NCBI GenBank assembly: GCA_964600365.1 | Contig: CAZRJG010000002.1 | Location: 36,180 to 100,179, forward strand | Direction of reading: 5' to 3' | From: an uncultured Acidimicrobiia bacterium | GTDB lineage: Bacteria; Actinomycetota; Acidimicrobiia; Spongiisociales; JAENVV01 | Length of the DNA stretch: 64,000 nucleotides | Shown: positions 1 through 64,000 of the stretch, piece by piece | Numbering within the stretch: position 1 is the stretch's first letter | How the letters are laid out: the number at the start of each line of letters is the position of its first letter | The notes under the pieces: generated by a model | Told to the model about the DNA's origin: nothing | Databases searched by the model: none | Seen by the model: the letters and a program-made list of their open reading frames with translations, nothing else | Program-made: the position numbers and the translations under genes

Positions 1-2
1 CC

Positions 3-1079
3 GAGCAAGACGTCGCCCGGATGTTCTGTGACATCACCACACCCGACGGGGTGGCGTTCGAGGGAGACCCCCGCCATGTCCTCCGGCGGACGCTGCGAAC
101 CGCCGCCGAGGAGGGCTACCGCTTCTACGTCGGCCCCGAAATGGAGTTCTTCTACTTCGAGGACAGCTCACCGAATCCCGTGGTCCTCGACCACGGGGGT
201 TACTTCGACCTCACCCCCCTCGATGTCGCCCAGGAGTACCGGCGCATGACCATCGACCACCTCGAGCACCTCGGGATCCCGGTGGAATCTTCCCACCACG
301 AGGTGGCCCCGAGCCAGCACGAGATCATCCTTCGCTACGACGATGCGCTCACCATGGCCGACAACGTGATGACCGCCCGCCTCGCGGTCAAAGAGGTGGC
401 GATGGCCCGGGGCAAGTACGCCACGTTCATGCCCAAGCCCCTCGAGGGACACGATGGCTCGGCACTGCACCTCCACCTCTCCCTGTTCTCGGGGGACGAC
501 AACGCCTTCCACGATCCCGATGCGGCCGATGGCCTCAGCGACGTGGGTCGCTCGTTCATCGCAGGACTCCTCCACCACGCCCCCGCCTTCACTGCCATCA
601 CGAACCAGTGGGTGAACTCCTACAAGCGGCTCGTGGGGGGCTTCGAGGCACCGGCACACACCACGTGGGCCCACAACAACCAGTCGGCCCTCGTGCGGAT
701 CCCCACCCCCAAGTCGGGGAAGCAGGAGTCGTCACGCATCGAGCTTCGCTCGCCCGACGCGGCATGCAATCCGTACCTCGCCTTCGCCGCTCTCCTCGCC
801 GCGGGCCTCGATGGTGTCCGAAGGGGCCTGGAGCCCATGACAGAGCTCGACGGCAACGCCTTCACCCTCTCCGACGCACAGTTGGCCGAACGCGGAATTC
901 GCAGGCTCCCCCAGACGCTGTCCGAGGCCCTCGACGCCCTCGAGGGGTCGGAGCTCATGCGGGCGACGCTCGGCGAGCACACCACCGACTGGTTCCTCAA
1001 GAACAAGCGACGCGAGTGGGAGCGGTACCAACACCACGTCTCGCGCTTCGAGTTGGAGCAGTACCTCCCGGTGCTCTGA
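3..1079 (+). CDS. glnA: Glutamine synthetase, 5'-truncated at window edge (catalytic C-terminal domain present)
   Basis: The reading frame is open from nt 3 with no upstream stop. The translation carries the GS catalytic-domain signature (GPEMEFFYF, HLHLSLF, NxYKRL, SxRIP-like motifs). It ends TGA at 1077-1079. Confidence 0.85.
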   Translation, partial: EQDVARMFCDITTPDGVAFEGDPRHVLRRTLRTAAEEGYRFYVGPEMEFFYFEDSSPNPVVLDHGGYFDLTPLDVAQEYRRMTIDHLEHLGIPVESSHHEVAPSQHEIILRYDDALTMADNVMTARLAVKEVAMARGKYATFMPKPLEGHDGSALHLHLSLFSGDDNAFHDPDAADGLSDVGRSFIAGLLHHAPAFTAITNQWVNSYKRLVGGFEAPAHTTWAHNNQSALVRIPTPKSGKQESSRIELRSPDAACNPYLAFAALLAAGLDGVRRGLEPMTELDGNAFTLSDAQLAERGIRRLPQTLSEALDALEGSELMRATLGEHTTDWFLKNKRREWERYQHHVSRFELEQYLPVL

Positions 1080-1705
1080 TGACGATCGCAGTCCACCCCG
1101 CCGAACTCAGCCCCCTCGTGGAGGAGGCGTTGCTCATGCTCGGGCGGGACCATGAGCTCGTGGACGAGGACGCCCTCACGGGTACTCCCTCGTGGAGCTG
1201 CCTCCTCCTCGACCTCGGCGACCAACCCGCGCGGCGGCTTCGCCTCTCCCGACCCATCGCTGAGTCAGGGGTCCCGGTCGTGGTCATCATCCCCTCGGAC
1301 CGACTCCTCCTCCTCGAACAGGAGTCGTGGCCGGCCGACTTCGTGATCGACGTCGCCGATCCGATCGAGATCCGGATCCGCCTCTCCCGCGCGATCGGGG
1401 ACGAGGAGGCGTCCGATGAGCTCGTCCACGAGGACCTCGTACTCGACCTCGCGACGTACCAGGCCACCGTCGGGGGCGACCCGATCGACCTCACGTACAT
1501 GGAGTACGAGTTGCTCCGGTACTTCGTCGAGCACAAGGGCCGCGTGTGGTCGCGCGAGCAGATCCTCCAGCACGTATGGGGCTACGACTACTTCGGCGGC
1601 GCCAGGACCGTCGACGTCCACGTCCGTCGCCTCCGGGCCAAGATCGGTGAGGAGCGGGCCAATTGGATCACGACGGTGCGTTCCGTCGGCTACCGCTTCG
1701 GCTAG
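1079..1705 (+). CDS. OmpR-family winged-helix regulator with a degenerate receiver-like N-domain (GlnR-like orphan regulator)
   Basis: The C-terminal region (LTYMEYELLRYFVEHKGRVWSREQIL...GYRFG) is a typical OmpR/PhoB wHTH. The N-domain has the receiver-like LLLDL and VVVIIPSD motifs but lacks the N-terminal acidic DD pocket. The ATG overlaps the glnA stop (TGATG). Confidence 0.7.
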   Translation: MTIAVHPAELSPLVEEALLMLGRDHELVDEDALTGTPSWSCLLLDLGDQPARRLRLSRPIAESGVPVVVIIPSDRLLLLEQESWPADFVIDVADPIEIRIRLSRAIGDEEASDELVHEDLVLDLATYQATVGGDPIDLTYMEYELLRYFVEHKGRVWSREQILQHVWGYDYFGGARTVDVHVRRLRAKIGEERANWITTVRSVGYRFG

Positions 1706-1715
1706 GCGCCGCTTC

Positions 1716-2582
1716 CTAGAGCGAGGCCCACGGCTCGTTCGAGAGGTACTTCCACCCTGCGTCGGGCAGGAGCATCACCGACGTGCCCCCCTCCCGGGTG
1801 AGCGTGTCGATGGCTGCGTGGATGATGGCCCCCGACGACGTCCCGACGAAGTGACCCTCCGCCAAGATCGTCTCGTGGACCATGGCCTCTGCCGTGGCGC
1901 GGGGCACCTGGTGGCGATCGGTCACGAGTGAGAGGTCCGCCACCGGCGGCTGGAACGGGTCGTCCTGGGAGCGCATTCCGCTGATCGGGTCCTCGTAGAA
2001 GGGTTCGACGGAATGGATCCGGATGCCCGGCCACCTATGCACGAGGCCTCGGCTGTTCCCCGTGATGGTGCCACCGGTCCCATACGCGGCGTGCATGTGG
2101 GTCGGGGGCTCCTCGAGCGGCCAGTCGCGGACGATCTCGAGCGAGGTCCCGAAGAAATGGGCGTAGGCGTTCCACCGGTTCGCGTACTGGTTGAGGATCA
2201 CTCCCTCGCCCTCGGCAGCGAGTTGCTCGGCGCGGCCGAGGGCATCGGCAGGGGCCCCTTCGACCTCGATGAGCTCGGCGCCGTAGGCCCGGAGCAGCGT
2301 CTTGCGCTCCTCGGTCGCTGAGGCGGGCAGGCAGATAGCCACAGGGTGGCCATTCGTCACCCCGAGCCGGGTGAGGCCGATCCCCGTGTTCCCCGACGTC
2401 GCCTCGACGATCGGTTCGCCCGGACGCAAACGGCCTGTCTGGCGGGCGTTGATGAACATGAACCACGCCGGTCGATCCTTGATCGAGCCCGTCGGGTTGT
2501 ACCACTCGAGCTTGGCGAACAGCCTCGTCCCAGCAGGCGCAAGGCTGCGGAACTCGACGAGAGGTGTGTTGCCCGGTTGCAT
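1716..2582 (-). CDS. PLP-dependent cysteine synthase family protein (CysK/CysM-like)
   Basis: SIKDR lysine motif, GNTGIGLT and GTGGTITG glycine loops; 288 aa. Confidence 0.8.
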   Translation of the reverse strand: MQPGNTPLVEFRSLAPAGTRLFAKLEWYNPTGSIKDRPAWFMFINARQTGRLRPGEPIVEATSGNTGIGLTRLGVTNGHPVAICLPASATEERKTLLRAYGAELIEVEGAPADALGRAEQLAAEGEGVILNQYANRWNAYAHFFGTSLEIVRDWPLEEPPTHMHAAYGTGGTITGNSRGLVHRWPGIRIHSVEPFYEDPISGMRSQDDPFQPPVADLSLVTDRHQVPRATAEAMVHETILAEGHFVGTSSGAIIHAAIDTLTREGGTSVMLLPDAGWKYLSNEPWASL

Positions 2583-2643
2583 GGTGCTCCAAACAGAACG
2601 CCCCGGCGGGGAGCCGGGGCGTCAGAACTGGCGTGGTCGGCTC

Positions 2644-3015
2644 CTACGAGAAACTATTCCCGCATCCACACGAACGAGTCACGTTCGGGTTGTTGATCGA
2701 GAATCCGGAACCCATGAGACCGTCCTTGAAGTCGAGCGTCGCTCCACGGATCATGTCGGCGCTCTGGGGATCCACGAGCACCCGGACGTCGCCATCGGTG
2801 CCGAACGTCTCGACGATGTCATCGTCCTCGACCTGCGTGTCGAAGTACATCTCGTACGAGAAGCCCGAGCAGCCACCTGGGCGAACGGCCATTCGCAAGG
2901 CGAGATCGGGATCGCCCTCGGCTGCGACGAGTTCGCGGATCTTCTCCACGGCGAGGTCGGTGAGCTGCACCGTCGTGCCGGGGGCCTTGGACTTGATGAA
3001 GAGCGACTGTTCCAT
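2644..3015 (-). CDS. Iron-sulfur cluster insertion protein ErpA/IscA (HesB family)
   Basis: HesB signature: C..GCSGFSY... and C-terminal GCGCG(N)SF. The internal Met at 3015 gives the canonical length of about 123 aa; the longer ORF to 3060 is probably an N-terminal over-extension. Confidence 0.8.
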   Translation of the reverse strand: MEQSLFIKSKAPGTTVQLTDLAVEKIRELVAAEGDPDLALRMAVRPGGCSGFSYEMYFDTQVEDDDIVETFGTDGDVRVLVDPQSADMIRGATLDFKDGLMGSGFSINNPNVTRSCGCGNSFS

Positions 3016-3116
3016 GTGGTGCGTTCCTCCTGGGTGGGCGAGTATATCGGCGGTTTCCACTAGCGCGGTAGGGGAAACCCCGCAACTACCCCTGTCGCCC
3101 GCATACCCTTGATTCC

Positions 3117-4247
3117 ATGCCGATTATCGACGACATCTACACCGCGCTCAAGGGCGTGATCGACCCCGAGTTGGGCTCCGACGTCGTCGAACTGGGCATG
3201 ATCCACGACGTTCGCGTCGACGGATCACACGCCGACATCGACCTTGCGCTCACCATCGCCGAGTGCCCCCAGCGAGGGCAGTTGGAGGAGGACACCCGAC
3301 GCAAGGCCCGATCCGTCTCGGGTATCGAGACCGTCGAGGTGCACACAACGGCAATGACGGGTTCGCAGCGGTCGGCCCTCATGGAGACCGCCCGCAGGAA
3401 GGCCCGGCAGCGGGCCGCGCCAACCGCGATCGCACCGACGACCCGCGTGCTCGCCATCGCCTCCGGGAAGGGCGGCGTCGGCAAGTCCACCACGACCGTG
3501 AACCTCGCCGCTGCGCTCTCGGGAGCAGGCCGCAGCGTCGGCATCCTCGACGCCGACATCTGGGGCTTCTCCATCCCTCGCATGCTCGGCACCCGTGATC
3601 GGATCACCGCAAACGACGACCGACAGCTCATCCCGGTCATGGCCCAGGGCCTCGAGATCGTCTCGACCGGCCTCATCACAGAGTCCGAGGAGACCGCGCT
3701 CATGTGGCGTGGCCTCATGCTGAGCAAGGCCCTCGAGCAGTTCCTCACCCAGGTGCGGTGGAGTGCCCTCGACTACCTCCTCATCGACATGCCACCCGGC
3801 ACGGGCGACGTCCAGATGGCCCTCTCGCGCATGCTCCCCCAGGCCGAGATGGTGGTCGTGACCACTCCCCAGCGCACCGCACAGAAGGTCGCAGTCCGGG
3901 TCGCCGACATGGCCCGACGGTCCTTCATGCCGATCGCGGGGGTGGTCGAGAACATGACCTCCTTCGTGTGCGACCACGGCGAGGAGTATGCCCTGTTCGG
4001 TCGCGGGGGCGGGGACGCCCTCGCCGAGGAACTCGAGGTACCCGTGCTCGGTCGGATCCCGCTGGACTCCAGCCTCGTAGAAGGCGGGGACACGGGCAGG
4101 CCAGCAGCCATCCACGATCCCAGCGGTCCCGCTGGCAGCGCGTTCGGTGCGCTCGCGACCCGGATCCTCGAGGTCGTCCCACCAGCGGAGGCATCGTGCG
4201 GGGTGCGGATCGAGGAACTCCTCGAGTCACTCCCGCCCCGGCCCTGA
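3117..4247 (+). CDS. Mrp/ApbC Fe-S cluster carrier ATPase with N-terminal DUF59
   Basis: N-terminal DUF59 (VIDPELGSDVVELGMI), Walker A (ASGKGGVGKST) and the CxxC region (FVCDHGEE). It is divergent from the HesB gene. Confidence 0.85.
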   Translation: MPIIDDIYTALKGVIDPELGSDVVELGMIHDVRVDGSHADIDLALTIAECPQRGQLEEDTRRKARSVSGIETVEVHTTAMTGSQRSALMETARRKARQRAAPTAIAPTTRVLAIASGKGGVGKSTTTVNLAAALSGAGRSVGILDADIWGFSIPRMLGTRDRITANDDRQLIPVMAQGLEIVSTGLITESEETALMWRGLMLSKALEQFLTQVRWSALDYLLIDMPPGTGDVQMALSRMLPQAEMVVVTTPQRTAQKVAVRVADMARRSFMPIAGVVENMTSFVCDHGEEYALFGRGGGDALAEELEVPVLGRIPLDSSLVEGGDTGRPAAIHDPSGPAGSAFGALATRILEVVPPAEASCGVRIEELLESLPPRP

Positions 4248-4285
4248 TCCCGATCGGTGTCCTTCGGCCCACGTCACCCAAGGAA

Positions 4286-4430
4286 GCCCTCGTGGCCCGA
4301 CCTCATCCTCCTCGACATCAACATCCCGAAGAGGCGCTCCGTGGAATCCCCGTGGTGACCATCACCACCTCGGGTGACACCGAGGACGTCCGCCTCGCCT
4401 ACCGGAGCGGCACACGCTCCTGTCGCTGTC
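4286..4430 (+). pseudogene. Remnant of a response-regulator receiver domain (frameshifted, N-terminus missing)
   Basis: Two adjacent frames read SWPDLILLDINIPKRRSVES(stop) and then IPVVTITTSGDTEDVRLAYRSG. These are the classic PDLILLDinMP and vvvLTtsgeeedv..ay receiver motifs. No start codon and no acidic pocket segment. Confidence 0.35.
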
Positions 4431-4522
4431 GGGGTTGTCGGGGAGCTCCACGATGCGAAACCAGCCGTGGCCGATCGTCATCGGGGCGTCGACGAGTTCC
4501 TCCCGCCTCCTGCGCTGATCCC

Positions 4523-5743
4523 TCAGGGACAGAGCCCTGCGACGAGCGGCGTAGGGTTCACCGCCGACCCACCGCCGGGGTGGTACTCGAAATGCAGGTG
4601 CGGGATGTGCTCGGGCGCGTTCCCACTGGTTCCCACATAGCCCAGCATCGCCCCCACGCCCACCGACTGCCCCTGCGAGAGCCCCGGGGCATGGGAATCG
4701 AGGTGCGCGTAGTAGAAGGTGTCGCCGGAGTCCCCGGCAAGCCACACGGTGAACCCACCGAGCGACGAATTCCGCATGCTCCTGACCGTGCCCGACTCGA
4801 TGGCAACGACCGGGGTCCCTCGGGCGGCGAGCATGTCCACACCCTCGTGTGAACGACCACCCGATCGGGGAGCGCCCCAGGTGTCGGTGAACCTGGAGTA
4901 GCCACCCACTGGACACACCTGCGACGCCGAGACCGCCACCTCCGTCGTGGTCGTGGTCGTCGACGTCGTGCTCGGAAGCGTGGTCGTCGTCGTCGTGGGC
5001 GCACTCGTCGACGTCGGAGTTGGAAGCGTGGTCGTCGACGTCGTGCTCGGAAGCGTGGTCGTCGTCGTGGTCGTGGTCGTCGAGGTGGCGAGCCTCGCCG
5101 CCTCCTCTGCGGCAGCGCGAGCTGCTGCTTCAAGGGCCGCCTGGCGAGCAGCTTCCTCCTCGGCGGCCCGGCGCATCCGGAGGTCGCGGTAGATGGCGCT
5201 CGCCTCCTCCAGGCGGAGGTTCACCTCGTTGGCCCGCGCTTCGAGTTCCGGCCCGACGATGGCGAGGTCGGCCTCGGCGACGGCCACGTCGGCCTCCAGC
5301 CGTCGGAGGGCGGCGATCCTCGCGTCGAGCTCATTGAGCATCGCCCGGTCCGACTTGCCGACCTCCTCCAGGTAACCAACCCCGGCCCCGGCGCTCTCCA
5401 CCGTCTCGCTCACGAAGAACGCGGCGACGTTCGCCACCGAAGCATCCATGTAGATCTCGACGGCGCGCGCGAGGGCAAGCTCCTCGAGCTGGCGCACTTC
5501 GAGCCGAGCATCGAGCAACGCCGCAGCCAGCGCGTCGGCCTCCGCCTCGAGCAGCGCGTCCCTACGGAGGGTCTCCTCCCACAGCCCGACGACCTCGTCG
5601 AGTTCTGCGCCGAGTTCCTCGAGTCGACGTTCGGCCTCGTCGAGGTCCTCGTCGGAGACCTGGAAGGCCGCCGTGGGCAGGGCGACGACGAGCACGAGGG
5701 CAACGAGGGCCAGGAGGCGCGCCCGCACCATGAGCCGGCTCAT
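4523..5743 (-). CDS. Secreted M23 family metallopeptidase (coiled-coil N-region, Thr-rich linker, C-terminal LytM domain)
   Basis: Signal-like start MSRLMVRARLLALVALVLVVALP. C-terminal M23 motifs (HEGVD, YYAHL, HLHFEYH). The central run TTTTTTTTTLPSTTSTTT is encoded by direct repeats. Confidence 0.8.
   Translation of the reverse strand: MSRLMVRARLLALVALVLVVALPTAAFQVSDEDLDEAERRLEELGAELDEVVGLWEETLRRDALLEAEADALAAALLDARLEVRQLEELALARAVEIYMDASVANVAAFFVSETVESAGAGVGYLEEVGKSDRAMLNELDARIAALRRLEADVAVAEADLAIVGPELEARANEVNLRLEEASAIYRDLRMRRAAEEEAARQAALEAAARAAAEEAARLATSTTTTTTTTTLPSTTSTTTLPTPTSTSAPTTTTTTLPSTTSTTTTTTEVAVSASQVCPVGGYSRFTDTWGAPRSGGRSHEGVDMLAARGTPVVAIESGTVRSMRNSSLGGFTVWLAGDSGDTFYYAHLDSHAPGLSQGQSVGVGAMLGYVGTSGNAPEHIPHLHFEYHPGGGSAVNPTPLVAGLCP
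4954..5066. repeat. Perfect 40-bp direct repeat (two copies, 73 bp apart) inside the Thr-rich linker of the M23 peptidase gene
   Basis: gtggtcgtcgacgtcgtgctcggaagcgtggtcgtcgtcg occurs at 4954-4993 and again at 5027-5066, embedded in (ggtcgtcgt)n microsatellite-like sequence. Confidence 0.8.
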
Positions 5744-6534
5744 CGCAGGAGCCTCACCAACGAGCCCCACAGGTCGGTGGTCCGCTCGAACGCCACCGCG
5801 CCGTCATCCACGAGCTTGCCGACGTGGGCGGCGACCGAGTGCGCGGCGATGGGGTGGAGTTCGGGGTCCACGTCGGCATACACGTCTTCGACGATCGCTC
5901 CGATGCTCCCGGCGCCCGACCGGAGGGCCGCGATGACCTGCTCCTCGCGCTCGAGCCTGTGGGAGATGTAGTGGTCGATCACCCCGGCGGGGTCGTCGAT
6001 CTCAGGACCGTGGCCAGGGAAAAGGCGCTCGAGCGTGAGGTCGCGCACCTTGCGGAGGCTGGCGAGGTAGGCGGTGAGGTCCTGCACCATCACCGTGGAG
6101 CCGCCCATGATGTGGTCCCCGGTGAACATCCACCGATCGAGCACGAAACACAGGTGGTCATCGGCGTGACCGGGCGTGTGGAGGACCTCGAGCGAGGAGC
6201 CGGCCACCTCCACGGTGCTGCCCTCCGAGAGCTGCTCGTCGGGCCGGAACTCGGCCGAGGGTGCGTAGCCCAGCGCCACCGTCCCCCAGTTCCGGGCCAG
6301 GGGGTTGGCCAGCGGCGCATGGTCGAGGTGGGTGTGGGTGACAACGACGGAGGCGACCCGCCTTCCGGCAACGACCCGATCGATCGCAGCAGCGTGCGCA
6401 TCGATCACGGGACCGGGGTCGAGCACGATCACCTCGTCGGCGTCGCCGATGACCCACGTATTCGTGCCGAGTCCTGTCCAGGGGCTGGGATTGGGGGCGA
6501 GGACCTTCTCGACCCTCACGCGTCGTGCTCCCAC
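5740..6534 (-). CDS. MBL-fold metallo-hydrolase (hydroxyacylglutathione hydrolase-like)
   Basis: VVTHTHLDHA (HxHxDH), HTPGHADDH; 264 aa. Confidence 0.75.
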   Translation of the reverse strand: MGARRVRVEKVLAPNPSPWTGLGTNTWVIGDADEVIVLDPGPVIDAHAAAIDRVVAGRRVASVVVTHTHLDHAPLANPLARNWGTVALGYAPSAEFRPDEQLSEGSTVEVAGSSLEVLHTPGHADDHLCFVLDRWMFTGDHIMGGSTVMVQDLTAYLASLRKVRDLTLERLFPGHGPEIDDPAGVIDHYISHRLEREEQVIAALRSGAGSIGAIVEDVYADVDPELHPIAAHSVAAHVGKLVDDGAVAFERTTDLWGSLVRLLR

Positions 6535-6995
6535 GCGTCGACGTCGATGACCGTGCCGGTCTCCCCCGACACGACGACCTGGCCAGCGAATCGCTTCGCG
6601 ACTCGCGCGTGGATGAGATCCCGCACTGCGGGGACGAGGAGTGCGAAGCCCACGACGTCAGTGAAGAACCCCGGGGAGATGAGCAGGGCGCCCGAGACGA
6701 GGATCGCCGCGCCGTGCGTGAGCTCGCGACCGGGCAGGGATCCCGAGGAGAGCCGTTCCCGGAAACGAGACATGACGGCGAGGCCGGCGCGGCGCACCAA
6801 CACGGATCCCGCAAGTGCGGTCCCGAGGGCGATCAGCAGTGCCGCCAGGAGCCCGATCTCGCGCTCGACCAGCACGAAGACCACGAGCTCCACCAGCGCA
6901 ACCGCTCCGAACACGCCGAAGAGGCTCACGACGGGCAGGATACCGGGGGCATGGATATGGGCCCGGGCGCCCCCGGGGTGTCCGCGAGCGCCCAC
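6516..6995 (-). CDS. fxsA: FxsA family inner-membrane protein
   Basis: The C-terminal part of a long antisense ORF matches FxsA: two N-terminal TM segments and the LLISPGFFTDVVGFALLVPAVR motif. Start assigned to a GTG at 6993-6995; start uncertain. Confidence 0.6.
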   Translation of the reverse strand: MGARGHPGGARAHIHAPGILPVVSLFGVFGAVALVELVVFVLVEREIGLLAALLIALGTALAGSVLVRRAGLAVMSRFRERLSSGSLPGRELTHGAAILVSGALLISPGFFTDVVGFALLVPAVRDLIHARVAKRFAGQVVVSGETGTVIDVDAWEHDA

Positions 6996-7022
6996 CCCCT
7001 CCGACCGAATACCCTCCGCTCG

Positions 7023-8333
7023 ATGTCCCTCCGCGACCTTCCTTCGGTCCATGAGCTCGCAGCGACGCTCGACGGCCTGCCAGAGCGTATCCGGATGCTC
7101 GTTGCCCGCGAGTCGATCGAGCATGCCCGCGAGGTCTTGCTCGCCGGCGGAGAGGCCGAGGCAACCGCCGATGCCCTCCGGATGGCTGCGTCCCTCCGTC
7201 GCAACCGACCCACCTCGATCCGGAACGCCACAGGGATCATCGTCCACACGAACCTCGGGCGCGTGCCGCTCCACCCGGACGCCGCGCGGGCGCTCGCCTC
7301 CGCGGCCGGTGGCTACGGCAACGCCGAGTTCGACCTCGGAAGTGGTCGGAGGGGTGGCAGGGGGGCGTGGCTGCGGGTCCTTCTCACCGAACTCACCGGC
7401 GCCGAGGATGCCCACGTCCTCGGGAACAACGCCGGGGCCCTCTTCGCCACGCTCCAAGTCCTTGCGGAAGGACGGGAGGTCCCCGTCTCGCGCGGTGAAC
7501 TCATCGAAATCGGGGGCTCCTACAGACTCCCCGAACTCATGGCGGCGAGCGGCGCGCACCTCGTCGAGGTGGGCACGACGAATAGGACCAGGCCCGCCGA
7601 CTACGCAGCGGCACTCGCCCCTTCCACTGCCCTGCTGCTCAAGGTGCATCCATCCAACTACCGCGTGGTCGGCTTCTCTGAGGAGGCCCCACTCGCTGAA
7701 CTCGCCGCGATCGCGCAAGGTGCCGGAATCCCCCTCGTCCACGACGCGGGATCCGGCCTGCTCGACGCGACGACGCCCTGGATTCCCGGCGGGCCACCTC
7801 CCTGGCTCCGCGGGGAGCCCGGCGTGCGACAGTCGGTCGAGGTCGCCGACCTCACCCTGTTCAGCGGGGACAAGCTCCTCGGAGGACCCCAGGCGGGCGT
7901 GATCGTCGGCTCCGGCGAGCTGGTGGAGTCCATCCGGAGCCATCCCCTCGCGAGAGCGATGCGGATCGATGGACCCACGATGGCCGCCCTCACGACCACC
8001 CTCGAGTACTACGCCGACGGCAGGGCCGACGAACTCCCGATGTGGCGCATGGCGCTGGCCACCGGCGAGGCACTCCGAGAGCGCTGCAGCGTGCTCGCAT
8101 CTGCGCTCGGGGGAACGGTCGAGGACGGATCGTCCCTCGTGGGAGGCGGAAGCACGCCCGGCATGGGGATCTCCTCCCCCGTGGTGCGCCTCGTGGGGCG
8201 CGGCGATGACCACGAGCAGCTCCTCGCCGCCGACCCGCCGATCCTCGCCCGGCGCGACGCTGGCGACCTCCTCATCGACCCAAGGACGCTCGACCCCGCC
8301 GAGGACGCAGACGTCATCGCTGCGCTCGCCTGA
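7023..8333 (+). CDS. selA: L-seryl-tRNA(Sec) selenium transferase
   Basis: Collinear with E. coli SelA from the N-terminal (S)LRDLPSV...HTNLGR motif through the PLP-lysine motif [17 protein letters not shown] and [11 protein letters not shown]. Start 7023; an alternative ATG lies at 6957. Confidence 0.85.
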
Positions 8334-10099
8334 TGCCGCTCATCGGCACCGCAGGACACGTCGACCACGGCAAGTCCACCCTCATCGCCGCCCTCACCGG
8401 ACGGGATCCGGACCGCTGGGCCGAGGAGAAGGAGCGAGGCCTGACGATCGACCTCGGCTTCGCATGGACTCACCTCGGCGACACCGAGGTGTCCTTCGTC
8501 GATGTGCCCGGCCACGAGCGGTTCCTCAAGAACATGCTCGCCGGGATCGAACCGATCGACGTCGCCCTGTTCGTCGTGGCAGCGGATGAGGGTTGGTCGG
8601 CCCAGTCGGAGGAACACCTCTCGGTCATCGACCTCCTCGGCATCTCCACGGGTGTCATCGCCCTCACAAAGGTTGATCGCGTCGACGACGACCTCGTGGA
8701 ACTCGCTTCCCTCGAGGCAGAGGAACGCCTCACCGGGACGTCGTTGGAAGGGGCACAGGTCGTGCCGGTCTCCGCTGTGCGGGGCGACGGAATGGACGCA
8801 TTGCGCAGCGCCCTCGCCGGGCTCGTCGCGCACGCGACCCCTCGGCCCGGCCCGCCGACCCTCTGGATCGACCGCTCCTTCTCGGTTGCGGGCGCCGGGA
8901 CCATCGTCACGGGCACCCTGTCGGGGGGATCGGTTGCGGTCGGCGACGACCTCATCCACCTCCCCACGGGGGATCGCACGCGAATCCGCACCATCCAGAG
9001 CCATGAGACGGACCTCGCCGAGGTCGGCCCGGGGCGACGGATCGCACTCGGGGTTCCCGACCTCTCCCGTGGGGCGGCGGTCCGCGGGTCCGTGCTCACG
9101 GTTCCCGGGGTGCGCACCACCTCGACCACGCTGCTGGTCGACCTCCACCCCGCCCGTGGCTTCGAGGACGCCACCTCGAGCCGCGGTGCGTTCCACGTCC
9201 ACCTGGGATCGGGCGACTGGCCGGCAACACTCCGGACCATCGATGAGAGGACCGCACTCGTGGACCTCGACACCCCGATCCCGGTGGTGGTCGGGGATCG
9301 CTGCATCATCCGCGATGCGGGGCGACGAGCCGTGGTGGCGGGAGGTGTCGTCCTCCATCCCTTCCCCGAGCGTCGTCGACGAGCCGCCGCCGCGGCCGCA
9401 GTGCGCCTCCGATCCACACGAGGGGGCACGCCGGATGACGTCGCCGACGCACTGCTCGAGACAGCCGGCGTCGCCGAGCTCGCCAGGCTCGCAACCGCGT
9501 CGGGGGGCGGCGCGCCTCGACGGGCGGTGGTCGCAGGCACGGTGGCCGCCACTCGGGAACAGTTGGAGGCCGCTGCCGGGCGGGCGGTCGCGGCGGCGCG
9601 GGCCCATCACCTGGAACACCCGCTCAGAGACGGCATCCCCAAGGCCGAGCTGGGTGCGGCATCGGGCCTCCCGCCCGAGTTCGTGGATGCCGTCATCGCC
9701 GCAAGGCCGGAGCTCGAAGCAGTCGGCGCAACGGTCGCCGCCGACGGGCATCGGCCCGGGCTCTCCCACGCCCACGAAGCCGCGTGGCGTGCAGCTCGCG
9801 GCCTCCTGTCCGACGCTGGCTTCTCGCCGCCCCGGGCCAGCGAGCTCCTCGCCGACGGCGAGCTCACACACGTGCTCACGCGGCGAGAACAGCTCGTCCA
9901 GGTCGGTGAGTTCCTGTACCTCCCGGACACGCTCGCCGAGGTGGAAGGGGTGCTTCGCACGCTCCCGTCACCGTTCACCGTCTCGGAGGCGAAGGACGCG
10001 CTGGGCATCTCGCGCAAGCACGCGGTGCCGCTCATGGAGTGGTGCGATGCGAACGGCGTGACCCGGAGGTCGGGCGACGGCCGGGCGGTGCGGGACTAG
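8333..10099 (+). CDS. selB: Selenocysteine-specific elongation factor
   Basis: GTPase motifs ([21 protein letters not shown]) followed by a long winged-helix C-terminal extension; 588 aa. The ATG overlaps the selA stop. Confidence 0.85.
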
Positions 10100-10398
10100 C
10101 GACCGGCAGAGGCCGAGAGAGCCCGCTTGCGGTCGGACTCGGTCATGCCGCCCCAGATGCCATACGCCTCGCGCAGCGTGAGGGCGTACTCTCGGCATTC
10201 GGTGAGGACGGGACACACCTGGCAGATCGCCTTCGCCCGCGTCTCGCGGCGCTCGCGATCGTCCTTCCTCTCGAAGGCGGTGGGCGGGAAGAACAGGTGT
10301 GCGTGGTTCCCTCGGCACATGCCCTCGGTATGCCAATCGGTCACCTGCTGCTGCACCACCACACTCCTCACTGCCTCGCGGTCGTGCCGAGGGAACAT
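10096..10398 (-). CDS. WhiB-family (Wbl) Fe-S transcriptional regulator
   Basis: Four-Cys pattern C..C....C.VC..C plus GIWGG and a basic tail. It is convergent with selB. Confidence 0.8.
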   Translation of the reverse strand: MFPRHDREAVRSVVVQQQVTDWHTEGMCRGNHAHLFFPPTAFERKDDRERRETRAKAICQVCPVLTECREYALTLREAYGIWGGMTESDRKRALSASAGR

Positions 10399-10401
10399 AG
10401 T

Positions 10402-10437
10402 GGGGGGATCCCAAGGTGTCTAGGGATGGATCCCCCC
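10402..10437. promoter_or_regulatory. 10-bp perfect inverted repeat GGGGGGATCC(N16)GGATCCCCCC immediately upstream of the whiB start
   Basis: Read directly from the sequence; it lies 4 to 40 nt 5' of the whiB ATG on the coding strand. Confidence 0.3.
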
Positions 10438-10576
10438 GACGCGCGCAGTTCCCACGTCCGGCGCATCGATCACTCACGGCCTGAGTCGTCCCTCAAACGC
10501 AGGATCAAACGCCAGCCGAGTTCAGTGGGGACACATTCGGGTCAAGGGACTCGATCTGGCGCGGAAGGAGACCGGA

Positions 10577-10828
10577 ATGCCGCTCTACATGGATGTCCAC
10601 ACGCTCGAAGGAGGCGTCGCTGCGGCGGACGTCGCCGAGGCCCACAAGGCTGACCTGGCAACACAGGGCGCACACGGCGTCAACTACCTGAAGTACTGGG
10701 TGGACGAGGAGGCGGGGAAGATCTTCTGCCTCGTCGACGCGCCAGACGCCGAAGCAGCGAACACCGTCCACCGAGAGGCACACGGCCTCGTCGCAGATGA
10801 GATCTACCCCGTCAGCGAACACGAGTAG
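10577..10828 (+). CDS. DUF4242 domain protein (SCO4226-like small metal-binding protein family)
   Basis: MPLYMDVHT...YLKYWVDEEAGKIFCLVDAPDAEAANTVHREAHGLVADEIY matches the DUF4242 consensus; 83 aa. Confidence 0.6.
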   Translation: MPLYMDVHTLEGGVAAADVAEAHKADLATQGAHGVNYLKYWVDEEAGKIFCLVDAPDAEAANTVHREAHGLVADEIYPVSEHE

Positions 10829-10914
10829 CGGTACGCATCGCGGGCGGTTCGTTGCGAACACCACCCGCGATGCGCCGCCTCCCGACCGATGCCACGTGCA
10901 AGGATCCAGCCTCG

Positions 10915-12738
10915 ATGCCCATACAGATCCAACTCCTCGGGCAACCCCGCATCTCCTGCGAGTCCAAGGAGGCGTATCGGTTCAGGGGCCGGAAGAGTTG
11001 GGCCCTGCTCGCCGTCCTCCTCCTGAGTGACAGAACCCGGACCCGTTCCGAACTCGCATCACTGCTGTTCTCCGAAGCGAACGACCCGCTCCGTGCACTT
11101 CGCTGGAGCCTTGCCGAGATCCGTCGCGCGCTGGGCGAATCGGGCTCCGTCGAGGGCGACCCGGTGGAGATCCGCCTCCCACCGGGATCGGTGGTCGACA
11201 TCGAGGTGCTGACACGGGGCTCGTGGCGGGACGCCGTGCGCCTCGAAGGACTGGGTGGCGACCTCCTCGACGGCTTCGCCATCCGGGATGCGCCCGCCTT
11301 CTCTTCCTGGCTGCTCTCCGAGCAACGGCACGTCGCCGCGGTGTCGGAGGCGATCCTCCACGAAGCGGCACTGGGGTCGATGTCCGCGGGCGACACGACC
11401 GACGCCATCCGGTTCGCGGTGCGTGCGACGACGCTGAATCCCTTCGACGAGAACCACCAGGCGCTCCTCCTCCGGCTGTACCGCCGAGCCGGCGATGAGG
11501 AGTCGGCAGCGCGCCAGTTCGCTGCGTACAAATCCCTCGTCGACCGGGAGTTGGGCACGACACCCGGGCCGGTCATCCATGCGGCGATGCGTGTCGAGCC
11601 AGCGGACCTCGCCGCCGAGCCGAGTCCCGCAGAGGTGGAGGCGATCATCGAGGCCGGCTCGGCCGCCGTGGCCGCGGGGGCCATCGAGTCGGGCGTCGAG
11701 TCCCTTCGGACCGCGGTACGCCTCGCCGATCGCGCGGGGGAACGGGGCGCTCGCATCCGGTCCCGTCTCGTCCTCGCCGAGGCACTCATCCACTCCCTCA
11801 GGGGCTTCGACGAGGACGGCGTCGCGGCACTCCACGAGATCGAGGCAATCGCCAAGGGCCCAGGCGACAACCCCTCGGTGGCCCGGGCGCGCGTCGAACT
11901 GGGCTACGTCGACTTCCTCCGGGCCCGCTACGACCGCTCCGTGAAGTGGCTCACCGATGCCCTTCGGACCGATGCCGACCTGCCAACCATCGCCAAGGCG
12001 TCGACGTACCTCGGGTGCGTCGAGAGCGACCGGGCCGACTACCCGACCGCCCGCGCGCTCCTGGAGCGGGGGCTGCGATCCGCGCAGGACGCGGGGAGCC
12101 TCCGACTCGAGGCGTTCGCAGCGTCGATGCTGGGGCGGATCGACCTGCTCCGGGGCGACCTCACCGCGGCGACACGGCATCTCGACCGAGCCACGGAGGT
12201 GGCCGAGCGGGACCACTGGCTCGCCTTCCTGCCGTGGCCCCAAGCGCTCCGCGGGGAGGTCGCGCTCACCCGTGGCGATCTCGACGAGGCCGAGGAGTCG
12301 CTGCACCATGCCTTCGCCCGTGCTTGTCAGCTCGGCGATCCCTGCTGGGAGGGACTTGCCTCGAGGGGCCTCGCCCTCGTCGCGGAACGCCGGGGTGACG
12401 TCGGGTCGGCATTCGACCTCCTCGTCGACGCGCGCAGGCGAAACGGCCGGTTCGCCGACCCCTACGTGTGGCTCGACGGCTACATCCTGGACACGCAGTG
12501 CACGCTGGGGCTTCGCCACGACCATCCCGACACGGCCAGGTGGGTCGAGGCGATGCAGGACCTCACGTCCCGGACCGACATGAAGGAACTCGTTGCACGA
12601 GCGCTGCATCACAGCGGTCGACTGGGGAACGCCGGCGACGGGGAGGCGGCCGCAATGGTCGCCTCGGAGATCGAGAGCCCCGTGCTCACCGGGCTGATCG
12701 GGAACGCGCCCGGGCGAGCATCGGGCCGGGCGGGCTAG
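10915..12738 (+). CDS. SARP/AfsR-family transcriptional regulator (OmpR-type wHTH + BTAD + TPR-like C-region)
   Basis: The N-terminal part (IQLLGQPRISCESKEAYRFRGRKSWALLAVLLL...) is an OmpR-like DNA-binding domain. It is followed by a BTAD (LYRRAGDEESAARQFAAYKSLVDRELGTTPG) and Ala/Leu-rich TPR-like repeats. Start taken at the internal Met 10915. Confidence 0.75.
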   Translation: MPIQIQLLGQPRISCESKEAYRFRGRKSWALLAVLLLSDRTRTRSELASLLFSEANDPLRALRWSLAEIRRALGESGSVEGDPVEIRLPPGSVVDIEVLTRGSWRDAVRLEGLGGDLLDGFAIRDAPAFSSWLLSEQRHVAAVSEAILHEAALGSMSAGDTTDAIRFAVRATTLNPFDENHQALLLRLYRRAGDEESAARQFAAYKSLVDRELGTTPGPVIHAAMRVEPADLAAEPSPAEVEAIIEAGSAAVAAGAIESGVESLRTAVRLADRAGERGARIRSRLVLAEALIHSLRGFDEDGVAALHEIEAIAKGPGDNPSVARARVELGYVDFLRARYDRSVKWLTDALRTDADLPTIAKASTYLGCVESDRADYPTARALLERGLRSAQDAGSLRLEAFAASMLGRIDLLRGDLTAATRHLDRATEVAERDHWLAFLPWPQALRGEVALTRGDLDEAEESLHHAFARACQLGDPCWEGLASRGLALVAERRGDVGSAFDLLVDARRRNGRFADPYVWLDGYILDTQCTLGLRHDHPDTARWVEAMQDLTSRTDMKELVARALHHSGRLGNAGDGEAAAMVASEIESPVLTGLIGNAPGRASGRAG

Positions 12739-13133
12739 CTGCACCCGGTACGCCGGTACACGACCATCCACGCACTCCCGAAGCGCTCCCGTTCCTCGTC
12801 GGTCGACCGGCGCAGGAACGGTCCCTCCCGCGGCGACCACCCCTCGGGAGTGGGTTCGAGCAGGTTCGCTTCGGTGCGACGGGAGTAGCTGCTCAACCGG
12901 TTCCCCAGGTAGGTGAGCACCGAGTAGCGGGTACCCGATCCGTACAGCCCGTAGCGCTCCACGAGCGCGTCCCATCGATCCGGGAACGCCGCCGCGAAGG
13001 CATCGGCGAACGCCAGGATCGAAAAGGAGGGGGCCATCAGCTCGATCGTCGCCTCCACCTCTTCGTCGGGGACGAGGGGGATCCTGTCTCCATCCGCTGC
13101 GTGGCCCGAGGCTACGCGCGCACGCGCCGCCAT
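12735..13133 (-). CDS. Hypothetical protein (132 aa)
   Basis: Coding-like composition. It is convergent with the SARP gene, and the two stop codons overlap inside a GCTAGC palindrome. No family recognised. Confidence 0.4.
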   Translation of the reverse strand: MAARARVASGHAADGDRIPLVPDEEVEATIELMAPSFSILAFADAFAAAFPDRWDALVERYGLYGSGTRYSVLTYLGNRLSSYSRRTEANLLEPTPEGWSPREGPFLRRSTDEERERFGSAWMVVYRRTGCS

Positions 13134-13163
13134 CGGGTTCCCGCCCCCGGCACCCGACCGACA

Positions 13164-13200
13164 CCAGGCAGGGCCGCCCCGTCGGGGCGGCCCTGCCTGG
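13164..13200. other. Very stable GC hairpin: 17-bp perfect stem CCAGGCAGGGCCGCCCC / GGGGCGGCCCTGCCTGG with a 3-nt loop
   Basis: Read directly. It abuts the att-like tRNA-fragment repeat. A related 9-bp-stem hairpin (GGGCCGCCC-CGAA-GGGCGGCCC) sits at 15235-15256 next to the intact tRNA-Pro. Confidence 0.6.
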
Positions 13201-13208
13201 TGTCTCTT

Positions 13209-13253
13209 GGTCGGGACGGTCGGATTTGAACCGACGACCTCAGCGTCCCGAAG
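13209..13253 (-). repeat. attR-like partial copy of the tRNA-Pro 3' half (anticodon loop to CCA end; 43/45 identical to 15273-15317)
   Basis: tggtcgggacggtcggatttgaaccgacgacctcagcgtcccgaa compared with tggtcgggacggtgggatttgaacccacgacctcagcgtcccgaa. The 5' half of a tRNA is absent, so this is not a second tRNA gene. Confidence 0.7.
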
Positions 13254-13346
13254 GCGCCCGCCATGGACTGAGGCGTACTCCTGCGGACCAAAACCCCAGG
13301 TCAGAGCAGTACGGTGACTGCCGCGAACTGCGGTGGACGCCTACGG

Positions 13347-13368
13347 ACGCGCGATGGACGCGCGATGG
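13347..13368. repeat. Tandem 11-mer GACGCGCGATG x2 (copy A), candidate integrase arm-type site
   Basis: An identical 22-mer recurs at 15194-15215, just inside the other end of the island. Confidence 0.4.
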
Positions 13369-13380
13369 AGCGGGGTTCGG

Positions 13381-13662
13381 TCAGGCGACCTCGAGGAACC
13401 GGCGGATCGCCTCACGGATGATCTCGCTGGTGGTGGTGTGCTCGGCTTCGGCGCGCGCTTCGATCGCAGCTCGCAGTTCGGGGTCGATGCGGACCGGCAC
13501 GACGTCGGCCGGACCCGATCCCATCGGAGGCCGACCCCGGCGCCGGGTCTTGAGGGCTTCGACGTCGTATTCGGTCTCGGCGACCTCGTTGGCGAGTGCG
13601 TCGATCTCCTCGTCGGTGAGGGTGCGGCCGCTGCGCGTGCGATGGGTCTTCGCTTCCGTCAT
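13381..13662 (-). CDS. BrnA-like antitoxin with C-terminal ribbon-helix-helix domain
   Basis: 93 aa. The C-terminal part (VVPVRIDPELRAAIEARAEAEHTTTSEIIREAIRRFL) is an RHH fold. The ATG overlaps the upstream toxin stop by 4 nt (ATGA). Confidence 0.65.
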   Translation of the reverse strand: MTEAKTHRTRSGRTLTDEEIDALANEVAETEYDVEALKTRRRGRPPMGSGPADVVPVRIDPELRAAIEARAEAEHTTTSEIIREAIRRFLEVA

Positions 13663-13922
13663 GGCATGTCCTCCCTGGTCTGCGGGAGCAAGTCGTAGAA
13701 GGTCGGTCGGAGCGGCATGGCGTGGATCACCAGATTGATGTCGTCGGCGAGTTCGAGCCAGATGATCTCCAGCAGATTGCCAGCTCGGTCGGGTCCGATG
13801 GCAAGGGCTTTGGGTGGGTCTGCGTCGGGGTCGAGGTCGATAATGGTGATGGCATGGTCGAGGGCGTGGAGGATGGCGGCATCGTCGATACCGTGCTTGC
13901 GGGCCGACCGGTGGATCTCCAC
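13659..13922 (-). CDS. BrnT-like (DUF497) toxin, toxin-first operon
   Basis: 87-aa core (VEIHRSARKHGIDDAAILHAL...AIGPDRAGNLLEIIWLEL...VIHAMPLRPT) resembles the BrnT/DUF497 layout KHG(I/V)..EA ... iG..r.G.lL.vv ... I(S/H)A(R/M). GTG start chosen just downstream of a palindromic operator. The 154-aa ORF extension upstream is judged spurious. Confidence 0.5.
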   Translation of the reverse strand: MEIHRSARKHGIDDAAILHALDHAITIIDLDPDADPPKALAIGPDRAGNLLEIIWLELADDINLVIHAMPLRPTFYDLLPQTREDMP

Positions 13923-13925
13923 ATC

Positions 13926-13945
13926 ACAATATTGTAATACGAAAG
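13926..13945. promoter_or_regulatory. Palindromic operator ACAATATTGT (10-bp perfect, imperfectly extended) overlapping a -10-like TACAAT, immediately 5' of the toxin start
   Basis: On the coding (minus) strand the sequence reads ...CGTATTACAATATTGTGATGTGG.... RHH antitoxins typically autoregulate at such palindromes. The spacing suggests a leaderless or near-leaderless transcript. Confidence 0.35.
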
Positions 13946-14085
13946 TCAGGTGAAGGGAACCGACTGTCTGACATCGCTGGGGGATACGCCTACGTGTCAG
14001 CGTGTCGCCTGCGGCCGATCCTGGAAGTGCCGTTCCCGGGTGCTTTGCGGAATGTGCGATATGGCACCGTATTTGGTGTTCTGGG

Positions 14086-14460
14086 CTACTCGGCGAGGTC
14101 GATGGTTCCGTCGCGTCGGCCACCTTCGGAGAAGGTTCGGAATCCGATCAGGGCCATGAGGAACCAGACGGCGCCGATGAGCAGTTCGAGGCCTAGCTCC
14201 CCGAACGCCCCAGACGAGATCCCGTTTGTGAGCAGGTCCCGCGTACCGAGGAGTCCGTGGTGGAGCGGAAGTAGGTTGGCGATCTGTTGCACCCATTCGG
14301 GAAAGACCTCGGTGGCGACGTTGACGCCGCCGATGGCGACGAGGGTGTAGAAGACGAAGTTGAAGAGGATGTTGCCGATGCGGAGGCGTCGGATGCTGAT
14401 CGCGGCGAGGAAGAGGCCGAGCCCGTAGGAGCCGAGAGCGACGGCGATGAGGCCGACCGG
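14086..14460 (-). pseudogene. C-terminal fragment (about 125 aa) of an ABC-2 type transporter permease, 5'-truncated
   Basis: The frame reads ...WWLLPVGLIAVALGSYGLGLFLAAISIRRLRIGNILFNFVFYTLVAIGGVNVATEVFPEWVQQIANLLPLHHGLLGTRDLL...GAVWFLMALIGF and then stops. No N-terminal part is present; the sequence upstream switches to the integrase fragment at about 14461. Confidence 0.5.
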
Positions 14461-14462
14461 CA

Positions 14463-15194
14463 GAAGCCACCAGTGGCCGGCTCAACGCCGCCGTGCTCGA
14501 CGATCGGATCGCCCGGTCACCCTGTCGGGGCATTCGGCTGCCGGCCATCCAACCGACCGACCGGCCCGTGCTCACGGCTTCCCAGTTGGCGGATCTCACT
14601 GAGGCGCTGGGACCCGACTACGGGCTGATGGTGCATCTCGGGGCGGTGCTCGGGCTGCGGTGGGGTGAATGCGCCGGACTCCGCATCGGTCGGATCGACT
14701 TCGACCGAGCGACCGTCGCCATCACCGAACAGGTCACCCGGGGCGCCGGAGGCCGCTCGGTCCTCGGGCCACCCAAGTCCCAGGCCGCCCGCAGGACCCT
14801 GGCCGCACCGCCGGTGCTCACAGATCTCATCGCCGAGCACCTCGAGCGTCGGGGGCTCACAACCAGAGACACCCATGCCTTCCTGTTCGCCGGCTTGGAC
14901 GGTGGACACCTCGACTACTCGAACTGGCTGCACCGAATCTGGTATCCCGCCCGCCAACAAGCCGGTGTCGAGTGGGCCCAATTCCACGACCTCCGCCGAG
15001 CAAACGCCACCGGACTCGTCCTCGAAGGCATCGACCTCAAGACCGCCCAAACCCGACTCGGGCACACCGACCCGAGGCTGACACTCGGCATCTACGCCCA
15101 AGCCAGCACCGAAGCCGACCGCCACGCCGCCGAACGACTCGGCGACCGATTCCTCCCGAAACGGGACCACGACAACGGAAGAGGCCTTATCTGA
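14463..15194 (+). pseudogene. Tyrosine recombinase (phage integrase) catalytic domain only, N-terminal arm/core-binding domains missing
   Basis: R...HxLRH...Y-type catalytic region (LGLRWGECAGLRIGRID...HDLRRANATGLV...RLGHTDPRLTLGIYAQ). The frame opens at about 14463 without a plausible start or N-domain. The stop lies immediately before tandem 11-mer copy B. Confidence 0.6.
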
Positions 15195-15215
15195 CGCGCG
15201 ATGGACGCGCGATGG
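15194..15215. repeat. Tandem 11-mer GACGCGCGATG x2 (copy B)
   Basis: Identical to 13347-13368. Confidence 0.4.
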
Positions 15216-15272
15216 AAACCCCTCCCAAACCAGCGGGCCGCCCCGAAGGGCGGCCCTGACCTGGGGTTTCTC

Positions 15273-15349
15273 TGGTCGGGACGGTGGGATTTGAACCCAC
15301 GACCTCAGCGTCCCGAACGCTGCGCGCTGCCAAACTGCGCCACGTCCCG
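15273..15349 (-). tRNA. tRNA-Pro (anticodon CGG)
   Basis: Manual fold: acceptor CGGGACG/CGTCCCG, D-arm GCGC-AGTTTGGCA-GCGC, anticodon stem CAGCG/CGCTG with loop TTCGGGA (U33, CGG, G37), T-arm GTGGG-TTCAAAT-CCCAC, discriminator A, encoded CCA. Confidence 0.85.
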
Positions 15350-15394
15350 ATCGGGTGCGTGAGGATAGGACGCGCGACAGCCCAAACGGAACCG

Positions 15395-16651
15395 TCAGGC
15401 GGGTCGCACGACACGGATCGTGGCGATCCGGTTCCGATCCATGTGGTCCACGACGAGCTCGATGTCACCGATCGCCACCTGATCACCCGGCTCGGGGATC
15501 GACCCGTGCTCGGCGAGGAAGAGGCCGGCGAGCGTGGCGTACGGACCGTCGGGCAGCACCTCACCAATTGCCTCAGCGACCGCGTCGAAGGGGATGCGTC
15601 CATCGGCGAGCCACAGGTCCTCCCCTACGGCCACGATGCTCGGGCTCCCGGGGTCGAACTCATCACGGAGGTCACCGATCAACTCGCCGACGAGGTCCTT
15701 GGGGGTGATGAGGCCGTCGAACCCACCGTGCTCGTCCAGCACGATCGCGTACCCGATCCGCCGAACGCGGAAATCGCGGAGTGCATCGAGGAGCGCCGCC
15801 GACTCGGGGACGAACTGGGGGGTGCGAACGAGTGAGCGCAACTCCGTGGAGGACACGTCGGGGCCGAGCCGGAGGACGTCCTTGACGTAGAGCACACCCA
15901 CGAGGTCATCGAGCGATCCCTCCTCGGCCAGGACAGGGAACCGGGAGTGTCCCGTCTCGGCCACGACCTGCCTGATCGCCTCGACATCGAGTGGGAGGCG
16001 AAGGGACACGACGTCGACGCGGGGGGTCATGACCTCCCGCACGGGACGATCGGCGGCTGCGAAGAGCGCATCGATGATCTGGTGGGTGTGCTCCCCGATC
16101 CCTCCCACCGCGAGGCCCATCGCCGCGAGGGCCCGGATGTCGTCCTCGGTCACCTCCGGTGCATCCCTACGGATCCCCCACCGCGTCGGGCGGAGGAGCC
16201 CGCGGCTCACCCCCATGAACACACGGGAGACCGGGGTCAGGATGCGTCGGAGCCAGTACAGGGGGATCGAGGCGAACAGCCCATACGACTCCGGGTCGCG
16301 GGAGGCCATGGTCTTGGGCGTGATCTCACCGAGGACGAGGATCACCGCCGTCATCCCGAACGTGGCAAGGATTGGGCCGAGTGGCTCCCCGACGAGTTCC
16401 GTGGCGAGCACCGTCGCGATCGTTGCGGCGAGGATGTTCACGAAGTTGTTCGCTACGAGGATCGTGCCGATCGTCCCCTCGGCGTCGTCCGACAACGCTG
16501 CGAGCCGCTCGCCGCGCCGGCCATTGCTGCGCAACTGGTCGAGACGCTCGCGAGGGATCGCGACGACTGCGGTCTCCGAACCCGAGAGGAACCCCGAGGC
16601 AATGAAGCAGAGCCCGAGGACGGCGACGAGCCCGAGTTGGGTGGGGGTCAC
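15395..16651 (-). CDS. CNNM/HlyC-CorC family transporter (DUF21 TM domain + CBS pair + CorC_HlyC)
   Basis: N-terminal 4-TM DUF21, central CBS pair, C-terminal transporter-associated domain; GTG start. Confidence 0.85.
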   Translation of the reverse strand: MTPTQLGLVAVLGLCFIASGFLSGSETAVVAIPRERLDQLRSNGRRGERLAALSDDAEGTIGTILVANNFVNILAATIATVLATELVGEPLGPILATFGMTAVILVLGEITPKTMASRDPESYGLFASIPLYWLRRILTPVSRVFMGVSRGLLRPTRWGIRRDAPEVTEDDIRALAAMGLAVGGIGEHTHQIIDALFAAADRPVREVMTPRVDVVSLRLPLDVEAIRQVVAETGHSRFPVLAEEGSLDDLVGVLYVKDVLRLGPDVSSTELRSLVRTPQFVPESAALLDALRDFRVRRIGYAIVLDEHGGFDGLITPKDLVGELIGDLRDEFDPGSPSIVAVGEDLWLADGRIPFDAVAEAIGEVLPDGPYATLAGLFLAEHGSIPEPGDQVAIGDIELVVDHMDRNRIATIRVVRPA

Positions 16652-16652
16652 G

Positions 16653-17021
16653 TCAGACCGACGACCCCGCGGGGATCGCGGCGCGGAGCTCCTGGGCAGT
16701 GAACGGCTTCGTCACCCATGCGTCGGCACCCGACCGATCGGCGAGGAAGCGATCAGCGGCACGATCGAGCAGGAGGACGAGGGGCGCCTCGGCGAGCTGG
16801 TTGGCAGCGATGGCATCCTTGCAGGCCCGCACCACGGCCATACCCCCCATGGAGCCGACCTGGAGGTCGATGACGATCGCCTCGGGAGCCACTTCTGCGG
16901 CTCGGCTCACGGCGGCGCGCGGATCGGACTCGGTCACGATCGAGCGGCGCGGCCCTGAGAGGGCCGCCTCGACATCGTTTCGCACCCAGTCGTCATCGGC
17001 GATGAGGAGCACAGTGGCCAT
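16653..17021 (-). CDS. Single-domain response regulator (CheY-like receiver only)
   Basis: LLIADDD...VIDLQVGSMGG...WVTKPF receiver motifs; 122 aa. The stop abuts the start of the CNNM gene. The longer 539-aa ORF upstream is antisense to purF and judged spurious. Confidence 0.75.
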   Translation of the reverse strand: MATVLLIADDDWVRNDVEAALSGPRRSIVTESDPRAAVSRAAEVAPEAIVIDLQVGSMGGMAVVRACKDAIAANQLAEAPLVLLLDRAADRFLADRSGADAWVTKPFTAQELRAAIPAGSSV

Positions 17022-17108
17022 GGGGTCCAGAGGGTAGCGCCCGGGAACGACGACCGATCGAGCAGGAACAGCACGAGCCCTACGAACGGACCTCCGTACG
17101 CCTCCCGG

Positions 17109-18536
17109 ATGCGCACTACCCTCATAGAGGTGATCGACACGGATGGGCGCCCCGGGGAGGCTTGTGGCGTCTTCGGCGCCTGGGCCCCGGGCGGACAGGC
17201 AAGCCTCCTCACCTACTTCGGGCTCTTCGCCCTCCAACACCGCGGCCAGGAGAGCGCAGGCATCTGCGCCTCGAACGGAGAGACCGCAACGGTCTTCAAG
17301 GAGCTCGGCCTCGTTCCGCAGGTCTTCGACGAGCAGGTGCTTGCAGGCCTCGAGGGGCACATGGCGATCGGCCACACTCGCTACTCCACGACCGGCTCCC
17401 CCAAGTGGGCGAACGCCCAGCCGGTGTTCCGCCAGGTCGGCAACCGCTCCCTCGCACTCGGCCACAACGGGAACCTCACCAACACCGTCGACCTCGCCGC
17501 CGAGGCGGGGCTCGCAGACGTCACCGACACCGAGGTGCTCATCGAGCTCCTTGCCCGGAAGGCAGACCAGTTCGGACCCGAGTTCGAGCTGGACCAGGCG
17601 CTCGCAGGCATCCTCTCCCGTGTGCAGGGTGCGTTCTCGCTCGTCGTCATGGACCAACGCACCCTCGTGGGCGTGCGCGATCCGAACGGGTTCCGTCCCC
17701 TCTGTCTCGGCTCCCTCGAGGACGGCGGGTGGGTGCTCGCCTCCGAGACGGCGGCACTCGACATCGTCGGGGCAACCTTCGTCCGTGAGTTGGGACCCGG
17801 CGAGATGGTCGTCATCGACGAGAAGGGCGTCCGCAGCCTCTGCTTCGCCGAACCGACCCCTCGCCTCTGCGTCTTCGAGTTCGTGTACTTCGCCCGCCCC
17901 GACTCGCGGCTCCACGGCCGGGACATCCATGGCAGCCGTCAGGAGATGGGACGGATCCTCGCCGCCGAGCAACCCGTCGATGCCGACGTCGTGGTACCCG
18001 TCCCCGAGTCGGGCATCCCTGCCGCCCAAGGGTTCTCCGCCGCCTCGGGCATCCCCTACGCAGACGGGCTCGTGAAGAACCGCTACGTCGGGCGCACGTT
18101 CATCGAGCCCACGCAGTTGCTCAGGGACCGCGGCATTCGCGTCAAACTCAACCCGATCCGTTCGACGCTCGAGGGAAAGCGGGTCGTCCTCGTCGACGAC
18201 TCGATCGTCCGGGGGTCCACCACCCAGAAACTCGTCGCCATGGTCCGCCAGGCCGGAGCCGCCGAGGTGCACCTCCGCATCTCGTCACCGCCCTACAAGC
18301 ACCCCTGCTTCTACGGGATGGACACGTCCGACGCATCCAAGCTGCTCGCAGCGCGCATGGACGTCGACGAGATCGCAGCGCATATCGACGCCGACACCCT
18401 CGGCTACCTCAGCCTGTCCGGCCTCCTCGACGCAACCGGTTCGGCCGAGGAGGGATTCTGCACCGCGTGCCTCTCGGGGGTGTATCCCACCGAAATCCCC
18501 GACGGGCTCACCAAGCACAGCCTCGAACTCGCATGA
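17109..18536 (+). CDS. purF: Amidophosphoribosyltransferase
   Basis: N-terminal MCGVFG-type Ntn motif (ACGVFGAW), PRTase motif (VVLVDDSIVRGST), C-terminal Fe-S cysteines. Confidence 0.9.
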   Translation: MRTTLIEVIDTDGRPGEACGVFGAWAPGGQASLLTYFGLFALQHRGQESAGICASNGETATVFKELGLVPQVFDEQVLAGLEGHMAIGHTRYSTTGSPKWANAQPVFRQVGNRSLALGHNGNLTNTVDLAAEAGLADVTDTEVLIELLARKADQFGPEFELDQALAGILSRVQGAFSLVVMDQRTLVGVRDPNGFRPLCLGSLEDGGWVLASETAALDIVGATFVRELGPGEMVVIDEKGVRSLCFAEPTPRLCVFEFVYFARPDSRLHGRDIHGSRQEMGRILAAEQPVDADVVVPVPESGIPAAQGFSAASGIPYADGLVKNRYVGRTFIEPTQLLRDRGIRVKLNPIRSTLEGKRVVLVDDSIVRGSTTQKLVAMVRQAGAAEVHLRISSPPYKHPCFYGMDTSDASKLLAARMDVDEIAAHIDADTLGYLSLSGLLDATGSAEEGFCTACLSGVYPTEIPDGLTKHSLELA

Positions 18537-19543
18537 CGTCGAAGGCGTACCAGAGCGCCGGTGTGGACACCGCTGCGGCGGACCGCCTCGTCGAGCGCAT
18601 CGGACCCGCCGTCACCGCCACCTGGGGTGACCGCGTCGTCGGCGGATTCGGCGGGTTCGCCGCTGGCATCAGGATCCCCGATGGGTACCGGGACCCGGTC
18701 CTCATGCTCTCCACCGACGGCGTGGGGACGAAACTCGAACTGGCCCGGGCGCTGCAGCGATTCGACACCGTGGGCCACGACCTCGTTGCGATGTGCGTCG
18801 ATGACCTCGCCGCCGTCGGTGCCGAACCGGTGGCCTTCGTGGACTACGTGGCCGTCGGCGCGCTCGACGGTAACCGGGAGGCCGCACTCGTGTCCGGCAT
18901 CGCCGATGCCTGCGCGATCGCAGGCTGTGCCCTCGTCGGTGGGGAGACGGCCGAGCATCCGGGGGTCATGGGTGCCGACCAGTTCGACCTCGCCGGCACC
19001 GCGCTCGGCGTCGTCGAGGCGGACGGCCGACTCCACCCCGGCCTCGTGCAGGACGGGGACGTGCTCATCGGCGTCGATTCGCCCAACCTGCGCTCGAACG
19101 GTTTCTCCCTCGTGCGCCGGATCCTGGAGTCATCGGGCGACGACCCCCACATCGACGGCGTCCCGGCGCTCGAGGTGCTCCTCGAACCCTCCGTGATCTA
19201 CGCGCCGGCTGCGGTGCGAGCCGCCCGCCTCGACGGGGTGCACGGCCTCGTGCATGTCACGGGCGGTGGCCTTCCGGGCAACGTTCCGCGTGTACTCCCC
19301 GATGGCCTCGGGGCAACGATCGATCGGGGTGCATGGACGCCGCCGACGGTCTTCTCCTGGCTCGCGTCCGAGGGCCACCTTTCGGAAACGGACCTCCTCG
19401 GCGCTTTCAACATGGGCATCGGCTTCGTCGCAGTCGCGACCCAGGCAGCGGCCGACGAGGTCGCCGCGGTTTTCGCAGGCGAGGGACATCCTGCACGGGT
19501 GATCGGGCGGGTCGGGACGGGTAGCTCGCTCACGATCTCCTGA
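18533..19543 (+). CDS. purM: Phosphoribosylformylglycinamidine cyclo-ligase
   Basis: AIR synthase motifs (DGVGTKL, GGETAE). The ATG overlaps the purF stop. Confidence 0.9.
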   Translation: MTSKAYQSAGVDTAAADRLVERIGPAVTATWGDRVVGGFGGFAAGIRIPDGYRDPVLMLSTDGVGTKLELARALQRFDTVGHDLVAMCVDDLAAVGAEPVAFVDYVAVGALDGNREAALVSGIADACAIAGCALVGGETAEHPGVMGADQFDLAGTALGVVEADGRLHPGLVQDGDVLIGVDSPNLRSNGFSLVRRILESSGDDPHIDGVPALEVLLEPSVIYAPAAVRAARLDGVHGLVHVTGGGLPGNVPRVLPDGLGATIDRGAWTPPTVFSWLASEGHLSETDLLGAFNMGIGFVAVATQAAADEVAAVFAGEGHPARVIGRVGTGSSLTIS

Positions 19544-19898
19544 TCAGAGCAGAGCTGCTCGAGCCAGGCCGTGAATCCGTCGTCGAGGCTCACGAGTTCG
19601 GCCACCGTTGACCTCTTGGTCACGACTCCGTCCCGTTCGATCGTGCCCCCGCCTCCGCCGGTGAGCTCGAGTGTGCCGCCGCCGAGAGGGCCCCAGACGC
19701 CGAGCCCGACCTGGATCGAGGCTCGACCCGGTGGGAAGGAGTTCTTGGCCCAGCTCCTCCTCTGCTGAGCGCCAGTCCGTCGTGCTCCATGGGAACCGCT
19801 CGCCGGTCGGCTCGCCTGGTACACCGGGTGGCGCGCTCGCCCTCAGGGTCCGCGCCGTGGGCGGAACGGTCGCGTACGCGCAGGAGATGGGTGCCGAC

Positions 19899-21389
19899 TC
19901 AGCGGAGGCGGCGCTCCGCACACCGCACCATGCGGATCGTGAGGAAGGCGCCACCCACGACCATCGCGAGGCCTGACAGCCAATCGCCGAACCGGACGTA
20001 GGGCGTGGGTCCCGCGTCGCGGGCACGGACCGTCCCCGTGACCACCGCCTCCTCGTACAGGGGGCTGATCTCGCCGGGTTCACCGTCCCGAATGACGGTC
20101 GACGCACCGGTGATCGCCGAATGCACCACATCGAGGCCGAGTTCGGCGGAACGCATCCGCGTCATCCATATGAGCTGGTCGGCCGCAGCACCACGGCCGT
20201 ACGAGGACTCGTTCGTCGCCACCACCAGCAGCTCTGCGCCGATCGTGGCGTGTTCGCGCGCGTACCGGCCGAACGCTCCCTCGAAGGAGATCACGGAGCC
20301 GATCGCGACATCCCCGAGCAGGAAGAGCTTGGGCCCGTCGCCCGACAGCATGTCCCGCGAACGCATCCCGGGCAGGTCCCCGAACACCGCCCGCCACGGC
20401 ACACGCTCCCCGAAGGGCACGGGGTGCTGCTTGCGGTACTCCTGCAACATCTCGCCGGCCGGGGAGAAGAAGACGTTCGCATTCACGAACCACTGGTCCT
20501 CCACAGGCCGGTCGGTCCCGATGAGGAAGGCGGCGTCGAGACGGCGGGCCTCGGCGCTGATCGCTGCCGCCACCTCCTCGTTGATCCGCGGGTCGGTGGT
20601 GAACCCGGTCGAGGATTCGGCCCACACGACGAGGTCGTAGGTGTCGGGTTCGAGGGTTGAGGTGAGGTCGAGGTGCTGCTCGGTGATGCGAGTCCGCTCG
20701 TTCACGCACCCGACCTGCGGGCATGGCGAGTTCCCCTGGACGATGGCGACCTCCAGCTCCCGCCCCGTTGCACCGGGATCGAGCACCACGCCGAGGATGA
20801 GGACCACGGCGAGCACCCCGAGTCCCGCCATCGCCGGCCGGCGGTCACGCGACTCGATCGTGAGCGCAAGTCCCATCGAGGCGACGGCAAGGACGACCGT
20901 CCACCCCGTGGCACCGAAGATCGCAGCCGCGTCGCGCGCCGCCTCGAACGAGGCGACGGAGTACCCGGGATCGGCCCATTCGAGGGCGAAGACGGGCAAC
21001 CATCGAAGCACCGCGAAGACGCCAAGCCACGAGCCGACCGTGATCGCAGCGCTCGCCATGCGCCGTTCGTCCCGAACTGCCCGGGTCACCCACCCGAAGG
21101 GGGCGAAGAACACCGCGTGGACGACACCGAGGAGGATCCACGCAACGTCTGCGAGTCCAACCTCGAGGTTGCGGAGCCACACCATGAGGCCCGCCGAGAA
21201 CAGAAAGCCGAACAGCGCCGCAAGCGCCCCCGCGCGACCGGACGAAGACGTGCGACGAAGGCCGACCACGAGGAGCGCAAGTGCTCCAACGGCGGCAAAG
21301 GGCACCCCGAATGGGGGGAAGGCGGCCACCATGAGGCCCGCGGCGAGGAGGATGAACAGGACCGGCAACGCGCGGTGAAGGCTAGGCAC
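19899..21389 (-). CDS. lnt: Apolipoprotein N-acyltransferase
   Basis: Multi-TM N-domain followed by a CN-hydrolase domain (E-K-C triad context WAESST...ICFE-like) and a C-terminal TM. Start assigned to the GTG at 21387-21389; the upstream 180 codons of the 677-aa ORF are Arg/Ser-rich and would collide with the divergent IMPase gene. Confidence 0.8.
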   Translation of the reverse strand: MPSLHRALPVLFILLAAGLMVAAFPPFGVPFAAVGALALLVVGLRRTSSSGRAGALAALFGFLFSAGLMVWLRNLEVGLADVAWILLGVVHAVFFAPFGWVTRAVRDERRMASAAITVGSWLGVFAVLRWLPVFALEWADPGYSVASFEAARDAAAIFGATGWTVVLAVASMGLALTIESRDRRPAMAGLGVLAVVLILGVVLDPGATGRELEVAIVQGNSPCPQVGCVNERTRITEQHLDLTSTLEPDTYDLVVWAESSTGFTTDPRINEEVAAAISAEARRLDAAFLIGTDRPVEDQWFVNANVFFSPAGEMLQEYRKQHPVPFGERVPWRAVFGDLPGMRSRDMLSGDGPKLFLLGDVAIGSVISFEGAFGRYAREHATIGAELLVVATNESSYGRGAAADQLIWMTRMRSAELGLDVVHSAITGASTVIRDGEPGEISPLYEEAVVTGTVRARDAGPTPYVRFGDWLSGLAMVVGGAFLTIRMVRCAERRLR

Positions 21390-21426
21390 GGGCCAGGCAC
21401 TGGCCCGGGGCCGATAGCCTGCGCCG

Positions 21427-22206
21427 ATGGACGACCTCTCCGTTGCGCGTGCCGCTGCGACCGCCGCCAGCGCTGTGATCGCCGCCTCGGACGCCCGATC
21501 CGCCCGCCTGAAGGGGGCCGTCGACCCCGTCACCGAGACCGACTTGGCCGCGGAGCGGGCGATCCTCGAGGTCCTCCGCACCCATCGACCCGACGATGCG
21601 GTCCTGGCCGAGGAGTCCGGGGGTGCGGTCGACGGGCGCACCTGGGTGGTCGACCCACTCGACGGGACGGTCAACTTCGTGAACGGCATCGACCACATCG
21701 CCGTCTCCGTGGGACTCTGGGACGGGGACGAACCCTTGGTCGGCGCCATCCTCGACGTCGCTCGATCCCGCATGTACTCCGCTGCTCGCGGCGCGGGGGC
21801 GTGGTGCGATGGTCGTCGGCTCCGCGTCTCAGATCGACCGACCAATGAGGCCATCGTGGCATCCGGATACCCGTACGACAGGAGGGAACGAGCCGTCGCG
21901 TACGGCGACTTCACGGCTCGCCTCCTCGCCACCGTACGAGGGGTGCGGCGCTTCGGCGCTGCTGCGCTCGACCTCGCGTGGGTCGCAGAAGGGCGCGTCG
22001 ACGCCTATGTGGAGCCGGGGATCCCCGCGGGCGTGCAGCCATGGGACGTCGCTGCCGGCATCCTCCTCGTTCGGGAGGCGGGGGGGCGGGTCGTGAACGA
22101 ACATGGCAATCCGGCCGGGCTCAGCGAGCGACTCTTCGTCGCGGGAGGGGAACCAACGATCGACGGCATCCTGCGATGCCTCGACGGGTGGTCCGACGGG
22201 CGCTAG
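21427..22206 (+). CDS. Inositol monophosphatase family protein (SuhB/ImpA/CysQ-like)
   Basis: LAEESG, VVDPLDGT and WDVAAG motifs. Confidence 0.8.
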   Translation: MDDLSVARAAATAASAVIAASDARSARLKGAVDPVTETDLAAERAILEVLRTHRPDDAVLAEESGGAVDGRTWVVDPLDGTVNFVNGIDHIAVSVGLWDGDEPLVGAILDVARSRMYSAARGAGAWCDGRRLRVSDRPTNEAIVASGYPYDRRERAVAYGDFTARLLATVRGVRRFGAAALDLAWVAEGRVDAYVEPGIPAGVQPWDVAAGILLVREAGGRVVNEHGNPAGLSERLFVAGGEPTIDGILRCLDGWSDGR

Positions 22207-22232
22207 GCGCCCGACCCGCGTACGCTCACCGG

Positions 22233-23216
22233 ATGTTCCAAGACGCCATCACCGAGTTCTGGGAGTGGTGGGCCGACGCGCGCGACGATGTCTCCGAGGA
22301 GCTTCGCACCGGCGGGCTCTCCGACGGCACGATCGACGAGATCGGGGACCGGGTGTGGCGCATCCACCCCGAGTTGGAGTGGCAGATCACCGGGGGCATC
22401 GACGCCCGGAACTCGCTCAACCTCGTGTCCGGGGGAACCCGGCTCCTGCGCCTCGTCGCCGAGCTGTGGACCCGCATGGGCCCCGGCGGGGACGACGAGT
22501 GGGAGCACCATCCCGCCCGGCTCCCGTTCGGACTGGAACCGTTCGAGATCGACGGTATCGAGATCGATCCGTCCGAGGCCCGGTTCACCTCGGACTGGGA
22601 CGAGGTCTACGAGCGCCTCGACCTCACCATCTCCCATCCTGCGTTCGACGACCTCTCGGAGGACGGCGCACGGGGCGCCGCGATCCACCTGCTCGATGGA
22701 ACCCTCGGCGAGGATGCCGTCGAGCGCTGGATGGGCATCCTCGAGACCTCTCCGGACCCGGTCACGGGACAGCCCCTCTTCACCCTCCGCTCCGATGTCG
22801 ACGGGATTGCCGCTGCGGCCACGGGACAGGGGTGGGAGCGGGTCGACGACCAGTACGAGGGCGTCGTGGTCGCCACGGCGAACCGCGCCGTGAAATGGAT
22901 CGACCACATCCGCAAGCCGATCTACGGCGAGGTCACGATCACAGCACTCGCCTCCGACGAGGACGGGCTCCCCGTGCCGCTGGAGCAGAAGCGGATCGAC
23001 GCGGCCGTCGACGACCTGTTCGATCGGCTCGGCCACCACGCCGTGTGCATCGGCATGGCTACCGGAGAGGGCGAGCACACGGTGCACTTCTTCACCGAGC
23101 TCGGCGAGTCCGTCGAAGATGCCCTCCGGGAGTGGCGCGAGGCGCACGACAACCGGGACATCACGATCGAGCTCGCACCGGACGAGCAGTGGTCGAACGC
23201 AGAACAGTGGGACTGA
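22233..23216 (+). CDS. Hypothetical acidic protein (327 aa)
   Basis: Start at the internal Met after the IMPase stop. Asp/Glu/Trp-rich with coding-like composition. No family recognised. Confidence 0.5.
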   Translation: MFQDAITEFWEWWADARDDVSEELRTGGLSDGTIDEIGDRVWRIHPELEWQITGGIDARNSLNLVSGGTRLLRLVAELWTRMGPGGDDEWEHHPARLPFGLEPFEIDGIEIDPSEARFTSDWDEVYERLDLTISHPAFDDLSEDGARGAAIHLLDGTLGEDAVERWMGILETSPDPVTGQPLFTLRSDVDGIAAAATGQGWERVDDQYEGVVVATANRAVKWIDHIRKPIYGEVTITALASDEDGLPVPLEQKRIDAAVDDLFDRLGHHAVCIGMATGEGEHTVHFFTELGESVEDALREWREAHDNRDITIELAPDEQWSNAEQWD

Positions 23217-23248
23217 CTACGTCAGTGGTCAGTAGCCAGTAGTCAGTC
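23211..23248. terminator. Nested inverted repeat GACTGACTAC(N18)GTAGTCAGTC with an inner hairpin ACTGAC-TAC-GTCAGT, between two convergently arranged genes
   Basis: Read directly. No U-tract, so the terminator function is uncertain. Confidence 0.3.
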
Positions 23249-23253
23249 GTCGG

Positions 23254-24801
23254 ATGGTACGTCGGGTCGTCACTGGGGAACGGGTCCGGACCGCCGCCGG
23301 CGTGCTCGGGGACGCGGTCCTCATCGACGGCGGGATGGTCGCAGCCGTCGGCCGCCGAGAGGACTTCTTCGTCCGGGGACTCGAGGAGCTGGCGTACCCC
23401 GGAGCGACCATCGTGCCCGGGCTCGCCGATGCACACTTCCACCCCACTGGCTGGGCGACTGCCGTCCATCGGCTCACCCTCCACGATGCCCGGACGATCG
23501 AGGACGTGGTCACTGCGGTTGCGAACTGGTCGGATGCGATGGAGCCCGGAACGCCCCTCGTCGCGACCCGCCTCGACGACCAACGCCTCGAGGAGCGTCG
23601 GCTTCCCTCTCGGATGGACCTCGACGCGATCGGCCGTCCCGTGCTCCTCTACCGGGTGTGCGGGCACGTGGCGGTCGCGAACACGGTGGCGCTCGAGGCC
23701 GCCGGTGTCGGGCCCGCGACGCTCGACCCCCCGGGCGGCTCCCTGGACCGCGATCCGTTCGGCCACCCGAACGGCATCCTCAGGGAGACGGCGATCGGCA
23801 TCGTCTCCTCGGTCGTGGGGGGGCGTGGCGACGGCCTCCCTCCCGCGGCCGTCATCTCGGCACTCGGCTCGCTGCACGAGGTGGGCCTCACACGGCTCGG
23901 GGCAATGGTCGCCTACGGAGCCGACCCGTCGTGCGGTGGGCCCTCCGAGTTGGGCTCGCTCCTCGCCGCAGCCCCTGACTCCCCCGTCGAGATCGATGTG
24001 TTCGTGATCGCCGACGATCCCGATCACCTCACCGATGCCGCCCACCGGATCGACTCCACGCCAGGACCGATCCGGTTCGCAGGCGTGAAGATGTTCTCGG
24101 ACGGAAGCTTTGGTGGGCACACCGCAGCGCTCCGAGCGCCGTACGACGACGTCGGCACCGCCGGAGCGATGCGCCTCCCCACCGCGCATCGCGAGCTGGC
24201 CCAACGCGCACTCGACCTCGGTGGGCGGGTGGCGATCCACGCCATCGGCGACCGCGCGGTTGGTCGCGTCCTCGACGAATTCGAACGGCTGGCCTACGCC
24301 GGTGTGGACGGCCGAAGGCTCCGCGTCGAGCACGCCTCCCTCATCGGCGACGCCGACCGGGAACGCTTCGCCGAGATCGGTGCGATCGCATCGATGCAGC
24401 CCGCGTTCCTCCCCTCTGACGGACCATGGCTCCCCACTCGCCTCGGTGACCGCATGCGTGATGTCTTCGCCCATCGGTCAGCACTCGACGCCGGGATCAC
24501 CGTTGCCGGGGGATCCGATTGCCCCGTTGAGCAGCCCTCCCCCCTGTGGGGCATGGCCGCAGCCCGGGATCGAAAGGGCATCTCCCCTGCCGAGGAGGTG
24601 TCACCCGAGGCCGCCCTGGCGATGTTCACCGACGGCGTGGCTGCGGCGCTCGGGGAGGAGCAACCCCTCACACCCGGAAGCCCCGCCCACCTCACCGTCC
24701 TCGCAGACGACCCGGTCGAAGGTCCCGCCGGGGAACTACCCACGATGGGTGTCGAGTCCGTGTGGGTCAGGGGGCGTGAGGCGTGGCGCGCCGGAGGCTG
24801 A
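23254..24801 (+). CDS. Amidohydrolase family metal-dependent hydrolase (Amidohydro_3-like)
   Basis: HxH metal motif (DAHFHP), conserved downstream H/D residues; 515 aa. Confidence 0.8.
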   Translation: MVRRVVTGERVRTAAGVLGDAVLIDGGMVAAVGRREDFFVRGLEELAYPGATIVPGLADAHFHPTGWATAVHRLTLHDARTIEDVVTAVANWSDAMEPGTPLVATRLDDQRLEERRLPSRMDLDAIGRPVLLYRVCGHVAVANTVALEAAGVGPATLDPPGGSLDRDPFGHPNGILRETAIGIVSSVVGGRGDGLPPAAVISALGSLHEVGLTRLGAMVAYGADPSCGGPSELGSLLAAAPDSPVEIDVFVIADDPDHLTDAAHRIDSTPGPIRFAGVKMFSDGSFGGHTAALRAPYDDVGTAGAMRLPTAHRELAQRALDLGGRVAIHAIGDRAVGRVLDEFERLAYAGVDGRRLRVEHASLIGDADRERFAEIGAIASMQPAFLPSDGPWLPTRLGDRMRDVFAHRSALDAGITVAGGSDCPVEQPSPLWGMAAARDRKGISPAEEVSPEAALAMFTDGVAAALGEEQPLTPGSPAHLTVLADDPVEGPAGELPTMGVESVWVRGREAWRAGG

Positions 24802-25606
24802 ACCGCCGGGCGATGAGCACAGCGAAGAACGCCAGCACGGGGATGATCGCGACGGTTGCCGACGCTGCCGTGCCGAGGTGGTAGCTCAGCAGGAGTCCCA
24901 CGACCACCGACGCCACCCCGATGAGGGACGCCACGAGCATCGTCACCGGCACCGTCCTGGCCACCAGCGCGGCGGTTGCCGCCGGACCGATGAGCAGGCC
25001 GAACACGAGGAGCGTCCCCACCGTCCGGAATGAGCCGACGATCGCAAGGGTGATGAGTCCCAGGAGCACGAAGTGCGAGAGCGCAGGACGCATCCCGAGC
25101 ATGGAGGCCTTCTGCTCGTTGAACGACAGGACGAGGAACGGGCGGTAGAAGACCTGCGAGACGATCGCCACGACCCCGACCACGACCGTGAGGGTGACGA
25201 GGTCGCCCCGCGTCACACCGAGGGCGTCACCGAAGAGGATGGTCGTGAGGCTCCCAGCGAAGGAATCCATCCTCGAGACGAGGATGACGCCGAGGGCGAG
25301 CATGCCCACGAAGAGGAGTCCGATGCCGGTGTCCTCGCTGAACGAGGCCAGTCGATGGACGAGTCCGATGCCCGCCACCACCACGACGGCTGCGAGCGCA
25401 GCGCCGACGAGGGGTGGGATGTCGAGCAGGATGGCGAGGGCGATGCCGGGGATGACACCGTGGACGAGGGCATCGCCGAAGAAGCTCATCCCCCGCAGCA
25501 CCACCCACGTGCCGACCACAGCTGCGGCAATGGCTGCAAGCGATCCGGCGAGGAGGGCGCGCTGCTGGAACGCGAACTCGAACGGCTCGAGCAACCAGTC
25601 CATCAT
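24767..25606 (-). CDS. znuB: Metal (Zn/Mn) ABC transporter permease, ABC-3 family
   Basis: 8-TM hydrophobic protein with a ZnuB/MntB-like pattern. It forms an operon with the upstream substrate-binding protein gene. Confidence 0.8.
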   Translation of the reverse strand: MMDWLLEPFEFAFQQRALLAGSLAAIAAAVVGTWVVLRGMSFFGDALVHGVIPGIALAILLDIPPLVGAALAAVVVVAGIGLVHRLASFSEDTGIGLLFVGMLALGVILVSRMDSFAGSLTTILFGDALGVTRGDLVTLTVVVGVVAIVSQVFYRPFLVLSFNEQKASMLGMRPALSHFVLLGLITLAIVGSFRTVGTLLVFGLLIGPAATAALVARTVPVTMLVASLIGVASVVVGLLLSYHLGTAASATVAIIPVLAFFAVLIARRFSLRRATPHAP

Positions 25607-26532
25607 CCTGCCCCGAGGGCGTCAGCGATGCGCCGGGCGTTCTCGAGCAGGAATCCCTCGATGGTGTCGGTTGGGGCGTTCCCGTCCGGTCCCGCGGTGA
25701 CCAGTCGCACCACGGAGACCTCGCCGTCGAACTCGGCGGCGAGCGCCTCGGCGACCGTCGTGGAAGCGGACGTATCGATGAAGATCGCCCGAATCCCCTC
25801 CGCTTCGATCCGCCCAGCAAGCGCCGCCAGCTCCTGGGAGCTCGGGGCTGCATCGGTCGAGCCGCCGGGGATCACGACACCGACCACCTCGAAGCCGAAC
25901 CGGTCGGCGAAGTACCCGAAGGAGTCGTGGTTCGACACCAGCCGCCGATCCTCGACCCCGTCGAGCAGGTCGACCATCTCTGCGGCGAGAGCGTCCATCC
26001 GATCAGCGTACGCCGCGGCCGCTTCGACCGCGCCCACGTCGCCGAAGCGTGCGTCCATCTCCACGGCGAGGGCCCGGGCGACGAGGCCGATCCGCACCGG
26101 ATCGAGCCAGACATGGGGATCCTCGTCGGCGTGGTCCTCATCGGCGAGGTCCTCGTCTTCGTGGTCACCGAACGGAAGCGGATCGGCAGCCTCGCCGGCC
26201 ACGAAGACGGGGATTCCGTCGGTCCCGGCGGCATCGACGGTATCGGCGAGACCCTCCTCGAGGCCGAGGCCGTTCACCACGATGAGGTCCGCACGGCGGA
26301 GATCGGCTGCCTGGGCGGCCGAGGGGACGAAGTCGTGGGGGTCCACGCCTGCGGGGAGGAGTACCTCCACGCGGAGTCGGTCGGAGGGGTCCAGGGCATC
26401 CACGACCTCGGCCCACACCGACGTGGAGACCACGACGAGCGGGCGATCGTCATCGGACGATCCATCGCTACACGCGGCGAGCACGAGCGAGAAGGCAAGC
26501 ATGAGCACGGTTGACCGTTGGAGCCAGGGCAT
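25603..26532 (-). CDS. znuA: Metal ABC transporter substrate-binding lipoprotein (ZnuA/TroA family) with a His/Asp/Glu-rich loop
   Basis: Lipobox LAAC, a cluster-9 SBP fold and an acidic/His-rich insertion (DHEDEDLADEDHADEDPH) typical of ZnuA. Start at the internal Met (26530-26532). Confidence 0.8.
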   Translation of the reverse strand: MPWLQRSTVLMLAFSLVLAACSDGSSDDDRPLVVVSTSVWAEVVDALDPSDRLRVEVLLPAGVDPHDFVPSAAQAADLRRADLIVVNGLGLEEGLADTVDAAGTDGIPVFVAGEAADPLPFGDHEDEDLADEDHADEDPHVWLDPVRIGLVARALAVEMDARFGDVGAVEAAAAYADRMDALAAEMVDLLDGVEDRRLVSNHDSFGYFADRFGFEVVGVVIPGGSTDAAPSSQELAALAGRIEAEGIRAIFIDTSASTTVAEALAAEFDGEVSVVRLVTAGPDGNAPTDTIEGFLLENARRIADALGAG

Positions 26533-26552
26533 GTCGAGAACACCATGTTGGG

Positions 26553-26565
26553 AATGATTATCATT
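26553..26565. promoter_or_regulatory. Zur/Fur-box-like palindrome AATGAT-T-ATCATT in the znuA / zur divergent intergenic region
   Basis: Perfect 6-1-6 palindrome matching the core of actinobacterial Zur boxes (TGAnAATcATTnTCA-like), sited between the divergent znuA and zur starts. Confidence 0.5.
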
Positions 26566-26570
26566 ATACT

Positions 26571-27020
26571 GTGCTCGTGGGATTGGATGAATCGACCGAC
26601 CTCCAGGTACGCACCCGGCTCGGGGAGCGCGGTGCGCGGCTGACGGCGACCCGCCGCGCCGTCCTCTATGCGCTCCTCGAGCGTCCGGGCCCATCCCCCG
26701 TTGCAGAGCTCGACGGCGACCTCCCGGACATCCCCCTCTCCTCCCTCTACCGATCCCTCAGCGTCCTCACCGAGGCGGGGATCATCGTCTCGCTGCCCGG
26801 GGGCGAGGGCGTCTCCCTCTACGAGCCCGCCGAATGGCTCTCCGGGCACCACCACCACTTTGTGTGCCGCGTCTGTGGCACAGTGCAGGACGTGGACGTG
26901 GACGTCGATGTGGAGGAGGCCCTCGAACGGGTCTCGGCATCCGCGGCGCGACGCGGGTTCAGGGTGGAGGACCACCGACTCGCCCTCGAAGGGCGCTGCG
27001 CGGGGTGCGTCGATGCCTGA
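26571..27020 (+). CDS. zur: Fur-family zinc uptake regulator
   Basis: Fur fold with HHHF, CxxC...CxxC metal sites. GTG start chosen immediately after the Zur box; the TTG at 26511 is an alternative. Confidence 0.75.
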   Translation: MLVGLDESTDLQVRTRLGERGARLTATRRAVLYALLERPGPSPVAELDGDLPDIPLSSLYRSLSVLTEAGIIVSLPGGEGVSLYEPAEWLSGHHHHFVCRVCGTVQDVDVDVDVEEALERVSASAARRGFRVEDHRLALEGRCAGCVDA

Positions 27021-27807
27021 AATCGTCGCCACCGACATCGTGGTCCTCCGCGACGGGAGGACCGCCGTCGACACCTCATCGTTCACCATCCCCGACGGCA
27101 TGATCACCGCCGTCATCGGGCCGAATGGCTCCGGCAAGTCCACGATCCTCCATGTCATCGGTGGGCTGCTCGAACCGGCATCCGGAACCCTCACAGTGGG
27201 AGGTTTCCCTCCCCACCAGGTGCGCGAGCGGGTGTCCTACGTCCTCCAGACCACGCAGGTGAACGACGCAATGCCGCTCACCGTCGGCGAGACGGTGCTC
27301 ATGGCTCGGTTCTCAGGCAAATCATGGCTCGGGCGCATCACCGCGGCGGATCGGAACGCCGCGGCGGAGGCCATCGAGCGACTCGACCTCGGGGACATCG
27401 CGGGACGGCACCTCGCCGAGCTCTCCGGTGGCCAGCGACAGCGCACCTTCGTCGCCCAGGGCCTCGCCCAGGACCACGACGTCCTGCTGCTCGATGAGCC
27501 TCTCACCGCACTCGATGCCCCCTCCGCCCAGGTGATCGATGACGTCGTCCACGCCGAGCAGGCCTCCGGCCGCACCATCGTGCTCACGACCCACGACCTC
27601 GGCGAGGCATCAGCCGCAGACCACGTCATCCTGCTCGCGGGGCAGGTGATCGCCAGCGGCGCGCCCGGCGATGTGCTCACGCCGGCCAACCTCGAGCAGG
27701 CCTACCGGTCGGGGCATCCGCACTCACACGAACACGGCGGGAACTTCTTGGACGACCCTGCCCACGTGACCGATGGGCGCCACGCACATCGGACGATGGA
27801 AGGCTGA
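27013..27807 (+). CDS. znuC: Metal ABC transporter ATP-binding protein
   Basis: Walker A GPNGSGKST, signature LSGGQRQR, Walker B LLLDEP, His-rich C-tail. The ATG overlaps the zur stop. Confidence 0.8.
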   Translation: MPEIVATDIVVLRDGRTAVDTSSFTIPDGMITAVIGPNGSGKSTILHVIGGLLEPASGTLTVGGFPPHQVRERVSYVLQTTQVNDAMPLTVGETVLMARFSGKSWLGRITAADRNAAAEAIERLDLGDIAGRHLAELSGGQRQRTFVAQGLAQDHDVLLLDEPLTALDAPSAQVIDDVVHAEQASGRTIVLTTHDLGEASAADHVILLAGQVIASGAPGDVLTPANLEQAYRSGHPHSHEHGGNFLDDPAHVTDGRHAHRTMEG

Positions 27808-27949
27808 GGGGACGTTCCGCACAGAGCGAACGTCTGTCCCCTCGTCGAGGCAGCCCCCCTACCCCCGCCTCCGGCGGCGGTACCTTCCCCCGCACGCGGG
27901 GGACAGAGGTCGAAGCCAGGCCGGATTCGTCTCCGAGTACCGTCGCCAC

Positions 27950-28660
27950 ATGTCCGCTCCGTACGACCTCCACGCCTACCCGCCGCCCGACTCCCCACAT
28001 CGGTTCGTCCCGCACTCGCTCCCCCATCGGAGCGATGAGGATCTGGTCGCAGCCGGCCGTGCGTTCGCCTCCCACATGGCGGGGAGGAGGAGCATCAGGA
28101 TGTTCGGCGACCGACCGGTTCCCCGTTCCGCGATCGAGGCGGCGATCACCGCTGCGTCCTCCGCCCCCTCCGGCGCCCACATGCAGCCATGGACATTCGT
28201 CGCGATCGCAGACCCGGAGGTGAAGGGGGCCATCCGTTCGGCAGCAGAGGAGGAGGAGCGCGAGAACTACGACGGCGGACGCCTCGGGCCCGAATGGCGC
28301 GACGCCCTCGAACCCCTCGGGACCGATTGGCGGAAGCCGTTCCTCGAGCGCGCGCCGTGGCTCGTCGTGCTGTTCGAGCGGCGGATGGGGGTTCGCGACG
28401 ACGGGACCACGTTCCACCACTACTACGTGAAGGAGTCGGTCGGCATCGCCGCGGGGATCTTCGTCACCGCCCTCCACACCATGGGCCTGGCGACGCTCCC
28501 CCACACCCCGAGTCCCATGGCGTTCCTCACGACGGTCCTCGGACGACCGCGCACGGAGCGGCCGTTCGCCCTCTTCCCGATCGGGTTCCCCGCTGACGGG
28601 TGTGTCGTCCCCGACTTGGAGCGCAAGTCGCTCGCCGAGGTGAGCACCTGGTTCGAGTAG
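27950..28660 (+). CDS. Nitroreductase family protein
   Basis: RRSIRMF...P FMN-binding start motif and nitroreductase fold length; start at an internal Met. Confidence 0.75.
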   Translation: MSAPYDLHAYPPPDSPHRFVPHSLPHRSDEDLVAAGRAFASHMAGRRSIRMFGDRPVPRSAIEAAITAASSAPSGAHMQPWTFVAIADPEVKGAIRSAAEEEERENYDGGRLGPEWRDALEPLGTDWRKPFLERAPWLVVLFERRMGVRDDGTTFHHYYVKESVGIAAGIFVTALHTMGLATLPHTPSPMAFLTTVLGRPRTERPFALFPIGFPADGCVVPDLERKSLAEVSTWFE

Positions 28661-28663
28661 TCG

Positions 28664-29044
28664 TTACTCCTCGCGGGGTTCGAGGCTCAGGCTCGCGGAG
28701 TTCACGCAGAAGCGGAGTCCCGTGGGCGCCGGGCCATCGGAGAACACGTGGCCGAGGTGGGCGTCGCAGTTGGCGCACGTGATCTCGGTGCGGACCATGC
28801 CGTGGGACGTGTCGGTCTTCTCGGTGATGCGCCCATCATCCACCGCCTCGAAGAACGACGGCCATCCCGAGCCCGAGTCATACTTCGACTTCGAGTCGAA
28901 GAGGTCGACCCCGCACACGACACAGCGGTACATGCCGGGGCGCTTCTCGTTCCAGTACTCCCCCGAGAAGGGCGGCTCGGTGCCGCACTGCTGCGTCACG
29001 TGCCACTGCTCGTCGGTGAGTTTCGCTTTGAGGTCGTCGGTCAT
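28664..29044 (-). CDS. msrB: Peptide-methionine (R)-S-oxide reductase
   Basis: Two CxxC zinc motifs (CGTEPPF...CVVCG / [12 protein letters not shown]) and the catalytic RFCVNS. Confidence 0.85.
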
Positions 29045-29147
29045 GGTGAGGAGGGTACGGAGCCGAGCCGGTTGTCGGCGCGGGATCGGGGACAACAATC
29101 GGTGAACACGCAGATCCCAACCGGGACTGGCTCCTAGCCTCCACCCG

Positions 29148-29843
29148 ATGAAGACCATCGGGCTCATCGGCGGCATGAGCTGGGAATCGTCCATCGAGTA
29201 CGAGCGGATCATCCACGAGGAGGTGCGGAGCCGACTCGGCACGACGCATTCGGCGAGGACGATCCACTGGACGTTCGACTTCCACGAGATCGAGGCACTC
29301 CAGGAGGCCGGGGACTGGGAGGCCGCCGGAGGGGCCCTCATCGGCGCAGCCCGGGCGCTCCGGGGCGCCGGTGCGGACCTGCTCCTCATCTGCACGAACA
29401 CGATGCACCTCGTCCACGACCGCGTGCAGGCGGCGGTCGACGTGCCCGTGCTCCACATCGCCGACGCAACGGCGACGGCGGTCGCGTCGGAGAAGATCAA
29501 GACGGTGGGCCTCCTCGGGACGGCCTACACCATGGAGCACCCCTTCTACCGGGGACGACTCGAGTCGCACCACGGACTCGAGGTGCTTGTGCCCGATGTT
29601 GAGGACCGGGCCGACGTGCACCGCGTGATCTACGACGAACTGGTTCGAGGCGTCATCAGCGATGCCTCTCGCGCCCGGTACCTCGAGGTCATCGACACCC
29701 TGCTCGATCGGGGAGCAGAGGGAATCATCGCCGGGTGCACCGAGGTCGAGCTCCTCGTACACGCCGAGGACATCGCGGTCCCCTTCTTCCCCACCACACG
29801 GATCCACGCACGCGCCGCGGTGGACATCGCCCTGGACGCGTGA
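29148..29843 (+). CDS. Aspartate/glutamate racemase family protein
   Basis: [12 protein letters not shown] and CTNTMH cysteine motifs; second cysteine motif GCTE. Confidence 0.8.
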
Positions 29844-29944
29844 GACGCCCGCCAGGGGCGGGCGTCTCACGGCAGATGGGGCTCCGGGGAGGGCGAAGAC
29901 CCCATATGGAGGGACGAGTGGGGAGGCCACTCGCCTGGGTGGAT

Positions 29945-30139
29945 CTACTCGTCGTCGACGAAGCGGCCACGCACCCGGGGGTACGTGATCGGGGCGTGCT
30001 GGTTGCAGAACTCGCGCTTGTTGTAGCGGGAGAGTCGCGTCGGGCAGTCGGACTGCTTACAGACACGCACGCCTTCGATTGCCTTGGACGGACGAACACC
30101 GCCGCGAAGGCGCTGTCCTTTGAGAGTCGTTTCAGCCAT
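29945..30139 (-). CDS. Small conserved-looking zinc-ribbon protein (64 aa)
   Basis: MAETTLKGQRL...CKQSDCPTRLSRYNKREFCNQH (C-x4-C-x12-C-x2-H). Good SD (GAGGAA) 7 nt upstream. Start at an internal Met of a longer ORF. Confidence 0.45.
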   Translation of the reverse strand: MAETTLKGQRLRGGVRPSKAIEGVRVCKQSDCPTRLSRYNKREFCNQHAPITYPRVRGRFVDDE

Positions 30140-30323
30140 GGTGGTTCCTCGTTTCGCCGCAATGGGGTCGGTGGATGTCGGGGTCCGACCTCTCGACCGC
30201 GGTGCTACTCGCTGTTCATACGGAGCAACGCGGGAGACCGGATCGGTATTCCCCCTATTCGTGTGGGACTTATTTTGCCGACCGAACCTCTGACGTGTCA
30301 AGTCTCAATCGCGCGGAGCACGG

Positions 30324-30872
30324 TCAGGGCCGCGTCCCCGGGTCGTCGACGGGGGTGATTCGACGCTCATACATACGCACCCGGACCGTGCCGCTCTTCG
30401 TCTCCTGCTCCCCGACGGCCGTGAAGCCATGGCGGAGGTGGAACCGATGCGATCCGCCGTTCGGGGGGCGAACGTTCACCTCGGCGAGCACCACGGGATA
30501 CCCGGCACGGGCCGCGTGGCCGATCGTCTCCTCGTACAAACTCGAACCGATTCCCTGACCGTGGGCGCGGGGATGCACGGCGATCCGATCCACATAGAGG
30601 AAGTGGTCGTAGCGCTCCGAGAACCAGCGATAGTTGTCGCTCGGATAGTCGAGTCCCGGCCCATCGATCGCAAGCACGAAGCCGGTGGGGCCATGGAAGT
30701 CCCGATGGACCATCGCGAGCCCCGGCCAGTCGAGAAGCCTTCGGAGCTCCGACATCGGGATCTCGTTCACCGCCGGCGCCTGGGCGTTGTTGATCGAGAG
30801 TAGCTGTCGATGGTCGCGCCGACGCGGTGGGCTCACGACCGCCCACCACGGGTGCCCCGACCCGCCCCGCAT
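30324..30872 (-). CDS. GNAT family N-acetyltransferase
   Basis: Acetyl-CoA motif (IAVHPRAHGQGIGSSLYEE) and GNAT core. Start uncertain: Mets at 30872 or 30755. Confidence 0.65.
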   Translation of the reverse strand: MRGGSGHPWWAVVSPPRRRDHRQLLSINNAQAPAVNEIPMSELRRLLDWPGLAMVHRDFHGPTGFVLAIDGPGLDYPSDNYRWFSERYDHFLYVDRIAVHPRAHGQGIGSSLYEETIGHAARAGYPVVLAEVNVRPPNGGSHRFHLRHGFTAVGEQETKSGTVRVRMYERRITPVDDPGTRP

Positions 30873-30982
30873 CCGACTCATCCACCGACGCATGGCAGAG
30901 GAGGATATCTCGGGGACGGAGATCGGAGAACGCAGCGTACGGCCCAGCTGCATGCTGACAGCTGACAGCCAACGACTCCAGG

Positions 30983-31009
30983 GACCCCTCCCCCCTAGGG
31001 GTGGGGACC
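30983..31009. promoter_or_regulatory. Candidate CsoR operator: GC-rich pseudo-palindrome GACCCCTCCCCCCTAGGGGTGGGGACC upstream of csoR
   Basis: CCCCTAGGGG perfect palindrome flanked by GACCCC / GGGGAC. It resembles the C/G-tract pseudo-palindromes bound by CsoR-family repressors and lies 5-30 nt upstream of the csoR start. Confidence 0.3.
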
Positions 31010-31013
31010 GCGT

Positions 31014-31319
31014 ATGCTTCCTCACATGAAGCCCGAGCACAAGACCGCTGCCCTCAACCGCCTCAAGACGGTACGGGGCCACCTCGACTCCATCATCGGC
31101 ATGGTGGAGGACGAGCGGTACTGCCCGGACATCATGAAGCAGCTCTCGGCGGTGCAGGGGTCCATGGAGCGGGTCAACCGCATCCTCCTCCAGAACCACC
31201 TCGAGACCTGCTTCACCCACGCCGTCAACGAGGACCGCACCCAAGAGGTGGTGGACGAGTTGATGGAGTTCACCCGTTACACGAAGGCCATCACCGGCCC
31301 GAGCGAGGAGCAACGATGA
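31014..31319 (+). CDS. csoR: CsoR/RcnR family copper-sensing transcriptional repressor
   Basis: W-x-Y-C ... H ... C ligand pattern (RYCPDI...HLETCFTH) and a helical bundle. The start may be the Met at 31026. Confidence 0.8.
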
Positions 31320-31516
31320 CCACCCTCTCTGTCCCAGACATCTCCTGCGGCCACTGCAAGTCGTCGATCGAGGGCGCCGTCGGTGCACTCGCCGGCGTCG
31401 CCACCGTCGAGGTGTCCATCGACAACAAGTCCGTCGACGTGGCGTTCGATTCGCCCGCCGACCTCGAGGCGATCATCGCCGCCATCGAGGGCCAGGGCTA
31501 CGAAGTCGCGCGCTGA
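31316..31516 (+). CDS. copZ: Heavy-metal-associated copper chaperone
   Basis: HMA domain with a CGHC metal-binding motif; overlaps the csoR stop. Confidence 0.8.
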
Positions 31517-31524
31517 CCCCCGCC

Positions 31525-33660
31525 ATGGCAACCACCGAGACGACCTTCGACGTAGAAGGCATGACCTGCGCCGCCTGTGCGACGCGCATCGAGCGCGTCC
31601 TCTCCAAGCAGGACGGCGTCGAGCAGGTCGCCGTCAACTTCGCGACCCGTGAGGCGAAGGTGATCGGCGCTGCTGCGCCTTCCGACCTCGCCTCGGCGGT
31701 GGACCGCATCGGGTACGGCATCCACGAGATCCTCGAGGGTGACGAGCGGCCCGACATCGTCGCACGCTACGAGGAGGAACAGGCCGAGCAGTGGAAGCGC
31801 TTCGTGGGGGCCTCCGTCCTCGCGGTGCCGCTCATCGTGCTCGCCATGGCCCTCCCCATGGCGACGTGGAACACGTGGCTCCAGTTCGCACTCGCCACGC
31901 CGATCGTGGTCTGGTTCGGCAGGCAGTTCCACATCGCTGCCGCGAAGCAGCTCAGGTCGTTCGGGGCGAACATGGACACCCTCGTCTCCCTCGGCACCCT
32001 CGCCGCATGGACATGGTCCGTATGGGCCTCCCTCACCGGCCAGCACGTGTTCTTCGAGACCGCCGGGGCGATCATCGCCTTCATCCTGCTCGGGAAGTTC
32101 TTCGAGGCACGGGCGAAGGGCCGAGCCTCTGCGGCAGTGACCAAGCTGCTCGAGCTCGGAGCAACGGAGGCGCGGGTCCTCCAAGGCGAGAAGGAGATCA
32201 CGATCCCCGCTGATCGCCTCCGGGTCGGCGACCACATGGTCGTCCGCCCCGGGGAGAAGATCCCCACCGATGGAAAGGTGATCGAAGGCTTCTCGTCGAT
32301 CGACGAGTCGATGCTCACCGGCGAATCCGTCCCCGTCGACAAGGTCGTCGGCGACAACGTGTTCGGGGCGACGGTGAACCAGCAGGGCCGCATCGTCGTG
32401 GAAGCCACGGCAACCGGGCGCGAGACCGCCCTGTTCCGCATCGCCCGCCTCGTCGAGGACGCCCAGGCGTCCAAGGCCCCCGTGCAGCGGCTGGCTGACC
32501 GGGTCTCGGCCGTCTTCGTCCCGATCGTCGTCGCCATCGCCATCGTGACGTTCGCCGCGTGGGTCCTCATCTCCGGGGACGTCGGGGCTGCGATGACCGC
32601 CGCCGTCGCCGTACTCATCATTGCCTGCCCCTGCGCCCTTGGCCTCGCCACGCCCACCGCGATCATGGTGGGATCCGGCAAGGGAGCCGAGTCCGGCATC
32701 GTGTTCAAGGGAGCCGAGGCCTTCGAGCGCTCCAGCACCATCGACACCGTCCTCTTCGACAAGACCGGCACCCTCACCCGGGGCCACATGACGCTCACCC
32801 GGGTGTTCGGCGACCCCATCGTCCTGCAGCGGGCCGCCGCCGTCGAAGCAGCCTCGGGGCACCCGATCGCCGTCGCCATCGTGCTCGGCGCCGAGGAACG
32901 GGACCTCCCGATTCCCAAGGTCAGTGACTTCATGGACATGCCCGGACGGGGCGTCGTGGGCACCGTCGACGGCGAGGAGGTCGTCGTCGGTCGACCGATG
33001 CTCCTCGAAGAACTCGGTCTCCAGGTGGAGCAGTACCACCAGGACGAACTCACCACGTACGAGACGTTCGGCGCCACCTCGGTCATGGTCGGGTGGGGCG
33101 GGAAGTCCCGGGGCGTGCTCGGAGTCGCCGACTCCCTCCGCTCAACGGCGAAGGCCGCCGTTGCAGGCCTCCACGAACTCGGACTCGACGTCGCGATGGT
33201 GACGGGCGACAACCCCGCCACCTCCCGCACGATCGCCAAGGAGGTCGGTATCGATCGGGTCCGGGCGGGCGTCCTCCCGGGCGGCAAGGACCAGGAGGTC
33301 ATCAGGCTCCAGGACGAGGGCCGGACCGTTGCCTTCGTGGGCGACGGCATCAACGACGCCCCCGCCCTCACCCGGGCCGACATGGGCATGGCCGTGGGCA
33401 CCGGGACCGACATCGCCATCGAGGCCGGCGACGTGATCCTCATGAGCGGGGACCCCACGCTCGCCCTCACCGCCGTCCGCCTCGGGAAGGCGACGTTCCG
33501 GGTCATCCGCCAGAACCTCTTCTGGGCGTTCTTCTACAACACCGCGATGATCCCGCTCGCCGCTCTCGGCTACCTCAACCCGATGTTCGCCTCGGCGGCC
33601 ATGGCCCTGTCATCGGTGAGCGTCGTCGGCAACTCGCTTCGGTTGCGCCGCTTCCGGTAG
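31525..33660 (+). CDS. copA: Copper-translocating P1B-type ATPase
   Basis: N-terminal HMA (GMTCAAC), CPC in TM6, DKTGT phosphorylation site, GDGxND; 711 aa. Confidence 0.9.
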
Positions 33661-33695
33661 GGAACAGGCGGCGCGCCCTCGGCGTTCCCACCTGC

Positions 33696-34871
33696 GTGAC
33701 CCAAGCGCAGGCCCTCGTCCGGATCGCCACGGCCCAACTGCTCGCCCTGGGGCTGTGGTTCTCGGCCTCGGCCGTTGCGCCCCAACTGGCCGAGGCCTGG
33801 GAACTCAGCGACGGCCAGGTGGCCTGGCTCACCATGGCCGTGCAGGTCGGGTTCGTGGTGGGCGCGCTCGTGTCGGCCGTCCTCAACCTCAGCGACATGT
33901 GGTCCGCGAGGAAGCTGTTCTTCGGCGCCGCACTGGTGGGCGCGGCCGCAAACCTCGGCCTGCTCCTCGTCGAGGGGCCGTCGGCCGCCCTCGGGCTCCG
34001 TTTCGCCACCGGCGTCGCCCTCGCAGGGGTCTATCCATCGGGCATGAAGGTGATGGCCGGGTGGTTCGCCAAGGGGCGCGGCATGGCCCTCGGGGTGCTC
34101 GTCGGCGCGCTCACCCTCGGCAGCGCCACTCCCCATCTCGTCCGGGGGATGGGGCTGGAGTGGAGGGGCGTCGTGGTGTCCGCCTCCCTGCTTGCCGCGG
34201 CAGGCGCAGGTCTCATGCTGACGACCCGCGACGGACCACACCAGGCCCCACCTCGACCCTTCGAGTGGCGACTCGTGGGCTCGGTCCTCGCCACCCCGGG
34301 CTGGCGGAGGTCGACCGCGGGGTACCTGGGGCACATGTGGGAGCTCTACGCGATGTGGACGTGGATCGCAGCGTGGGTTGCTGCCTCTGCCGGGGCTGCC
34401 TCCTCCCCCTACCCGAATCCCTCCACGACCGCCTTCGGGGTGATCGGGATCGGTGCGATCGGATCATGGGGAGCCGGCGTGCTCGCCGACCGGGTCGGGA
34501 GGCCCGTCGTGGCGGGCGCAGCGATGGCGGCGTCCGGGACGGTCGCACTGCTCAGCCCACTGCTCTTCGGCGCCCACCCGTGGATCGTCCTCCCTGCGCT
34601 CCTGCTGTGGGGGATCACCGTGATCGCAGACTCTGCCCAGTTCTCGGCTCTCGCCACCGAGACGACACCGCCAGACAGGATCGGAACTGCGCTCACCCTG
34701 CAGACCGCGCTCGGGTTCCTCCTCACCCTGGCCTCGATCCGCCTCGTCCCCGTCATCGCGGCCAACCTCACGTGGCAGTGGGCCTTCCCCGTCCTCGCCG
34801 TGGGACCGGCGCTCGGCGTCCTCGCCATGCGTGCGCACGCCCGAGCCGAGCCGGGCGTGCGGCCCGGGTAG
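33696..34871 (+). CDS. MFS transporter
   Basis: 12-TM hydrophobic profile with MFS-like loops; GTG start just after the copA stop. Confidence 0.7.
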   Translation: MTQAQALVRIATAQLLALGLWFSASAVAPQLAEAWELSDGQVAWLTMAVQVGFVVGALVSAVLNLSDMWSARKLFFGAALVGAAANLGLLLVEGPSAALGLRFATGVALAGVYPSGMKVMAGWFAKGRGMALGVLVGALTLGSATPHLVRGMGLEWRGVVVSASLLAAAGAGLMLTTRDGPHQAPPRPFEWRLVGSVLATPGWRRSTAGYLGHMWELYAMWTWIAAWVAASAGAASSPYPNPSTTAFGVIGIGAIGSWGAGVLADRVGRPVVAGAAMAASGTVALLSPLLFGAHPWIVLPALLLWGITVIADSAQFSALATETTPPDRIGTALTLQTALGFLLTLASIRLVPVIAANLTWQWAFPVLAVGPALGVLAMRAHARAEPGVRPG

Positions 34872-34881
34872 CGTCACCTCG

Positions 34882-35484
34882 GTGACCGGTCCCCGAACGC
34901 AGCCTCCCCGCTGGCTCATCCCGGTCGCCGTCGGCGCCATCGTCTCGATCCTGTGGGGACTCGGCGCGCTGATCCTGTCCGGCCGGGACGACACCGCGGA
35001 ACGACCGAGCCGGATCGCCCTCGGACGCACCGAGGACGGCGCCGCGATCAGAGTCCTCGTCGAGGGCTGCGACACCCTTTCAGTGCTCCGCGTGTCGGTC
35101 CTCCTCGGTCCCGAGCCCGTCTGGGAGTTGCGGGGGACGGCGCCACCCAGCCGTACTGCGTTCGTTGTGGGGCAGTCCGCCGACCCACTCGTGGTCACGA
35201 CCCCCCTCGGCGAACCGCTCGGACGCGACGTGCGCTACACGGTCGAAGTCGAGTCGGATCGCGTGGAGGCAGCCGGATTCACGCCCCGCCAGGTGCCCCC
35301 CGTTGGCGTTCTCCACGACGGCGTGGAACGCACGACCGACGGGTTCGTCCGCTTGGTCGACGACGCATGGTGCCGACCGGAGACAGAGCTGCCCCTCGTG
35401 GGATCACTCGTCGCCCAGCTCGTCATCGTGTTCGCCGGGGCGGCGTTCGCCGTCGTCGCTGCCGGGCTCCTCGGGGACGACTGA
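34882..35484 (+). CDS. Hypothetical membrane protein (N- and C-terminal TM segments)
   Basis: Coding-like composition, TM helix at both ends. The GTG start is uncertain. Confidence 0.4.
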   Translation: MTGPRTQPPRWLIPVAVGAIVSILWGLGALILSGRDDTAERPSRIALGRTEDGAAIRVLVEGCDTLSVLRVSVLLGPEPVWELRGTAPPSRTAFVVGQSADPLVVTTPLGEPLGRDVRYTVEVESDRVEAAGFTPRQVPPVGVLHDGVERTTDGFVRLVDDAWCRPETELPLVGSLVAQLVIVFAGAAFAVVAAGLLGDD

Positions 35485-36987
35485 CTACCAGTCGACGAGG
35501 ACGAGCAACTCCATCGTCGTCGTCCCACCGTTGGTCGCGCCTCCCGCGACCACGGCATCGATGGCGTCGTGGGCGAAGACGTCGGTGAGCCCGGAGAGGT
35601 CCATGTCGGGGAGCGAGACGTCCCCGCCGAGGTCCGCGAAGCCGGTCAGGCCCTCGAACAGGAGCCCGAGGTCGAGGTCCTGGAGGCCCTTCGGGTCGAT
35701 CCAGAGCAGGACGGACGATCCGTCCTCCAATGCCCCCACGGCTGCCTGCCACTCCTCCGTGTCGACGAGCAGCGGGCCCTCCCCAAGGGCGTTCTCCCGG
35801 GTTCCCGAGAGGGTGAGGGTGTCGTCCGTCGCCGAGAGCACGGCGAGGTCACCGAGGAATGGGATCGAGAGCGAATACGCAGTTCCGTCGTCGGTCTTCT
35901 CTTCCTCGATGCCCCCTAGGGGGAGCTCCAACCGCTCGCCGACGAGGCCGAGCAGGGACTCGGCGAGGGCGTGGGGATCGGGGCTCTCGACGGAGAGCAC
36001 CAGGTCGATCGGCGCTCCGAGCACCTGGCCGAGCAGGGCATCGTTCGAAGAGACGAGACCGAATCCGACCGAGCCGTCGAGCAGTTCGACCACGCCGAGC
36101 AGGTCCTGGAGGCCGGGGACCGCCTCCCCCCGGTCGCCGAAGGGGATGCCGAGGTCGGGGATCGCCGCCACCGCGCCCAGCGCGGTGTCAGCCGGAAGCA
36201 TCTCGACGAGTGAGTCGTCGATGACCTCCCCGAAGAGGTCCGCATCGGTGGTGATCCCCCACCGGATCCCGACATCATCCACCCCATAGGTGATGACCGC
36301 AGGGGCGAGGCGCTCCGCATCCAGGGCAAGGCCGGTGCCGAAGAGCGATGTGTCACCGCCCAAGAGGGCGGGGAGGTCGAGCCAGGCGACGAGGAGGTCG
36401 TCGCCCACGAGCGCCCGGGCCTCCTCCACATCGAGGATCGAAGTCGAGGCGAGCGCCGCAAGCGAGGCATCGAGCCCATCCCCCGCACAGAGGTAGACAC
36501 CGGCACCGAGTCGGCCCACGGTCGCCGTCATGCCATCGAACTCGAGCACGTGGACGGTGCCGCCCTCCACGTCCCGCGCCGACTCGGATCGGATGCCGTC
36601 GAGGGCGCGGACCTCGTCGACGAAGGCATCGGCCCCGGAACGGTCGTCGACCTCGGCGATCACGCATCGGTCGTGGGAGGAGGGGGATGCCCACATGGCG
36701 ACGGGTCCCGCCGACCACGGCATGACGTCCTCGATGATCGAGATGCCCATCCCCTCGGTGACGAGGTCGTCGAGGAGTCCGAGGCCCGGAAGGTCGCCAT
36801 CGAAGGCGGCCTGCGCACGTTCGGAGGACGCTTCCTCTTGGATCGCACGCAGGTCTGCCGAGACCACGATCGCAGCGTCCTCGGGAACGGCGGCAAGCGG
36901 GTCGAGGTCGGCATCGAAGGCCACGACGATGAGGGCCACCCCGACGACGAGGCTGGCGACCCCCACCCAGATGATCGATGACTTCAT
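35485..36987 (-). CDS. Membrane-anchored Asp/Gly/Leu-rich hypothetical protein (possibly DUF3352-like)
   Basis: N-terminal TM (IIWVGVASLVVGVALIVVAF), 500 aa, acidic and low in complexity. The family assignment is tentative. Confidence 0.5.
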   Translation of the reverse strand: MKSSIIWVGVASLVVGVALIVVAFDADLDPLAAVPEDAAIVVSADLRAIQEEASSERAQAAFDGDLPGLGLLDDLVTEGMGISIIEDVMPWSAGPVAMWASPSSHDRCVIAEVDDRSGADAFVDEVRALDGIRSESARDVEGGTVHVLEFDGMTATVGRLGAGVYLCAGDGLDASLAALASTSILDVEEARALVGDDLLVAWLDLPALLGGDTSLFGTGLALDAERLAPAVITYGVDDVGIRWGITTDADLFGEVIDDSLVEMLPADTALGAVAAIPDLGIPFGDRGEAVPGLQDLLGVVELLDGSVGFGLVSSNDALLGQVLGAPIDLVLSVESPDPHALAESLLGLVGERLELPLGGIEEEKTDDGTAYSLSIPFLGDLAVLSATDDTLTLSGTRENALGEGPLLVDTEEWQAAVGALEDGSSVLLWIDPKGLQDLDLGLLFEGLTGFADLGGDVSLPDMDLSGLTDVFAHDAIDAVVAGGATNGGTTTMELLVLVDW

Positions 36988-37023
36988 TCGGGAATCCCTT
37001 CTTCTGCAGAAGGGTATCCCTGC

Positions 37024-38445
37024 TCAGGATTCATCGACGATGGCACGGTCACCCCGCGACCACATCACCGCCATGAGCACCACCTGCATCCCGATCGCAA
37101 TGAGGAACGCCTCGTCGAAGAGGTCGCGGGCCCCGGCGCGGATCGAGTCGAGGTCGCCGCCGAGCGTACGAACGCGCCCCAGGACCCACTCGGTGAGCAG
37201 GGACGTGCCGAGGGCCATGCCCACGAGTCGGAGCACGATCACGCCGGCCGATGTCTTCCCCCGCTCACCGGGGGTCCGCCGGATCAGTCGATCGGCGGTG
37301 ATCGCGAGGAAGCCACCGAATCCCACGCCTGCGAGTACGAGTCCGGGGACGAGCGACCACTCCGTATCACCCCAGCCGCGACTCAACGCGAGTCCGAGGA
37401 GCGCGAGCGCTGATGAGGCGCCCACGAGGAAGCGCTCGTCCCACCTCGCTCCGAGACGTCCCCCGAGGGGCGCTGCGGCCGCCATCGGGATGGTGAACGC
37501 CGAGAGCAGGACGCCCGTGATGAGGGCCGCACGATCGACGTCCTCCTCGAGGAGGGTCGAGACGTAGAGGGGGACCGCGGCGAGGACGAAGAAGATGAGT
37601 GCGCCGAGGAAGGCATTCCCCACCGACTCCCGCCACCCCTCGACGATCACCCGGACCGGCACGAGCCTGCCCGCAAAGGCGACGGCGACGACACACCCCG
37701 CAACGGCCAGGGCCACACGGACGGGGAGTCCGAAGGGCCCGCCCGCGGCGAGCGCAACGAGCGCGATCCCCGACGCCCCGAGGATCGACCCGGGCCACCC
37801 ACCCCCCGGACGGGCGGCTTCGGGCTGCATCCCTCGTCGCACCACGACGTACGAGATGGCTGCGAGGGGGATGTTCACCCAGAAGATGACTCGCCAGTCG
37901 ACCACCTGGACGAGCAAGCCGCCGTAGAGGTGACCGAGCATCCACCCCGCCATGTCGACGCCGGCGATGAAGCCGAGGTCTCGCAGGCGACGGGAGGGGT
38001 CACCGGAGACGGCCGCCATTGCGGCGGGCACCACAGCGCCCGCGCCGAGTGCCTGGAGGCAACGCGCCGCAATGAGCACCCCGAGGGCAGTCATCTCGGG
38101 GTCGGGGCGGGCCTCGAACAGGCGAAAGGCCAGCGAGAGCACCCATCGGGTTGGCTCCCCCGTCGCCGTGGCCACGAAGAGCGAACCCACCACGAACACT
38201 CCGGTGGCGACGAGGAACGCATGGCGTGACCCGCGCCGATCGGTGAGGACCCCACCGAGCGCCACCGCCGCGGCATAGGCGATGAGGTAGCCGGTGACCA
38301 TCCATGACGCCGTGCGCAGGCCTCCCGGGAGGGGGATGGCGAGCTCCGCCACCACGGCGGGGAGCACCGCCGTGACAACGGTGAGGTCCAACGCGCCCAG
38401 CAGGACCGGCAGGGCGAGCACCCACCGGTTCACGGTGCGGTTCAT
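37024..38445 (-). CDS. MFS drug:H+ antiporter (DHA2-like; P55/Rv1410c-like partner of LprG)
   Basis: 14-TM profile; start at the internal Met MNRTVNRWVLALPVLLG. It lies directly downstream of, and overlaps, the lprG-like gene. Confidence 0.8.
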   Translation of the reverse strand: MNRTVNRWVLALPVLLGALDLTVVTAVLPAVVAELAIPLPGGLRTASWMVTGYLIAYAAAVALGGVLTDRRGSRHAFLVATGVFVVGSLFVATATGEPTRWVLSLAFRLFEARPDPEMTALGVLIAARCLQALGAGAVVPAAMAAVSGDPSRRLRDLGFIAGVDMAGWMLGHLYGGLLVQVVDWRVIFWVNIPLAAISYVVVRRGMQPEAARPGGGWPGSILGASGIALVALAAGGPFGLPVRVALAVAGCVVAVAFAGRLVPVRVIVEGWRESVGNAFLGALIFFVLAAVPLYVSTLLEEDVDRAALITGVLLSAFTIPMAAAAPLGGRLGARWDERFLVGASSALALLGLALSRGWGDTEWSLVPGLVLAGVGFGGFLAITADRLIRRTPGERGKTSAGVIVLRLVGMALGTSLLTEWVLGRVRTLGGDLDSIRAGARDLFDEAFLIAIGMQVVLMAVMWSRGDRAIVDES

Positions 38446-39110
38446 GACGGGGGTTCGACGACGTGGTCGGGGCCGTAGTCGAAGACGTCGATCACCCAAC
38501 GACCCGTCTCATCGGTGACCGCAACGCGACGGAACTCGCCCTCGTCGCTCACCCACAACTCGGCACGACCCACGGTGTCGGGGATGAGGCCGGCGGAGAT
38601 CTCAGAGAGGCGGACCGCATCCAGGTCCACGGCCACCTGGTGGAGGGACTCACCGGGAAGGCCATCGGCTTCGCCGCGGCCGACGTACTCAGGGTTCGTG
38701 AAGTCCTCGGAAAGGACAGCGGAGAGGCCATCGGCACCAAAGAGGCCTGCGACGGTGATGGCGTCCATCGGATCGATCTCGGACCACTCCCCCGAGAGCG
38801 GATCCTGCTGCCACGACCGGTCGTCGATGCTCGCGACCGCGGCCTGGACGATGAGTCCGCCCAGGGCGACCTTGACGTCGGTGTACACGCCCGAGGGCGC
38901 CTCGTACTCGCCACTCGCCGAACGGATCTTCCACCCACCGATGTCGCGCAGTTCTCCCTCGCGGGTCACCCTGAACGCGAACCCGTCGGCACGGAGGAGT
39001 GCATCGGCCGCCTGGTCGACGAGGCCCTGGGGATCGGGAGGGGGCTCCTCGGCGCACCCGGCGAACACCCCCGTGAACAGGATCGCGAGCACGACGAGTC
39101 GGGCCGTCAT
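38442..39110 (-). CDS. lprG: LppX/LprAFG family lipoprotein (LprG-like glycolipid carrier)
   Basis: Lipobox FAGC and the fold length. The arrangement, lipoprotein then MFS pump with overlapping stop/start, matches the mycobacterial lprG-p55 operon. Confidence 0.7.
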   Translation of the reverse strand: MTARLVVLAILFTGVFAGCAEEPPPDPQGLVDQAADALLRADGFAFRVTREGELRDIGGWKIRSASGEYEAPSGVYTDVKVALGGLIVQAAVASIDDRSWQQDPLSGEWSEIDPMDAITVAGLFGADGLSAVLSEDFTNPEYVGRGEADGLPGESLHQVAVDLDAVRLSEISAGLIPDTVGRAELWVSDEGEFRRVAVTDETGRWVIDVFDYGPDHVVEPPS

Positions 39111-39207
39111 GGGGTACAGGGTACGGGCGTGCCGACGTTGCGGCCGCGACATGCAAGAGGGCGACGCCATAGGCGTCGCCCTCGAGACCTTGCGGCCGAA
39201 GCCGGTA

Positions 39208-39300
39208 TCAGCGCTTCCGCTTGTGGCGGTTCTTCTTGAGGCGCTTCCGATACTTGTGCTTCGACATCTTCTTGCGCCGCTTCTTGACGAGCGAACCCAT
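39208..39300 (-). CDS. 30S ribosomal protein bS22 (30 aa, highly basic)
   Basis: MGSLVKKRRKKMSKHKYRKRLKKNRHKRKR closely resembles actinobacterial bS22 (MGSVIKKRRKRM.KKKHRKLL...). Not listed as a separate ORF by the ORF track. Confidence 0.7.
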   Translation of the reverse strand: MGSLVKKRRKKMSKHKYRKRLKKNRHKRKR

Positions 39301-39390
39301 GGTTGAACCTCGAAAACGGAGAGGGGGTAAGCGCAAAACGTAGGCGCGAAGGGGGAGTTTCGCAAGCCGAGCGGGCGTAGGGTGGTGCCC

Positions 39391-41091
39391 ATGGATGCCG
39401 TTGCACGCGCACGCGAATGGATCGCCGGGGACCCCGATCCCCTGACCCGTGGGGAACTCCAAGCCCTCATCGACCATGGCGACGAGAACGCCCTCCGGGA
39501 GCGGATGACAGGACCCCTCCGGTTCGGGACCGCGGGGATCCGCGGCGCCGTCGAGGCCGGCGACGCCCGGATGAACCGCGCCACCATCATCCGCACGACC
39601 GCGGGCCTCGCCGCCTACCTCTCGGAACGATTCGGCACTGGCGGCACCGTGGTTGTCGGCTTCGACGCACGCCTCAGCTCGGAGCAGTTCGCCCGGGACA
39701 CGATCGGCGTCCTGGTGGCTGCTGGTTTCGACGTACGGTTCTTCGGCGAGCCGACCCCGACACCCGTGATCGCCTACGCGGGAAAGGTCCTCGACGCGAT
39801 CTCGACCGTCATCATCACCGCCAGCCACAATCCTCCCCAGGACAACGGGTACAAGGCCTACGACGCAAACGCTGCGCAGATCGTTCCGCCGGTGGACGGG
39901 CTGATCGCGGCGGCGATCGATCGGGTCGGGCGGGCGATCGACGTCGCCTGTGACGAGGTCGACCTCATGGCGCCCCCGGAAGGGGCGAAGGCCATCGGAC
40001 CCGACCTGTTCGACCAGTACTGGGCGGAGGCCGCGGCTGAGCGCCCCCACGTGGCGGGCGCCCCCATCCGCATCGTCACGACCCCGCTCCACGGCGTCGG
40101 TGGCGCACCGGTCGTGGAGTTCCTCGCACGTGGAGGTCACACCGACGTCCACCCCGTCACCGAGCAGTTCGCTCCCGACGGCCACTTCCCCACGGTCGCC
40201 TTCCCGAACCCGGAGGAGCCCGGGGCACTCGACCTCGCCACCTCGTTGGCGACGGAGATCGACGCAGACGTCGTGCTGGCGAACGACCCCGACGTGGACC
40301 GACTCGCGGTCGCACTTCCCTCACCCTCGGGGTGGCGCCCCCTCACGGGGAACCAGATCGGCGTCCTCCTCGCCGACCACGTGCTCTCCCACTGGTCCCA
40401 CGATCAGCGGCCGCTCGTCGCCAACTCCATCGTCTCGTCTCCCATGCTCTTTGCCGTGGCGGAGGCGTACGGGGCCCGATGCGAACAGACCCTCACGGGA
40501 TTCAAGTGGATCTGCAACGCGGCAATGGACCTCGAGGAGTCCGACGGGATCCGGTTCGCGATGGGATTCGAGGAGGCAATTGGGTACTCGATCGGGCCGG
40601 TCGTGCGGGACAAGGACGGCATCGGTGCGGCACTCGTGTTCGCCGACCTCGTAGGGGCCGTGAAGGCCAGAGGGCGTTCCGTCTGGGACCTCCTCGCCGA
40701 CCTCGCCGTCCGAGATGGGCTGTGGGTCTCTGCGCAGCACTCCGTCGTGCGTCCCGGGACGGAGGGAGCCGCCGATATCAGTGCGGCCATGGCGAAGCTC
40801 TCCGGCGACCACCCCACCGCGCTCGGAGGACGAGCCGTCGGCGCAGTCACGGACTACCGGACCGGACAGGAGTCACGCCCGCGCTGGCTCCCCAACACGA
40901 GCCTCGTCGCCCTCGAGCTCGATGGCGGTCGCGTGCTCGTGCGACCGTCGGGCACCGAACCGAAGCTGAAGATCTACGTCGACCTCCGCGCCGACTTCGA
41001 CGCGGCCGATGACTTCCTCGCCCGCGAGGAGGCACTCACCTCCGATGCCCGCGCCATCGGCGCCGAGATGGCCGAGTGGTTGGGGATCTGA
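39391..41091 (+). CDS. Phospho-sugar mutase (phosphomannomutase/phosphoglucomutase, alpha-D-phosphohexomutase family)
   Basis: Active-site TASHNP and the four-domain length; 567 aa. Confidence 0.8.
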   Translation: MDAVARAREWIAGDPDPLTRGELQALIDHGDENALRERMTGPLRFGTAGIRGAVEAGDARMNRATIIRTTAGLAAYLSERFGTGGTVVVGFDARLSSEQFARDTIGVLVAAGFDVRFFGEPTPTPVIAYAGKVLDAISTVIITASHNPPQDNGYKAYDANAAQIVPPVDGLIAAAIDRVGRAIDVACDEVDLMAPPEGAKAIGPDLFDQYWAEAAAERPHVAGAPIRIVTTPLHGVGGAPVVEFLARGGHTDVHPVTEQFAPDGHFPTVAFPNPEEPGALDLATSLATEIDADVVLANDPDVDRLAVALPSPSGWRPLTGNQIGVLLADHVLSHWSHDQRPLVANSIVSSPMLFAVAEAYGARCEQTLTGFKWICNAAMDLEESDGIRFAMGFEEAIGYSIGPVVRDKDGIGAALVFADLVGAVKARGRSVWDLLADLAVRDGLWVSAQHSVVRPGTEGAADISAAMAKLSGDHPTALGGRAVGAVTDYRTGQESRPRWLPNTSLVALELDGGRVLVRPSGTEPKLKIYVDLRADFDAADDFLAREEALTSDARAIGAEMAEWLGI

Positions 41092-41092
41092 C

Positions 41093-41911
41093 TCAACCGA
41101 CGAACACTGCGAGGCGGTCGAGTTCGGAGATCACCTCTCCCGGTGTGCCGGCGGGAACGGTGAAGACCGCCCGTCGGACGCCGCGCTGACGGAGCCCCTC
41201 GAGCGTCGCATCGTCGCGATTCGGAGCCCACACGCTCACCGCGAATCGGTCCGGGTCCTCACCCCTGCGCGCACACTCGGCAAGGAAGGCGTCGTGGTCC
41301 TGCTCGAACCTCCGCCCGAACGGGATCCAGCCGTCCGCGAAGTCGAAGAGGGCGTCGAAGTTCTTCGGGCCGGACGCCGCGCCGAGTACCACCGGGGGAT
41401 GGGGGCGCTGCACCGGCTTCGGCCATGCCCATGACGGCGCGAGATGGACGAGCTCGCCCTCGTAGGACGCCTCCTCTTGGGTCCATAGCGCCTTCATGAG
41501 GCGGACCTTCTCGGCGACCAGTCGCCTCCGGGTCCGGGGTTCCACCCCATGATGGCCCATCTCCTCGCGGTTCCACCCGAAGCCCACCCCGAACTCGACC
41601 CGGCCCCCCGAGACCACGTCGAGCGAGGCGATCTGCTTCGCGAGCCAGATCGGGTCGTGCTGCGCCACGAGCGTGACACCCGTTCCCAGGCGGATCCGCT
41701 CCGTCGTCGCCGCCATCGCGGCGAGCGCCACGATCACATCGTGGGTGTGCCAGTAATACTCGGGCAGGCTGGGGTTCGAGGCAAGGCTCGTAGGGATGTG
41801 GGAGTGCTCGGGGAGGAAGAGGGACTCGAATCCACGGGCCTCGACCGCGCGCCCGAGCTCCACGGGCTGGAGCGTGGTGTCAGTGACGAAGATGGCGATC
41901 CCGACGTCCAT
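41093..41911 (-). CDS. LLM-class F420-dependent oxidoreductase
   Basis: Luciferase-like monooxygenase TIM-barrel motifs (FESLFLPEH..., GGRVEFGVGFGW). Confidence 0.75.
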   Translation of the reverse strand: MDVGIAIFVTDTTLQPVELGRAVEARGFESLFLPEHSHIPTSLASNPSLPEYYWHTHDVIVALAAMAATTERIRLGTGVTLVAQHDPIWLAKQIASLDVVSGGRVEFGVGFGWNREEMGHHGVEPRTRRRLVAEKVRLMKALWTQEEASYEGELVHLAPSWAWPKPVQRPHPPVVLGAASGPKNFDALFDFADGWIPFGRRFEQDHDAFLAECARRGEDPDRFAVSVWAPNRDDATLEGLRQRGVRRAVFTVPAGTPGEVISELDRLAVFVG

Positions 41912-41923
41912 CGAACCATCGCC

Positions 41924-42772
41924 TCAGCGAAGTCCGTCAACGGCGACGGGGAGGACGCGAACCTCGCCCTCCCCTGCGAGCCGTCGGGTGCAGGCGTCGA
42001 CCACGGCATCCACTCGCGGCTCGGCCGCGATCGCCAGGATCGTCGGTCCGGCACCCGACCAGCACGCGTGCGCTGCCCCTGCTCCGCGGGCCGTGGCGAT
42101 GAGGTCCCCGGCGAGCGGGTGGAGACCCGCCCTGGGGGCCTCATGCAACTCGTCCCCCCCGGCCTCGGCGAGCGTGGGCTCTTCTCCGGTGCGCAGCCCT
42201 TCGACCAGGGAGATGAGCCGACTCAATGAGCGCACGACTGCGTCGCGCGGGACCTCGGACGGCAGCACGTCACGCGCCTGCTTGGTGAGCAGTTGGAACG
42301 AGGGGATGGCAGCCACGATCGTCCACCGGGGGTCGAGGGCGAGCCGGACGGGCCGACCGCTGGGGAGCACACAGACGAGGCCTCCATACACCGCAGCGGC
42401 AGCGTTGTCGGCGTGGCCTTCCCGATCGGCGACCATCGCGAAGACCCGGTCGGGATCGGCGTCATCACCGACGGCGCGGAGCGCTGCGGCAACCCCTGCG
42501 GCATAGGCCGCTGCCGACGATCCGAGTCCCCGGGCGAGCGGGATGTCATTCGCCACGGTGAGCCGGAGCGGGCGGTCGTCGCCGACGGCGTCCTTGGCGG
42601 CTCGCAGCACGAGGTCCTCTCCCTGCTCAAGGGAGTGCCGGCCGACGTGGACACACGCCCACTCCTCGGCGGGTTCGGCGCTCACCTCACAGCGGAGCTC
42701 GAAGCCGAGGGCCACGACGTCGAATCCGGGGCCGATGTTTCCCGAGGATGCGACGGCGGAGGCGGTGGGCAT
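41924..42772 (-). CDS. thrB: Homoserine kinase
   Basis: GHMP kinase motif (PLARGLGSSAA) and an N-terminal SSGNIGPGFD. Confidence 0.8.
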   Translation of the reverse strand: MPTASAVASSGNIGPGFDVVALGFELRCEVSAEPAEEWACVHVGRHSLEQGEDLVLRAAKDAVGDDRPLRLTVANDIPLARGLGSSAAAYAAGVAAALRAVGDDADPDRVFAMVADREGHADNAAAAVYGGLVCVLPSGRPVRLALDPRWTIVAAIPSFQLLTKQARDVLPSEVPRDAVVRSLSRLISLVEGLRTGEEPTLAEAGGDELHEAPRAGLHPLAGDLIATARGAGAAHACWSGAGPTILAIAAEPRVDAVVDACTRRLAGEGEVRVLPVAVDGLR

Positions 42773-42828
42773 GGGCGGGGAGGTTAGTGACGCCCGACTT
42801 GGCCCGACCCCGGTCGTAGGCTTCCCAT

Positions 42829-43041
42829 GTGGACATCCTCGGGTTGGACACCCTGTTCGCGGAAATGCTGCTCGGCGTGGGCCTCGCGATGCTCATCGGC
42901 AATGGCTTCGCGTGGTGGAAACATCGTCGGAACGAGACCCCCGACTTCGAGGGGGCCCAGTTCCGACCCGGCCGAGTGGTCTTCCTCGGCGGTATCGGAC
43001 TCTTCATCGCCATCTGGGCAGGCCTTTCCCTGATCGGGTAG
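42829..43041 (+). CDS. Small two-TM membrane protein (70 aa)
   Basis: Two hydrophobic helices separated by a basic loop (WWKHRRNE). Confidence 0.35.
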   Translation: MDILGLDTLFAEMLLGVGLAMLIGNGFAWWKHRRNETPDFEGAQFRPGRVVFLGGIGLFIAIWAGLSLIG

Positions 43042-43095
43042 GTGTCGATCGGCAGGCTGCGGGGTCCGATCGAAGGCACCGCCCGGCAGTCGCGG

Positions 43096-43839
43096 TCAGA
43101 CCAATCGCGGCGGTTCGGGACGGACCGTCCCTGCCACCCTGGATCGGCGCTCCTGCCAGGACAGGTGCAGGGTGGACGGATGGCCGATCTCCTCTCCCTG
43201 GAGCACCCGCACCTCACCCGACTCCTCTCCCCACGCGCTCCTGGCCCGGGCGAGGGCGACCGCTGCTGATCCCGTCGCGGGGTCCTCGAACTCCGACCCG
43301 GCGAAGAACCGGGCTCGGACGGTGGCGCCGGCGTCTGCCACGACGTAGACCCATTCGGCTCCCGGTTGCGACTCGATCGCCGCCACCGCGTCCACCGACG
43401 CCACCTCCCAGATGATGTAGGGCATCGGCATGTGGACCACACATGCCCGGATCGGGTCCGGGAGCCAGCCCGGCCAACGGCCGCCAAACTCCTCGACGCG
43501 CTGGTCGAGCGGCGCCTCGATCCACCCCCTGTCACCGACCGTTCCGCACCGGATGGGACCGATCGGGGGTCGCAGTGACCTGATCCGTTCGCCGTGATGG
43601 GCCAGCCACCACGCAGCCCCGACGAGCGGGTGCCCGGCGAACGGCAGTTCGGCGAACGGCGTGAAGATCCGCACGACGCCCCCGGGGAAGAGGAAGATCG
43701 TCTCGGAGTACCCGACCTCGGCGGCGATAACCTGCATCTCGGCTGTCGACCGGGCCACGCCGTCGCTCACGATGCCAAGGTGGTTGCCGCTGGCCTCCCC
43801 GCGGGTGAACACTCGGACTACGTCGACCCTCACCTCCAT
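43096..43839 (-). CDS. PhzF family isomerase
   Basis: VDVVRVFT..GN.LGIV, SETIFL and FAGHPLVGAAW motifs. Confidence 0.75.
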   Translation of the reverse strand: MEVRVDVVRVFTRGEASGNHLGIVSDGVARSTAEMQVIAAEVGYSETIFLFPGGVVRIFTPFAELPFAGHPLVGAAWWLAHHGERIRSLRPPIGPIRCGTVGDRGWIEAPLDQRVEEFGGRWPGWLPDPIRACVVHMPMPYIIWEVASVDAVAAIESQPGAEWVYVVADAGATVRARFFAGSEFEDPATGSAAVALARARSAWGEESGEVRVLQGEEIGHPSTLHLSWQERRSRVAGTVRPEPPRLV

Positions 43840-43847
43840 GCGGGCCC

Positions 43848-45428
43848 CTACTCCAGCGCCATCACCTCGGCCGGATCCCGGCCGAGGTCACCGAGGAGCA
43901 CCCAAGCAGCGTTGCGGCCGGGCGCCCCGGTGATGGAACCCCCGGGGTGCGTGGTACCGCCCGTCTGGTAGAGGCCCGGGATCGGCATCCGATGCTGCGC
44001 CCACCCCGGCACGGGGCGCTGGGCCCCGGTGAACCCGATGCCCCGATCGCCTCCGTGGGGTGCTCCGTTGACCATGTGGCGGTTCTGCTGCTCGATGTCG
44101 AGCGGCGACTTCACCAGGCGTCCGAAGATGACCTCGTCGGTGAAGTTCGGCGCATGCCGACGAAGTGTCTCCAGTTGTCGGTCGAGGAGCTCGTTCTTCA
44201 CGGCACCCCATCGGGCAGGGCCGCCGCCCGGGTCGTAGGCATTGAACGTGACCATCTTCACGGTGTGGTTGCCGTCGGGGGCCCGGTTGGGATCGGCGAG
44301 GGTGGGCGTGGCAACGAGCAGAAAGGGCCATTCCTCGGTGAAGTACCCATCCGACACCTTCCGGGCGTTCCTCGTCTGGTCGTCGATCCACCCTGCGACG
44401 CCGGCGGACGCCGCCGACTGGGGGCCTGCGTGCGTCGTGAACTCGGGTGCTTCGGTCGCCGCGAAATACGCAGCAAAGAACGGAACCCCGACGTGATACG
44501 TCTCGACGCCGTACACGAAGTCCTCCCCCCACGCCTCGGCGGGGGCCATGTCCACCAGGTGCTTCACGTGGATGGTGGAGACGACCGCCTTGCGAGCACG
44601 CCACTCGCGGCCATCCTCGCTCCGGATCCCGACGCACCGGCCGTCCTCGAGGATGAGCTCGTCGACGACCACATCGCACTCGATCGTCGCTCCCCGGTTG
44701 GTGAGGTACCCGACGAGCGCATCGATGAGCTTGCCGGAACCACCCTTGGGGATCGACCAGCTCCTCGCCTGACGACCACTCACGATCTGATAGGCGAGGA
44801 GGCCTGAGCCAGCGCCGTCGATCGGCACGGCGGTCTGCGAGGCCATCCACGCCATGAAGGCCCGGGAGTGGGGATCCTCGAACTCGTGGAGGATGACATC
44901 CCGCGCGCTCATCATGCTCCGCCGCATCCAGATGTTGCCCCGCGGGTGCTCGACAAGGAGGTCGGCGGCGGTCGGTCCGCGCCCGGTCGGGCGGAACCGG
45001 GTCGCACCGAGGATCGCCTTCACCTCGTCGTACTCCTCGACGAGCCGGCGATACGCCGCAGCGTCCTTCTCCGAGTACCGGGCGAACTCGGCGCACGTCT
45101 TCTCGATGTCGAGCCACATGGTGAGCGCCTCACCATCGGGGAACGCCACCACCTCCACTGGGTCCGGATCGATGTACGACAAGCCGTACTGCGCGACGAG
45201 GCCCAACTCGTCCCTGCGGATGAGGGGGTTCACCTGGATCAGCGTGTGCCCCGTCGAGCAGGTGTCCACCATGTAGCCGGGGAAGACCTCCTCGGTCGTC
45301 GCCCCACCACCGGGGATCGGACGGGCGTCGACGATGGCGCACTCATAGCCGGCAGCGGCGAGGTAGGCCGCTGTGATGAGGCTGTTGTGCCCGGCCCCGG
45401 CAATGACGATGTCGGCGGTCCGTGTCAC
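43848..45428 (-). CDS. NAD(P)/FAD-dependent oxidoreductase, phytoene-desaturase (CrtI)-like
   Basis: N-terminal Rossmann GAGHNSL...D and the 526-aa CrtI-family fold. Confidence 0.75.
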   Translation of the reverse strand: MTRTADIVIAGAGHNSLITAAYLAAAGYECAIVDARPIPGGGATTEEVFPGYMVDTCSTGHTLIQVNPLIRRDELGLVAQYGLSYIDPDPVEVVAFPDGEALTMWLDIEKTCAEFARYSEKDAAAYRRLVEEYDEVKAILGATRFRPTGRGPTAADLLVEHPRGNIWMRRSMMSARDVILHEFEDPHSRAFMAWMASQTAVPIDGAGSGLLAYQIVSGRQARSWSIPKGGSGKLIDALVGYLTNRGATIECDVVVDELILEDGRCVGIRSEDGREWRARKAVVSTIHVKHLVDMAPAEAWGEDFVYGVETYHVGVPFFAAYFAATEAPEFTTHAGPQSAASAGVAGWIDDQTRNARKVSDGYFTEEWPFLLVATPTLADPNRAPDGNHTVKMVTFNAYDPGGGPARWGAVKNELLDRQLETLRRHAPNFTDEVIFGRLVKSPLDIEQQNRHMVNGAPHGGDRGIGFTGAQRPVPGWAQHRMPIPGLYQTGGTTHPGGSITGAPGRNAAWVLLGDLGRDPAEVMALE

Positions 45429-45484
45429 GAAGGGTTCTCCCGGGGTTGGTCTGTCGCCACCCTACAAAGGATTGCAGCGGCTCG

Positions 45485-46129
45485 TCACAGGACCCTGCTG
45501 GCGACCTCCACGACTTCCGACGGCTCGGCACGAACCCGATGGTTGAGGTCGATGAAGTCGTACCGGATCATCCCCTCCGTGTCGATCACGTAGGTCGCCG
45601 GGAGCGGGAGCAGCCACCGTTCGTTCCCATTCATCGCAGCGAGGTCACGATCGTGGTTGCGGTAGTACTCGACCTGTTCGGGGACCATCTCGTACACGAG
45701 GTTGAACGACGCGGCCACCTCGCTCCCCACGTCGGAGAGGACGGGAAAGGTGAGCTCAGCCTCGTCCACGAGCGCGAGCGACACATCGGGGAGGTTCGGC
45801 GAAACCGCGACAAGGGTCACTCCTGCGGCTTCCGCCGACTCGAGCGCCCTCTGCAGCGCCCGGAGTTCCAAGTTGCAGAAGGGGCACCACGACCCGCGGT
45901 AGAAGGAGAGCACGACCGGTCCCGCGACGAGGAGGTCGGAGAGCGCGACCGGACTGCCATGCGCATCCGGCAAGGTGAACATCGGCGCGGAATCGCCTGC
46001 GCGGAGGGCCTTCTCGAGGAGGTCGGATGCCGCCAGCGCCTCGGCCTGGGCTCGGTACACGGCCGCTCGTTCGGCGTCGAACGACTTCGCCCCAGCGGCA
46101 CGCGCCGCCAGCTCATCCCTCAATGACAA
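45485..46129 (-). CDS. Peroxiredoxin-like / AhpC-TSA family redoxin
   Basis: Thioredoxin fold with WCPFC. Confidence 0.75.
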   Translation of the reverse strand: MSLRDELAARAAGAKSFDAERAAVYRAQAEALAASDLLEKALRAGDSAPMFTLPDAHGSPVALSDLLVAGPVVLSFYRGSWCPFCNLELRALQRALESAEAAGVTLVAVSPNLPDVSLALVDEAELTFPVLSDVGSEVAASFNLVYEMVPEQVEYYRNHDRDLAAMNGNERWLLPLPATYVIDTEGMIRYDFIDLNHRVRAEPSEVVEVASRVL

Positions 46130-46226
46130 CGTTGCACTCCTCGCGTCCGAGGCCCGATCCTACGGGCGAGGGGCATCGAAGCAAGGGCACCCAGGACGGA
46201 CGAAGCCCGTCGCGCCGATAGTGATC

Positions 46227-46272
46227 CCGCGTCCTTCGGGTGTAGTCCAACGGTGGAACGGGAGCTTTCCCA
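46227..46272 (+). pseudogene. Degenerate tRNA-Gly-like fragment (5' half only)
   Basis: CGGGTGTAGTCCAACGGTGGAACGGGAGCTTTCCCAACCCG is about 75% identical to positions 2-45 of the bona fide tRNA-Gly(CCC) at 52462. It cannot be folded into a cloverleaf. Confidence 0.35.
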
Positions 46273-46433
46273 ACCCGCGTTCTTGTTCGTTCTGGGCTTG
46301 CTTGGAAGGCATTCCGGAGTTCGTGCCCGTCAGGTTGCCCAACAGCCAACAGCAGTGACGGCCGCCCACCCGATTCCTCCCCAATCGGTGTCCTCGTGCC
46401 GCCACATGCCCGTGAGGGAGCGACCGGCGAGCG

Positions 46434-47105
46434 CTATCCCGGTCGATCTCGCAGGTAGGCGAGCACTGCGGCGACGCGCCGATGCGTGTCCGACTCGTCC
46501 GGGCTGAGGCCGAGCTTCACGAAGATCGAGTTGATGTGCTTCTCGACAGCCGACTGGCTCACGTACAGCGCGTCGGCAACTGCCTGGTTCGACTTTCCTT
46601 GCGCCATCTCGGCGAGGACGTCGAGTTCTCGCGCGGTGAGCGTGTCGAGCATCGACTCCGAGAGACGCCGCCTGCGGTTCACAAGGCCGTCTACGACCTT
46701 CGGGTCGATCACCGAGCCCCCATCGATGACCTCGCGGATCGCCCGGAGGAGTTCGGCGACGTCGCCGACGCGATCCTTCAGGAGGTAGGCAAGGCCTTCA
46801 GTACCGTCCTTGAAGAGGTCCAACGCGTACATGGCATTGGCGTGCTGCGAGAGGATCACGATGCCCACCCCCGGGTGGGCGCTGCGGATTCGGTGGGCGG
46901 CGTCGATCCCCTCGGTCTGGTGGGTTGGGGGCATACGGATGTCCACGATCGCCACGTGCGGGCGTTCATCAGCAAGGGCAGCGAGGAGATCCCTTGGGTT
47001 GTCGACCGACGCGACTACCTCGACCTCCCCAGTCGATTCGAGGAGTTGGCGCGTCCCCTCCCTGACGAGGAAGTGGTCCTCGGCGAGCACGGCTCGAATC
47101 ATGGT
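46434..47105 (-). CDS. NarL/FixJ-family response regulator (receiver + LuxR-type HTH)
   Basis: Receiver (AVLAEDH...VAIVDIRMP) and a LuxR HTH (LTARELDVLAEMAQGKSNQAVADALYVSQSAVEKH). Start at an internal Met. Confidence 0.85.
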   Translation of the reverse strand, partial: TMIRAVLAEDHFLVREGTRQLLESTGEVEVVASVDNPRDLLAALADERPHVAIVDIRMPPTHQTEGIDAAHRIRSAHPGVGIVILSQHANAMYALDLFKDGTEGLAYLLKDRVGDVAELLRAIREVIDGGSVIDPKVVDGLVNRRRRLSESMLDTLTARELDVLAEMAQGKSNQAVADALYVSQSAVEKHINSIFVKLGLSPDESDTHRRVAAVLAYLRDRPG

Positions 47106-49105
47106 GCCTCCGCCGGAAGCCAGGCCCGTACCGTGGTGCCCGAGCCCGATGCCGACTCGACGTCGAGGCCCCCACCGAGCGCCTCGCATCGATCCCGGAG
47201 GCCGGCAAGGCCGCGCTCGGGTACCGCCGCGGGATCGAAGCCGGGTCCGTCATCGGCGATCTCCACGACAAGGTTCTCTCCTGCGAGGAGGCTGACCCGC
47301 ACCCGTGCACTGGGCGCGTGCTTGAGGGCGTTCGCAAGTCCCTCCGACACCACGAACCACGCTGCGCCCTCGATGTCGGTGGCGAACCGTGCCTGTCGCA
47401 GCGCCGGGGCGACGCGGAGCCTGATCTCCCCCGGGAACGACGCAACGCGCTCCTCGACCGCTTCGACGAGGCCCCCATCGGACAACACTGAGGGGTGGAT
47501 CCCTTGGGCCAGGTCACGGAGGTCCCCGAGGATCCGCTGCGCCTCGGCCTGCAGCTCCGAGAGCGCGCTCGGGTCCAGCGCGTCCGACTCGGCCTGTGAT
47601 CGCGCCATCCCGAGACGGGCGATGAGAGCCACGAGTTCCTGCTGCGTGCCGTCGTGGATGTTGCGCTCTATCCGACGGCGCTCTTCCTCTTGAGCAGAGA
47701 CGATCCGACCCGCGAGGCGCGCCGAGCCGATCGCCATCGCCGCCTGGGAGGCGAGCGTGTCGATGAGGCGTCGGTCGGCGGTCCCGAAAGGCCTGTCGGT
47801 CTTGCGGCCACACTCCACCGACCCAAGGCGCGTCTCTCGGTAGATGAGCGGCACGACGACCTCGGGCAGACCGGTCACACTTCCCACCATCGCAGTCTCA
47901 TCGCCCGCGATGACCCGGACCCACTCGAGTCGCAATGCGTCGCGCAGCGTCGACGCGAGACGGGGAAGCACCTCATCCGGGTGCTCCTCGGTGAGTCCCG
48001 CAAGGACCTCGAAGGGATCGGCACGCTCACCGAAGAGCGTTCGGTCCGCCCACGAAACGAGGCGCTGACGGGCAGGCTGAAAGGCGATCGCTCCGAGCAC
48101 CGCGAGGACCACAGCTAGGTCGCCACCGATCCGGTCATCGGCGGCGACGCCGAACGCCGTGGCAACCCCCACCCACAAGAGCATCACGGAGACCGAAAAC
48201 ACCGAGAAGACAAGCGACTTCCGTGCAAGTGAGTCCCTTCGTATCCATTCCGGCTCGAGGACGGCGATGGCGATCGAGAGTGGCCCGACCGCCATCGGCA
48301 GGGAAAGGAGGGCGAGGAGCACACCATGGGTGAGCAGTGGCATAGCCCCGAGCGCCCCGAGGCTGTAGGTGCCGATGCCGACGACGACCGTGGTGCCAAG
48401 CCCGTACAGGATCCACCGCAGCCGTCGCCGATCGCGTTCATCGCTCTCGCGGAAGCGACGCCACACGAGCCACATTCCCCCCAGGATGAGGATGCCGTGG
48501 GACTCGAATGCCATCACGGAAACGGGGCCGAGACCCGCCCAACTCTCCACGAAGAAGGGACTCGCCACCTCGAGACCGTCGAACTCGATGGAACGGTGGT
48601 AGGCCAGGGGGTTCGTCATGAGGACGAGCGGCCCGATGAGCACGGTCCACCACATCCATCGCAAACCCTTGGGTCGACCGGACCGATCCCACTCTCCGTC
48701 GGGGAGCGACGCGCAGAGCATGGTGAGCAGCACCACCCCGAGTAGACCGCCAACAAGGGTGAGCGCGACCGGAATCCACATCCAGTCCGCGACACCGGAC
48801 CGACTGATCGACCTGGCAACGATCCCTTCGAGTCCGAACGGAAGTGCAAGCGTCAGCAGGGCTGCCCACGTGAGCAGCTCTCCCGCACGGTTCCCGGGAC
48901 GGCGGAGCACGATCCACGCCCCAGCGAGGAAGAACGGCCCAGGGCCGGTGATGAGCCAGATGAAGTGGATCCATCCGGGCTCCACGCCTGCCGATGGCAG
49001 GGCAGCACCGGCGAGGAGCGCGAACGCACCGAGGACGAGCGCGACGAGTATCGATGGTCGGGCCACGGGTCGATTGTCGCCCACCGAGGTGGGGCCGTCC
49101 ACCAC
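47099..49105 (-). CDS. Sensor histidine kinase (HisKA_3/NarX-type) with a large polytopic N-terminal membrane domain
   Basis: H-box (NIHDGTQQELVAL), HATPase_c at the C-terminus, about 10 TM helices; overlaps the response regulator start. Confidence 0.8.
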   Translation of the reverse strand: MVDGPTSVGDNRPVARPSILVALVLGAFALLAGAALPSAGVEPGWIHFIWLITGPGPFFLAGAWIVLRRPGNRAGELLTWAALLTLALPFGLEGIVARSISRSGVADWMWIPVALTLVGGLLGVVLLTMLCASLPDGEWDRSGRPKGLRWMWWTVLIGPLVLMTNPLAYHRSIEFDGLEVASPFFVESWAGLGPVSVMAFESHGILILGGMWLVWRRFRESDERDRRRLRWILYGLGTTVVVGIGTYSLGALGAMPLLTHGVLLALLSLPMAVGPLSIAIAVLEPEWIRRDSLARKSLVFSVFSVSVMLLWVGVATAFGVAADDRIGGDLAVVLAVLGAIAFQPARQRLVSWADRTLFGERADPFEVLAGLTEEHPDEVLPRLASTLRDALRLEWVRVIAGDETAMVGSVTGLPEVVVPLIYRETRLGSVECGRKTDRPFGTADRRLIDTLASQAAMAIGSARLAGRIVSAQEEERRRIERNIHDGTQQELVALIARLGMARSQAESDALDPSALSELQAEAQRILGDLRDLAQGIHPSVLSDGGLVEAVEERVASFPGEIRLRVAPALRQARFATDIEGAAWFVVSEGLANALKHAPSARVRVSLLAGENLVVEIADDGPGFDPAAVPERGLAGLRDRCEALGGGLDVESASGSGTTVRAWLPAEAP

Positions 49106-49219
49106 ACCTCCCCCATTTCGACCCTGTGGCAGTCCACACCCCCGAAGTCAGGTGGGCACGGTTCCCGACGACACAACCACCTCATACGTTGGGGGCACCC
49201 CACCAACGGAGGAGTCACC

Positions 49220-49816
49220 ATGGACACGAAGGTCGGCGCGATCGTCACCCTCATCCTGTTCGGAGCGGCCGCCACGCCGCTTGCATCAATGGAGTACCTG
49301 CCCACAGCCGAGCAATCGCTCACATTCCTCATCGAGAAGGAGACGGCGCTCGTGGTCAGCTCCTACTTGTTCGGTCTCGCCTCCGTCGCCCTGGTCTGGG
49401 TGACGAGCCGCCTCCGTTCCCACATCGGCGATTCAGAAGGCGCAGGGACTGCAGCGGTGACCGGCGCTGGTCTTGCCGCCGTGGCCATGCTCGTGGGTCC
49501 GTTCATCGCAATCCCCCAGGCGGCCCGAGCCGCTGCCGGTGAACTCGACGCCATGCTGGCAACCGTCTCCATCGACCTCCTGAGCGTCGGACTCGGCAAC
49601 GTCGCTGCCTACGGCTTCGCGCTCATCGCAGTCGGTCTCGGGTTCGCTGGCATGCGCTCGGGGCGACTCCCCCGCTGGATCGTCGTCAGTGGGTTCGCCC
49701 TCGCCGCCGTGCTCCTCACGCCCATCCAGTGGGCGGCAGGCCTCATCGTCCCGATCTGGCTGGTCGCTACCGCCTTCCTGGTGCGGACCGACGACCGGGT
49801 GAAGGCGCTCGTATGA
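49220..49816 (+). CDS. Hypothetical integral membrane protein
   Basis: GGAGG SD 8 nt upstream of the ATG; 5-6 TM helices. Confidence 0.5.
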   Translation: MDTKVGAIVTLILFGAAATPLASMEYLPTAEQSLTFLIEKETALVVSSYLFGLASVALVWVTSRLRSHIGDSEGAGTAAVTGAGLAAVAMLVGPFIAIPQAARAAAGELDAMLATVSIDLLSVGLGNVAAYGFALIAVGLGFAGMRSGRLPRWIVVSGFALAAVLLTPIQWAAGLIVPIWLVATAFLVRTDDRVKALV

Positions 49817-50742
49817 ACGAGCGCTCCTACCGCCTCGCTGAGCAGCGCCTCTGGGCCTCCTATGGAATCGAGCCGAGCGAGCAGCGCGTCCGACTCGCCT
49901 GCACCGGTACCGAGGTGCGGGTCCAGGAGGTCGGCGCGGGAACGCCGATCATCTTCATCCACGGGGGACCGAACGCGGGAGCGACGTGGGCTCCGATGCT
50001 CCCGTACCTCGATGGGTACCGATGCCTCCTCCTCGACCGCCCGGGAACCGGCCTGAGTGACCCCTACACCCTCAACGTGGAGCACCTCCGAAGCATCGCC
50101 AGCCGGTTCGTGGCCGACGTCCTCGATGGGCTCGAGCTCGAGTCGGCCGACGTGATCGCCTCTTCCTTCGGCGGCATGCTCGCCCTGTACTCGGCGGCAG
50201 CCACACCCAATCGGTTCGATCGCATGGTGCAGATGGCGGCCCCCGCGATGGCACCGGGCTCACCGCTCCCACCGTTCATGCGGCTCGTCTCGATGGGATG
50301 GGTGCGATCCCTCCTCGATCGCCTCCCGCGGAGCCCAAAGGCAACAGAGATGATCATGCGCCAGCTCGGCCACGGGAAGAGCGTCGACGCGGGACTCCTC
50401 CCGGCTCCACTCATGGAGTGGTACGAGAAGCTCATGGAACACACCGAAACCCAGGCGAGCGACGGTGCGATCATCGGCCAGGTCGCGACTCCGTTCGGGT
50501 TCCGCCGCGAGTACGACATCCCCTGGGACACGCTCGGGCAGATCACAGTTCCGACGCTCTACGTGTGGGGGATCGAAGACGGCTTCGGCGGCGAGCACGT
50601 TGCCCGTCCGCTCGTCGAAGCCATGCCCAAGGCCGAACTCGTGATGCTCCCCGACACGGGACACCTTCCCTGGTTCGACAAGGCGGAGGACGCCGCACGT
50701 CTCAGTATCCAGTTCCTCCAAAGACAGCACGAGGACGCCTGA
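49813..50742 (+). CDS. Alpha/beta hydrolase fold protein
   Basis: HGGP oxyanion motif, nucleophile elbow SSFGG; ATGA overlap with the upstream gene. Confidence 0.75.
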   Translation: MNERSYRLAEQRLWASYGIEPSEQRVRLACTGTEVRVQEVGAGTPIIFIHGGPNAGATWAPMLPYLDGYRCLLLDRPGTGLSDPYTLNVEHLRSIASRFVADVLDGLELESADVIASSFGGMLALYSAAATPNRFDRMVQMAAPAMAPGSPLPPFMRLVSMGWVRSLLDRLPRSPKATEMIMRQLGHGKSVDAGLLPAPLMEWYEKLMEHTETQASDGAIIGQVATPFGFRREYDIPWDTLGQITVPTLYVWGIEDGFGGEHVARPLVEAMPKAELVMLPDTGHLPWFDKAEDAARLSIQFLQRQHEDA

Positions 50743-51377
50743 TGGGCATCGGGATGCGCTGGCTCTACCGGACGTGGTACCGGTGGGGGACGCCACCGTG
50801 GGTGATGGGACCGAGAGAGGAGCTGGTGCGCCTCCTCGCCGAGGACATCGTCCCCGTGGGTCGAGCGCTCGACCTGGGGTGTGGGACTGGTGCGAACGCC
50901 ATCCACCTCGCCGAGCACGGTTACGAGACGACCGGAATCGACTACGCCGACTCCGCAATCGACCGGGCAAGGGAGTCGGCGGCCGAAGCCGGAGTCGACG
51001 TCCGGTTCGTCGTCGGGGACGTCACGGACATGCCCGAGGTCGAAGGTCCCTTCGACCTCGTCGTGGACTACGGCACCTTCGACGACCTCCCCGATGCACA
51101 GCGACCGGCGGCCGTGCAGGAGATCCTCCGGGTCACCGAGCCGGGCTCCCGCGTGCTGCTCTGGTGCTTCGAGAAGGACCGGGACCGCTGGGCGCCCTTG
51201 TGGAGAACCGTCTTCGGCGGCGAGGGTTCCCTCCGACCCGGGGAGGCCGAGGCGAGCTTCGCTCCCTGGTTCGACGTGGAGTGCATCGGGCGGGGCGAGA
51301 CCGATCACCCCCTGATGCCACACTGGGCTGCGTACCTGCTCCAGCGGACCCACGATCGGGACGGTGTGCACCGATGA
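50742..51377 (+). CDS. Class I SAM-dependent methyltransferase
   Basis: Motif I LDLGCGTG and the acidic motif-II loop; ATGA overlap. Confidence 0.75.
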   Translation: MGIGMRWLYRTWYRWGTPPWVMGPREELVRLLAEDIVPVGRALDLGCGTGANAIHLAEHGYETTGIDYADSAIDRARESAAEAGVDVRFVVGDVTDMPEVEGPFDLVVDYGTFDDLPDAQRPAAVQEILRVTEPGSRVLLWCFEKDRDRWAPLWRTVFGGEGSLRPGEAEASFAPWFDVECIGRGETDHPLMPHWAAYLLQRTHDRDGVHR

Positions 51378-52243
51378 GGCTCTGGATCAAGATCCCACTC
51401 TGGATCGTCGGCGTGCTCGTCCTAGCTGTCGCATTCGCGTGGGGAAACGGCGAGCGGGTGCTCGCCCAGCGCGTCGAGCTGCCGGCAGTCGATACTCCAG
51501 AGGTGTCGTTCGACGAGGCGTCGCTCGCCCGGGGCGAGCACCTCGCAAGAGCCGTGTCGGCGTGCGCCGACTGCCACACACCCGACCTCGGCGGAAATCC
51601 CAAGTGGGCCCTCGAGCCGGGGTTACTCCCCACCCCGAACCTCACCCCGAGCGGCGTCGGCGCCGACTACTCGGAGGAGGATTGGGCGAGGGTGCTACGC
51701 AAGGGCATCGCCGTCGATGGCCGGCGCCTTCTGATCATGCCCTCCCAGGCGTACGCAGCGATGTCGGACGATGACCTCGGCGATCTCATCGCCTTTCTCA
51801 TGTCCGTCCCTGCGGTGGAACGAGAGATTCCACCACGAGACGGGAAGTTCCTTGCATCGCTGCTCGTGGGAGTCGGCGGATTCCCGACGGCCGACCAACT
51901 CGCCGGAGGCACGCATCCGATGGCACCCATCGAGGCAGTCGACGCCTCGTACGGCGAGTACCTCACGAAGATCGCTGACTGCGCTGCCTGCCACGGGCCG
52001 AACCTCGCCGGAAACTCAGGCCCAGGAGGCGCGCCCGGCGTGAACATCACGCCGGGCGGAGACGTCGACGAGTGGACCTCTGAGGAGTTCCTCACCCTTT
52101 TCCGGACGGCCCTCAGACCCGATGGCACCACGGTCGCGCAGATGCCCATCGCGGATGCCTATATGGGCATGACAGACGACGAGATCGAGGCAATCCGGCT
52201 CTATCTGCTCTCGCTCCCCGACCTCGAGGACGAAGGGCCCTAA
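51374..52243 (+). CDS. Membrane-anchored diheme c-type cytochrome
   Basis: N-terminal TM anchor and two CxxCH motifs (CADCH, CAACH). Confidence 0.75.
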   Translation: MRLWIKIPLWIVGVLVLAVAFAWGNGERVLAQRVELPAVDTPEVSFDEASLARGEHLARAVSACADCHTPDLGGNPKWALEPGLLPTPNLTPSGVGADYSEEDWARVLRKGIAVDGRRLLIMPSQAYAAMSDDDLGDLIAFLMSVPAVEREIPPRDGKFLASLLVGVGGFPTADQLAGGTHPMAPIEAVDASYGEYLTKIADCAACHGPNLAGNSGPGGAPGVNITPGGDVDEWTSEEFLTLFRTALRPDGTTVAQMPIADAYMGMTDDEIEAIRLYLLSLPDLEDEGP

Positions 52244-52461
52244 CCGCACCTCAATGCCTGACCCCACCAGAGAGGGGCGCGCGGTGCTGCTCGACATCGA
52301 GCGTGGTGCGATCCGCTTCGCGTGCTCCGTTTCGTGATGTGGGGCCTGCAAACGGCCTTCTCGACCACCTTGGCGACGCACTCGTCGCTGTTGCAGAGGC
52401 ATCGTCAGACGGCAGGCCGGAGCGCACGAACCCCGCCGAACGGGCTACGATTCGCCGTCCT

Positions 52462-52535
52462 GCGGGTGTAGTTCAATGGTAGAACACGAGCTTCCCAAGC
52501 TTGAAACGCGGGTTCGATTCCCGTCACCCGCTCCA
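52462..52535 (+). tRNA. tRNA-Gly (anticodon CCC)
   Basis: Manual fold: acceptor GCGGGTG/CACCCGC, D-arm GTTC-AATGGTA-GAAC, anticodon stem CGAGC/GCTTG with loop TTCCCAA, T-arm GCGGG-TTCGATT-CCCGT, encoded CCA. Confidence 0.9.
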
Positions 52536-52621
52536 CACCGCACAAGCTCCCAACGAGCCCGAACACGAGGCCCTCACCAAGAGCTTTCCGCCCCTCGATC
52601 CAGGTCCCCCCGGATGGGGGG

Positions 52622-53028
52622 ATGGGACCCACGGCCCGCAGGGGCGTGGGAGGGGGGAGGAACATCTGTCACCCCCCTCCCGTTCGCTGCGCTCACGGGT
52701 CCCGTCCCCTCAGGGGGGACCCGCCACGCTGCCTCACCGACCTCTACGATCATCTCATGGTCGTTGAATCCATCACGCAGGACCGGGAAGAGGCCGAGCT
52801 CTGCATCCAGCGGCTCCGCATCGTTGAGGACCCGCCCGAGGCGCTCGTTGCGTCCATCGCATTCCCGTAAGAGAACGACACGATCAGCGTCAACGTGTGG
52901 GACACCCCTGGCGCCGTCGCCGACAACTACATCGAGCGCGTGGCACCACTGATCGAGGAACTCGGGGAGCCCAAGACGGGGAAGCCGTATCGGCACGGGC
53001 CGCCTGTCCACGTCTACTCCCGCAGGTG
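52622..53028 (+). pseudogene. Decayed gene fragments (two frames) downstream of tRNA-Gly
   Basis: Frame A reads ...LTDLYDHLMVVESITQDREEAELCIQRLRIVEDPPEALVASIAFP(stop). The adjacent frame B reads ENDTISVNVWDTPGAVADNYIERVAPLIEELGEPKTGKPYRHGPPVHVYSRR(stop). Both look protein-like, but there is no start and no continuity. Confidence 0.3.
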
Positions 53029-53084
53029 AACCGGTAACCACCCACATCCGTTCGATGTCCTAACTTCGAAAGAAGGGAAGAGAC

Positions 53085-53465
53085 ATGACATCGAATCGCA
53101 CGCTTTGGATCCTGCAGTGGGTCTTCGGGCTCTACTTCATCGGGGTGGGGATCACCCACTTCACCGTGCCCGAGGGACTCCCAGCAATGATGGGATGGAT
53201 GTACGACCTCTCCGACGGGCTCCACCTGGCGTCTGGCACAGCCGAAATCCTCGGCGGTCTCGGCCTCATCCTGCCCGGCCTCACGAAGATCCGGCCCGAG
53301 CTCACGCGGCTCGCCGCCGGCGGGCTCGTGCTCGTCATGATCGGCGCAGCGATCTGGCACCTCGGCCAAGAGGACCAGATGCAGAACGTCGTCTTCAACG
53401 TCGTGATCGCCGCCTTCATGGCCTGGATCGCCTACGGCCGCACGAAGAACCCGCTCACGACCTAG
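53085..53465 (+). CDS. DoxX family membrane protein
   Basis: Four-TM DoxX pattern; SD GAAGGGAAGAG upstream. Confidence 0.75.
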   Translation: MTSNRTLWILQWVFGLYFIGVGITHFTVPEGLPAMMGWMYDLSDGLHLASGTAEILGGLGLILPGLTKIRPELTRLAAGGLVLVMIGAAIWHLGQEDQMQNVVFNVVIAAFMAWIAYGRTKNPLTT

Positions 53466-53517
53466 AGCTTCCCCTGCGCCTCCGGGGAGTGCACGGGCGC
53501 CGTTGCGACGGCGCCCG

Positions 53518-54216
53518 TCACGCGTTCCGGCCGAAGAACGACATCGCCCACTCGCTCACGACTGCATCGTCATGGGCCATTGACCCGAGCCGCTCACGGG
53601 CATCTGCCTTGAGGTCGTCGGGGAGTCCCTGACCACGCCGATCGATGAGGAGATCGAAGTAGTGCGGCTGGTACTCGGGGTGGTTCTGGATCGTGAGGAT
53701 GTGGTCGCCGATCCGCATCGCGCCCACATCGACACCCTCGGTTCGGCCGATCACCTCGGCGCCCGGAGGCGGTACCACGACGATGTCACCGTGGAACGCC
53801 GGGATCGTCACCTCGCCGCCGTCCCACCAGTCGGTGGCGTCGAGTTGGTACGTGCCGGGCCCCAACCTGAACTCCGATGACCGGCGCGTCTTCCCGCCGA
53901 GCGCCTCGGTGACGATGTGGTGGCCAAAGCAGACCCCGAGGAGCCGAGCGCGGTGCGCGTGGACGTCACGGACGAAGGAGCGCAGCGCCTCGATCCACGG
54001 CTCGTCGTCATACGCCGAGAAGCCTGATCCGCCGATGATCCAGCCGTCGCACTCGTCGGGTGAGGAGGGGAGCTCCCCACCAATGGCGTCATAGGCGACG
54101 ACCTCTACCGAGGGGTCCGCCTTCCTGAGCATGTCCCGGTACATTCGGTCGTAGTCCCCGTGCTCCTCGAGCAAGTCATCGTCCACGTGCGCGCAGAGGA
54201 GGACACCGAACCTCAT
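53518..54216 (-). CDS. Class I glutamine amidotransferase-like protein (GATase1)
   Basis: Catalytic GVCFGHH cysteine elbow and a downstream HPE; start at an internal Met. Confidence 0.75.
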   Translation of the reverse strand: MRFGVLLCAHVDDDLLEEHGDYDRMYRDMLRKADPSVEVVAYDAIGGELPSSPDECDGWIIGGSGFSAYDDEPWIEALRSFVRDVHAHRARLLGVCFGHHIVTEALGGKTRRSSEFRLGPGTYQLDATDWWDGGEVTIPAFHGDIVVVPPPGAEVIGRTEGVDVGAMRIGDHILTIQNHPEYQPHYFDLLIDRRGQGLPDDLKADARERLGSMAHDDAVVSEWAMSFFGRNA

Positions 54217-54926
54217 CGGAGCGCCTTGACCGCCTCGATGGCGAAACCGACCAGGGTGCGCCGCAAGTTGCGCAACGGGCGGACGAGACCCGAGTTGTCC
54301 CATTCTCCTCCGACGAACGTGTCGGCCACGTAGAGGAGGTATCCAAGGCGCACGCCACGGAACGACGCAATGGCGAACATGCTCGCCGCCTCCATCTCGA
54401 CGGTGACGCACCCCTGTCCGGCGCGCTTCTCGGCCATCGCCCTGGTCTCCCGGAACACCGCATCGGTCGTCCAGGTCCGTCCCCTCGTGAAGGTCACGCC
54501 CCTCGAGCGCAGCACCTCGACGAGGGCCATGGCAACCTCGGGGTCGGGTCGGGCGGGGACGTTCGGGGCGAGGTAGTGGTACGAGGTGCCCTCGTCGCGG
54601 ACCGCCTCCGACGGTACGACCACCGTGCCGGGATTCATCGAGGACGCAAGGCCACCTGCGCTTCCGATCGCGATGATCGTGGTGCACCCGAGGGCGATCA
54701 CCCGCTCGAGGACGATCGCAGAGGCGGGAGCCCCCACGGGCATCTGGGCGACCAGACACGGGTATCCATCGATGTCGACCTCGTGGATCGGCAGCCGGGC
54801 GCCCTCCATGGTCACTTCGTCGACCTTGTGGCCGTCGCGTCCGAGGTCGTCGACGATCTCGCCGAACCACGTCACCACCGCAGTGGTCGGCACGTCCACG
54901 GATGCCGCGAGCGACGCCGGATCCAT
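54213..54926 (-). CDS. Purine/pyrimidine nucleoside phosphorylase family 1 protein
   Basis: PNP_UDP_1 motifs (GSAGGL, VEMEAAS); start at an internal Met. Confidence 0.7.
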
Positions 54927-55050
54927 GATGGACGAAGGCTCCGGGTCGAAATCGAGGATCGGTGGCTGCACGCCTGCAAGGGTAGATCGTGGACGGGGCC
55001 GGGAGGGGCGTCGTCCTAGGATGCCCGCCGGAGACAGGAGGACCCCACCA

Positions 55051-55617
55051 ATGATCTTCTCGGACCGCTCGATCAAGGAGGCGATTGCCGCCGGGCGCAT
55101 CACCATCGACCCCTACGACGAGTCATACGTCCAACCATCCTCGGTGGACCTCCGCGTCGATCGCTACTTCCGGGTCTTCGAGAACCACAGGTACGCGCAC
55201 ATCGACCCGCGCACCCGCCAGGAGGACCTCACCACCATCGTGGAGGTCCCGCCCGACGAGGCGTTCGTCCTGCACCCCGGCGAGTTCGTGCTCGGATCCA
55301 CGCTCGAGCGGGTTCACCTCGGCAACGACATCGTCGCCCGCCTCGAGGGAAAGTCGAGCCTCGGCCGGCTCGGACTCCTCATCCACTCGACGGCGGGGTT
55401 CGTGGACCCCGGGTTCGACGGGTACCTCACGCTCGAGCTGTCGAACGTCGCAAACCTGCCGATTGCCATCCACCCGGGCATGCGGATCGGCCAAATCAGC
55501 TTCTACCAGATGACCACCGAGGCCGAGCACCCCTACGGGAGCAGCGAGGCGGGTTCGAAGTACCAGGGACAGCGCGGGCCAACGCCATCACGCATCCACA
55601 GGGACTTCGGGAAGTAG
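55051..55617 (+). CDS. dcd: dCTP deaminase
   Basis: [12 protein letters not shown]...IDPYDES...SSVDLR, with the catalytic E in the [12 protein letters not shown] context; SD CAGGAGGA. Confidence 0.9.
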
Positions 55618-55791
55618 CCCAGGTTCTCCTCAAGGACCCGATCCGGGCGCCGATACCTAGGGGGACAATCCAGGAGGCGGCGCAGGCTCCAATCCCTCCT
55701 CCGCATGCCCTTGCACTCGAGAGTGCGCCACCTCTAGCTCGGCCCCCGTCTTCCGGGGGCCGAGTGCTGTACGGGGACAACCGGGCCTTCG

Positions 55792-57171
55792 CTAGATCGA
55801 GGTGTCGCGGGCGAGGTCGCCGAATGCCGTGAACGCGGGGGCAAAGCTCATGTAGAGCCGACCCGTGCTCCCGGCGCGATGCTTTGCCACGAGGATCTCA
55901 GCAGTGCCCCGGTCCTCGGACTCGGGGTTGTAGTACTCGTCTCGGTAGATGAACAGGACGATGTCGGAGTCCTGCTCGATCGCCCCCGACTCACGTAGGT
56001 CACCGAGCTGAGGTCGCTTGTCCGTTCGGGCCTCGAGGGCACGATTCAACTGGCTGAGGGCGATGATGGGGACGCGGAGCTCACGAGCGAGGTTCTTGAG
56101 CCCACGACTGATCTCCGCGATCTCCTGCTGGCGGTTCTCGCGGGTTCTCCCCTGCATGAGCTGGAGGTAGTCGATCACCACGAGGTCGAGCCCGTGGCGG
56201 CGCTGGAGCCGACGGCACTTCGCCCGCACGTCGGTGACCGTGAGGTACGAGCTGTCGTCGATGAACATCGGTGCCTGGTCCATCTTCCCCGCCGCCTCGA
56301 GCACGCGCGGCCACTGTTCGGGACCCAGCCGGCCCGAACGGAGCAAGCCGTTGTCGATGCGGGCGGTGGCACAGATGAGCCGCTGGATGATCTCCTCTTG
56401 GCTCATCTCGAGTGAGAAGACCGCCACGGTGCCGTCGTTGAGGGCGATGTTCCGGGCGATGTTCATGGCGAGGGCCGACTTGCCCATTCCCGGGCGGGAG
56501 GCGATCACCATGAAGTTCTCTGGCTGGAGGCCGCTCAGGCGCTCGTCGAGGTCGCGGAACCCGGTGGGGAGCCCCACAAGGCCACCACCCCGGTTGCCGA
56601 ACTCCTCGATCTTCTCGAGGGTCGGGTCGATGAAGGCCGAGATGGGCTGGAGCGTGTCGCCGACGCGACGCTCGGCGACCCGGAAGACCGCCTGCTCCGC
56701 CTCGTCGATGACCCAGTCGATGTCCTGGTCGGTCGAGGTGGCGAGCTGCCCGATCTCGCCTCCTGCGGTGAGGAGGCGACGACGCACCGACTCCTCGGAG
56801 ACGATGCCGGCGTAGTACTCGACGTTGGCCGCGGTCGGCACTGCGGTCGACAGCGTGGTCAGGAAGCCGAGGCCGCCGACCCGCTCGAGCTCGCCCTTGC
56901 GACGAAGGATGTCCGAGACGGTGATGGCGTCCACCGGCTGACCGCCGTTGTAGAGGTCGTGGATCGCCTCGAAGACCGCCTGGTGGGCCGGAACGTAGAA
57001 GTCCTCGCTCCGGAGTGCCTCCATGCCGACGTTGATCGCATCGACCGAGAGCAGCATCGCGCCGAGGACGGACTCCTCGGCATCGCGATTGTGGGGCGGA
57101 ACGCGCAACCCGCCCGACGCCCGCGGCGGCCCAGCAGGTGGGCCGTCGAAGTCGCCGGGCGGGTACGACAC
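55792..57171 (-). CDS. dnaB: Replicative DNA helicase (no intein)
   Basis: N-terminal PHNRDAEESVLGAML, Walker A ASRPGMGKSA, Walker B DLVVIDYLQLM, arginine finger. Confidence 0.9.
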   Translation of the reverse strand: MSYPPGDFDGPPAGPPRASGGLRVPPHNRDAEESVLGAMLLSVDAINVGMEALRSEDFYVPAHQAVFEAIHDLYNGGQPVDAITVSDILRRKGELERVGGLGFLTTLSTAVPTAANVEYYAGIVSEESVRRRLLTAGGEIGQLATSTDQDIDWVIDEAEQAVFRVAERRVGDTLQPISAFIDPTLEKIEEFGNRGGGLVGLPTGFRDLDERLSGLQPENFMVIASRPGMGKSALAMNIARNIALNDGTVAVFSLEMSQEEIIQRLICATARIDNGLLRSGRLGPEQWPRVLEAAGKMDQAPMFIDDSSYLTVTDVRAKCRRLQRRHGLDLVVIDYLQLMQGRTRENRQQEIAEISRGLKNLARELRVPIIALSQLNRALEARTDKRPQLGDLRESGAIEQDSDIVLFIYRDEYYNPESEDRGTAEILVAKHRAGSTGRLYMSFAPAFTAFGDLARDTSI

Positions 57172-57186
57172 GTCCTGTTGGTCCGG

Positions 57187-57636
57187 CTAGGCCGGGATGA
57201 CGTCGATGGTGAGGGGGAACTGCACCTCGGCGTGGAGCACGACCTGGACCTCGTGGAGGCCGATGCTCTTGATCGGGCTCTCGAGGCGCACGGTCTTGCG
57301 ATCGAGCTTCACACCGGTGAACTTCTCGATCCCCTCCACGACGTCGGCCACGCCGACGGAACCGAAGAGGCGACCCTCGTCGCCGGCCTGGGCCGCAAGC
57401 ACCACTCGGGTGCCGACGAGGGACTTGGCGACACTCTCGGCGTCGGATTTCGCCTTCCGCTTGGCCTCGATGCGGGCCTGCACGCGGCGCTCTGCGTCCT
57501 CGAGGGCGCCTTCGGTCGCCTTGACCGCAAGTCGCTTGGGGAGCAGGTAGTTCCGGGCGTATCCGTCTGCCACATCGACGACGTCACCCTCCTCACCGAG
57601 TTCGGCGACATCCGAGATCAGGATGAGCTTCATCAT
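57187..57636 (-). CDS. rplI: 50S ribosomal protein L9
   Basis: MKLILISDV...G..G(D/E)[12 protein letters not shown]. Confidence 0.9.
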
Positions 57637-57893
57637 CGGGCGATGTAGGGCAGAAGGGCCATCTCACGGGCGTTCTTCACCGCACCGGCGAGCTTGCGTT
57701 GGCATTGCTCGCAGGCACCGGTGACGCGACGCGCCCGGATCTTGCCTCGGTCTGAGATGTACTTCCTGAGGACTGCGGTGTCCTTGTAGTCGATGGACGC
57801 TGCAGGTTTCCCGTCCACGCAGAACGGGCAGGGCTTCTTCTTGTAGCGCCGATTGTCGGGGCGACGCCGGCGCGGCTTTCGTGACTGTGCCAT
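57633..57893 (-). CDS. rpsR: 30S ribosomal protein S18
   Basis: KKPCPFC...IDYKD...[11 protein letters not shown]. Confidence 0.9.
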
Positions 57894-57905
57894 TGGTGAT
57901 ATCTC

Positions 57906-58355
57906 CTAGAACGGTGCTTCGTCGGGACCGAAGTCATCCCGAGCGACCGGTGCGGCGGGGGTCTGCGACGTGCTGTCGCCCCACGAGCCGCTTCCACTGC
58001 GGGCGATGCGGTTGACCTGGGCGGTGGCCCAACGAAGGCTCGGGCCGATCTCGTCGACGACGAGATCGAGGCTGGACCGCTTCTGGCCCTGGTTGTCCTC
58101 CCACTCGTTGGTCTGGAGGCGCCCGGTGACGATGACGCGGTCGCCCTTGTGGAGCGATTCGGCGATCTGCTCGGCCATCTCCCGCCACACGGTGCCGCGG
58201 AACCAGGTCGTCTCCTCTTGCCAGTCATCGCTGTTGCGGGCGCGGTAGCGCCGATTCGCAGCAATTCGCACGTTCGCCATGGCGATGCCGGACTGGGTGT
58301 AGCGGAGCTCGGGGTCCTCAACGAGGTTGCCGACGACGGTGATGTTGTTGCTCAT
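57906..58355 (-). CDS. ssb: Single-stranded DNA-binding protein
   Basis: OB-fold N-domain ([16 protein letters not shown]...A.VRIA) and an acidic C-tail ([10 protein letters not shown]). Confidence 0.9.
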
Positions 58356-58418
58356 GCGGTCCCTTCTTCGATGTGGTTCGTCGTCCCATTCCTACCGAAT
58401 GAGTGTGACGCGAACCAC

Positions 58419-58718
58419 CTACTGCTCGTCGGTCCTGATGATCTTGTGGCGAACCACGGCGTCGGAGAGTCCCAACGCGCGATCGAGGTCCTCGACGGGC
58501 GCGAGTACCTCCGTCTCGAACGAGACGACCGAGTAGTAGCCCTCGGTGATGTGGTTGATCTCGTAGGCGAAGCGACGCTTCCCCCAGAAGTCGGAATCCC
58601 CGACGGTGGCCCCACGGGCAGCGAGCAGGGCCTCGATCTCGGAGACCCGGGACCTCGCATCGTCCTCGCTCATCTCGGGACGATGGATCGTCATGATTTC
58701 ATACGTGCGCAATGGCAT
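58419..58718 (-). CDS. rpsF: 30S ribosomal protein S6
   Basis: [14 protein letters not shown]...; GGAGG SD upstream. The coordinate may be off by 1 nt. Confidence 0.9.
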
Positions 58719-58898
58719 CGACCTCCTTCGGACATCCGCCGTGCGGATGGCCCCATCAATGGGGCAGGGGTTCGGATAGTGACTTCCCGGCATCGCCGGG
58801 CCCGCGAGGGTAACCGGCCGGGAACGGCTACCCGCGGTCGGGCACGGGGTGGCTTTCGCGACCACGGGGTGCCGACGCGCCGCTCCTATCCTCGCCGC

Positions 58899-59660
58899 AT
58901 GGAGATTGGAGCCCACGTCCCCTCGGCAGACCCACTCGGCGAAGCCGCCCAACGCAACGCCGACATCGTCCAGGTCTTCCTCTCGAACCCGCAGCAGTGG
59001 AAGGCGCCCAGGGAAAGGGATGACGCAGCAGCGTTGGCGGGTGCCGACGTCGACATCTACGTCCACGCCCCCTACCTCATCAACGTGGTCTCCCCGAACA
59101 ACCGCGTCCGCATCCCCTCGCGAAAGTCGCTCCAGCAGACCTGTGAGGCAGCAGCCTCGGTCGGCGCCCGCGCCGTGGTGGTCCACGGTGGCCACCTCAC
59201 CGATGCCTCCGAGCCACTCGAGGTGGGCTTCGAACGGTGGCGAAAGGCACTCGAGTCGCTGGACACCGACGTGCCCGTCCTCATCGAGAACACCGCTGGG
59301 GGCGACCGCGCGATGGCAAGGCGGCTCGACGTCCTCGCACTGCTCTGGGACGAGATCGGTGATCTCTCCCCGGGCTTCTGCCTCGACACCTGCCATGCAT
59401 GGGCCGGGGGCGAGCCACTCGACGAGGTGGTCGAGCGCACCATCACCATCACGGGTTCGATCGACCTCGTGCACTTCAACGACTCCCGGGACGCGTTCGA
59501 TTCACGTCGCGACCGACACGCCAATCTCGGCGACGGCGAGATCCCCGAGGACCAGTTGGTGAGCGTGCTCCGGACGGCCAACGCCCCGATCGTCGTCGAG
59601 ACCCCGGGCGGCGGCGAGGAGCAGGCGGCCGACATCGCATGGCTCCGCGAGCGCCTCTGA
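58899..59660 (+). CDS. nfo: Deoxyribonuclease IV / endonuclease IV family (AP endonuclease 2, TIM barrel)
   Basis: Metal-binding H/D/E pattern ([34 protein letters not shown]). Confidence 0.8.
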
Positions 59661-60328
59661 ACCGCACCCGCTCCTCGTTCCTGCGAGGCCTGCGAGACGC
59701 CGCTCCGATCTTCGTGGCCGTCGGGGCATTCGGCATGGTGTTCGGCCTGCTCACCGCACAGTTGGAGGGTCCGCCGTGGCTCCCATTCACGATGAGCGCG
59801 ATCGTCATCTCGGGGGCGGCGCAGTTCGCGATGGTTGCGCTGTGGGGTGCCGGGACACTCCCCATCCTCATCGCTGTGCTCGGCCTCTCACTCCGGCACC
59901 TCCCCATGGCAGTGCGACTGTCGGGCCTCATCGGGGAACGACCCCTCCTCACCCGACTCGGACTCTCCTACGTGCTCACCGACGAAACCTTCGGTCTCAC
60001 CCTCGCGGCCGCAGAGCGGGACGATGTCGACCTCGTCGCCTACAAAACCGCGGCCGACCTCATGCTGTGGGTGTCTTGGATCGGGGGCACCCTGCTCGGC
60101 GCAGGCGCAGGGGCCACCATCGACCCGGGAGCCATCGGTGCCGACGTCCTCTTCGCCGTGCTGTTCCTGTCGCTTGGGGTTCCCCTCATCCGCTCCCGAC
60201 GCGATATGGGAGCCGCCTCTGCGGCAGCGGTGTGCGCACTCATCGCCATCCCGGTCCTCCCCGACGCATGGGAGATAACCGGAGCGGCCTTCACCGCCGC
60301 GGCCGTGGGGACGGTGTGGCGTGGATGA
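59639..60328 (+). CDS. azlC: AzlC family branched-chain amino acid exporter permease
   Basis: [24 protein letters not shown]-terminal motif and 5-6 TM helices. The start ATG is 22 nt inside the nfo 3' end. Confidence 0.7.
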
Positions 60329-60629
60329 ACTCATCCTCGTCGGCCTCGCCGGGGCGATCACGTTCGGAAGTCGGGCCACGTTCATGGTGCGGCCCCCACG
60401 TCGGCTCCCGGAACCGGTGCGCCGATTCCTCGACGTCTTCCCCCTCGCCCTCTTCATCGCCCTCGCGGTGCAGGGCCTCGCCAAGCCAACTCTCGTCGAC
60501 GGCGCCTCGCCGATCCCCGCCGCCTTCGCAGCCGCAGGTGCCCTGGTCGCCGGCCGACGCACCGGGAACTCGCTGCTGTGGATGCTCGCCGGGGGAGCCG
60601 CAGGATACGTGGCGGGGAGCCTCCTGTGA
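60321..60629 (+). CDS. azlD: AzlD family protein (partner of AzlC)
   Basis: About 100-aa, 3-TM protein; GTG start overlapping the azlC stop. Confidence 0.65.
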   Translation: MDELILVGLAGAITFGSRATFMVRPPRRLPEPVRRFLDVFPLALFIALAVQGLAKPTLVDGASPIPAAFAAAGALVAGRRTGNSLLWMLAGGAAGYVAGSLL

Positions 60630-61117
60630 GGTGGCTCGTGCTGGGGACAGTGCTGCTGACCGCATGCACGGCGGCCACGCCTGCGACGACCACCGCTCCC
60701 CCGGCATCGTCGTCCACACCCACGACGGCAGCCGTCGGGCTCGTCGTGCCCGACCAACTCGGCGCCTTTCCGATCGGACTCGTCGTGCTCGCGGGCGAGT
60801 CGGTGCCCGTGGCCGTTGCCGACACGCAGCCGCGCCGGAACCAGGGCCTCCGCGAGGTCACTGACCTCGGGGACCTCGGAGGCATGCTCTTCGTGTTCGA
60901 CGGCCCCGTTCGCTCCTCGTTCACCATGCGCGACACCCGCATCCCCCTCGACCTCCACCACCTCGACGCCGACGGAACGGTCCTCGAGATCATCTCGATG
61001 GAGCCGTGCGACGGGCCGTCGTGCACCTTCCCGGCCTCCGTCGACTTCTCCTACTCGTTGGAGACCCCGGCGGGTGCCTTCGACCTCTCCGTGGGGGACA
61101 CGGTCGGACTTCCATGA
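60626..61117 (+). CDS. DUF192 domain lipoprotein
   Basis: Lipobox LLTAC, Thr/Pro-rich linker, DUF192-like core (AVADTQPRRNQGL...LGGMLFVF...LDLHHLDADGTVL); GTG start overlaps the azlD stop. Confidence 0.6.
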   Translation: MRWLVLGTVLLTACTAATPATTTAPPASSSTPTTAAVGLVVPDQLGAFPIGLVVLAGESVPVAVADTQPRRNQGLREVTDLGDLGGMLFVFDGPVRSSFTMRDTRIPLDLHHLDADGTVLEIISMEPCDGPSCTFPASVDFSYSLETPAGAFDLSVGDTVGLP

Positions 61118-62022
61118 GGGTGCGTAGCCTCGACCGCATGGAGCTTCCATTCGGGCAGGTCGTCGATCTCATCTCCGAGGCGGTCATCGTCGCCAAGGCC
61201 GCACCCCTCGACCAGCCCGGCCCGGAGGTCGTGTACGTGAATTCCGCGTGGCAGGCCCTCACGGGGTATCGCGCCGAGGACATCGTCGGCTCGGTGCCCG
61301 ACATCGAGCATGGCCTGTGGTCGGACTCGGAGATGCGCGAGCGGATCCAGGATGCCTTCGTGCACGGAAGGCCATACCAGTGCACACTCAAGAACACCCA
61401 CGCCGATGGGAGCAAGTACTGGGTGGAGATCACCGTCACCTCCCTCGATACCGACAGCGATGCGTGCTACTTCGTTGCCCTCGAGCGCGACATCACCGAT
61501 GAGGTCGAACTCAAGGCGGCGGCGCACCGGCTCGCCTCCACCGACCCGATCACGGGCGTGCTCTCCAGGAAGGCCTGGCTCGCGGAGCTCGAGCGCGCCC
61601 TGGCGCTCCGGAAGCGGTACGAGCGGCCGTGGAGCGTCGTGCTCGTCGACCTCGACGGCCTCTCCGAGTTCCGGGCGCACCACGAGATCGGGGCAACGAC
61701 CCGCGTGATCCAATCCCTCGCCGAACGCATCCGCCCCATCGCCCGGGAACAGGACGTGATAGGCCGCTTCGGGCACGACGACTTCGCCATCCTCCTGCCG
61801 GAGACAGACGGCGAGGCGGCACACCTCGTCGCTGAACGCGTCCGGCGGTCAGTCGAGCGGGTTCCCATCGATGTGGACGGCGAACCGCACCACTTCACCG
61901 CGAGTGTCGGACTGGTCGAACCGTCCGGGGAGCACACGATCGCCGACGCCGTCGCCCGGTTCGAGGCTTCCCTCGCCGAGGCGAGGGACCGCGGCGGCAA
62001 CACGGTCGTGTCGGGCCGATGA
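61114..62022 (+). CDS. PAS domain protein with a degenerate GGDEF domain (A-site RFGHDDF instead of R(Y/F)GGEEF)
   Basis: N-terminal PAS (VYVNSAWQALTGYRAEDIVG). GGDEF fold (SVVLVDLDGLSEFRAHHEIGATTRV...DVIGRFGHDDFAILLPET...ASVGLVE) with a non-canonical signature. Confidence 0.7.
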   Translation: MRVRSLDRMELPFGQVVDLISEAVIVAKAAPLDQPGPEVVYVNSAWQALTGYRAEDIVGSVPDIEHGLWSDSEMRERIQDAFVHGRPYQCTLKNTHADGSKYWVEITVTSLDTDSDACYFVALERDITDEVELKAAAHRLASTDPITGVLSRKAWLAELERALALRKRYERPWSVVLVDLDGLSEFRAHHEIGATTRVIQSLAERIRPIAREQDVIGRFGHDDFAILLPETDGEAAHLVAERVRRSVERVPIDVDGEPHHFTASVGLVEPSGEHTIADAVARFEASLAEARDRGGNTVVSGR

Positions 62023-62702
62023 GGCTCGTCATCATCCGCCACGCCGAACCTGCGTGGGCACCCGGAGGTCGCGCGACGACGGTGCCCGACCTTTCCGACC
62101 TCGGCCGCCGGCAGGCCAGGCGCCTCCCCGACCATCCCCTCATCGGGGACCGCATCACCGACCTTTGGGTCTCCCCGATGCCACGGGCACAGCAGACCGC
62201 CGTACCGGTCGCTGCCCACCTGGGACTGGATCCGACCACGCACGACTTCCTCGCCGAGATCGGAAGCCCGCCCGAATGGGAGGGGCAACCCCAGGAGTAC
62301 ATCGACCAGGTGTTCCGCGACCTCATCGGCCGGCCGCTCGACGGGTGGTGGGAGGGATTCCCCGGCGGCGAGTCATTCCGCGACTTCCATCGCCGTGTCC
62401 ATGACGGGTTCGAGCACGCCCTCGGGGGGATCGGCGTCCGCCGCTCGTCACTCCATCCCGAGCTGTGGGAGGAGGAACTCCCCGACCGCACGATCTGCAT
62501 CGTGGCCCACCAAGGGACGAACGCCCTGCTCCTCGGACTCCTCCTCGACCTCGAGGTGGTGCCGTGGGAGTGGGAGCGGTTCGCTTGCGCCCACGCGTCG
62601 GTCTCCCTCGTCTCGACCGCCCAGGTCGGGCGGGCTCGGGCATTCAGCCTGCGGGCCTTCAGTGATGTGCGACACCTCCCGGTGGGGATGATCACGCGCT
62701 GA
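62019..62702 (+). CDS. Histidine phosphatase family protein (phosphoglycerate mutase-like)
   Basis: RHAEP catalytic motif and a second His in the IVAHQG context. Confidence 0.75.
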   Translation: MRLVIIRHAEPAWAPGGRATTVPDLSDLGRRQARRLPDHPLIGDRITDLWVSPMPRAQQTAVPVAAHLGLDPTTHDFLAEIGSPPEWEGQPQEYIDQVFRDLIGRPLDGWWEGFPGGESFRDFHRRVHDGFEHALGGIGVRRSSLHPELWEEELPDRTICIVAHQGTNALLLGLLLDLEVVPWEWERFACAHASVSLVSTAQVGRARAFSLRAFSDVRHLPVGMITR

Positions 62703-62931
62703 TCGCGCAGGAGCCCCGAGAGACGCTTCCGCCTGTCGGGGCTCCACCGGCCTCGGTATCCGGTCATGCGCTGCTCCGTCGTGGTCTGGCTCGCGCCTAC
62801 GTTTCCGGGAGGCAGACATCCATCTTCGCGCAGAGAGTGGTTGCGGTGCCACCCCCTCTTTCGCGCAGATTTCGCGATCTTCGACACGCCCCGTCAGGGC
62901 GAACCCTTCCGGCCCGTTTACCCTCTGCCCG

Positions 62932-63483
62932 ATGCCCGATCCCCGCACGGCGCTCCTCGCACACCTCACCGAGCACGCCCTCCGCACCGACGGTCCGTTC
63001 ACCCTGCGGTCAGGCGCCATTGCCGACTGGTACATGGACGCCCGCCAGACCACGTTCGACGGCGAGGGAGCACGACTCGTTGGCGAGGCAGTGGCCTCCG
63101 TCCTCGACGATCGCGTGGTCGCTGTCGGCGGACTCACCATGGGAGCCGACCCGATCGCCGTCGCCACGGCGATCGCTGCCAGCGCATCGGGGCGGGACCT
63201 CACTGCGTTCTCGATCCGCAAGGAGGCCAAGGACCACGGCATGGGAGGGCGACTCGTCGGGCCCGCCCGTCGCGGGGATGCGGTGTGCCTGCTGGAGGAC
63301 ACGACGACCACAGGGGGCGCGTTCTTCGAGGCGTACGAGGCCGCGCAGGACGCAGGACTCGAGGTCATCCAGGCGATCTGCCTGTTCGACCGCTCCGGCG
63401 ACATCGTGACCGACCGCATGGCAGAGGCAGGGATCCCCTATCGCGCCCTCGTGGTCCCCGAAGACCTCGGGGTGTCATTGTGA
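62932..63483 (+). CDS. pyrE: Orotate phosphoribosyltransferase
   Basis: PRPP-binding motif VCLLEDTTTTGG; 183 aa. Confidence 0.85.
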   Translation: MPDPRTALLAHLTEHALRTDGPFTLRSGAIADWYMDARQTTFDGEGARLVGEAVASVLDDRVVAVGGLTMGADPIAVATAIAASASGRDLTAFSIRKEAKDHGMGGRLVGPARRGDAVCLLEDTTTTGGAFFEAYEAAQDAGLEVIQAICLFDRSGDIVTDRMAEAGIPYRALVVPEDLGVSL

Positions 63484-64000
63484 GGGCTCTTCGCCTCGTC
63501 GTCCGACGTTCGATCTTTCGCGTCTGGCTCCTCGGCGTCCTCGGCCTCCCCCTCATCTTCATCGCGGTGGACTACGTGTGGGGAACCTTCGGGTTCCTCG
63601 ATCTGCTCGGTTCGTGGGCGTACGGCGCGAAGGACGTCGAGGCATTCGAACCCCGCGACGACGTGCTGGTGGCGATCCTCGGGTCGCTCGGGATCGCCTG
63701 CACCGGCTTCACCCTCAAAGAGGTCATCGCGCCCCGCCGACTCCTCGTCGCCGACGACGACGGGGTGCACATCCCCCTCCGGGGTCCCCTCCGCGGCACC
63801 GACGGGATCTCCTGGTACCAGGTGAAGGAACTGCGCGCCGAGGACGACGCGCTCCTCATCGAGGTCCAGTCCCGGGGCGACCTCCCCGAGGACCCCTGGG
63901 GCGCCCGATGGATCGATGACCACACCCTCCGCCTCGACAGCACGTGGTGGGACCGATCGCCCGAGTCCGTACTCGGCAGGGTGCAAGCGCTCGGCTTCCG
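63480..64000 (+). CDS. Hypothetical membrane protein, 3'-truncated at window edge
   Basis: Open frame from a GTG overlapping the pyrE stop, with no stop before the window end. Two N-terminal TM segments are followed by a soluble region. The frame is absent from the ORF track, probably because it has no stop in the window. Confidence 0.4.
   Translation, partial: MRALRLVVRRSIFRVWLLGVLGLPLIFIAVDYVWGTFGFLDLLGSWAYGAKDVEAFEPRDDVLVAILGSLGIACTGFTLKEVIAPRRLLVADDDGVHIPLRGPLRGTDGISWYQVKELRAEDDALLIEVQSRGDLPEDPWGARWIDDHTLRLDSTWWDRSPESVLGRVQALGF

Follow-up and report, generated by a model that had tools for sequence, protein, structure and literature searches.

A glnA gene overlapping the gene for a GlnR-like regulator with a degenerate receiver domain in Acidimicrobiia

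Introduction

In Actinobacteria, among them Mycobacterium tuberculosis and the antibiotic-producing Streptomyces, GlnR acts as the master regulator of nitrogen. We take its gene to be unlinked to glnA in both genera (SCO4159 versus SCO2198 in Streptomyces, Rv0818 versus Rv2220 in Mycobacterium). Phosphorylation-independent regulators of the OmpR/PhoB family include HP1043 of Helicobacter and ChxR of Chlamydia, wherein the catalytic residues are degenerate and the receiver fold serves as a constitutive dimerisation module. We know of no regulator of the HP1043 or ChxR kind that is linked to glutamine synthetase (GS), and the DNA-binding domains and biology of these two proteins are unrelated to those of the regulator described here.

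The GlnR proteins of S. coelicolor, M. tuberculosis (Rv0818), A. mediterranei and S. erythraea consist of a receiver fold and a winged helix-turn-helix (wHTH), an architecture that they have in common with our regulator. A non-conserved phosphorylation pocket is a hallmark of GlnR according to a 2023 review (PMC10704036, citing Lin 2014), and the same review describes the GlnR input signal as unknown. Streptomyces also carries glnRII (SCO2213), which is located near the GSII gene glnII (SCO2210) (PMC10704036, Table 1). The recognition helix of GlnR contains Arg195 and Ala199, and GlnRII has Ala and Arg at these two positions (PMC10704036).

In the Firmicutes glnRA operon, a nitrogen regulator is encoded together with a type I-alpha GS (GSI-alpha), as is the case at the locus described here. 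The feedback-inhibited GS controls the regulator in Bacillus (PMC9249791). This likeness is a functional analogy: the Firmicutes regulator is a member of the MerR family that is not homologous to OmpR/PhoB proteins, and the gene order is reversed, with the regulator gene placed first.

Results and discussion

Organization of the locus

The locus is found at the left edge of the 64-kb stretch of DNA that was analysed, hereafter called the window (Table 1). The glnA frame is open from base 3 and ends with the TGA at 1077-1079. The window thus holds the last 358 codons, and about 85 codons plus the promoter lie to the left of its edge. The ATG of the regulator gene (1079-1081) overlaps glnA by a single base.

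Table 1. Coordinates of the features of the glnA-regulator locus in the window, together with one array from a relative
Feature	Position	Strand	Basis
3' part of glnA	3..1079	+	Pfam Gln-synt_C, E 4.8e-124
TGATG stop/start overlap; the A at 1079 is common to both genes	1077..1081	+	Read directly
glnR-like gene, 208-aa atypical OmpR/PhoB-family regulator	1079..1705	+	Sequence, profile and fold matches
N-terminal pseudo-receiver, residues 1-110	1079..1408	+	AlphaFold2 secondary structure, column statistics
Asp45 GAC codon, phospho-acceptor position	1211..1213	+	Aligns with the GlnR Asp and RegX3 D52
C-terminal wHTH, residues 114-208	1418..1702	+	Trans_reg_C, E 1.3e-28
Recognition helix, about residues 172-189	1592..1645	+	
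Convergent CysK/CysM-like PLP enzyme gene	1716..2582	-	PALP, E 1e-51
38-nt array example from relative L081			TTTTCCCTCCCGTTACCCGAATGTGAAGAGCATGTTTC

The predicted start of the regulator is backed by homologues of 208 amino acids with the same initial Met, and conservation of the protein begins at residue 1. There is no GGAGG-like Shine-Dalgarno sequence within the 15 nucleotides 5' of this ATG, which suggests that translation of the regulator might proceed by termination-reinitiation. The comparison took in 75 junctions, from 70 of the evaluable loci, from five contigs that belong to close relatives, and from the window. Stop and start codons overlap in 30 of these 75 junctions (22 as TGATG and eight as GTGA) and a further 21 have a gap of 0 to 10 nucleotides, with spacers of 11 to 80 nucleotides at about a third of the loci. 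The TGATG overlap and the coupling to glnA proposed in the initial annotation are thus confirmed at the level of gene structure, and from the overlap and its conservation we predict that synthesis of the regulator is translationally coupled to that of GS.

It is very improbable that the overlap is incidental, or its start codon miscalled, with the regulator expressed independently from a promoter of its own inside glnA. The lack of a visible Shine-Dalgarno sequence would suit such an arrangement, and the sequence would permit an internal promoter, but the conservation that starts at the Met, the 208-aa length of the homologues and the recurrence of the tight junction among regulators that share only 42-55% identity all argue against it.

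In every one of the 79 evaluable Acidimicrobiia loci, the gene immediately upstream of the regulator gene encodes GS and has the same orientation. This adjacency, like the tightness of the junctions, goes beyond chance, and the pairing of glnA with the regulator gene is kept throughout the class. No description of glnA paired with a GlnR-like gene was found in the open literature searched. This linkage is the new part of our findings, being a new, class-wide operon arrangement for a GlnR-family regulator.

The glnA-glnR unit is bounded at its 3' end by the convergent PLP enzyme gene, with only 10 nucleotides separating the two stop codons, and a CysK/CysM-like neighbour is also present in five close relatives (L081-L085). 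Flanked by a GS gene upstream and this enzyme gene downstream, the regulator is an orphan in the sense used for the GlnR family. No HisKA or HATPase_c domain was found within 8 kb on either side in the collinear contigs of relatives. A look-up of the exact sequence of the window regulator returned no record.

Type of the linked glutamine synthetase

The window GS scores 402 bits against TIGR00653, which is below the cut-off of 429 because the fragment is truncated, and the full-length orthologue from L081 (443 aa) reaches 493 bits. When this orthologue was compared with solved structures, GSI-alpha enzymes were its best relatives (420-475 bits over the full length), and the GSI-beta enzymes of E. 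coli and M. tuberculosis gave only partial matches of about 250 bits. As judged from these matches, the GS linked to the regulator is of type I-alpha, the Bacillus and archaeal type. This differs from Streptomyces, where GlnR controls a GSI-beta glnA. The N-terminus of this GS is presumably similar to that of mycobacterial GlnA2, which would be a hint of orthology between the two.

A receiver domain without the phosphorylation pocket

The AlphaFold2 model (pLDDT 86) gives the N-terminal domain a (beta-alpha)5 receiver fold. In this model, strand beta1 (residues 3-6) leads into H6-P7-A8-E9 with no acidic pair, D45 forms the end of beta3 (41-45), and beta4 (67-71) is followed by P72-S73. The position of the conserved Lys is occupied by D91, a loss that adds to those noted in the initial annotation. 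Thus, the canonical response-regulator quintet (Asp-Asp, Asp, Thr/Ser, Lys) lacks both its acidic pair and its Lys here.

The same absences characterize the family. None of 113 aligned relatives carries an acidic pair behind beta1, and K is never found at the Lys position. Of 60 clade members, 30 have E and 25 have D in the acceptor column, which holds C, V, A, E or D in the wider family. Both the Asp and the Lys are kept in only two of the nearest 106 cluster representatives at 50% identity. The Response_reg profile (PF00072) has no match to the window protein at E<=0.1 and matches none of 53 family members at E<=0.01.

Because the acidic pair and the Lys are lost, the sequence and the structural model show that the regulator functions independently of Asp phosphorylation. 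The likely reason for the retention of Asp45 is its charge and a structural role, as in GlnR. These results bear out the earlier reading by eye, in which the Asp of LLLDL was assigned to the acceptor position, HPAELS was seen to replace the acidic pocket, and a normal phospho-accepting receiver was deemed impossible. The reading had allowed for the emergence of a pocket from a better alignment and had called for a structure prediction, but both place H6-P7 at the site and neither reveals an acidic pocket. This loss is to be regarded as a trait of the GlnR family rather than as a new feature, since the hallmark has already been published.

The competing view that this is an ordinary phospho-accepting response regulator, with its kinase encoded elsewhere and the pocket loss being an artefact of alignment, is close to refuted. 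It is true that D45 is found at the correct structural position and that E9 is near the end of beta1. However, neither the model nor the relatives supply the acidic pair or the Lys, half of the clade carries Glu as the acceptor residue and C, V or A can be found there in the wider family, PF00072 matches none of the 53 family members, and there is no kinase gene nearby.

Similarity to GlnR and GlnRII

The wHTH, which had been called canonical, is matched by Trans_reg_C over residues 133-207. When the single sequence was searched against solved structures, the best matches were the GlnR entries 8hig and 8hih (131 and 126 bits), and the DNA-binding domain (DBD) of S. erythraea GlnR (8hml) scored 115 bits compared with 86 for the next DBD. 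With a family profile, the two former entries rose to 186 and 182 bits versus 115 for the next response regulator, and 8hml rose to 154 bits versus 104 for the next DBD. Likewise, the best Foldseek match is M. tuberculosis GlnR (8hih_N, E 2.8e-12). 8HIH and 8HML are both GlnR structures (PMC10235972), and 12 of the 14 DNA-contact residues listed for M. tuberculosis GlnR in that paper are identical in the regulator, with K153 changed to M and N214 changed to S family-wide. The recognition helix, RTVDVHVRRLRAK, is identical in GlnR and the window regulator. At the two discriminating helix positions, R183 and A187 (VHVRRLRAK) represent the GlnR state and not the GlnRII state.

The N-terminal domain is less distinctive. 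GlnR_1st (PF21695) gives the window protein 20.5 bits, under the cut-off of 27, and matches 35 of the 53 family members at E<=0.01. When a profile of the N-terminal domain only was compared with the PDB, GlnR receivers scored 26-31 bits (28 for 4o1h and 4o1i) and ordinary receivers scored as high as 45 bits. This domain thus gave no specific match to GlnR receivers, which were outscored by the PleD adaptor domain as well as by ordinary receivers. It is therefore the DBD, the scores of the whole protein and the genomic context that support the assignment to GlnR. On these grounds the proposed GlnR-like identity stands, since no solved structure is closer to the wHTH or to the whole protein than actinobacterial GlnR.

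Additional points of likeness are the non-conserved pocket, the absence of a partner kinase and the Asp at the acceptor position. There are also clear differences. D45 aligns with Asp50 of GlnR, but the residue two positions further on is G47 rather than Arg and the position of Thr9 corresponds to H6/P7, and so the Asp50-Arg52-Thr9 triad of GlnR, in which Arg52 and Thr9 are the charge partners of the Asp and help to stabilise the dimer, is not kept. Compared with GlnR, the window regulator is shorter (208 aa) and lacks the C-terminal tail, its relatives have replaced the Asp by Glu or lost it, and its gene is in one unit with a GSI-alpha glnA. The initial annotation had considered this arrangement to be unlike that of Streptomyces and Mycobacterium. 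This is correct for the coupling to glnA as opposed to an unlinked glnR, but not for GS linkage as such, which Streptomyces has in glnRII. Like our regulator, GlnRII (SCO2213) is an OmpR-family protein without phosphorylation residues, has no adjacent kinase and is encoded close to a GS gene (PMC10704036). As judged from its published description, it differs in that its gene lies at a distance of three genes from glnII, with no translational coupling to a GS gene.

The phylogenetic question can be answered in part. GlnR is the closest relative among solved structures, and the 150 representatives nearest to the regulator, out of 1.84 billion, include bona fide GlnR clusters. A neighbour-joining tree built from anchors and the nearest 106 cluster representatives is star-like and has no support values, and it resolves neither a sister-group relation with actinomycete GlnR nor the question of orthology. 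One alternative is that the protein is a lineage-specific, GS-linked paralogue of GlnR that acts only as a local regulator of the neighbouring GS genes, with another protein serving as the global nitrogen regulator. We consider this rather unlikely. The tree leaves the relationship to actinomycete GlnR open, the N-terminal domain is not specifically GlnR-like, and Streptomyces provides a precedent for a GS-linked GlnR-like regulator without phosphorylation residues. Against this stand the two recognition-helix positions in the GlnR state and the presence of GlnR clusters among the nearest representatives.

Candidate GlnR-box arrays in relatives

The glnA promoter had to be studied in relatives. 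The genome of the closest relative, L001 (CP070681.1), has a 100-N scaffold gap in place of the 5' half of glnA, joined to an ABC-transporter gene, and is unusable for this purpose. L081-L085 were used instead, whose regulators are 83-87% identical and whose contigs exhibit 73-81% nucleotide collinearity.

In relatives, a candidate GlnR-box array comprising four nnnAC sites with an 11-bp period is found beside the operon, immediately 5' of glnA in the intergenic DNA. The equivalent place would be some 310-350 nucleotides to the left of the window edge; both the array and the glnA promoter are thus off the window, with positions inferred from relatives. The format is that of the GlnR cis-element, in which four 5-nt nnnAC sites with 6-nt spacers are located beside GS genes. 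When the other strand is read, A4 is the best-conserved base of each array site, as published for the GlnR box.

A position weight matrix (PWM) for the 38-nt array was built from 38 training instances and contains 42 bits of information. In a scan of 840 kb of loci, every match of at least 34 bits adjoins glnA or glnII, and the arrays of L081-L085, which were not in the training set, score 35-38 bits at 6577-6614. An array is next to glnA, glnII or a GSI-beta gene in 55 loci of the 80-locus set, in addition to L081-L085, and about 15 related loci have glnA-glnR without an array. Within the 64-kb window, the PWM and its two-site sub-matrices detected no array or two-site box above shuffled controls. 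Thus, the search for GlnR boxes suggested earlier was successful next to the operon in relatives, but it found none in the window itself.

The restriction of arrays to the GS locus is what would be expected of a local GS regulator, and the window result agrees with this, but the scan covered only 12-17 kb per genome. According to a 2019 publication, other OmpR-type proteins are also able to bind GlnR boxes. A divergent glnII or GSI-beta gene is what the array faces when read in the canonical orientation. It faces away from glnA-glnR in most loci, and so autoregulation is not established.

A possible nitrogen circuit

The explanation that we favour, with a probability of roughly 0.7, is that the GSI-alpha glnA and the overlapping GlnR-family regulator gene make up one nitrogen circuit. 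The two genes would form a single transcription unit from which the regulator is produced through translational coupling to GS. In the pseudo-receiver, the receiver fold is preserved, as is the alpha4-beta5-alpha5 dimer face (D87, F88, P92, E97 and R101). The regulator most likely binds the four nnnAC sites head to tail as a multimer and, in the canonical orientation, might then activate the divergent glnII (GSII) gene. In other lineages, the target of activation could be a GSI-beta gene or a glnII-glnA-glnR operon. The net effect would be that the amount of the nitrogen regulator follows expression of the housekeeping GS gene, and that the regulator turns on the additional GS genes next door.

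Perhaps GS itself is the sensor, such that the pseudo-receiver binds feedback-inhibited or substrate-loaded GSI-alpha and thereby switches DNA binding, as GS does for the unrelated MerR-type GlnR and TnrA of Bacillus. This proposal is speculative and rather improbable. It is compatible with the single-circuit explanation, and the overlap would then co-produce both partners. Several observations favour it. The adjacency is class-wide, and two thirds of the junctions overlap or have a gap of at most 10 nucleotides. Residues P7, W39, D87, F88 and P92 on the face of the former phosphorylation site are invariant or nearly so, though the catalytic residues are gone. GSI-alpha is the type of GS that controls GlnR in Firmicutes (PMC9249791), and the input signal of actinobacterial GlnR is described as unknown (PMC10704036). 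However, linkage of regulator and pathway genes is common without physical contact, the conserved loop residues may be purely structural, and about a third of the loci have spacers of 11-80 nucleotides.

These findings extend the GlnR system to Acidimicrobiia, an early-branching, mostly uncultured and environmentally abundant class. An ancestral locus that held GS genes and the regulator together is suggested, of which the glnA-glnII-glnRII region of Streptomyces is a possible remnant. The linkage also makes GS a candidate partner or sensor for a receiver that is blind to phosphorylation. If the linkage reflects co-expression only, it is a tidy addition to comparative genomics rather than a surprise. 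If the pseudo-receiver proves, as is rather improbable, to have been re-used as a docking module for GSI-alpha, then GS in its feedback-inhibited or substrate-bound state would be the missing nitrogen sensor of OmpR-type GlnR. The GS-GlnR/TnrA switch of Bacillus would then have arisen a second time by convergence, and this would offer a lead to the GlnR input in actinomycetes.

An Rfam search of the window and of L081 gave no riboswitch or leader element. A TANNNT hexamer is located 6-7 nucleotides before the glnA start codon in 11 of 72 loci, which we regard only as a lead towards leaderless glnA transcripts.

A proposed glutamine synthetase-regulator operon

A GSI-alpha gene and the gene for a GlnR-family regulator overlap in the window, this pairing is kept throughout the class, and relatives carry a GlnR-format operator alongside. 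The left edge of the window lies about 255 nucleotides inside glnA. There are 358 encoded glutamine synthetase (GS) residues, which match the GS catalytic domain (Pfam Gln-synt_C) end to end and score 402 bits against TIGR00653. The Trans_reg_C match on regulator residues 133-207 has an E value of 1.3e-28. Direct reading and Pfam searches bear out the coordinates, the overlap (TGATG) and the domain assignments given in the initial annotation; its overall observation is confirmed, and its interpretation is supported with refinements. No Shine-Dalgarno sequence precedes the regulator ATG. Downstream lies a convergent gene for a CysK/CysM-like enzyme, and therefore the regulator gene is the last of its unit. 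The product of this neighbour falls below the NCBIfam cysteine synthase cut-offs. The two facing stop codons are 10 nucleotides apart, which leaves no space for a hairpin terminator.

Coordinates of features in the window and in related sequences
Feature	Sequence	Position	Strand	Evidence or remark
glnA, 3' part	window	frame from base 3; TGA 1077-1079	+	Pfam Gln-synt_C, E 4.8e-124
TGATG stop/start overlap	window	A of TGA is first base of ATG 1079-1081	+	read directly
Regulator gene, 208 codons	window	ATG 1079-1081, end 1705	+	OmpR/PhoB winged helix, residues 133-207
M141 and S202 codons	window	1499-1501 and 1682-1684	+	M. tuberculosis GlnR DNA-contact positions K153, N214
CysK/CysM-like PLP enzyme gene	window	1716-2582	-	PALP, E 1e-51; converges on regulator gene
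ORF with long Thr/Ser/Pro-rich low-complexity linker	window	4523-5770	-	TTTTTTTTTLPSTTSTTTLPTPTSTS...
glnII, 339 aa	L081 (close relative)	5485-6501	-	NF041605, 624 bits
Array	L081	6577-6614		between GS genes; also in L083-L085 and 55 of loci L002-L080
GSI-beta paralogue	L003 (related locus)	3239-4477	-	TIGR00653, 625 bits
100-N runs	L001 (CP070681.1)	1603-1702, 5213-5312, 8849-8948, 12488-12587

A locus scan in which each GTDB species was represented by one genome found 80 loci, labelled throughout as Acidimicrobiia or unclassified Actinomycetota metagenome-assembled genomes (MAGs), plus the isolate IMCC26256. The proposed linkage to glnA is borne out, because a GS gene lies directly upstream on the same strand in all 79 judgeable loci and 30 of 75 junctions overlap. 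These upstream GS proteins are 53-86% identical to that of the window, and the linkage persists down to regulators just 42% identical. A start could be assigned at 75 junctions (70 scanned loci, the close-relative contigs L081-L085 and the window); these comprise 22 TGATG overlaps, 8 GTGA overlaps, 21 gaps of 0-10 nucleotides, 23 of 11-80 nucleotides and one longer gap. A miscalled regulator start is contradicted by these statistics and by the family alignment, and is effectively ruled out.

The full-length 443-residue orthologue of the linked GS passes TIGR00653 (493 bits). It scores 420-475 bits against GS structures from Bacillus, Listeria, Staphylococcus and archaea, versus partial matches of about 250 bits to the GSI-beta enzymes of E. 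coli and M. tuberculosis. By these comparisons the linked GS is GSI-alpha. In the literature searched, no paper mentions GlnR in connection with Acidimicrobiia or any of its genera.

A TANNNT hexamer is located 6-7 nucleotides ahead of the glnA start in 11 of 72 loci (for example L020, L025, L028, L031, L039, L047 and L055), whereas most other offsets have 0-1. The pattern hints that glnA mRNAs may be leaderless in part of the class.

A receiver domain without a phosphorylation pocket

In an AlphaFold2 model built from 60 homologues (pLDDT 86), the N-terminal part has the standard (beta-alpha)5 fold of a receiver, and a winged helix comes after it. The claim that the acidic pocket has been lost holds, as neither the model nor the alignments show an acidic pair. 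In the model, the position of that pair, after beta1 (residues 3-6), is taken by H6-P7-A8-E9, and D91, after beta5 (87-90), occupies the position of the invariant receiver Lys. D45, the last residue of strand beta3 (41-45), lines up with the Asp of GlnR and the RegX3 phospho-Asp; the Arg52 and Thr9 partners of the GlnR Asp are absent. Among 53 diverse relatives, the motif after beta1 is [F/Y/H]-P with an invariant Pro, and K never occurs in the Lys column. Of the 60 closest relatives, 30 have Glu and 25 have Asp in the acceptor column, where the wider family has Cys, Val, Ala, Glu or Asp. This Asp/Glu alternation suggests a negative charge with a structural role at the site.

Response_reg has no match in the window regulator (E<=0.1) or among the 53 relatives (E<=0.01), 35 of which match GlnR_1st at the latter threshold. 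The window regulator itself scores a sub-threshold 20.5 bits (cut-off 27) against the Pfam GlnR N-terminal domain. Because the acidic pair and Lys are lost, the acceptor is variable and Response_reg matches none of 53 relatives, a kinase-driven Asp switch is excluded to the extent that sequence evidence allows. An ordinary phospho-accepting regulator is likewise effectively ruled out, being contradicted by the structure model, the column statistics and the Response_reg result.

Pocket loss is not new, since a 2023 review (PMC10704036, citing Lin et al. 2014) already describes the GlnR 'phosphorylation pocket' as not conserved, which makes its loss a hallmark of the family. According to the same review, GlnR is not phosphorylated at Asp50, a residue with a role in dimer stability, and no kinase is known (PMC10704036).

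Relationship to GlnR

In sequence, the regulator is closest of all solved structures to 8hig, 8hih and 8hml (131, 126 and 115 bits; next 86). A family profile gives 186, 182 and 154 bits, respectively, versus 115 for RegX3 and MtrA. 8HIH shows M. tuberculosis GlnR in its transcription activation complex, and 8HML shows the DNA-binding domain of S. erythraea GlnR bound to its operator (PMC10235972). The top Foldseek match is M. tuberculosis GlnR (8hih_N, E 2.8e-12), with 8hig labelled as the same domain. By pairwise alignment, 12 of the 14 DNA-contact residues listed for M. tuberculosis GlnR (PMC10235972) are identical. The two changes, K153 to M141 and N214 to S202, are fixed in 53 of 53 relatives and may go with a family preference for GTGAA/GTTTC-type sites. 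At the two recognition-helix positions that discriminate GlnR (Arg195/Ala199) from the Streptomyces paralogue GlnRII (Ala/Arg) (PMC10704036), the window regulator has the GlnR state.

A complete HMMER search of the representatives of 1.84 billion clusters at 50% identity found 178 proteins at E<=1e-30. The best 150 of these include clusters 64-80% identical to M. tuberculosis and S. erythraea GlnR, and only 2 of the 106 near-full-length proteins among them keep both Asp and Lys. Thus, by these searches, the regulator is a member of a large assemblage of pseudo-receiver regulators that includes GlnR. The proposed likeness to GlnR stands for the whole protein, the DNA contacts and the fold. However, a distance tree does not resolve a sister relationship to GlnR, and the N-terminal domain alone is not closest to GlnR, scoring up to 45 bits with ordinary receivers and 26-31 bits with GlnR receivers. 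The regulator belongs to the established GlnR type, as a novel and uncharacterised branch of it.

A GlnR-box-like array beside the GS genes

Over the first 10 kb of the window, the contigs L081-L085 are collinear with it (73-81% nucleotide identity), and their regulators are 83-87% identical to that of the window. Their gene order is a divergent glnII, a 168-nucleotide intergenic region and glnA-glnR. This region carries the array TTTTC-n6-GTTAC-n6-GTGAA-n6-GTTTC, which by collinearity would lie about 310-350 nucleotides left of base 1. No array or two-site box rises above shuffled controls in the window itself.

A strict pattern places the four-site, 11-bp-period array ahead of glnA in 40 of 70 loci, and 38 of these instances yield a matrix that carries 42 bits. 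Scanned over both strands of 840 kb of loci, the matrix gives 55 matches of at least 15 bits, and those of at least 34 bits all adjoin GS genes. Close relatives outside the training set score 35-38 bits. The search for GlnR boxes proposed in the initial annotation therefore turned up GlnR-box-like arrays in relatives. Read on the opposite strand, each site is nnnAC, with A the best-conserved base. This matches the published format, in which 5-nucleotide sites with an 'irreplaceable' fourth adenine are separated by 6-nucleotide spacers (PMC10704036) and four GlnR protomers occupy four sites in a cryo-EM complex (PMC10235972).

Up to three GS types occur at an Acidimicrobiia locus, namely the glnR-linked GSI-alpha, GSII (glnII) and the GSI-beta paralogue, in three gene orders round one shared operator. 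In type A (about 25 loci, including the relatives of the window) the array separates divergent glnII and glnA-glnR, in type B (14 loci) it precedes glnII-glnA-glnR, and in type C (16 loci) it separates a divergent GSI-beta paralogue from glnA-glnR. It is absent from about 15 loci. In most loci the canonical orientation faces glnII or the GSI-beta gene, not glnA-glnR. The last site is 51-155 nucleotides from the start codon faced (255 in one locus), and in types A and C glnA-glnR is 39-148 nucleotides away on the opposite side. The novelty lies in an operon with GSI-alpha that is kept across the class, and in the adjacent operator facing the other GS genes.

We propose that glnA and the regulator gene are co-transcribed and that translation of the regulator is coupled to that of GS. 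The regulator might multimerise through the alpha4-beta5-alpha5 face, on which D87, F88, P92, E97 and R101 vary little or not at all. It would then bind the predicted operator head to tail and activate the adjacent glnII or GSI-beta gene and, in type B loci, its own operon as well. Perhaps the protein is instead a local, GS-linked paralogue and not the global GlnR; we consider this unlikely, and keep it because our view was 12-17 kb per genome. Even less probable is that GS acts as the sensor of the regulator. The analogy is suggestive and our data are compatible with it: in Bacillus, GSI-alpha lies in the same operon as its regulator and controls it when feedback-inhibited (PMC9249791). The importance of the linkage would rise if it reflected such a GS-GlnR sensing complex.

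Other features of the loci

The closest genome relative, L001, is a 'chromosome'-level MAG that proves to be scaffolded, with 100-N gaps at regular intervals. One of these gaps stands in place of the 5' half of glnA, so that the rest of the gene is joined to one for an ABC substrate-binding protein, and thus the L001 gene order is untrustworthy.

Genes for selenocysteine synthesis (selA) and its elongation factor (selB) are found on window-collinear contigs (L081 13645-16627, and L083), corresponding by collinearity to about 7-10 kb of the window. No tRNA-Sec was found in the window, only tRNA-Pro and tRNA-Gly.

In the translated ORF at 4523-5770, the linker separates a coiled-coil-like N-terminal half from a C-terminal domain. 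The collinear genes of L081 and L083 match Peptidase_M23 (Pfam).

What the first reader, a model, noticed from the sequence alone, without database searches (positions are those of the whole stretch)
7023..10099. selA-selB selenocysteine-insertion operon with no tRNA-Sec, selD or selenoprotein gene in 64 kb
SelA (PLP Lys in [13 protein letters not shown]) and SelB (EF-Tu-like GTPase plus a long winged-helix tail) are translationally coupled (ATGA overlap). Selenocysteine decoding is patchy in Actinomycetota, so its presence is a useful lineage and physiology marker.

None of the peroxiredoxin, MsrB or other redox genes in this window shows an in-frame TGA. The cognate selenoproteins, typically formate dehydrogenase, selC and selD must lie elsewhere. 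The small-tRNA search here found only Pro and Gly tRNAs; the 46.2 kb tRNA-like fragment is Gly-derived, not Sec.
Basis: partly seen in the sequence, partly recalled or inferred. Interest (0 to 1): 0.5.

Follow-up and report, generated by a model that had tools for sequence, protein, structure and literature searches.

The report
Ordinary selA-selB selenocysteine operon
The window carries an intact, conserved pair of genes for making and delivering selenocysteine (selA and selB) in an uncultured Acidimicrobiia bacterium; the other parts of the system are simply encoded elsewhere, as is usual in this class, so the finding is correct but ordinary.

Summary
selA is at 7023-8333 (+) and selB at 8333-10099 (+). 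Both are full-length orthologues. They score above the curated cut-offs of the NCBIfam equivalog models and match solved SelA and SelB structures end to end. The PLP lysine, the selenophosphate-site arginines, the GTPase motifs and the C-terminal winged helices are all present.

One detail needs correcting. The gene junction is TGATG, a one-base overlap, not ATGA.

The 64 kb window has no tRNA-Sec, no selD and no gene with a credible in-frame TGA. The search method does find tRNA-Sec in two other Acidimicrobiia loci, so this negative is meaningful. MsrB, the peroxiredoxin-like protein, ErpA and CopZ/CopA all use Cys.

The source is an Acidimicrobiia lineage known only from metagenomes (best SelA match 93%). 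The block erpA-mrp-M23-MBL-fxsA | selA-selB | whiB ... tRNA-Pro is conserved across the class. Among 34 relatives with full 10-kb flanks, none has selD nearby, and only a Bacillota genome has selC nearby.

selA and selB are under purifying selection (dN/dS 0.05-0.22), similar to their neighbours, so they are not relics. Whether this genome has selC, selD and selenoproteins cannot be tested from the window.

Interest is low: this is a known system in its usual arrangement.

The parts
7023..8333 (+). selA, L-seryl-tRNA(Sec) selenium transferase (selenocysteine synthase), 436 aa
   Evidence: TIGR00474 at 398 bits against a cut-off of 268. Pfam SelA E=5e-102. Full-length match to Aquifex SelA 3w1h, E=1e-86. 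N-terminus conserved in relatives.
7872..7874 (+). Codon of Lys284, the PLP-binding lysine in [13 protein letters not shown]
   Evidence: Aligns with Lys285 of 3w1h. Arg80, Arg311 and Arg314 align with Arg86, Arg312 and Arg315 of 3w1h in the same alignment. The roles of these residues are from my own knowledge of the Aquifex SelA structure papers.
8331..8335 (+). selA stop / selB start junction, TGATG (one shared base)
   Evidence: Read directly from the sequence. The same one-base overlap appears in relatives L002 (11311/11311) and L004 (11323/11323). Translational coupling is inferred, not shown.
8333..10099 (+). selB, selenocysteine-specific elongation factor, 588 aa
   Evidence: TIGR00475 at 314 bits against a cut-off of 242. 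Pfam GTP_EFTU, GTP_EFTU_D2, Beta-barrel_SelB and SelB-wing_2/3. Match to E. coli SelB 5lzb over residues 3-588, E=1e-67. G motifs [13 protein letters not shown] and TKVD are visible in the translation.
6936..7022 (.). Divergent intergenic region between fxsA (-) and selA (+); presumed to hold the selAB promoter
   Evidence: This is inference from gene layout only. The sigma-70 consensus scan found nothing here, and no RNA family matched.
10096..10099 (.). CTAG where the selB stop (TAG, +) and the whiB stop (TAG, -) overlap; marks the 3' end of the operon
   Evidence: Read from the sequence. The same convergent 4-nt overlap of selB and whiB occurs in L002 and L001.

Best explanation
This is a functional two-gene selAB operon of an uncultured Acidimicrobiia bacterium.

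**Mechanism.** SelA is a PLP enzyme. It converts Ser-tRNA(Sec) to Sec-tRNA(Sec) using selenophosphate. SelB is an EF-Tu-like GTPase with a C-terminal winged-helix domain that binds SECIS hairpins. It delivers Sec-tRNA(Sec) to in-frame UGA codons.

**Expression.** The two genes are transcribed together from the region between fxsA and selA. They are probably translationally coupled through the TGATG junction.

**Missing parts.** The other components of the trait are selC, selD and the selenoprotein genes. They are encoded elsewhere on the chromosome, which is the normal layout in this class.

**Shown versus inferred.** Shown here: gene identity, intactness, conserved catalytic residues, conserved synteny, purifying selection, and absence of the other components from the window. 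Inferred: co-transcription, translational coupling, and the existence of selC, selD and selenoproteins elsewhere.
For: - **Identity.** Both proteins score above the curated equivalog cut-offs and have the full domain sets.
- **Structure matches.** They match solved SelA and SelB end to end. The PLP Lys and three active-site Arg residues are conserved.
- **Relatives.** Intact orthologues at 93%, 76% and 66% identity sit in the same gene context. The apparent break of selB in the 93% relative is only a run of N in a scaffold.
- **Selection.** dN/dS is 0.13-0.20 for selA and 0.05-0.22 for selB. Neighbouring housekeeping genes give 0.03-0.19.
- **Synteny.** The block erpA-mrp-M23-MBL-fxsA|selAB|whiB is conserved in about 30-40 of 84 loci, down to 44% SelA identity.
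- **Complete machinery in the class.** Two Acidimicrobiia (L023, L078) have selAB together with tRNA-Sec (Rfam 72 and 67 bits) and a true SelD (TIGR00476, 366 and 374 bits).
- **Unlinked layout is usual.** Of 34 relatives with full 10-kb flanks, none has selD nearby and only a Bacillota genome has selC nearby.
- **Literature.** Dispersed selA, selC and selD are also reported for the Acidimicrobiia order Actinomarinales (preprint 10.64898/2026.04.03.716425).
Against: - No selC, selD or selenoprotein gene has been seen for this genome or for its closest relatives. The lineage is covered from 20 kb upstream of selA (relatives L205, L206, L208) to 54 kb downstream (the window), and none is found.
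- An attempt to place a SelD on the same contigs as the related SelA genes failed.
- No promoter-like site or ribosome-binding site was identified for the operon.
- dN/dS shows constraint but does not say which function is constrained.
Confidence: 0.9

Rival explanations
1. Orphan or relic selAB. The genome has lost selC and/or selD and makes no selenoproteins. selA and selB are decaying, or are kept for some other role, as reported for the lone selA of Helicobacter pylori.
For: No selC, selD or selenoprotein gene lies within -20 kb to +54 kb of selA in this lineage. The literature records an orphan selA in H. pylori (PMC4607533, cited in PMC5029168).
Against: Both genes are intact in the window and in relatives at 93%, 76% and 66% identity. 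dN/dS of 0.05-0.22 is like the neighbouring housekeeping genes. The SECIS-binding winged helices of SelB are retained, and they have no known use outside Sec decoding. Unlinked selC and selD are the rule in the class, so their absence from the window carries no weight.
Confidence: 0.05
2. A selenoprotein gene or a divergent tRNA-Sec is present in the window but escaped detection. Candidates would be a short, unannotated selenoprotein of the kind predicted in Actinomarina, or a non-canonical tRNA.
For: The Actinomarina preprint reports small uncharacterised selenoproteins. About 15% of them fall outside called genes. Bacterial SECIS elements are poorly modelled in Rfam, and my screen relies on codon-usage scores.
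Against: - Scans of every in-frame TGA in all six frames gave only antisense-frame artefacts or ordinary stop codons between adjacent genes (MFS / secreted protein at 37026; thrB / LLM oxidoreductase at 41926).
- Relaxed scans of all gaps of 120 nt or more found only a response-regulator stop codon and an ABC-2 permease fragment.
- Rfam at E<=5 and an Acidimicrobiia tRNA-Sec T-arm pattern with 3 mismatches found no tRNA-Sec. The same Rfam model finds it at 67-72 bits in L023 and L078.
Confidence: 0.05

Closest known systems
Bacterial SelA (selenocysteine synthase): Aquifex aeolicus 3W1H, E. coli 8UZW
   Same: Full-length alignment, residues 3-424 against 5-435 of 3w1h. It includes the N-terminal domain, the PLP lysine in [11 protein letters not shown], and Arg80/311/314 matching Arg86/312/315.
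   Different: It is slightly shorter (436 aa against 452-463 aa). It has a short insertion near residues 250-265 ([16 protein letters not shown]) relative to Aquifex. Nothing suggests a change of function.
Bacterial SelB: E. coli 5LZB, Aquifex aeolicus 4ZU9
   Same: EF-Tu-like domains I-III plus the C-terminal winged-helix domain. It aligns over residues 3-588 against 2-607 of E. coli SelB. GTPase motifs are intact.
   Different: The middle winged helices are divergent. Only SelB-wing_2 (24 bits) and SelB-wing_3 (56 bits) pass the Pfam thresholds.
E. coli selAB operon
   Same: Same gene order, with selA then selB co-oriented and abutting. selC and selD are at separate loci, as in E. coli (own knowledge).
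   Different: The flanks differ. Here they are fxsA (divergent) and whiB (convergent, with stop codons overlapping in CTAG). No SECIS-like leader was detected upstream of selA.
Sec machinery of Actinomarinales (class Acidimicrobiia), preprint 10.64898/2026.04.03.716425
   Same: Same class. selA, selC and selD sit at separate chromosomal positions.
   Different: This lineage has 68% GC and is not Actinomarina. Its SelB scores above the curated cut-off, whereas Actinomarina SelB is reported as divergent and below the KofamScan threshold.
Clustered selA-selB-selC/selD loci in other Acidimicrobiia (L023, L078)
   Same: Orthologous selAB at 47-53% SelA identity.
   Different: There, tRNA-Sec and selD lie immediately downstream of selB. 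In the window that position is occupied by whiB.

Membership tests
SelA (L-seryl-tRNA(Sec) selenium transferase, TIGR00474/PF03841) | Whole-protein score above the curated equivalog cut-off | tested here: met
   398.1 bits against a cut-off of 267.9, covering 17-453 of 455 profile positions.
SelA (L-seryl-tRNA(Sec) selenium transferase, TIGR00474/PF03841) | PLP-binding lysine and selenophosphate-site arginines | tested here: met
   Lys284, Arg80, Arg311 and Arg314 align with Lys285, Arg86, Arg312 and Arg315 of 3w1h. The residue roles are from my own knowledge of the structure papers.
SelA (L-seryl-tRNA(Sec) selenium transferase, TIGR00474/PF03841) | N-terminal domain that recognises tRNA(Sec) | tested here: met
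   The alignment to full-length 3w1h starts at query residue 3 / chain residue 5. The N-terminally deleted construct 3w1i matches only from residue 62.
SelA (L-seryl-tRNA(Sec) selenium transferase, TIGR00474/PF03841) | Ser-tRNA(Sec) to Sec-tRNA(Sec) conversion activity; decameric assembly | not testable with these tools
   Needs biochemistry.
SelB (selenocysteine-specific elongation factor, TIGR00475) | Whole-protein score above the curated equivalog cut-off | tested here: met
   314.4 bits against a cut-off of 242.25, covering 2-581 of 581 profile positions.
SelB (selenocysteine-specific elongation factor, TIGR00475) | Intact GTPase motifs G1, G3 and G4 | tested here: met
   [13 protein letters not shown] and TKVD are present in the translation. 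Pfam GTP_EFTU scores 114 bits.
SelB (selenocysteine-specific elongation factor, TIGR00475) | C-terminal winged-helix extension that binds SECIS | tested here: met
   SelB-wing_3 at 56 bits and SelB-wing_2 at 24 bits. Alignment to E. coli SelB runs through residue 588/607. Actual SECIS binding was not tested.
Complete bacterial Sec-decoding trait (selA, selB, selC, selD and at least one selenoprotein) | tRNA-Sec gene (selC) | tested here: inconclusive
   Absent from the window and from 20 kb upstream of selA in relatives. The positive control works. The rest of the genome is not available.
Complete bacterial Sec-decoding trait (selA, selB, selC, selD and at least one selenoprotein) | Selenophosphate synthetase (selD) | tested here: inconclusive
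   No tblastn hit in the window. The only AIRS-fold protein is PurM (TIGR00878, 347 bits). The rest of the genome is not available.
Complete bacterial Sec-decoding trait (selA, selB, selC, selD and at least one selenoprotein) | At least one gene with an in-frame UGA followed by a SECIS hairpin | tested here: inconclusive
   None in the window. The rest of the genome is not available.

The most novel reading that the evidence does not exclude
This Acidimicrobiia lineage might keep selA and selB under purifying selection in a core housekeeping block while lacking selC and/or selD. That would mean either a Sec-independent role for a SelA/SelB pair, or a non-canonical tRNA or selenium donor.
Probability: 0.04. 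Interest if true: 0.6.

Novelty: already known. Interest (0 to 1): 0.12.

Why it matters
It marks this uncultured Acidimicrobiia lineage as a likely selenocysteine user. That tells annotators to expect UGA-interrupted genes elsewhere in the genome and not to call them pseudogenes.

One small extra point came from the comparison. In this class selAB sits in a deeply conserved housekeeping block, next to fxsA and whiB and near tRNA-Pro. selC and selD are usually unlinked. The trait therefore looks ancestral and vertically inherited in Acidimicrobiia rather than sporadically acquired.

None of this changes what is known about how selenocysteine decoding works.

Tried and rejected
1. **Looking up the window's own SelA.** Its exact sequence is not on record. 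The genome is also not among the GTDB species representatives; the best match there is 67%.
2. **Apparent selB truncation in the 93% relative L001.** This looked like pseudogenisation. It is a run of N in a scaffold, so it was rejected.
3. **Matching SelD to SelA by contig length.** I searched for SelD homologues whose longest-contig length equals that of a contig carrying a related SelA. That would have shown an unlinked selD in a relative. No length matched.
4. **selC just left of the window.**
   - Two metagenome contigs (L166, L169) carry the same glnA2-glnA block with tRNA-Sec about 3.5 kb beyond glnA2. In L166 the block runs on to fxsA-selA. This suggested selC might lie just outside the window's left end.
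   - I walked 20 kb upstream of selA in the 76% and 66% relatives (L205, L206, L208). No tRNA is there, so the idea is rejected for this lineage.
5. **PurM as a mis-read SelD.** Both share the AIRS fold. It scores as TIGR00878 purM, lies next to purF, and has no SelD hit. Rejected.
6. **In-frame TGA candidates.**
   - Sites at 1267, 3227, 15833, 19132, 36211, 59504 and 61851 are antisense-frame artefacts of high-GC genes.
   - Sites at 37026 and 41926 are ordinary stops between adjacent, unrelated genes.
7. **Rfam COG2908 RNA hit inside selA (8024-8060).** It scores 23.7 bits against a gathering score of 58.7, so it is chance.
8. **P0245 look-up.** It was not on record.
Full report
**Observation**

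The window has 68% GC. Two co-oriented ORFs occupy 7023-8333 and 8333-10099 on the + strand.

The first ORF is SelA.
- It scores 398 bits on the NCBIfam equivalog TIGR00474 (cut-off 268) and E=5e-102 on Pfam SelA.
- The longest ORF in that frame starts at 6525. The stretch 6525-7022 is really the antisense of an fxsA gene on the minus strand (6516-6935; FxsA family at 100 bits).
- The ATG at 7023 gives an N-terminus, [12 protein letters not shown], that is conserved in relatives.

The second ORF is SelB.
- It scores 314 bits on TIGR00475 (cut-off 242).
- Pfam finds GTP_EFTU, GTP_EFTU_D2, Beta-barrel_SelB, SelB-wing_2 and SelB-wing_3.

One detail needs correcting. The junction reads gccTGATGccg. 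The selA stop and the selB start share a single A, so the overlap is TGATG and not ATGA. The same one-base overlap is seen in two relatives.

**Integrity of the two proteins**

SelA aligns with the full-length Aquifex aeolicus SelA structure (3w1h) from residue 3 to 424, E=1e-86.
- Lys284 in [13 protein letters not shown] aligns with the PLP lysine Lys285.
- Arg80, Arg311 and Arg314 align with Arg86, Arg312 and Arg315. Their roles come from my own knowledge of the structure papers.
- The N-terminal domain is present.

SelB aligns with E. coli SelB (5lzb) over residues 3-588 against 2-607, E=1e-67. The G1, G3 and G4 motifs ([17 protein letters not shown]) are visible in the translation.

**What is absent from the window**

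No tRNA-Sec:
- ARAGORN finds only tRNA-Pro(CGG) at 15273-15349 (-) and tRNA-Gly(CCC) at 52462-52535 (+).
- Rfam finds the same two tRNAs at gathering thresholds. At E<=5 it adds only chance-level hits and no tRNA-Sec.
- As a positive control, the same Rfam search finds tRNA-Sec (RF01852) at 72 and 67 bits in two other Acidimicrobiia loci, L023 and L078.
- A 20-nt T-arm pattern shared by those two tRNA-Sec genes, searched with up to 3 mismatches, matches only the tRNA-Gly in the window.

No SelD:
- tblastn with SelD detects true SelD genes in L023 and L078. These score 366 and 374 bits on TIGR00476. It detects nothing in the window.
- The only AIRS-fold protein in the window is at 18533-19543. 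It is PurM (TIGR00878, 347 bits) and lies next to purF.

No selenoprotein gene:
- I trained a codon-usage score on long ORFs and examined every in-frame TGA in all six frames.
- Sites with coding signal on both sides were of two kinds. Seven were antisense-frame artefacts. Two were ordinary stops between adjacent, unrelated genes: MFS transporter / secreted protein at 37026, and homoserine-kinase-like / luciferase-like oxidoreductase at 41926.
- Relaxed scans of all gaps of 120 nt or more turned up only the stop codon of a small response-regulator gene and an ABC-2 permease fragment.
- Proteins with Sec-containing relatives in other organisms use Cys here:
  - MsrB (28664-29044, -), with RFCVNS
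  - the AhpC/TSA-like protein (45485-46123, -), with CPFC
  - ErpA
  - CopZ and CopA, with CxxC
- Pfam annotation of the remaining genes shows ordinary housekeeping, transport and regulatory functions. There is no formate dehydrogenase, glycine reductase, SelU or YqeB/YqeC.

**Source organism and context**

The closest SelA sequences are unnamed metagenome proteins at 93%, 80%, 77%, 76% and 66% identity. More distant hits are annotated as SelA of Acidimicrobiia MAGs. The genome is not among the GTDB representatives; the best match there is 67%.

Loci from the 93%, 76% and 66% relatives are collinear with the window: glnA, glnR-like, cysK, erpA, mrp, M23 peptidase, MBL, fxsA | selA-selB | whiB ... 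corC, purF, purM. An apparent truncation of selB in the 93% relative is only a run of N in a scaffold.

Across 84 loci this block, plus a nearby tRNA-Pro(CGG), is kept in about 30-40 of them, down to about 44% SelA identity. These include Ilumatobacteraceae, Acidimicrobiaceae and sponge-associated families.

**Where selC and selD are in relatives**

- Among 80 GTDB loci, tRNA-Sec lies within 10 kb of selA in four. Two of these are Acidimicrobiia (L023, L078), one is a Phycisphaeraceae MAG and one a Bacillota MAG.
- selD lies within 10 kb in two, L023 and L078.
- Of the 34 loci with full 10-kb flanks on both sides, none has selD. Only the Bacillota locus has selC.
- A preprint on Actinomarinales, an order of the same class, likewise reports selA, selC and selD at separate chromosomal positions (10.64898/2026.04.03.716425).
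- The layout in the window is therefore the usual one for the class.

**A lead that was followed and rejected**

A metagenome scan with a tRNA-Sec pattern returned 120 loci, of which ARAGORN called tRNA-Sec in 118. Two of them, L166 and L169, carry the same divergent glnA2-glnA pair as the window's relatives. In L166 the block runs on through erpA-mrp-MBL-fxsA-selA. In both contigs tRNA-Sec lies about 3.5 kb beyond glnA2.

The window begins inside glnA, so selC might have been just outside its left end. I found the lineage-specific upstream gene of the 76% relative in the protein collection and used it to fetch 20 kb upstream of selA in the 76% and 66% relatives. No tRNA of any kind is there.

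Putting the relatives and the window together, this lineage has no selC or selD from -20 kb to +54 kb around selA.

**Relic or functional?**

| Gene | Compared with | dN/dS | Note |
|---|---|---|---|
| selA | 93% relative | 0.13 | dS 0.29, not saturated |
| selA | 76% relative | 0.20 | |
| selB | 93% relative | 0.05 | first 146 codons only |
| selB | 76% relative | 0.22 | |
| MBL, CorC, Mrp, CysK, ErpA, WhiB, PurM | 93% relative (MBL, CorC, WhiB) and 76% relative (all seven) | 0.03-0.19 | neighbouring genes |

Both genes are intact in every close relative examined, and SelB keeps its SECIS-binding winged helices. This argues strongly against decaying relics. It does not prove that selC, selD and selenoproteins exist in this genome, which only the rest of the genome can show.

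An attempt to place a SelD on the same contig as a related SelA, by matching contig lengths, found nothing.

**Mechanism**

This section rests on established knowledge of the bacterial Sec pathway.
- SelA uses PLP to convert the seryl moiety on tRNA(Sec) to an aminoacrylyl intermediate. It then adds selenium from selenophosphate, which SelD makes.
- SelB·GTP binds Sec-tRNA(Sec). Through its C-terminal winged helices it also binds the SECIS hairpin just 3' of an in-frame UGA, and so delivers Sec to the ribosome.
- Co-transcription and termination-reinitiation coupling at TGATG are inferred from the gene layout. No ribosome-binding site is evident just upstream of the selB start, which is compatible with coupling.
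- No promoter-like site was detected upstream of selA.
- At the 3' end, the stop codons of selB and of the convergent whiB overlap in the palindrome CTAG. This arrangement is conserved in relatives.

**Verdict**

The finding is accurate and its interpretation is sound. What it describes is a well-known system in the arrangement that is normal for its class. Orthologues are already annotated as SelA in public Acidimicrobiia MAGs. Interest is low.

The only non-trivial residual possibility is a genome that truly lacks selC or selD while keeping constrained selAB. I put this at about 4%.

Noticed in passing
window 13150-15350: A roughly 2.1-kb degraded integrative island sits at tRNA-Pro(CGG). 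A partial copy of the tRNA 3' part with its flanking hairpin lies at about 13165-13260. The intact tRNA is at 15273-15349 (-). Between them are an RHH (CopG-like) gene with a small partner gene (13381-13922, -), an ABC-2 permease fragment (about 14086-14400, -) and a truncated phage-type integrase (14493-15194, +). The 93% relative L001 lacks the island: L001 7305-7467 corresponds to window 12596-15224.
   Followed up: partly
window 46230-46275: A 5' half of tRNA-Gly(CCC), including 6 nt of its 5' flank, lies in the gap between the peroxiredoxin-like gene and a LuxR-type response regulator. It is 6.2 kb from the intact tRNA-Gly at 52462-52535. It might be a remnant of a rearrangement or an integration. 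It is not Sec-related.
   Followed up: partly
window 10096-10099; L002 13071-13074; L001 4803-4806: selB and the convergent whiB-family gene end on overlapping stop codons within the palindrome CTAG. The 4-nt overlap is conserved in relatives with 76-93% SelA identity. No intrinsic terminator lies between the genes.
   Followed up: partly
L166 749-842 and 4306-13205; L169 5752-5847 and 9360-11922: Two metagenome contigs (44% and 65% GC) share the divergent glnA2-glnA pair. In L166 the block continues through erpA-mrp-MBL-fxsA-selA. Both have tRNA-Sec about 3.5 kb beyond glnA2. selC is therefore loosely linked to selAB (about 11.5 kb) in some Acidimicrobiia, but not in the window's closest relatives.
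   Followed up: yes
window 16651-17020 (-): A small stand-alone response-regulator receiver gene (about 122 aa) lies between corC and purF. My codon-score gene caller missed it. It is annotated in relative L002 (14848-15216, Response_reg).
   Followed up: no
L023 7452-9959 and 14704-17181: In the Acidimicrobiia MAG whose selAB, selC and selD are clustered, the cluster has two kinds of neighbours. One is a dimethylglycine/sarcosine-dehydrogenase-type gene (DAO + GCV_T). The others are a B12-binding corrinoid protein and a pterin-binding methyltransferase. No in-frame TGA was looked for there.
   Followed up: no
window 35485-36987 (-), 34882-35484 (+), 49220-49816 (+), 62932-63483 (+), 12735-13133 (-): Several well-scoring ORFs have no Pfam hit at E<=1e-4. 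They include a 500-aa Asp/Leu/Gly-rich predicted secreted protein that follows an MFS transporter gene in the same reading frame.
   Followed up: no

Follow-up and report, generated by a model that had tools for sequence, protein, structure and literature searches.

The 3′ end of a tRNA-Pro gene in an uncultured Acidimicrobiia bacterium is followed, within the 64,000-nt stretch of contig CAZRJG010000002.1 analysed here (the window), by part of an integrase gene, a toxin-antitoxin (TA) operon and, about 2 kb away, a second copy of the tRNA 3′ half. This arrangement raises the question of what kind of DNA lies at the tRNA gene, how it reached its present state and why the TA operon has survived in it. 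Comparison with related genomes leads us to conclude that positions 13208–15349 are very probably the immobilised remnant of a small (~4–5 kb) Acidimicrobiia integrative element, belonging to a family for which we found no published description. The tRNA gene, the copy of its 3′ half and the conserved flanks are as follows.

15395–16651, minus strand: gene of the CNNM/CBS/CorC family (Pfam), the conserved flank upstream of the tRNA and synteny anchor
15273–15349, minus strand: intact tRNA-Pro(CGG) with encoded CCA (ARAGORN; Rfam RF00005, 66.3 bits, E 1.8e-13; alignment with relatives)
15273–15317, minus strand: proximal att core, the 3′ 45 nt of tRNA-Pro(CGG), T-stem GTGGG/CCCAC
13208–13252, minus strand: distal att core, the displaced tRNA-Pro 3′ half from anticodon loop to CCA, T-stem GTCGG/CCGAC
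10096–10344, minus strand: whiB-family gene, the conserved flank that comes first after tRNA-Pro in empty sites (Pfam Whib, E 2.7e-22; blastn synteny)

The original prediction of an intact tRNA-Pro is borne out by both the ARAGORN call and the Rfam match. It had also placed a 45-bp copy of the tRNA 3′ half at 13209–13253; the identity of 43/45 stands (direct repeat D1, 13208–13252 against 15273–15317), while the coordinates were 1 nt off. In a chance test with a 31-nt subpattern of this repeat and up to three mismatches, 0.00 occurrences were expected in shuffles. Both mismatches between the copies fall on one T-stem base pair and compensate each other, a sign that the copies stem from two functional sources of tRNA type; no third copy of the fragment was found within the window, including near 10428. 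Four related Acidimicrobiia genomes (L006, L009, L010, L011) have empty sites in which the CNNM gene, tRNA-Pro, its own terminator and whiB follow each other, with 119–132 nt between tRNA and whiB. Among them L006 is a complete chromosome whose CNNM protein shows 89% amino acid identity, and CNNM orthologues (89–48% identity) adjoin tRNA-Pro(CGG) throughout L006–L013. Neither an element hairpin nor the 24-nt motif described below occurs at any of the four empty sites. In L001, L003/L004 and L012, on the other hand, a full int gene (373–374 aa) and xis lie beside tRNA-Pro in the same position and orientation. The DNA is also foreign in composition, with a GC content of 0.605–0.623 over 13600–14400 versus ~0.68–0.72 in the flanks. 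The empty sites, together with full-length integrases at the same place accompanied by xis and the repeats, uphold the earlier proposal of a decayed integrative insertion at the tRNA-Pro 3′ end.

Next to the two cores lie hairpins and repeats.

15224–15265, minus strand: hairpin B, a terminator-like stem-loop directly 3′ of tRNA-Pro, in the proximal arm of the element
15193–15216, plus strand: proximal copy of the 24-nt repeat, GACGCGCGATG twice, overlapping the integrase stop codon (repeat D9)
13346–13369, plus strand: distal copy of the 24-nt repeat, 11 nt past the antitoxin stop codon (repeat D9)
13253–13345, minus strand: distal-arm spacer of 93 nt between the 24-nt repeat and the core (conserved blocks)
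13153–13215, minus strand: hairpin A, 3′ of the tRNA fragment (inverted repeat I2)

The exact 24-nt direct repeat GACGCGCGATGGACGCGCGATGGA, which the original prediction had missed, consists of two 11-bp units spaced 11 nt apart and is present at fixed distances from the core in at least 20 related loci: the proximal copy at +56 to +61 (nine occupied tRNAs) and the distal copy at −117, twice at −118 (18 tRNA-fragment copies in related loci). Tandem junctions in L002, L003, L090 and L091 have the −117 as well as the +56 to +61 repeats, and in variant family members both 11-bp units change jointly (CATCGAACATT twice or CATCCCGCGTT twice). The 24-nt repeats are therefore probably the arm-type sites of the integrase, or at least candidates for them, in an attP of ~250 bp. 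The spacer block CCAGGTCAG (13296–13304) is inverted relative to its partner CTGACCTGG inside hairpin B (15256–15264); inverted repeat I6 measures 17 nt and is 94% complementary. An alignment of 14 distal arms reveals the conserved blocks CTGACCTGG..TTT..GTCC and AATCCA.GCCGGGAG. As predicted, hairpins adjoin both tRNA copies and both fold, hairpin A with perfect 22-bp arms at 13160–13204 that are extended by CCCGACC/GGTCGGG (−64.8 kcal/mol, z −9.5, flanks included) and hairpin B less strongly (−32.3 kcal/mol, z −3.1). Stem-loops of the hairpin B type follow the tRNA in most occupied relatives.

Intact relatives of ~4–5 kb carry int, xis, a gene for a SEC-C-motif protein, cargo and then a TA operon. 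[quoted passage not shown] A tRNA-Pro gene is the target of pSAM2 too, again with an identity segment that starts in the anticodon loop and reaches the 3′ end. However, in L091 and L003, the intact relatives examined, Pfam and PHROGs searches detected no genes for replication, transfer or virions, so that neither is an AICE or a prophage as defined. Among the phage- and plasmid-borne integrases of the collections searched, moreover, none exceeds 32% identity to the integrase, the interior of the window element has no match in the phage and plasmid collections, and the window copy is a non-mobile remnant. Its proximal half consists of the following parts.

14481–15194, plus strand: tyrosine-integrase remnant, residues ~137–373 of ~373 aa (tblastn, alignments)
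14478–14481: deletion/fusion junction joining head-to-head the 5′-truncated integrase gene and a 5′-truncated ABC-2 permease gene
14086–14480, minus strand: ABC-2 type transporter permease fragment, the C-terminal 131 codons and stop (Pfam ABC2_membrane)

Full-length integrase homologues (373–374 aa) match PF14659, PF22022 and PF00589, whereas the open reading frame at 14493–15194 matches only the catalytic domain PF00589 (E 1.3e-17). The claim that every N-terminal domain is gone goes slightly too far: homology begins at LNAAVLDD (14481) by tblastn and alignments, so that the remnant still includes the final helix of the core-binding domain, while the arm-binding domain and most of the core-binding domain are missing. 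The core module of int, xis and the SEC-C gene is absent from the window. What is left of the integrase is 76–90% identical in amino acid sequence to the full integrases of L001, L003/L004 and L012 and forms a 237-codon open frame without stop codon or frameshift, suggesting that the deletion is recent on the dS scale (0.37 to the nearest relative) or that the remnant is still constrained. The homologies end at 14089–14481 (minus, ABC-2) and from 14481 (plus, integrase), and comparison with progenitor-like sequences leaves at most 3 bp of microhomology at the junction, which would fit an illegitimate deletion. The head-to-head fusion had been correctly recognised, though it lies at 14478–14481 and not at about 14461. 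Likewise the permease piece is C-terminal as proposed, but its 131 aa, covering ABC2_membrane profile positions 132–208 of 211, are roughly the C-terminal half of the protein and not a third. No ATPase partner was found near it, and only six homologues (60–78% identity) were retrieved.

The distal half holds the TA operon.

13923–13963, minus strand: predicted TA promoter/operator region (conserved motif)
13659–13922, minus strand: toxin gene of the RelS family, 87 aa, GTG start at 13922 (profile search, AF2, Foldseek)
13381–13662, minus strand: antitoxin gene, 93 aa, C-terminal RHH domain (Pfam RHH_1, E 1e-7, residues 57–91)

In agreement with the original prediction, the toxin-first operon is intact, the toxin stop overlapping the antitoxin ATG (ATGA). 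The proposed likeness to BrnT/BrnA holds for fold and architecture but not for sequence. By homology the toxin is a RelS-family RNase of the RelE/ParE superfamily with a BrnT-like fold: a profile of 38 homologues matches RelS (Rv2663; PDB 9sdc_C) at E 1.4e-16, and the pairwise identity with Mycobacterium tuberculosis RelS is 47% over 79 aa. RelS residues K9, H10 and H64, required for toxicity (PMC13284704), align with K9, H10 and H67 of the window toxin; R4 and K71, of minor effect in RelS (PMC13284704), are replaced by H4 and T74. RelS-RelI (Rv2663–Rv2664) shares the toxin-first order and BrnT-like fold, but its HTH antitoxin RelI has no detectable similarity to the RHH antitoxin of the window in a PDB search, where the latter gave weak CopG/ParD matches; the window operon also differs in being the end module of an integrative element. 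The AF2 model of the toxin (pLDDT 82.8) has BrnT of Brucella abortus (PDB 3u97) as its best Foldseek match (TM 0.60/0.67), with 19% identity in the structural alignment. BrnT-BrnA is likewise bicistronic and toxin-first, with an antitoxin whose C-terminal domain is of the RHH type (PMC11980606). Against Pfam, however, the toxin gives no significant match to BrnT_toxin, only DUF4258 below the cutoff (E 6e-4), and the antitoxin reaches BrnA_antitoxin faintly (E 0.11, 13 bits, cutoff 26).

Neither gene is truncated, and both evolve under purifying selection (dN/dS 0.07–0.24 for the toxin, 0.06–0.20 for the antitoxin). Of 80 loci, 78 have the antitoxin behind the toxin and the remaining two are interrupted by contig ends; in at least 12 loci the distal end of the element combines both genes with the 24-nt repeat, the spacer and the tRNA fragment. 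The sequence directly upstream of the GTG start, CGTATTACAATATTGTGAT, is nearly palindromic and overlaps a −10-like TACAAT. Across 73 loci with toxins 64–100% identical to that of the window, the motif cGTATTACgATATTG..GATGTG is conserved; a consensus sigma-70 scan detected nothing at 13923–13963. The TA transcript is probably leaderless. With full-length genes, dN/dS of 0.06–0.24, a conserved operator motif and a distal position in many relatives, the TA operon is indeed the only intact part of the element.

Beyond the displaced tRNA half, the window carries further DNA.

10428–13152: older lineage-specific layer from the tRNA fragment to whiB, absent from L006, L009, L010 and L011
12735–13133, minus strand: unknown 132-aa gene (orf132)
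10852–12738, plus strand: BTAD/TPR regulator gene (Pfam)
10577–10828, plus strand: SCO4226-like gene (Pfam)

An empty site with tRNA-Pro directly followed by the gene at 12735–13133 had been expected and was not found. Instead the empty sites join the tRNA to whiB, so that the genes at 10577–13133 are lineage-specific too. Foreign DNA does lie between the two tRNA copies (13253–15272), yet the insert is not limited to this interval: the window has ~4.85 kb more than the four empty sites (~10428–15272). By this comparison tRNA-Pro is an insertion hotspot, and the 2-kb remnant is its most recent layer.

The gene order of the progenitor would have been int, xis (HTH_17), the SEC-C gene, variable cargo, then the genes for a RelS-like toxin and its RHH antitoxin. 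In an attP of ~250 bp, two tandem 11-bp arm sites and the 93-nt spacer would have preceded a 45-bp core that matches tRNA-Pro(CGG) exactly between anticodon loop and CCA; the terminator hairpin, a second tandem pair of arm sites and the stop codon of int would have followed. The integrase recombined attP with the tRNA gene, which is now completed by the element's copy, and the 3′ half present before lies ~2 kb away, a step evident from the compensatory T-stem pair by which the halves differ; an att identity segment that spans the tRNA 3′ end leaves the gene intact after integration (PMC2440964). One illegitimate deletion may then have removed int codons 1–136, xis, the SEC-C gene and the 5′ half of the permease gene, leaving the element presumably unable to excise. 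Independent erosions occurred elsewhere (L087, L095, L099, L086, L007, L008, L013). The TA operon, toxin-first, presumably translationally coupled and probably leaderless, has survived complete. Judging from RelS, the toxin may cut the 3′ end of 16S rRNA, the N-terminal part of the antitoxin may neutralise it and the RHH domain may repress the operon via the near-palindrome TCGTATTAC(A/G)A.

Several other histories have to be weighed. The bare presence of the repeat is all that speaks for ancestral DNA or a local duplication of the tRNA region, to which we give almost no weight given the empty sites in four relatives, the two tRNA-type sources indicated by the T-stem pair and the different contents enclosed by the same borders in many genomes. 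It is also highly improbable that the integrase, reduced to its catalytic domain, has been domesticated and still works as a recombinase. Its open frame, the catalytic motifs LRWGE, HDLRR, LGHTD and GIYAQ present on inspection of the translation, and dN/dS of 0.10–0.22 would suit such a role, but these ratios were taken against intact homologues and mostly reflect evolution that preceded the deletion, neither a conserved start codon nor a promoter can be made out, xis has been lost along with the arm-binding and core-binding domains, and other remnants are cut elsewhere (last 74 aa in L095, last 60 aa in L007, only scraps in L087). Less easily dismissed, if still rather unlikely, is that the ABC-2 fragment did not belong to the cargo of this element and came by a second deletion, an unrelated insertion or a fusion of stacked elements, implying at least two rearrangements. 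No ABC-2 homologue occurs in the 80 TA-bearing relatives or in L001–L013, the surroundings of its six homologues show no sign of this element, and TA-module homology in relatives stops at 13944–14039 (DNA homology at 13944–13963), short of the stop codon of the permease fragment (14086). Cargo peculiar to one member is nevertheless to be expected, since no two members have the same genes between the SEC-C gene and the TA operon (L091 has a membrane protein there, L086 a hydrolase, the P0055 contig Hachiman-like genes), and two head-to-head 5′-truncated genes are what a single deletion between divergent genes produces. As the ABC-2 fragment was not found in other family members, the case for a single deletion within a single element is one of economy.

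Two further alternatives deserve more credit. It is quite possible, though we lean against it, that the tRNA fragment and hairpin A were left by an earlier family member and are not the original host 3′ half, 10428–13152 being the remains of an earlier element or of other insertions; on that view the remnant would be the latest addition to a tandem array that has since decayed. The excess over the empty sites is ~4.85 kb and not 2 kb, tandem arrays and stacked scars are common in the family (L002, L003, L090, L091, L007), the GTCGG T-stem of the fragment recurs in occupied tRNAs of L007 and L008, and hairpin A is similar to the hairpins that the elements in L001 and L008 carry, not to the host terminator of L006, so that the displaced fragment may derive from an earlier element. 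On the other hand, the fragment and the native tRNA of L006, the closest empty-site genome, agree at 47 of 48 positions; left of hairpin A there is no trace of a 24-nt repeat, integrase, xis or SEC-C gene; neither an att remnant nor a third tRNA fragment marks the left end of the layer near 10428; and homologues of its three genes are missing from L001–L013. As for the TA operon, a single recent deletion may simply have missed it, with no addiction, benefit or selection for retention, a reading that we regard as possible but doubtful. One junction accounts for the whole anatomy, the open integrase frame suggests a recent event, and family members without a RelS-like TA exist (L003, L012); TA-only relatives were mostly gathered with the toxin as query, which amounts to an ascertainment bias. 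However, all four eroded sites sampled regardless of TA, representing only about three independent lineages, retain a TA or its remains: the RelS-like pair in the window, an intact HigB/HTH_3 pair in L008, a truncated HigB-like ORF in L007 and an antitoxin remnant in L013. Besides purifying selection on both genes, the order of decay fits addiction, with the toxin frameshifted or lost and the antitoxin kept (L134 group, L013); no locus among those examined had an intact toxin and a broken antitoxin.

TA-mediated retention of the remnant of this integrative element is plausible and fits the recurrent TA-only remnants. A comparable case is mosAT of SXT (PMC2654960), which belongs to a different TA family; there too the TA is carried by an element that excises as a non- or poorly replicating circle and is expected to penalise loss of the element. 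Since the window element would no longer be able to excise, only protection against deletion or host benefit could still apply, and the simplest options would be that deletions removing the antitoxin are lethal or that the module benefits the host. Altogether, the tRNA-Pro remnant would be an ordinary kind of genomic fossil.

We scanned species-representative genomes with CNNM, the conserved gene (15395-16651, minus strand) that flanks the tRNA-Pro(CGG) of the window, whose DNA is about 69% GC and whose closest relatives are Acidimicrobiia metagenome-assembled genomes. Four empty sites were recovered. In L006, a complete Acidimicrobiia chromosome (CNNM 89% identical at the amino acid level), and in three further genomes, L009, L010 and L011 (61-62%), an unrelated terminator comes after CNNM and tRNA-Pro(CGG), and whiB, located at 10096-10344 in the window, lies 119-132 nt beyond the tRNA; the hairpin and 24-nt motif typical of the element are absent from all four. 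The DNA behind the window tRNA is thus an insertion, and the same comparison sets the inserted block at about 10428-15272 (4.85 kb), which exceeds the 2-kb unit (13208-15349) between the tRNA and a displaced copy of its 3' half. The original prediction had expected an empty site in which tRNA-Pro leads directly to the gene at 12735-13133 (orf132); none was found, the empty sites leading to whiB instead. Its broader proposal, an integrase-mediated insertion at tRNA-Pro that has since decayed, does hold, with the integrase beside the tRNA, the border repeats and the empty sites all found. Overall, its observation was confirmed and its interpretation supported, after correction of the position of the gene junction, of the toxin-antitoxin (TA) family and of the extent of the insertion, the 2-kb unit being nested in the 4.85-kb block. 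The features of this unit are the following.

15273-15349, minus strand: intact tRNA-Pro(CGG) (ARAGORN; Rfam tRNA model, 66.3 bits)
13208-13255 and 15273-15320: direct repeat of the tRNA 3' end (repeat finder)
13160-13204: hairpin A, perfect 22-bp arms (-64.8 kcal/mol, z -9.5 with flanks)
15224-15265: hairpin B (-32.3 kcal/mol, z -3.1)
13381-13662, minus strand: antitoxin gene (93 aa)
13659-13922, minus strand: toxin gene (87 aa)
Immediately upstream of the toxin GTG start: motif cGTATTACgATATTG..GATGTG, a near-palindrome over a -10-like hexamer, present in 73 loci
14086-14475, minus strand: C-terminal part of ABC2_membrane (Pfam profile positions 132-208 of 211)

As anticipated, the tRNA is intact by both methods and, in the alignment of the two repeats, the tRNA part (13208-13252 versus 15273-15317) is identical at 43 of 45 positions, one base away from the coordinates first proposed. 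A 31-nt piece of this repeat, searched with up to 3 mismatches, occurs at two sites only, with 0.00 expected in shuffled sequences. The two mismatches are a G-to-C and a C-to-G change at paired T-stem positions (GTGGG/CCCAC versus GTCGG/CCGAC), and therefore both copies derive from tRNA-like, foldable sequences. The GC-rich hairpins that had been noted beside the tRNA copies were recovered 3' of each by repeat search and folding. Non-tRNA Rfam matches at the hairpins and repeats (miRNA and plastid families) were rejected as palindromes only, all far under the gathering scores. At 13153-13215, CCCGACC, with which the tRNA fragment ends, pairs with GGTCGGG beyond hairpin A, so that these 7 nt lengthen the palindrome to 28 bp.

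[quoted passage not shown] Its nearest homologues are 373-374 aa long with PF14659, PF22022 and PF00589 domains, PF14659 (Phage_int_SAM_3) standing at the N terminus of the full-length relatives. In protein-to-DNA alignments, integrase homology begins at LNAAVLDD (14481), about residue 137, and ABC-2 homology stops at the same place on the opposite strand. Since the two homologies meet at one point, the predicted head-to-head fusion of permease and integrase is real, although it lies at 14478-14481 and not at about 14461; compared with progenitor-like sequences, the junction displays at most 3 bp of microhomology. The ABC-2 frame stops at the junction, short of a complete membrane domain (about 211 profile positions), and no ATPase partner gene adjoins the fragment in the window. 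With residues 1-136 and xis absent, the window integrase is predicted to have lost its capacity for excision and integration. The remnant has no stop codon and no frameshift, and its dS to the nearest relative is 0.37; because the frame is undamaged and dN/dS versus intact homologues is low, the deletion is probably recent relative to the divergence from the sampled relatives.

Database entries for 189-250-aa 'integrases' were considered as a conserved truncated form, and this was rejected for L001, a related locus in which the 245-aa call (P0001) lies inside a full-length frame: L001:202-1323 is an under-called integrase gene with a GTG start. The other calls of this size (P0002, P0008, P0013-P0015) may be under-called full-length genes too, and the gene maps of other short integrase calls leave space for an uncalled N-terminal part. 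As under-calling is possible, length by itself is no proof of truncation.

Intact relatives of the element were found at the same tRNA. The L001 contig shares the CNNM flank, and beside its tRNA-Pro lie xis and an open 373-codon integrase frame whose product is 90% identical to the remnant; full-length integrase orthologues hold the same position in L001, L003 and L012. On the 226-kb Acidimicrobiia contig of L003/L004, a unit of about 4.9 kb contains genes for a 391-aa protein, a 65-aa protein and a SEC-C-motif protein, then xis (HTH_17), int and tRNA-Pro, and is bordered at its far end by a tRNA fragment. In L091 the order is int, xis, SEC-C protein, membrane protein, toxin, antitoxin, 24-nt repeat, tRNA fragment, hairpin, second 24-nt repeat and a further integrase remnant, and L002 holds tandem element copies with PemK and HepT/MNT modules. 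The family core is int, xis and the SEC-C protein gene; in the window, xis and the SEC-C gene have left no trace. The 391-aa protein (L003:6531-7706 and L002:569-1744, 97% identity) is conserved in the TA-less branch and has no Pfam or PHROG match. The contig of the database entry P0055 combines SEC-C protein, xis and int with a Hachiman-like cargo of HamA and DEAD-box helicase. Most of the cargo of the family appears to consist of TA or defence genes. Family elements yielded no genes for replication, transfer or virions; the intact relatives L091 and L003 gave no Rep/Tra match in Pfam or PHROG and contain, besides int, xis and the SEC-C protein gene, only cargo genes or unknown ones. The window interior (13254-15272), searched as suggested against phage collections and likewise against plasmid collections, gave no match; no integrase of the phage and plasmid collections is more than 32% identical to that of the window, and IMG/VR returned integrases at 27-28% identity only.

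The window and its relatives also display a constant arrangement of short motifs around the core, the 45-bp identity segment formed by the tRNA 3' half.

13346-13369 and 15193-15216: 24-nt exact direct repeat GACGCGCGATGGACGCGCGATGGA, two units, 11 nt apart
13296-13304 and 15256-15264: inverted pair CCAGGTCAG / CTGACCTGG, about -52 and +8 from the core
L002, about 6030-6073: candidate variant arm site, distal arm upstream of the tRNA fragment
L098, about 2188-2230: candidate variant arm site, downstream of the core
L141, 7956: candidate variant arm site, upstream of the fragment

The 24-nt repeat was overlooked in the original prediction; one copy lies 11 nt past the antitoxin stop codon and the other overlaps the integrase stop codon. 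In a survey of 35 core copies from the window and relatives, 18 tRNA-fragment copies have the start of the 24-nt motif at -117 (twice -118), 9 full tRNAs at occupied sites have it at +56 to +61 past the core, and tandem junctions hold both positions; repeated motifs distinct from the core sequence are therefore placed at fixed positions on either side of it. In a few members both 11-bp units are swapped jointly, for CATCGAACATT x2 in L002 and L098 and for CATCCCGCGTT x2 in L141, as would be expected if a protein recognised the tandem pair as its binding site. We infer that the 11-bp units are arm-type sites for the N-terminal domain missing from the window integrase, and the variant units suggest sub-families differing in arm-site specificity. 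The inverted pair, CTGACCTGG ... CCAGGTCAG on opposite sides of the core, is conserved in alignments of the family and may be bound by Xis, by a host factor or by the core domain of the integrase. Identity between core and tRNA begins at the anticodon loop; if the T-stem of the fragment is the displaced earlier sequence, crossover is within the 19 nt from the loop to the first T-stem difference.

The most economical history of the locus is integration and a single deletion. A family member would have integrated at tRNA-Pro, after which one illegitimate deletion between the divergent int and cargo ABC-2 permease genes would have taken both 5' parts plus all DNA between them. The ABC-2 fragment has no counterpart in the other family members examined, and the contexts of its few homologues gave no link to the element; the cargo in the permease slot is different in every member examined, so that a unique ABC-2 cargo gene is unsurprising. 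A second event besides the single deletion is possible. Two sources of the tRNA fragment are equally possible: it may be the host 3' half displaced by the element, as its 47/48 identity to the native tRNA of L006 would indicate, or it may have been left by an earlier element, a reading favoured by hairpin A, which is of the element type, and by the occupied tRNAs of the related loci L007 and L008, which share the T-stem of the fragment.

Between the fragment and whiB, the older layer (10428-13152, about 2.7 kb) holds a SCO4226-like gene, a 628-aa BTAD/TPR regulator and the 132-aa orf132 (10577-13133), which are also lineage-specific. Searches of this layer for a tRNA fragment, a 24-nt repeat or traces of an integrase were negative, the left margin of the 4.85-kb block included, where neither a third tRNA fragment nor a further 24-nt repeat is present, and the genes of the layer have no homologues in the relatives examined. 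Exact-sequence look-ups of orf132 and of P0005 (a 100% identical integrase call) returned nothing. At 9900-10099, the plus-strand gene ending at 10099 resembles a SelB-type elongation factor by its C-terminal translation, a tentative reading based in part on SelB/SelA genes near tRNA-Pro in L003.

The toxin gene comes first in the TA operon and overlaps the antitoxin gene by ATGA. In Pfam the toxin matches only DUF4258, and weakly (20.5 bits versus a cutoff of 25), and the antitoxin has a C-terminal RHH_1 domain (E 1e-7). A profile of 38 toxin homologues matched one solved structure, 9sdc chain C (E 1.4e-16), which is RelS (Rv2663) of M. tuberculosis, an RNase with a BrnT-like fold in the RelE/ParE superfamily; its cleavage site in 16S rRNA lies between C1520 and U1521, and its toxicity requires K9, H10 and H64 (PMC13284704). 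The window toxin shares 47% identity with RelS over 79 aa (E 1e-20) and retains K9, H10 and H67, aligned with RelS K9, H10 and H64; among the 38 homologues H10 is invariant, K9 is the consensus and H67 is at least 90% conserved. The top Foldseek PDB match of an AlphaFold (AF2) model of the toxin (pLDDT 82.8) is BrnT 3u97 (probability 1.00, TM 0.60/0.67). The toxin gave no match to Pfam BrnT_toxin (PF04365) even at E up to 10, and the antitoxin matched BrnA_antitoxin (PF14384) only faintly (E 0.11, 13.3 bits versus a cutoff of 26.1). The predicted BrnT/BrnA-like operon is thus similar to BrnT-BrnA in its toxin-first order, BrnT-like fold and C-terminal RHH domain, whereas the Pfam sequence tests failed and the family assignment is corrected to RelS-type. 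Membership of the antitoxin in the RelI (ClpC2-like HTH) family was rejected, given its RHH_1 match and the absence of the 9sdc antitoxin chain from the matches of a PDB sequence search extended to E 10. As the antitoxin differs, the system as a whole is not RelS-RelI, though the toxin is a RelS family member by homology; the text describing RelS makes no mention of RHH partners or of a mobile-element context (PMC13284704).

Scanning metagenomes with the toxin gave 80 loci, of which 78 have the antitoxin after the toxin and the remaining 2 are cut by contig ends. The window order of toxin, antitoxin, 24-nt repeat, spacer and tRNA fragment is repeated in at least 12 of the closest loci, so the TA pair is a regular distal module of one family branch. 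The 120 toxin homologues listed are all unnamed or 'hypothetical' and none has a Pfam domain; in an exhaustive profile search, 1220 cluster representatives pass E <=0.001, and 305 pass E <=1e-10. The motif upstream of the toxin is a putative promoter/operator of a leaderless TA transcript; at the high GC content of this genome, scans for consensus sigma-70 promoters and terminators gave no usable information. In pairwise comparisons, dN/dS ranges over 0.07-0.24 in toxin genes and 0.06-0.20 in antitoxin genes. PADLOC gave no defence-system match for toxin, antitoxin, orf132, BTAD regulator, SCO4226-like protein or integrase remnant.

The comparison supports a fossil island in which only the addiction module is intact; the further claim that the TA pair was kept because it is addictive is plausible, at roughly an even chance. 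Several independently eroded loci fit such retention: L086 keeps the TA pair without integrase, L087 keeps it with integrase scraps, L095 with the 74 C-terminal residues of the integrase, at a distance of 266 nt from the promoter of the TA pair, and in L099 it directly follows tRNA, hairpin and repeat. Most TA-bearing loci were, however, found through the toxin search. In the sample chosen by CNNM, all four eroded sites hold a TA pair or its remains: besides the window, an intact HigB-like/HTH_3 pair lies right behind a tRNA-Pro scar (hairpin and 24-nt motif) without integrase (L008:3571-4316), a truncated HigB-like ORF lies behind a second scar, again without integrase (L007:14123-14513), and an N-terminally shortened antitoxin has lost its toxin (L013:19864-20091). 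This sample is tiny and partly non-independent. Decay also appears to be toxin-first, as addiction would have it: in addition to L013, a toxin frameshift after codon ~68 removes the conserved C-terminal LRPxFY segment in L134:8001-8260 (also in L135, L137 and L159) with the antitoxin intact, and no intact toxin beside a broken antitoxin was seen in the loci examined. A single deletion that merely stopped short of the TA genes, with no part for addiction, explains the window equally well.

As an object, the locus is a decayed tRNA-associated integrative element, of an ordinary kind. [quoted passage not shown] For the element family no description was found, a literature search on such elements in Acidimicrobiia giving nothing relevant, and the toxin carried by the locus is a variant from a family characterised very recently. 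Taken jointly, and as an evenly balanced proposal, the data would describe a family of miniature (about 4-5 kb) tRNA-Pro(CGG)-specific integrative elements of Acidimicrobiia, with an int/xis/SEC-C core, fixed attP geometry and mostly TA or defence cargo (RelS-like toxin with RHH antitoxin, PemK, HEPN/MNT, HigBA, Hachiman-like HamA with helicase), which form tandem stacks at a single tRNA gene and decay to scars that retain only the TA, and in which a BrnA-like RHH partner of the RelS-like toxin replaces RelI.

For annotation, two 'hypothetical' genes become a RelS-type TA pair, the 'integrase' CDS a pseudogene remnant, the ABC-2 ORF a fragment and the window tRNA a host/element hybrid. The newly characterised RelS toxin type, with its 16S rRNA anti-SD cleavage, is extended to a second kind of antitoxin. 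The clearly readable attP layout is a possible basis for Acidimicrobiia integration vectors, and the many independently eroded copies provide a natural series on whether TA modules outlive their carrier elements. The locus also opens up the very small integrative elements of an uncultured actinobacterial class.
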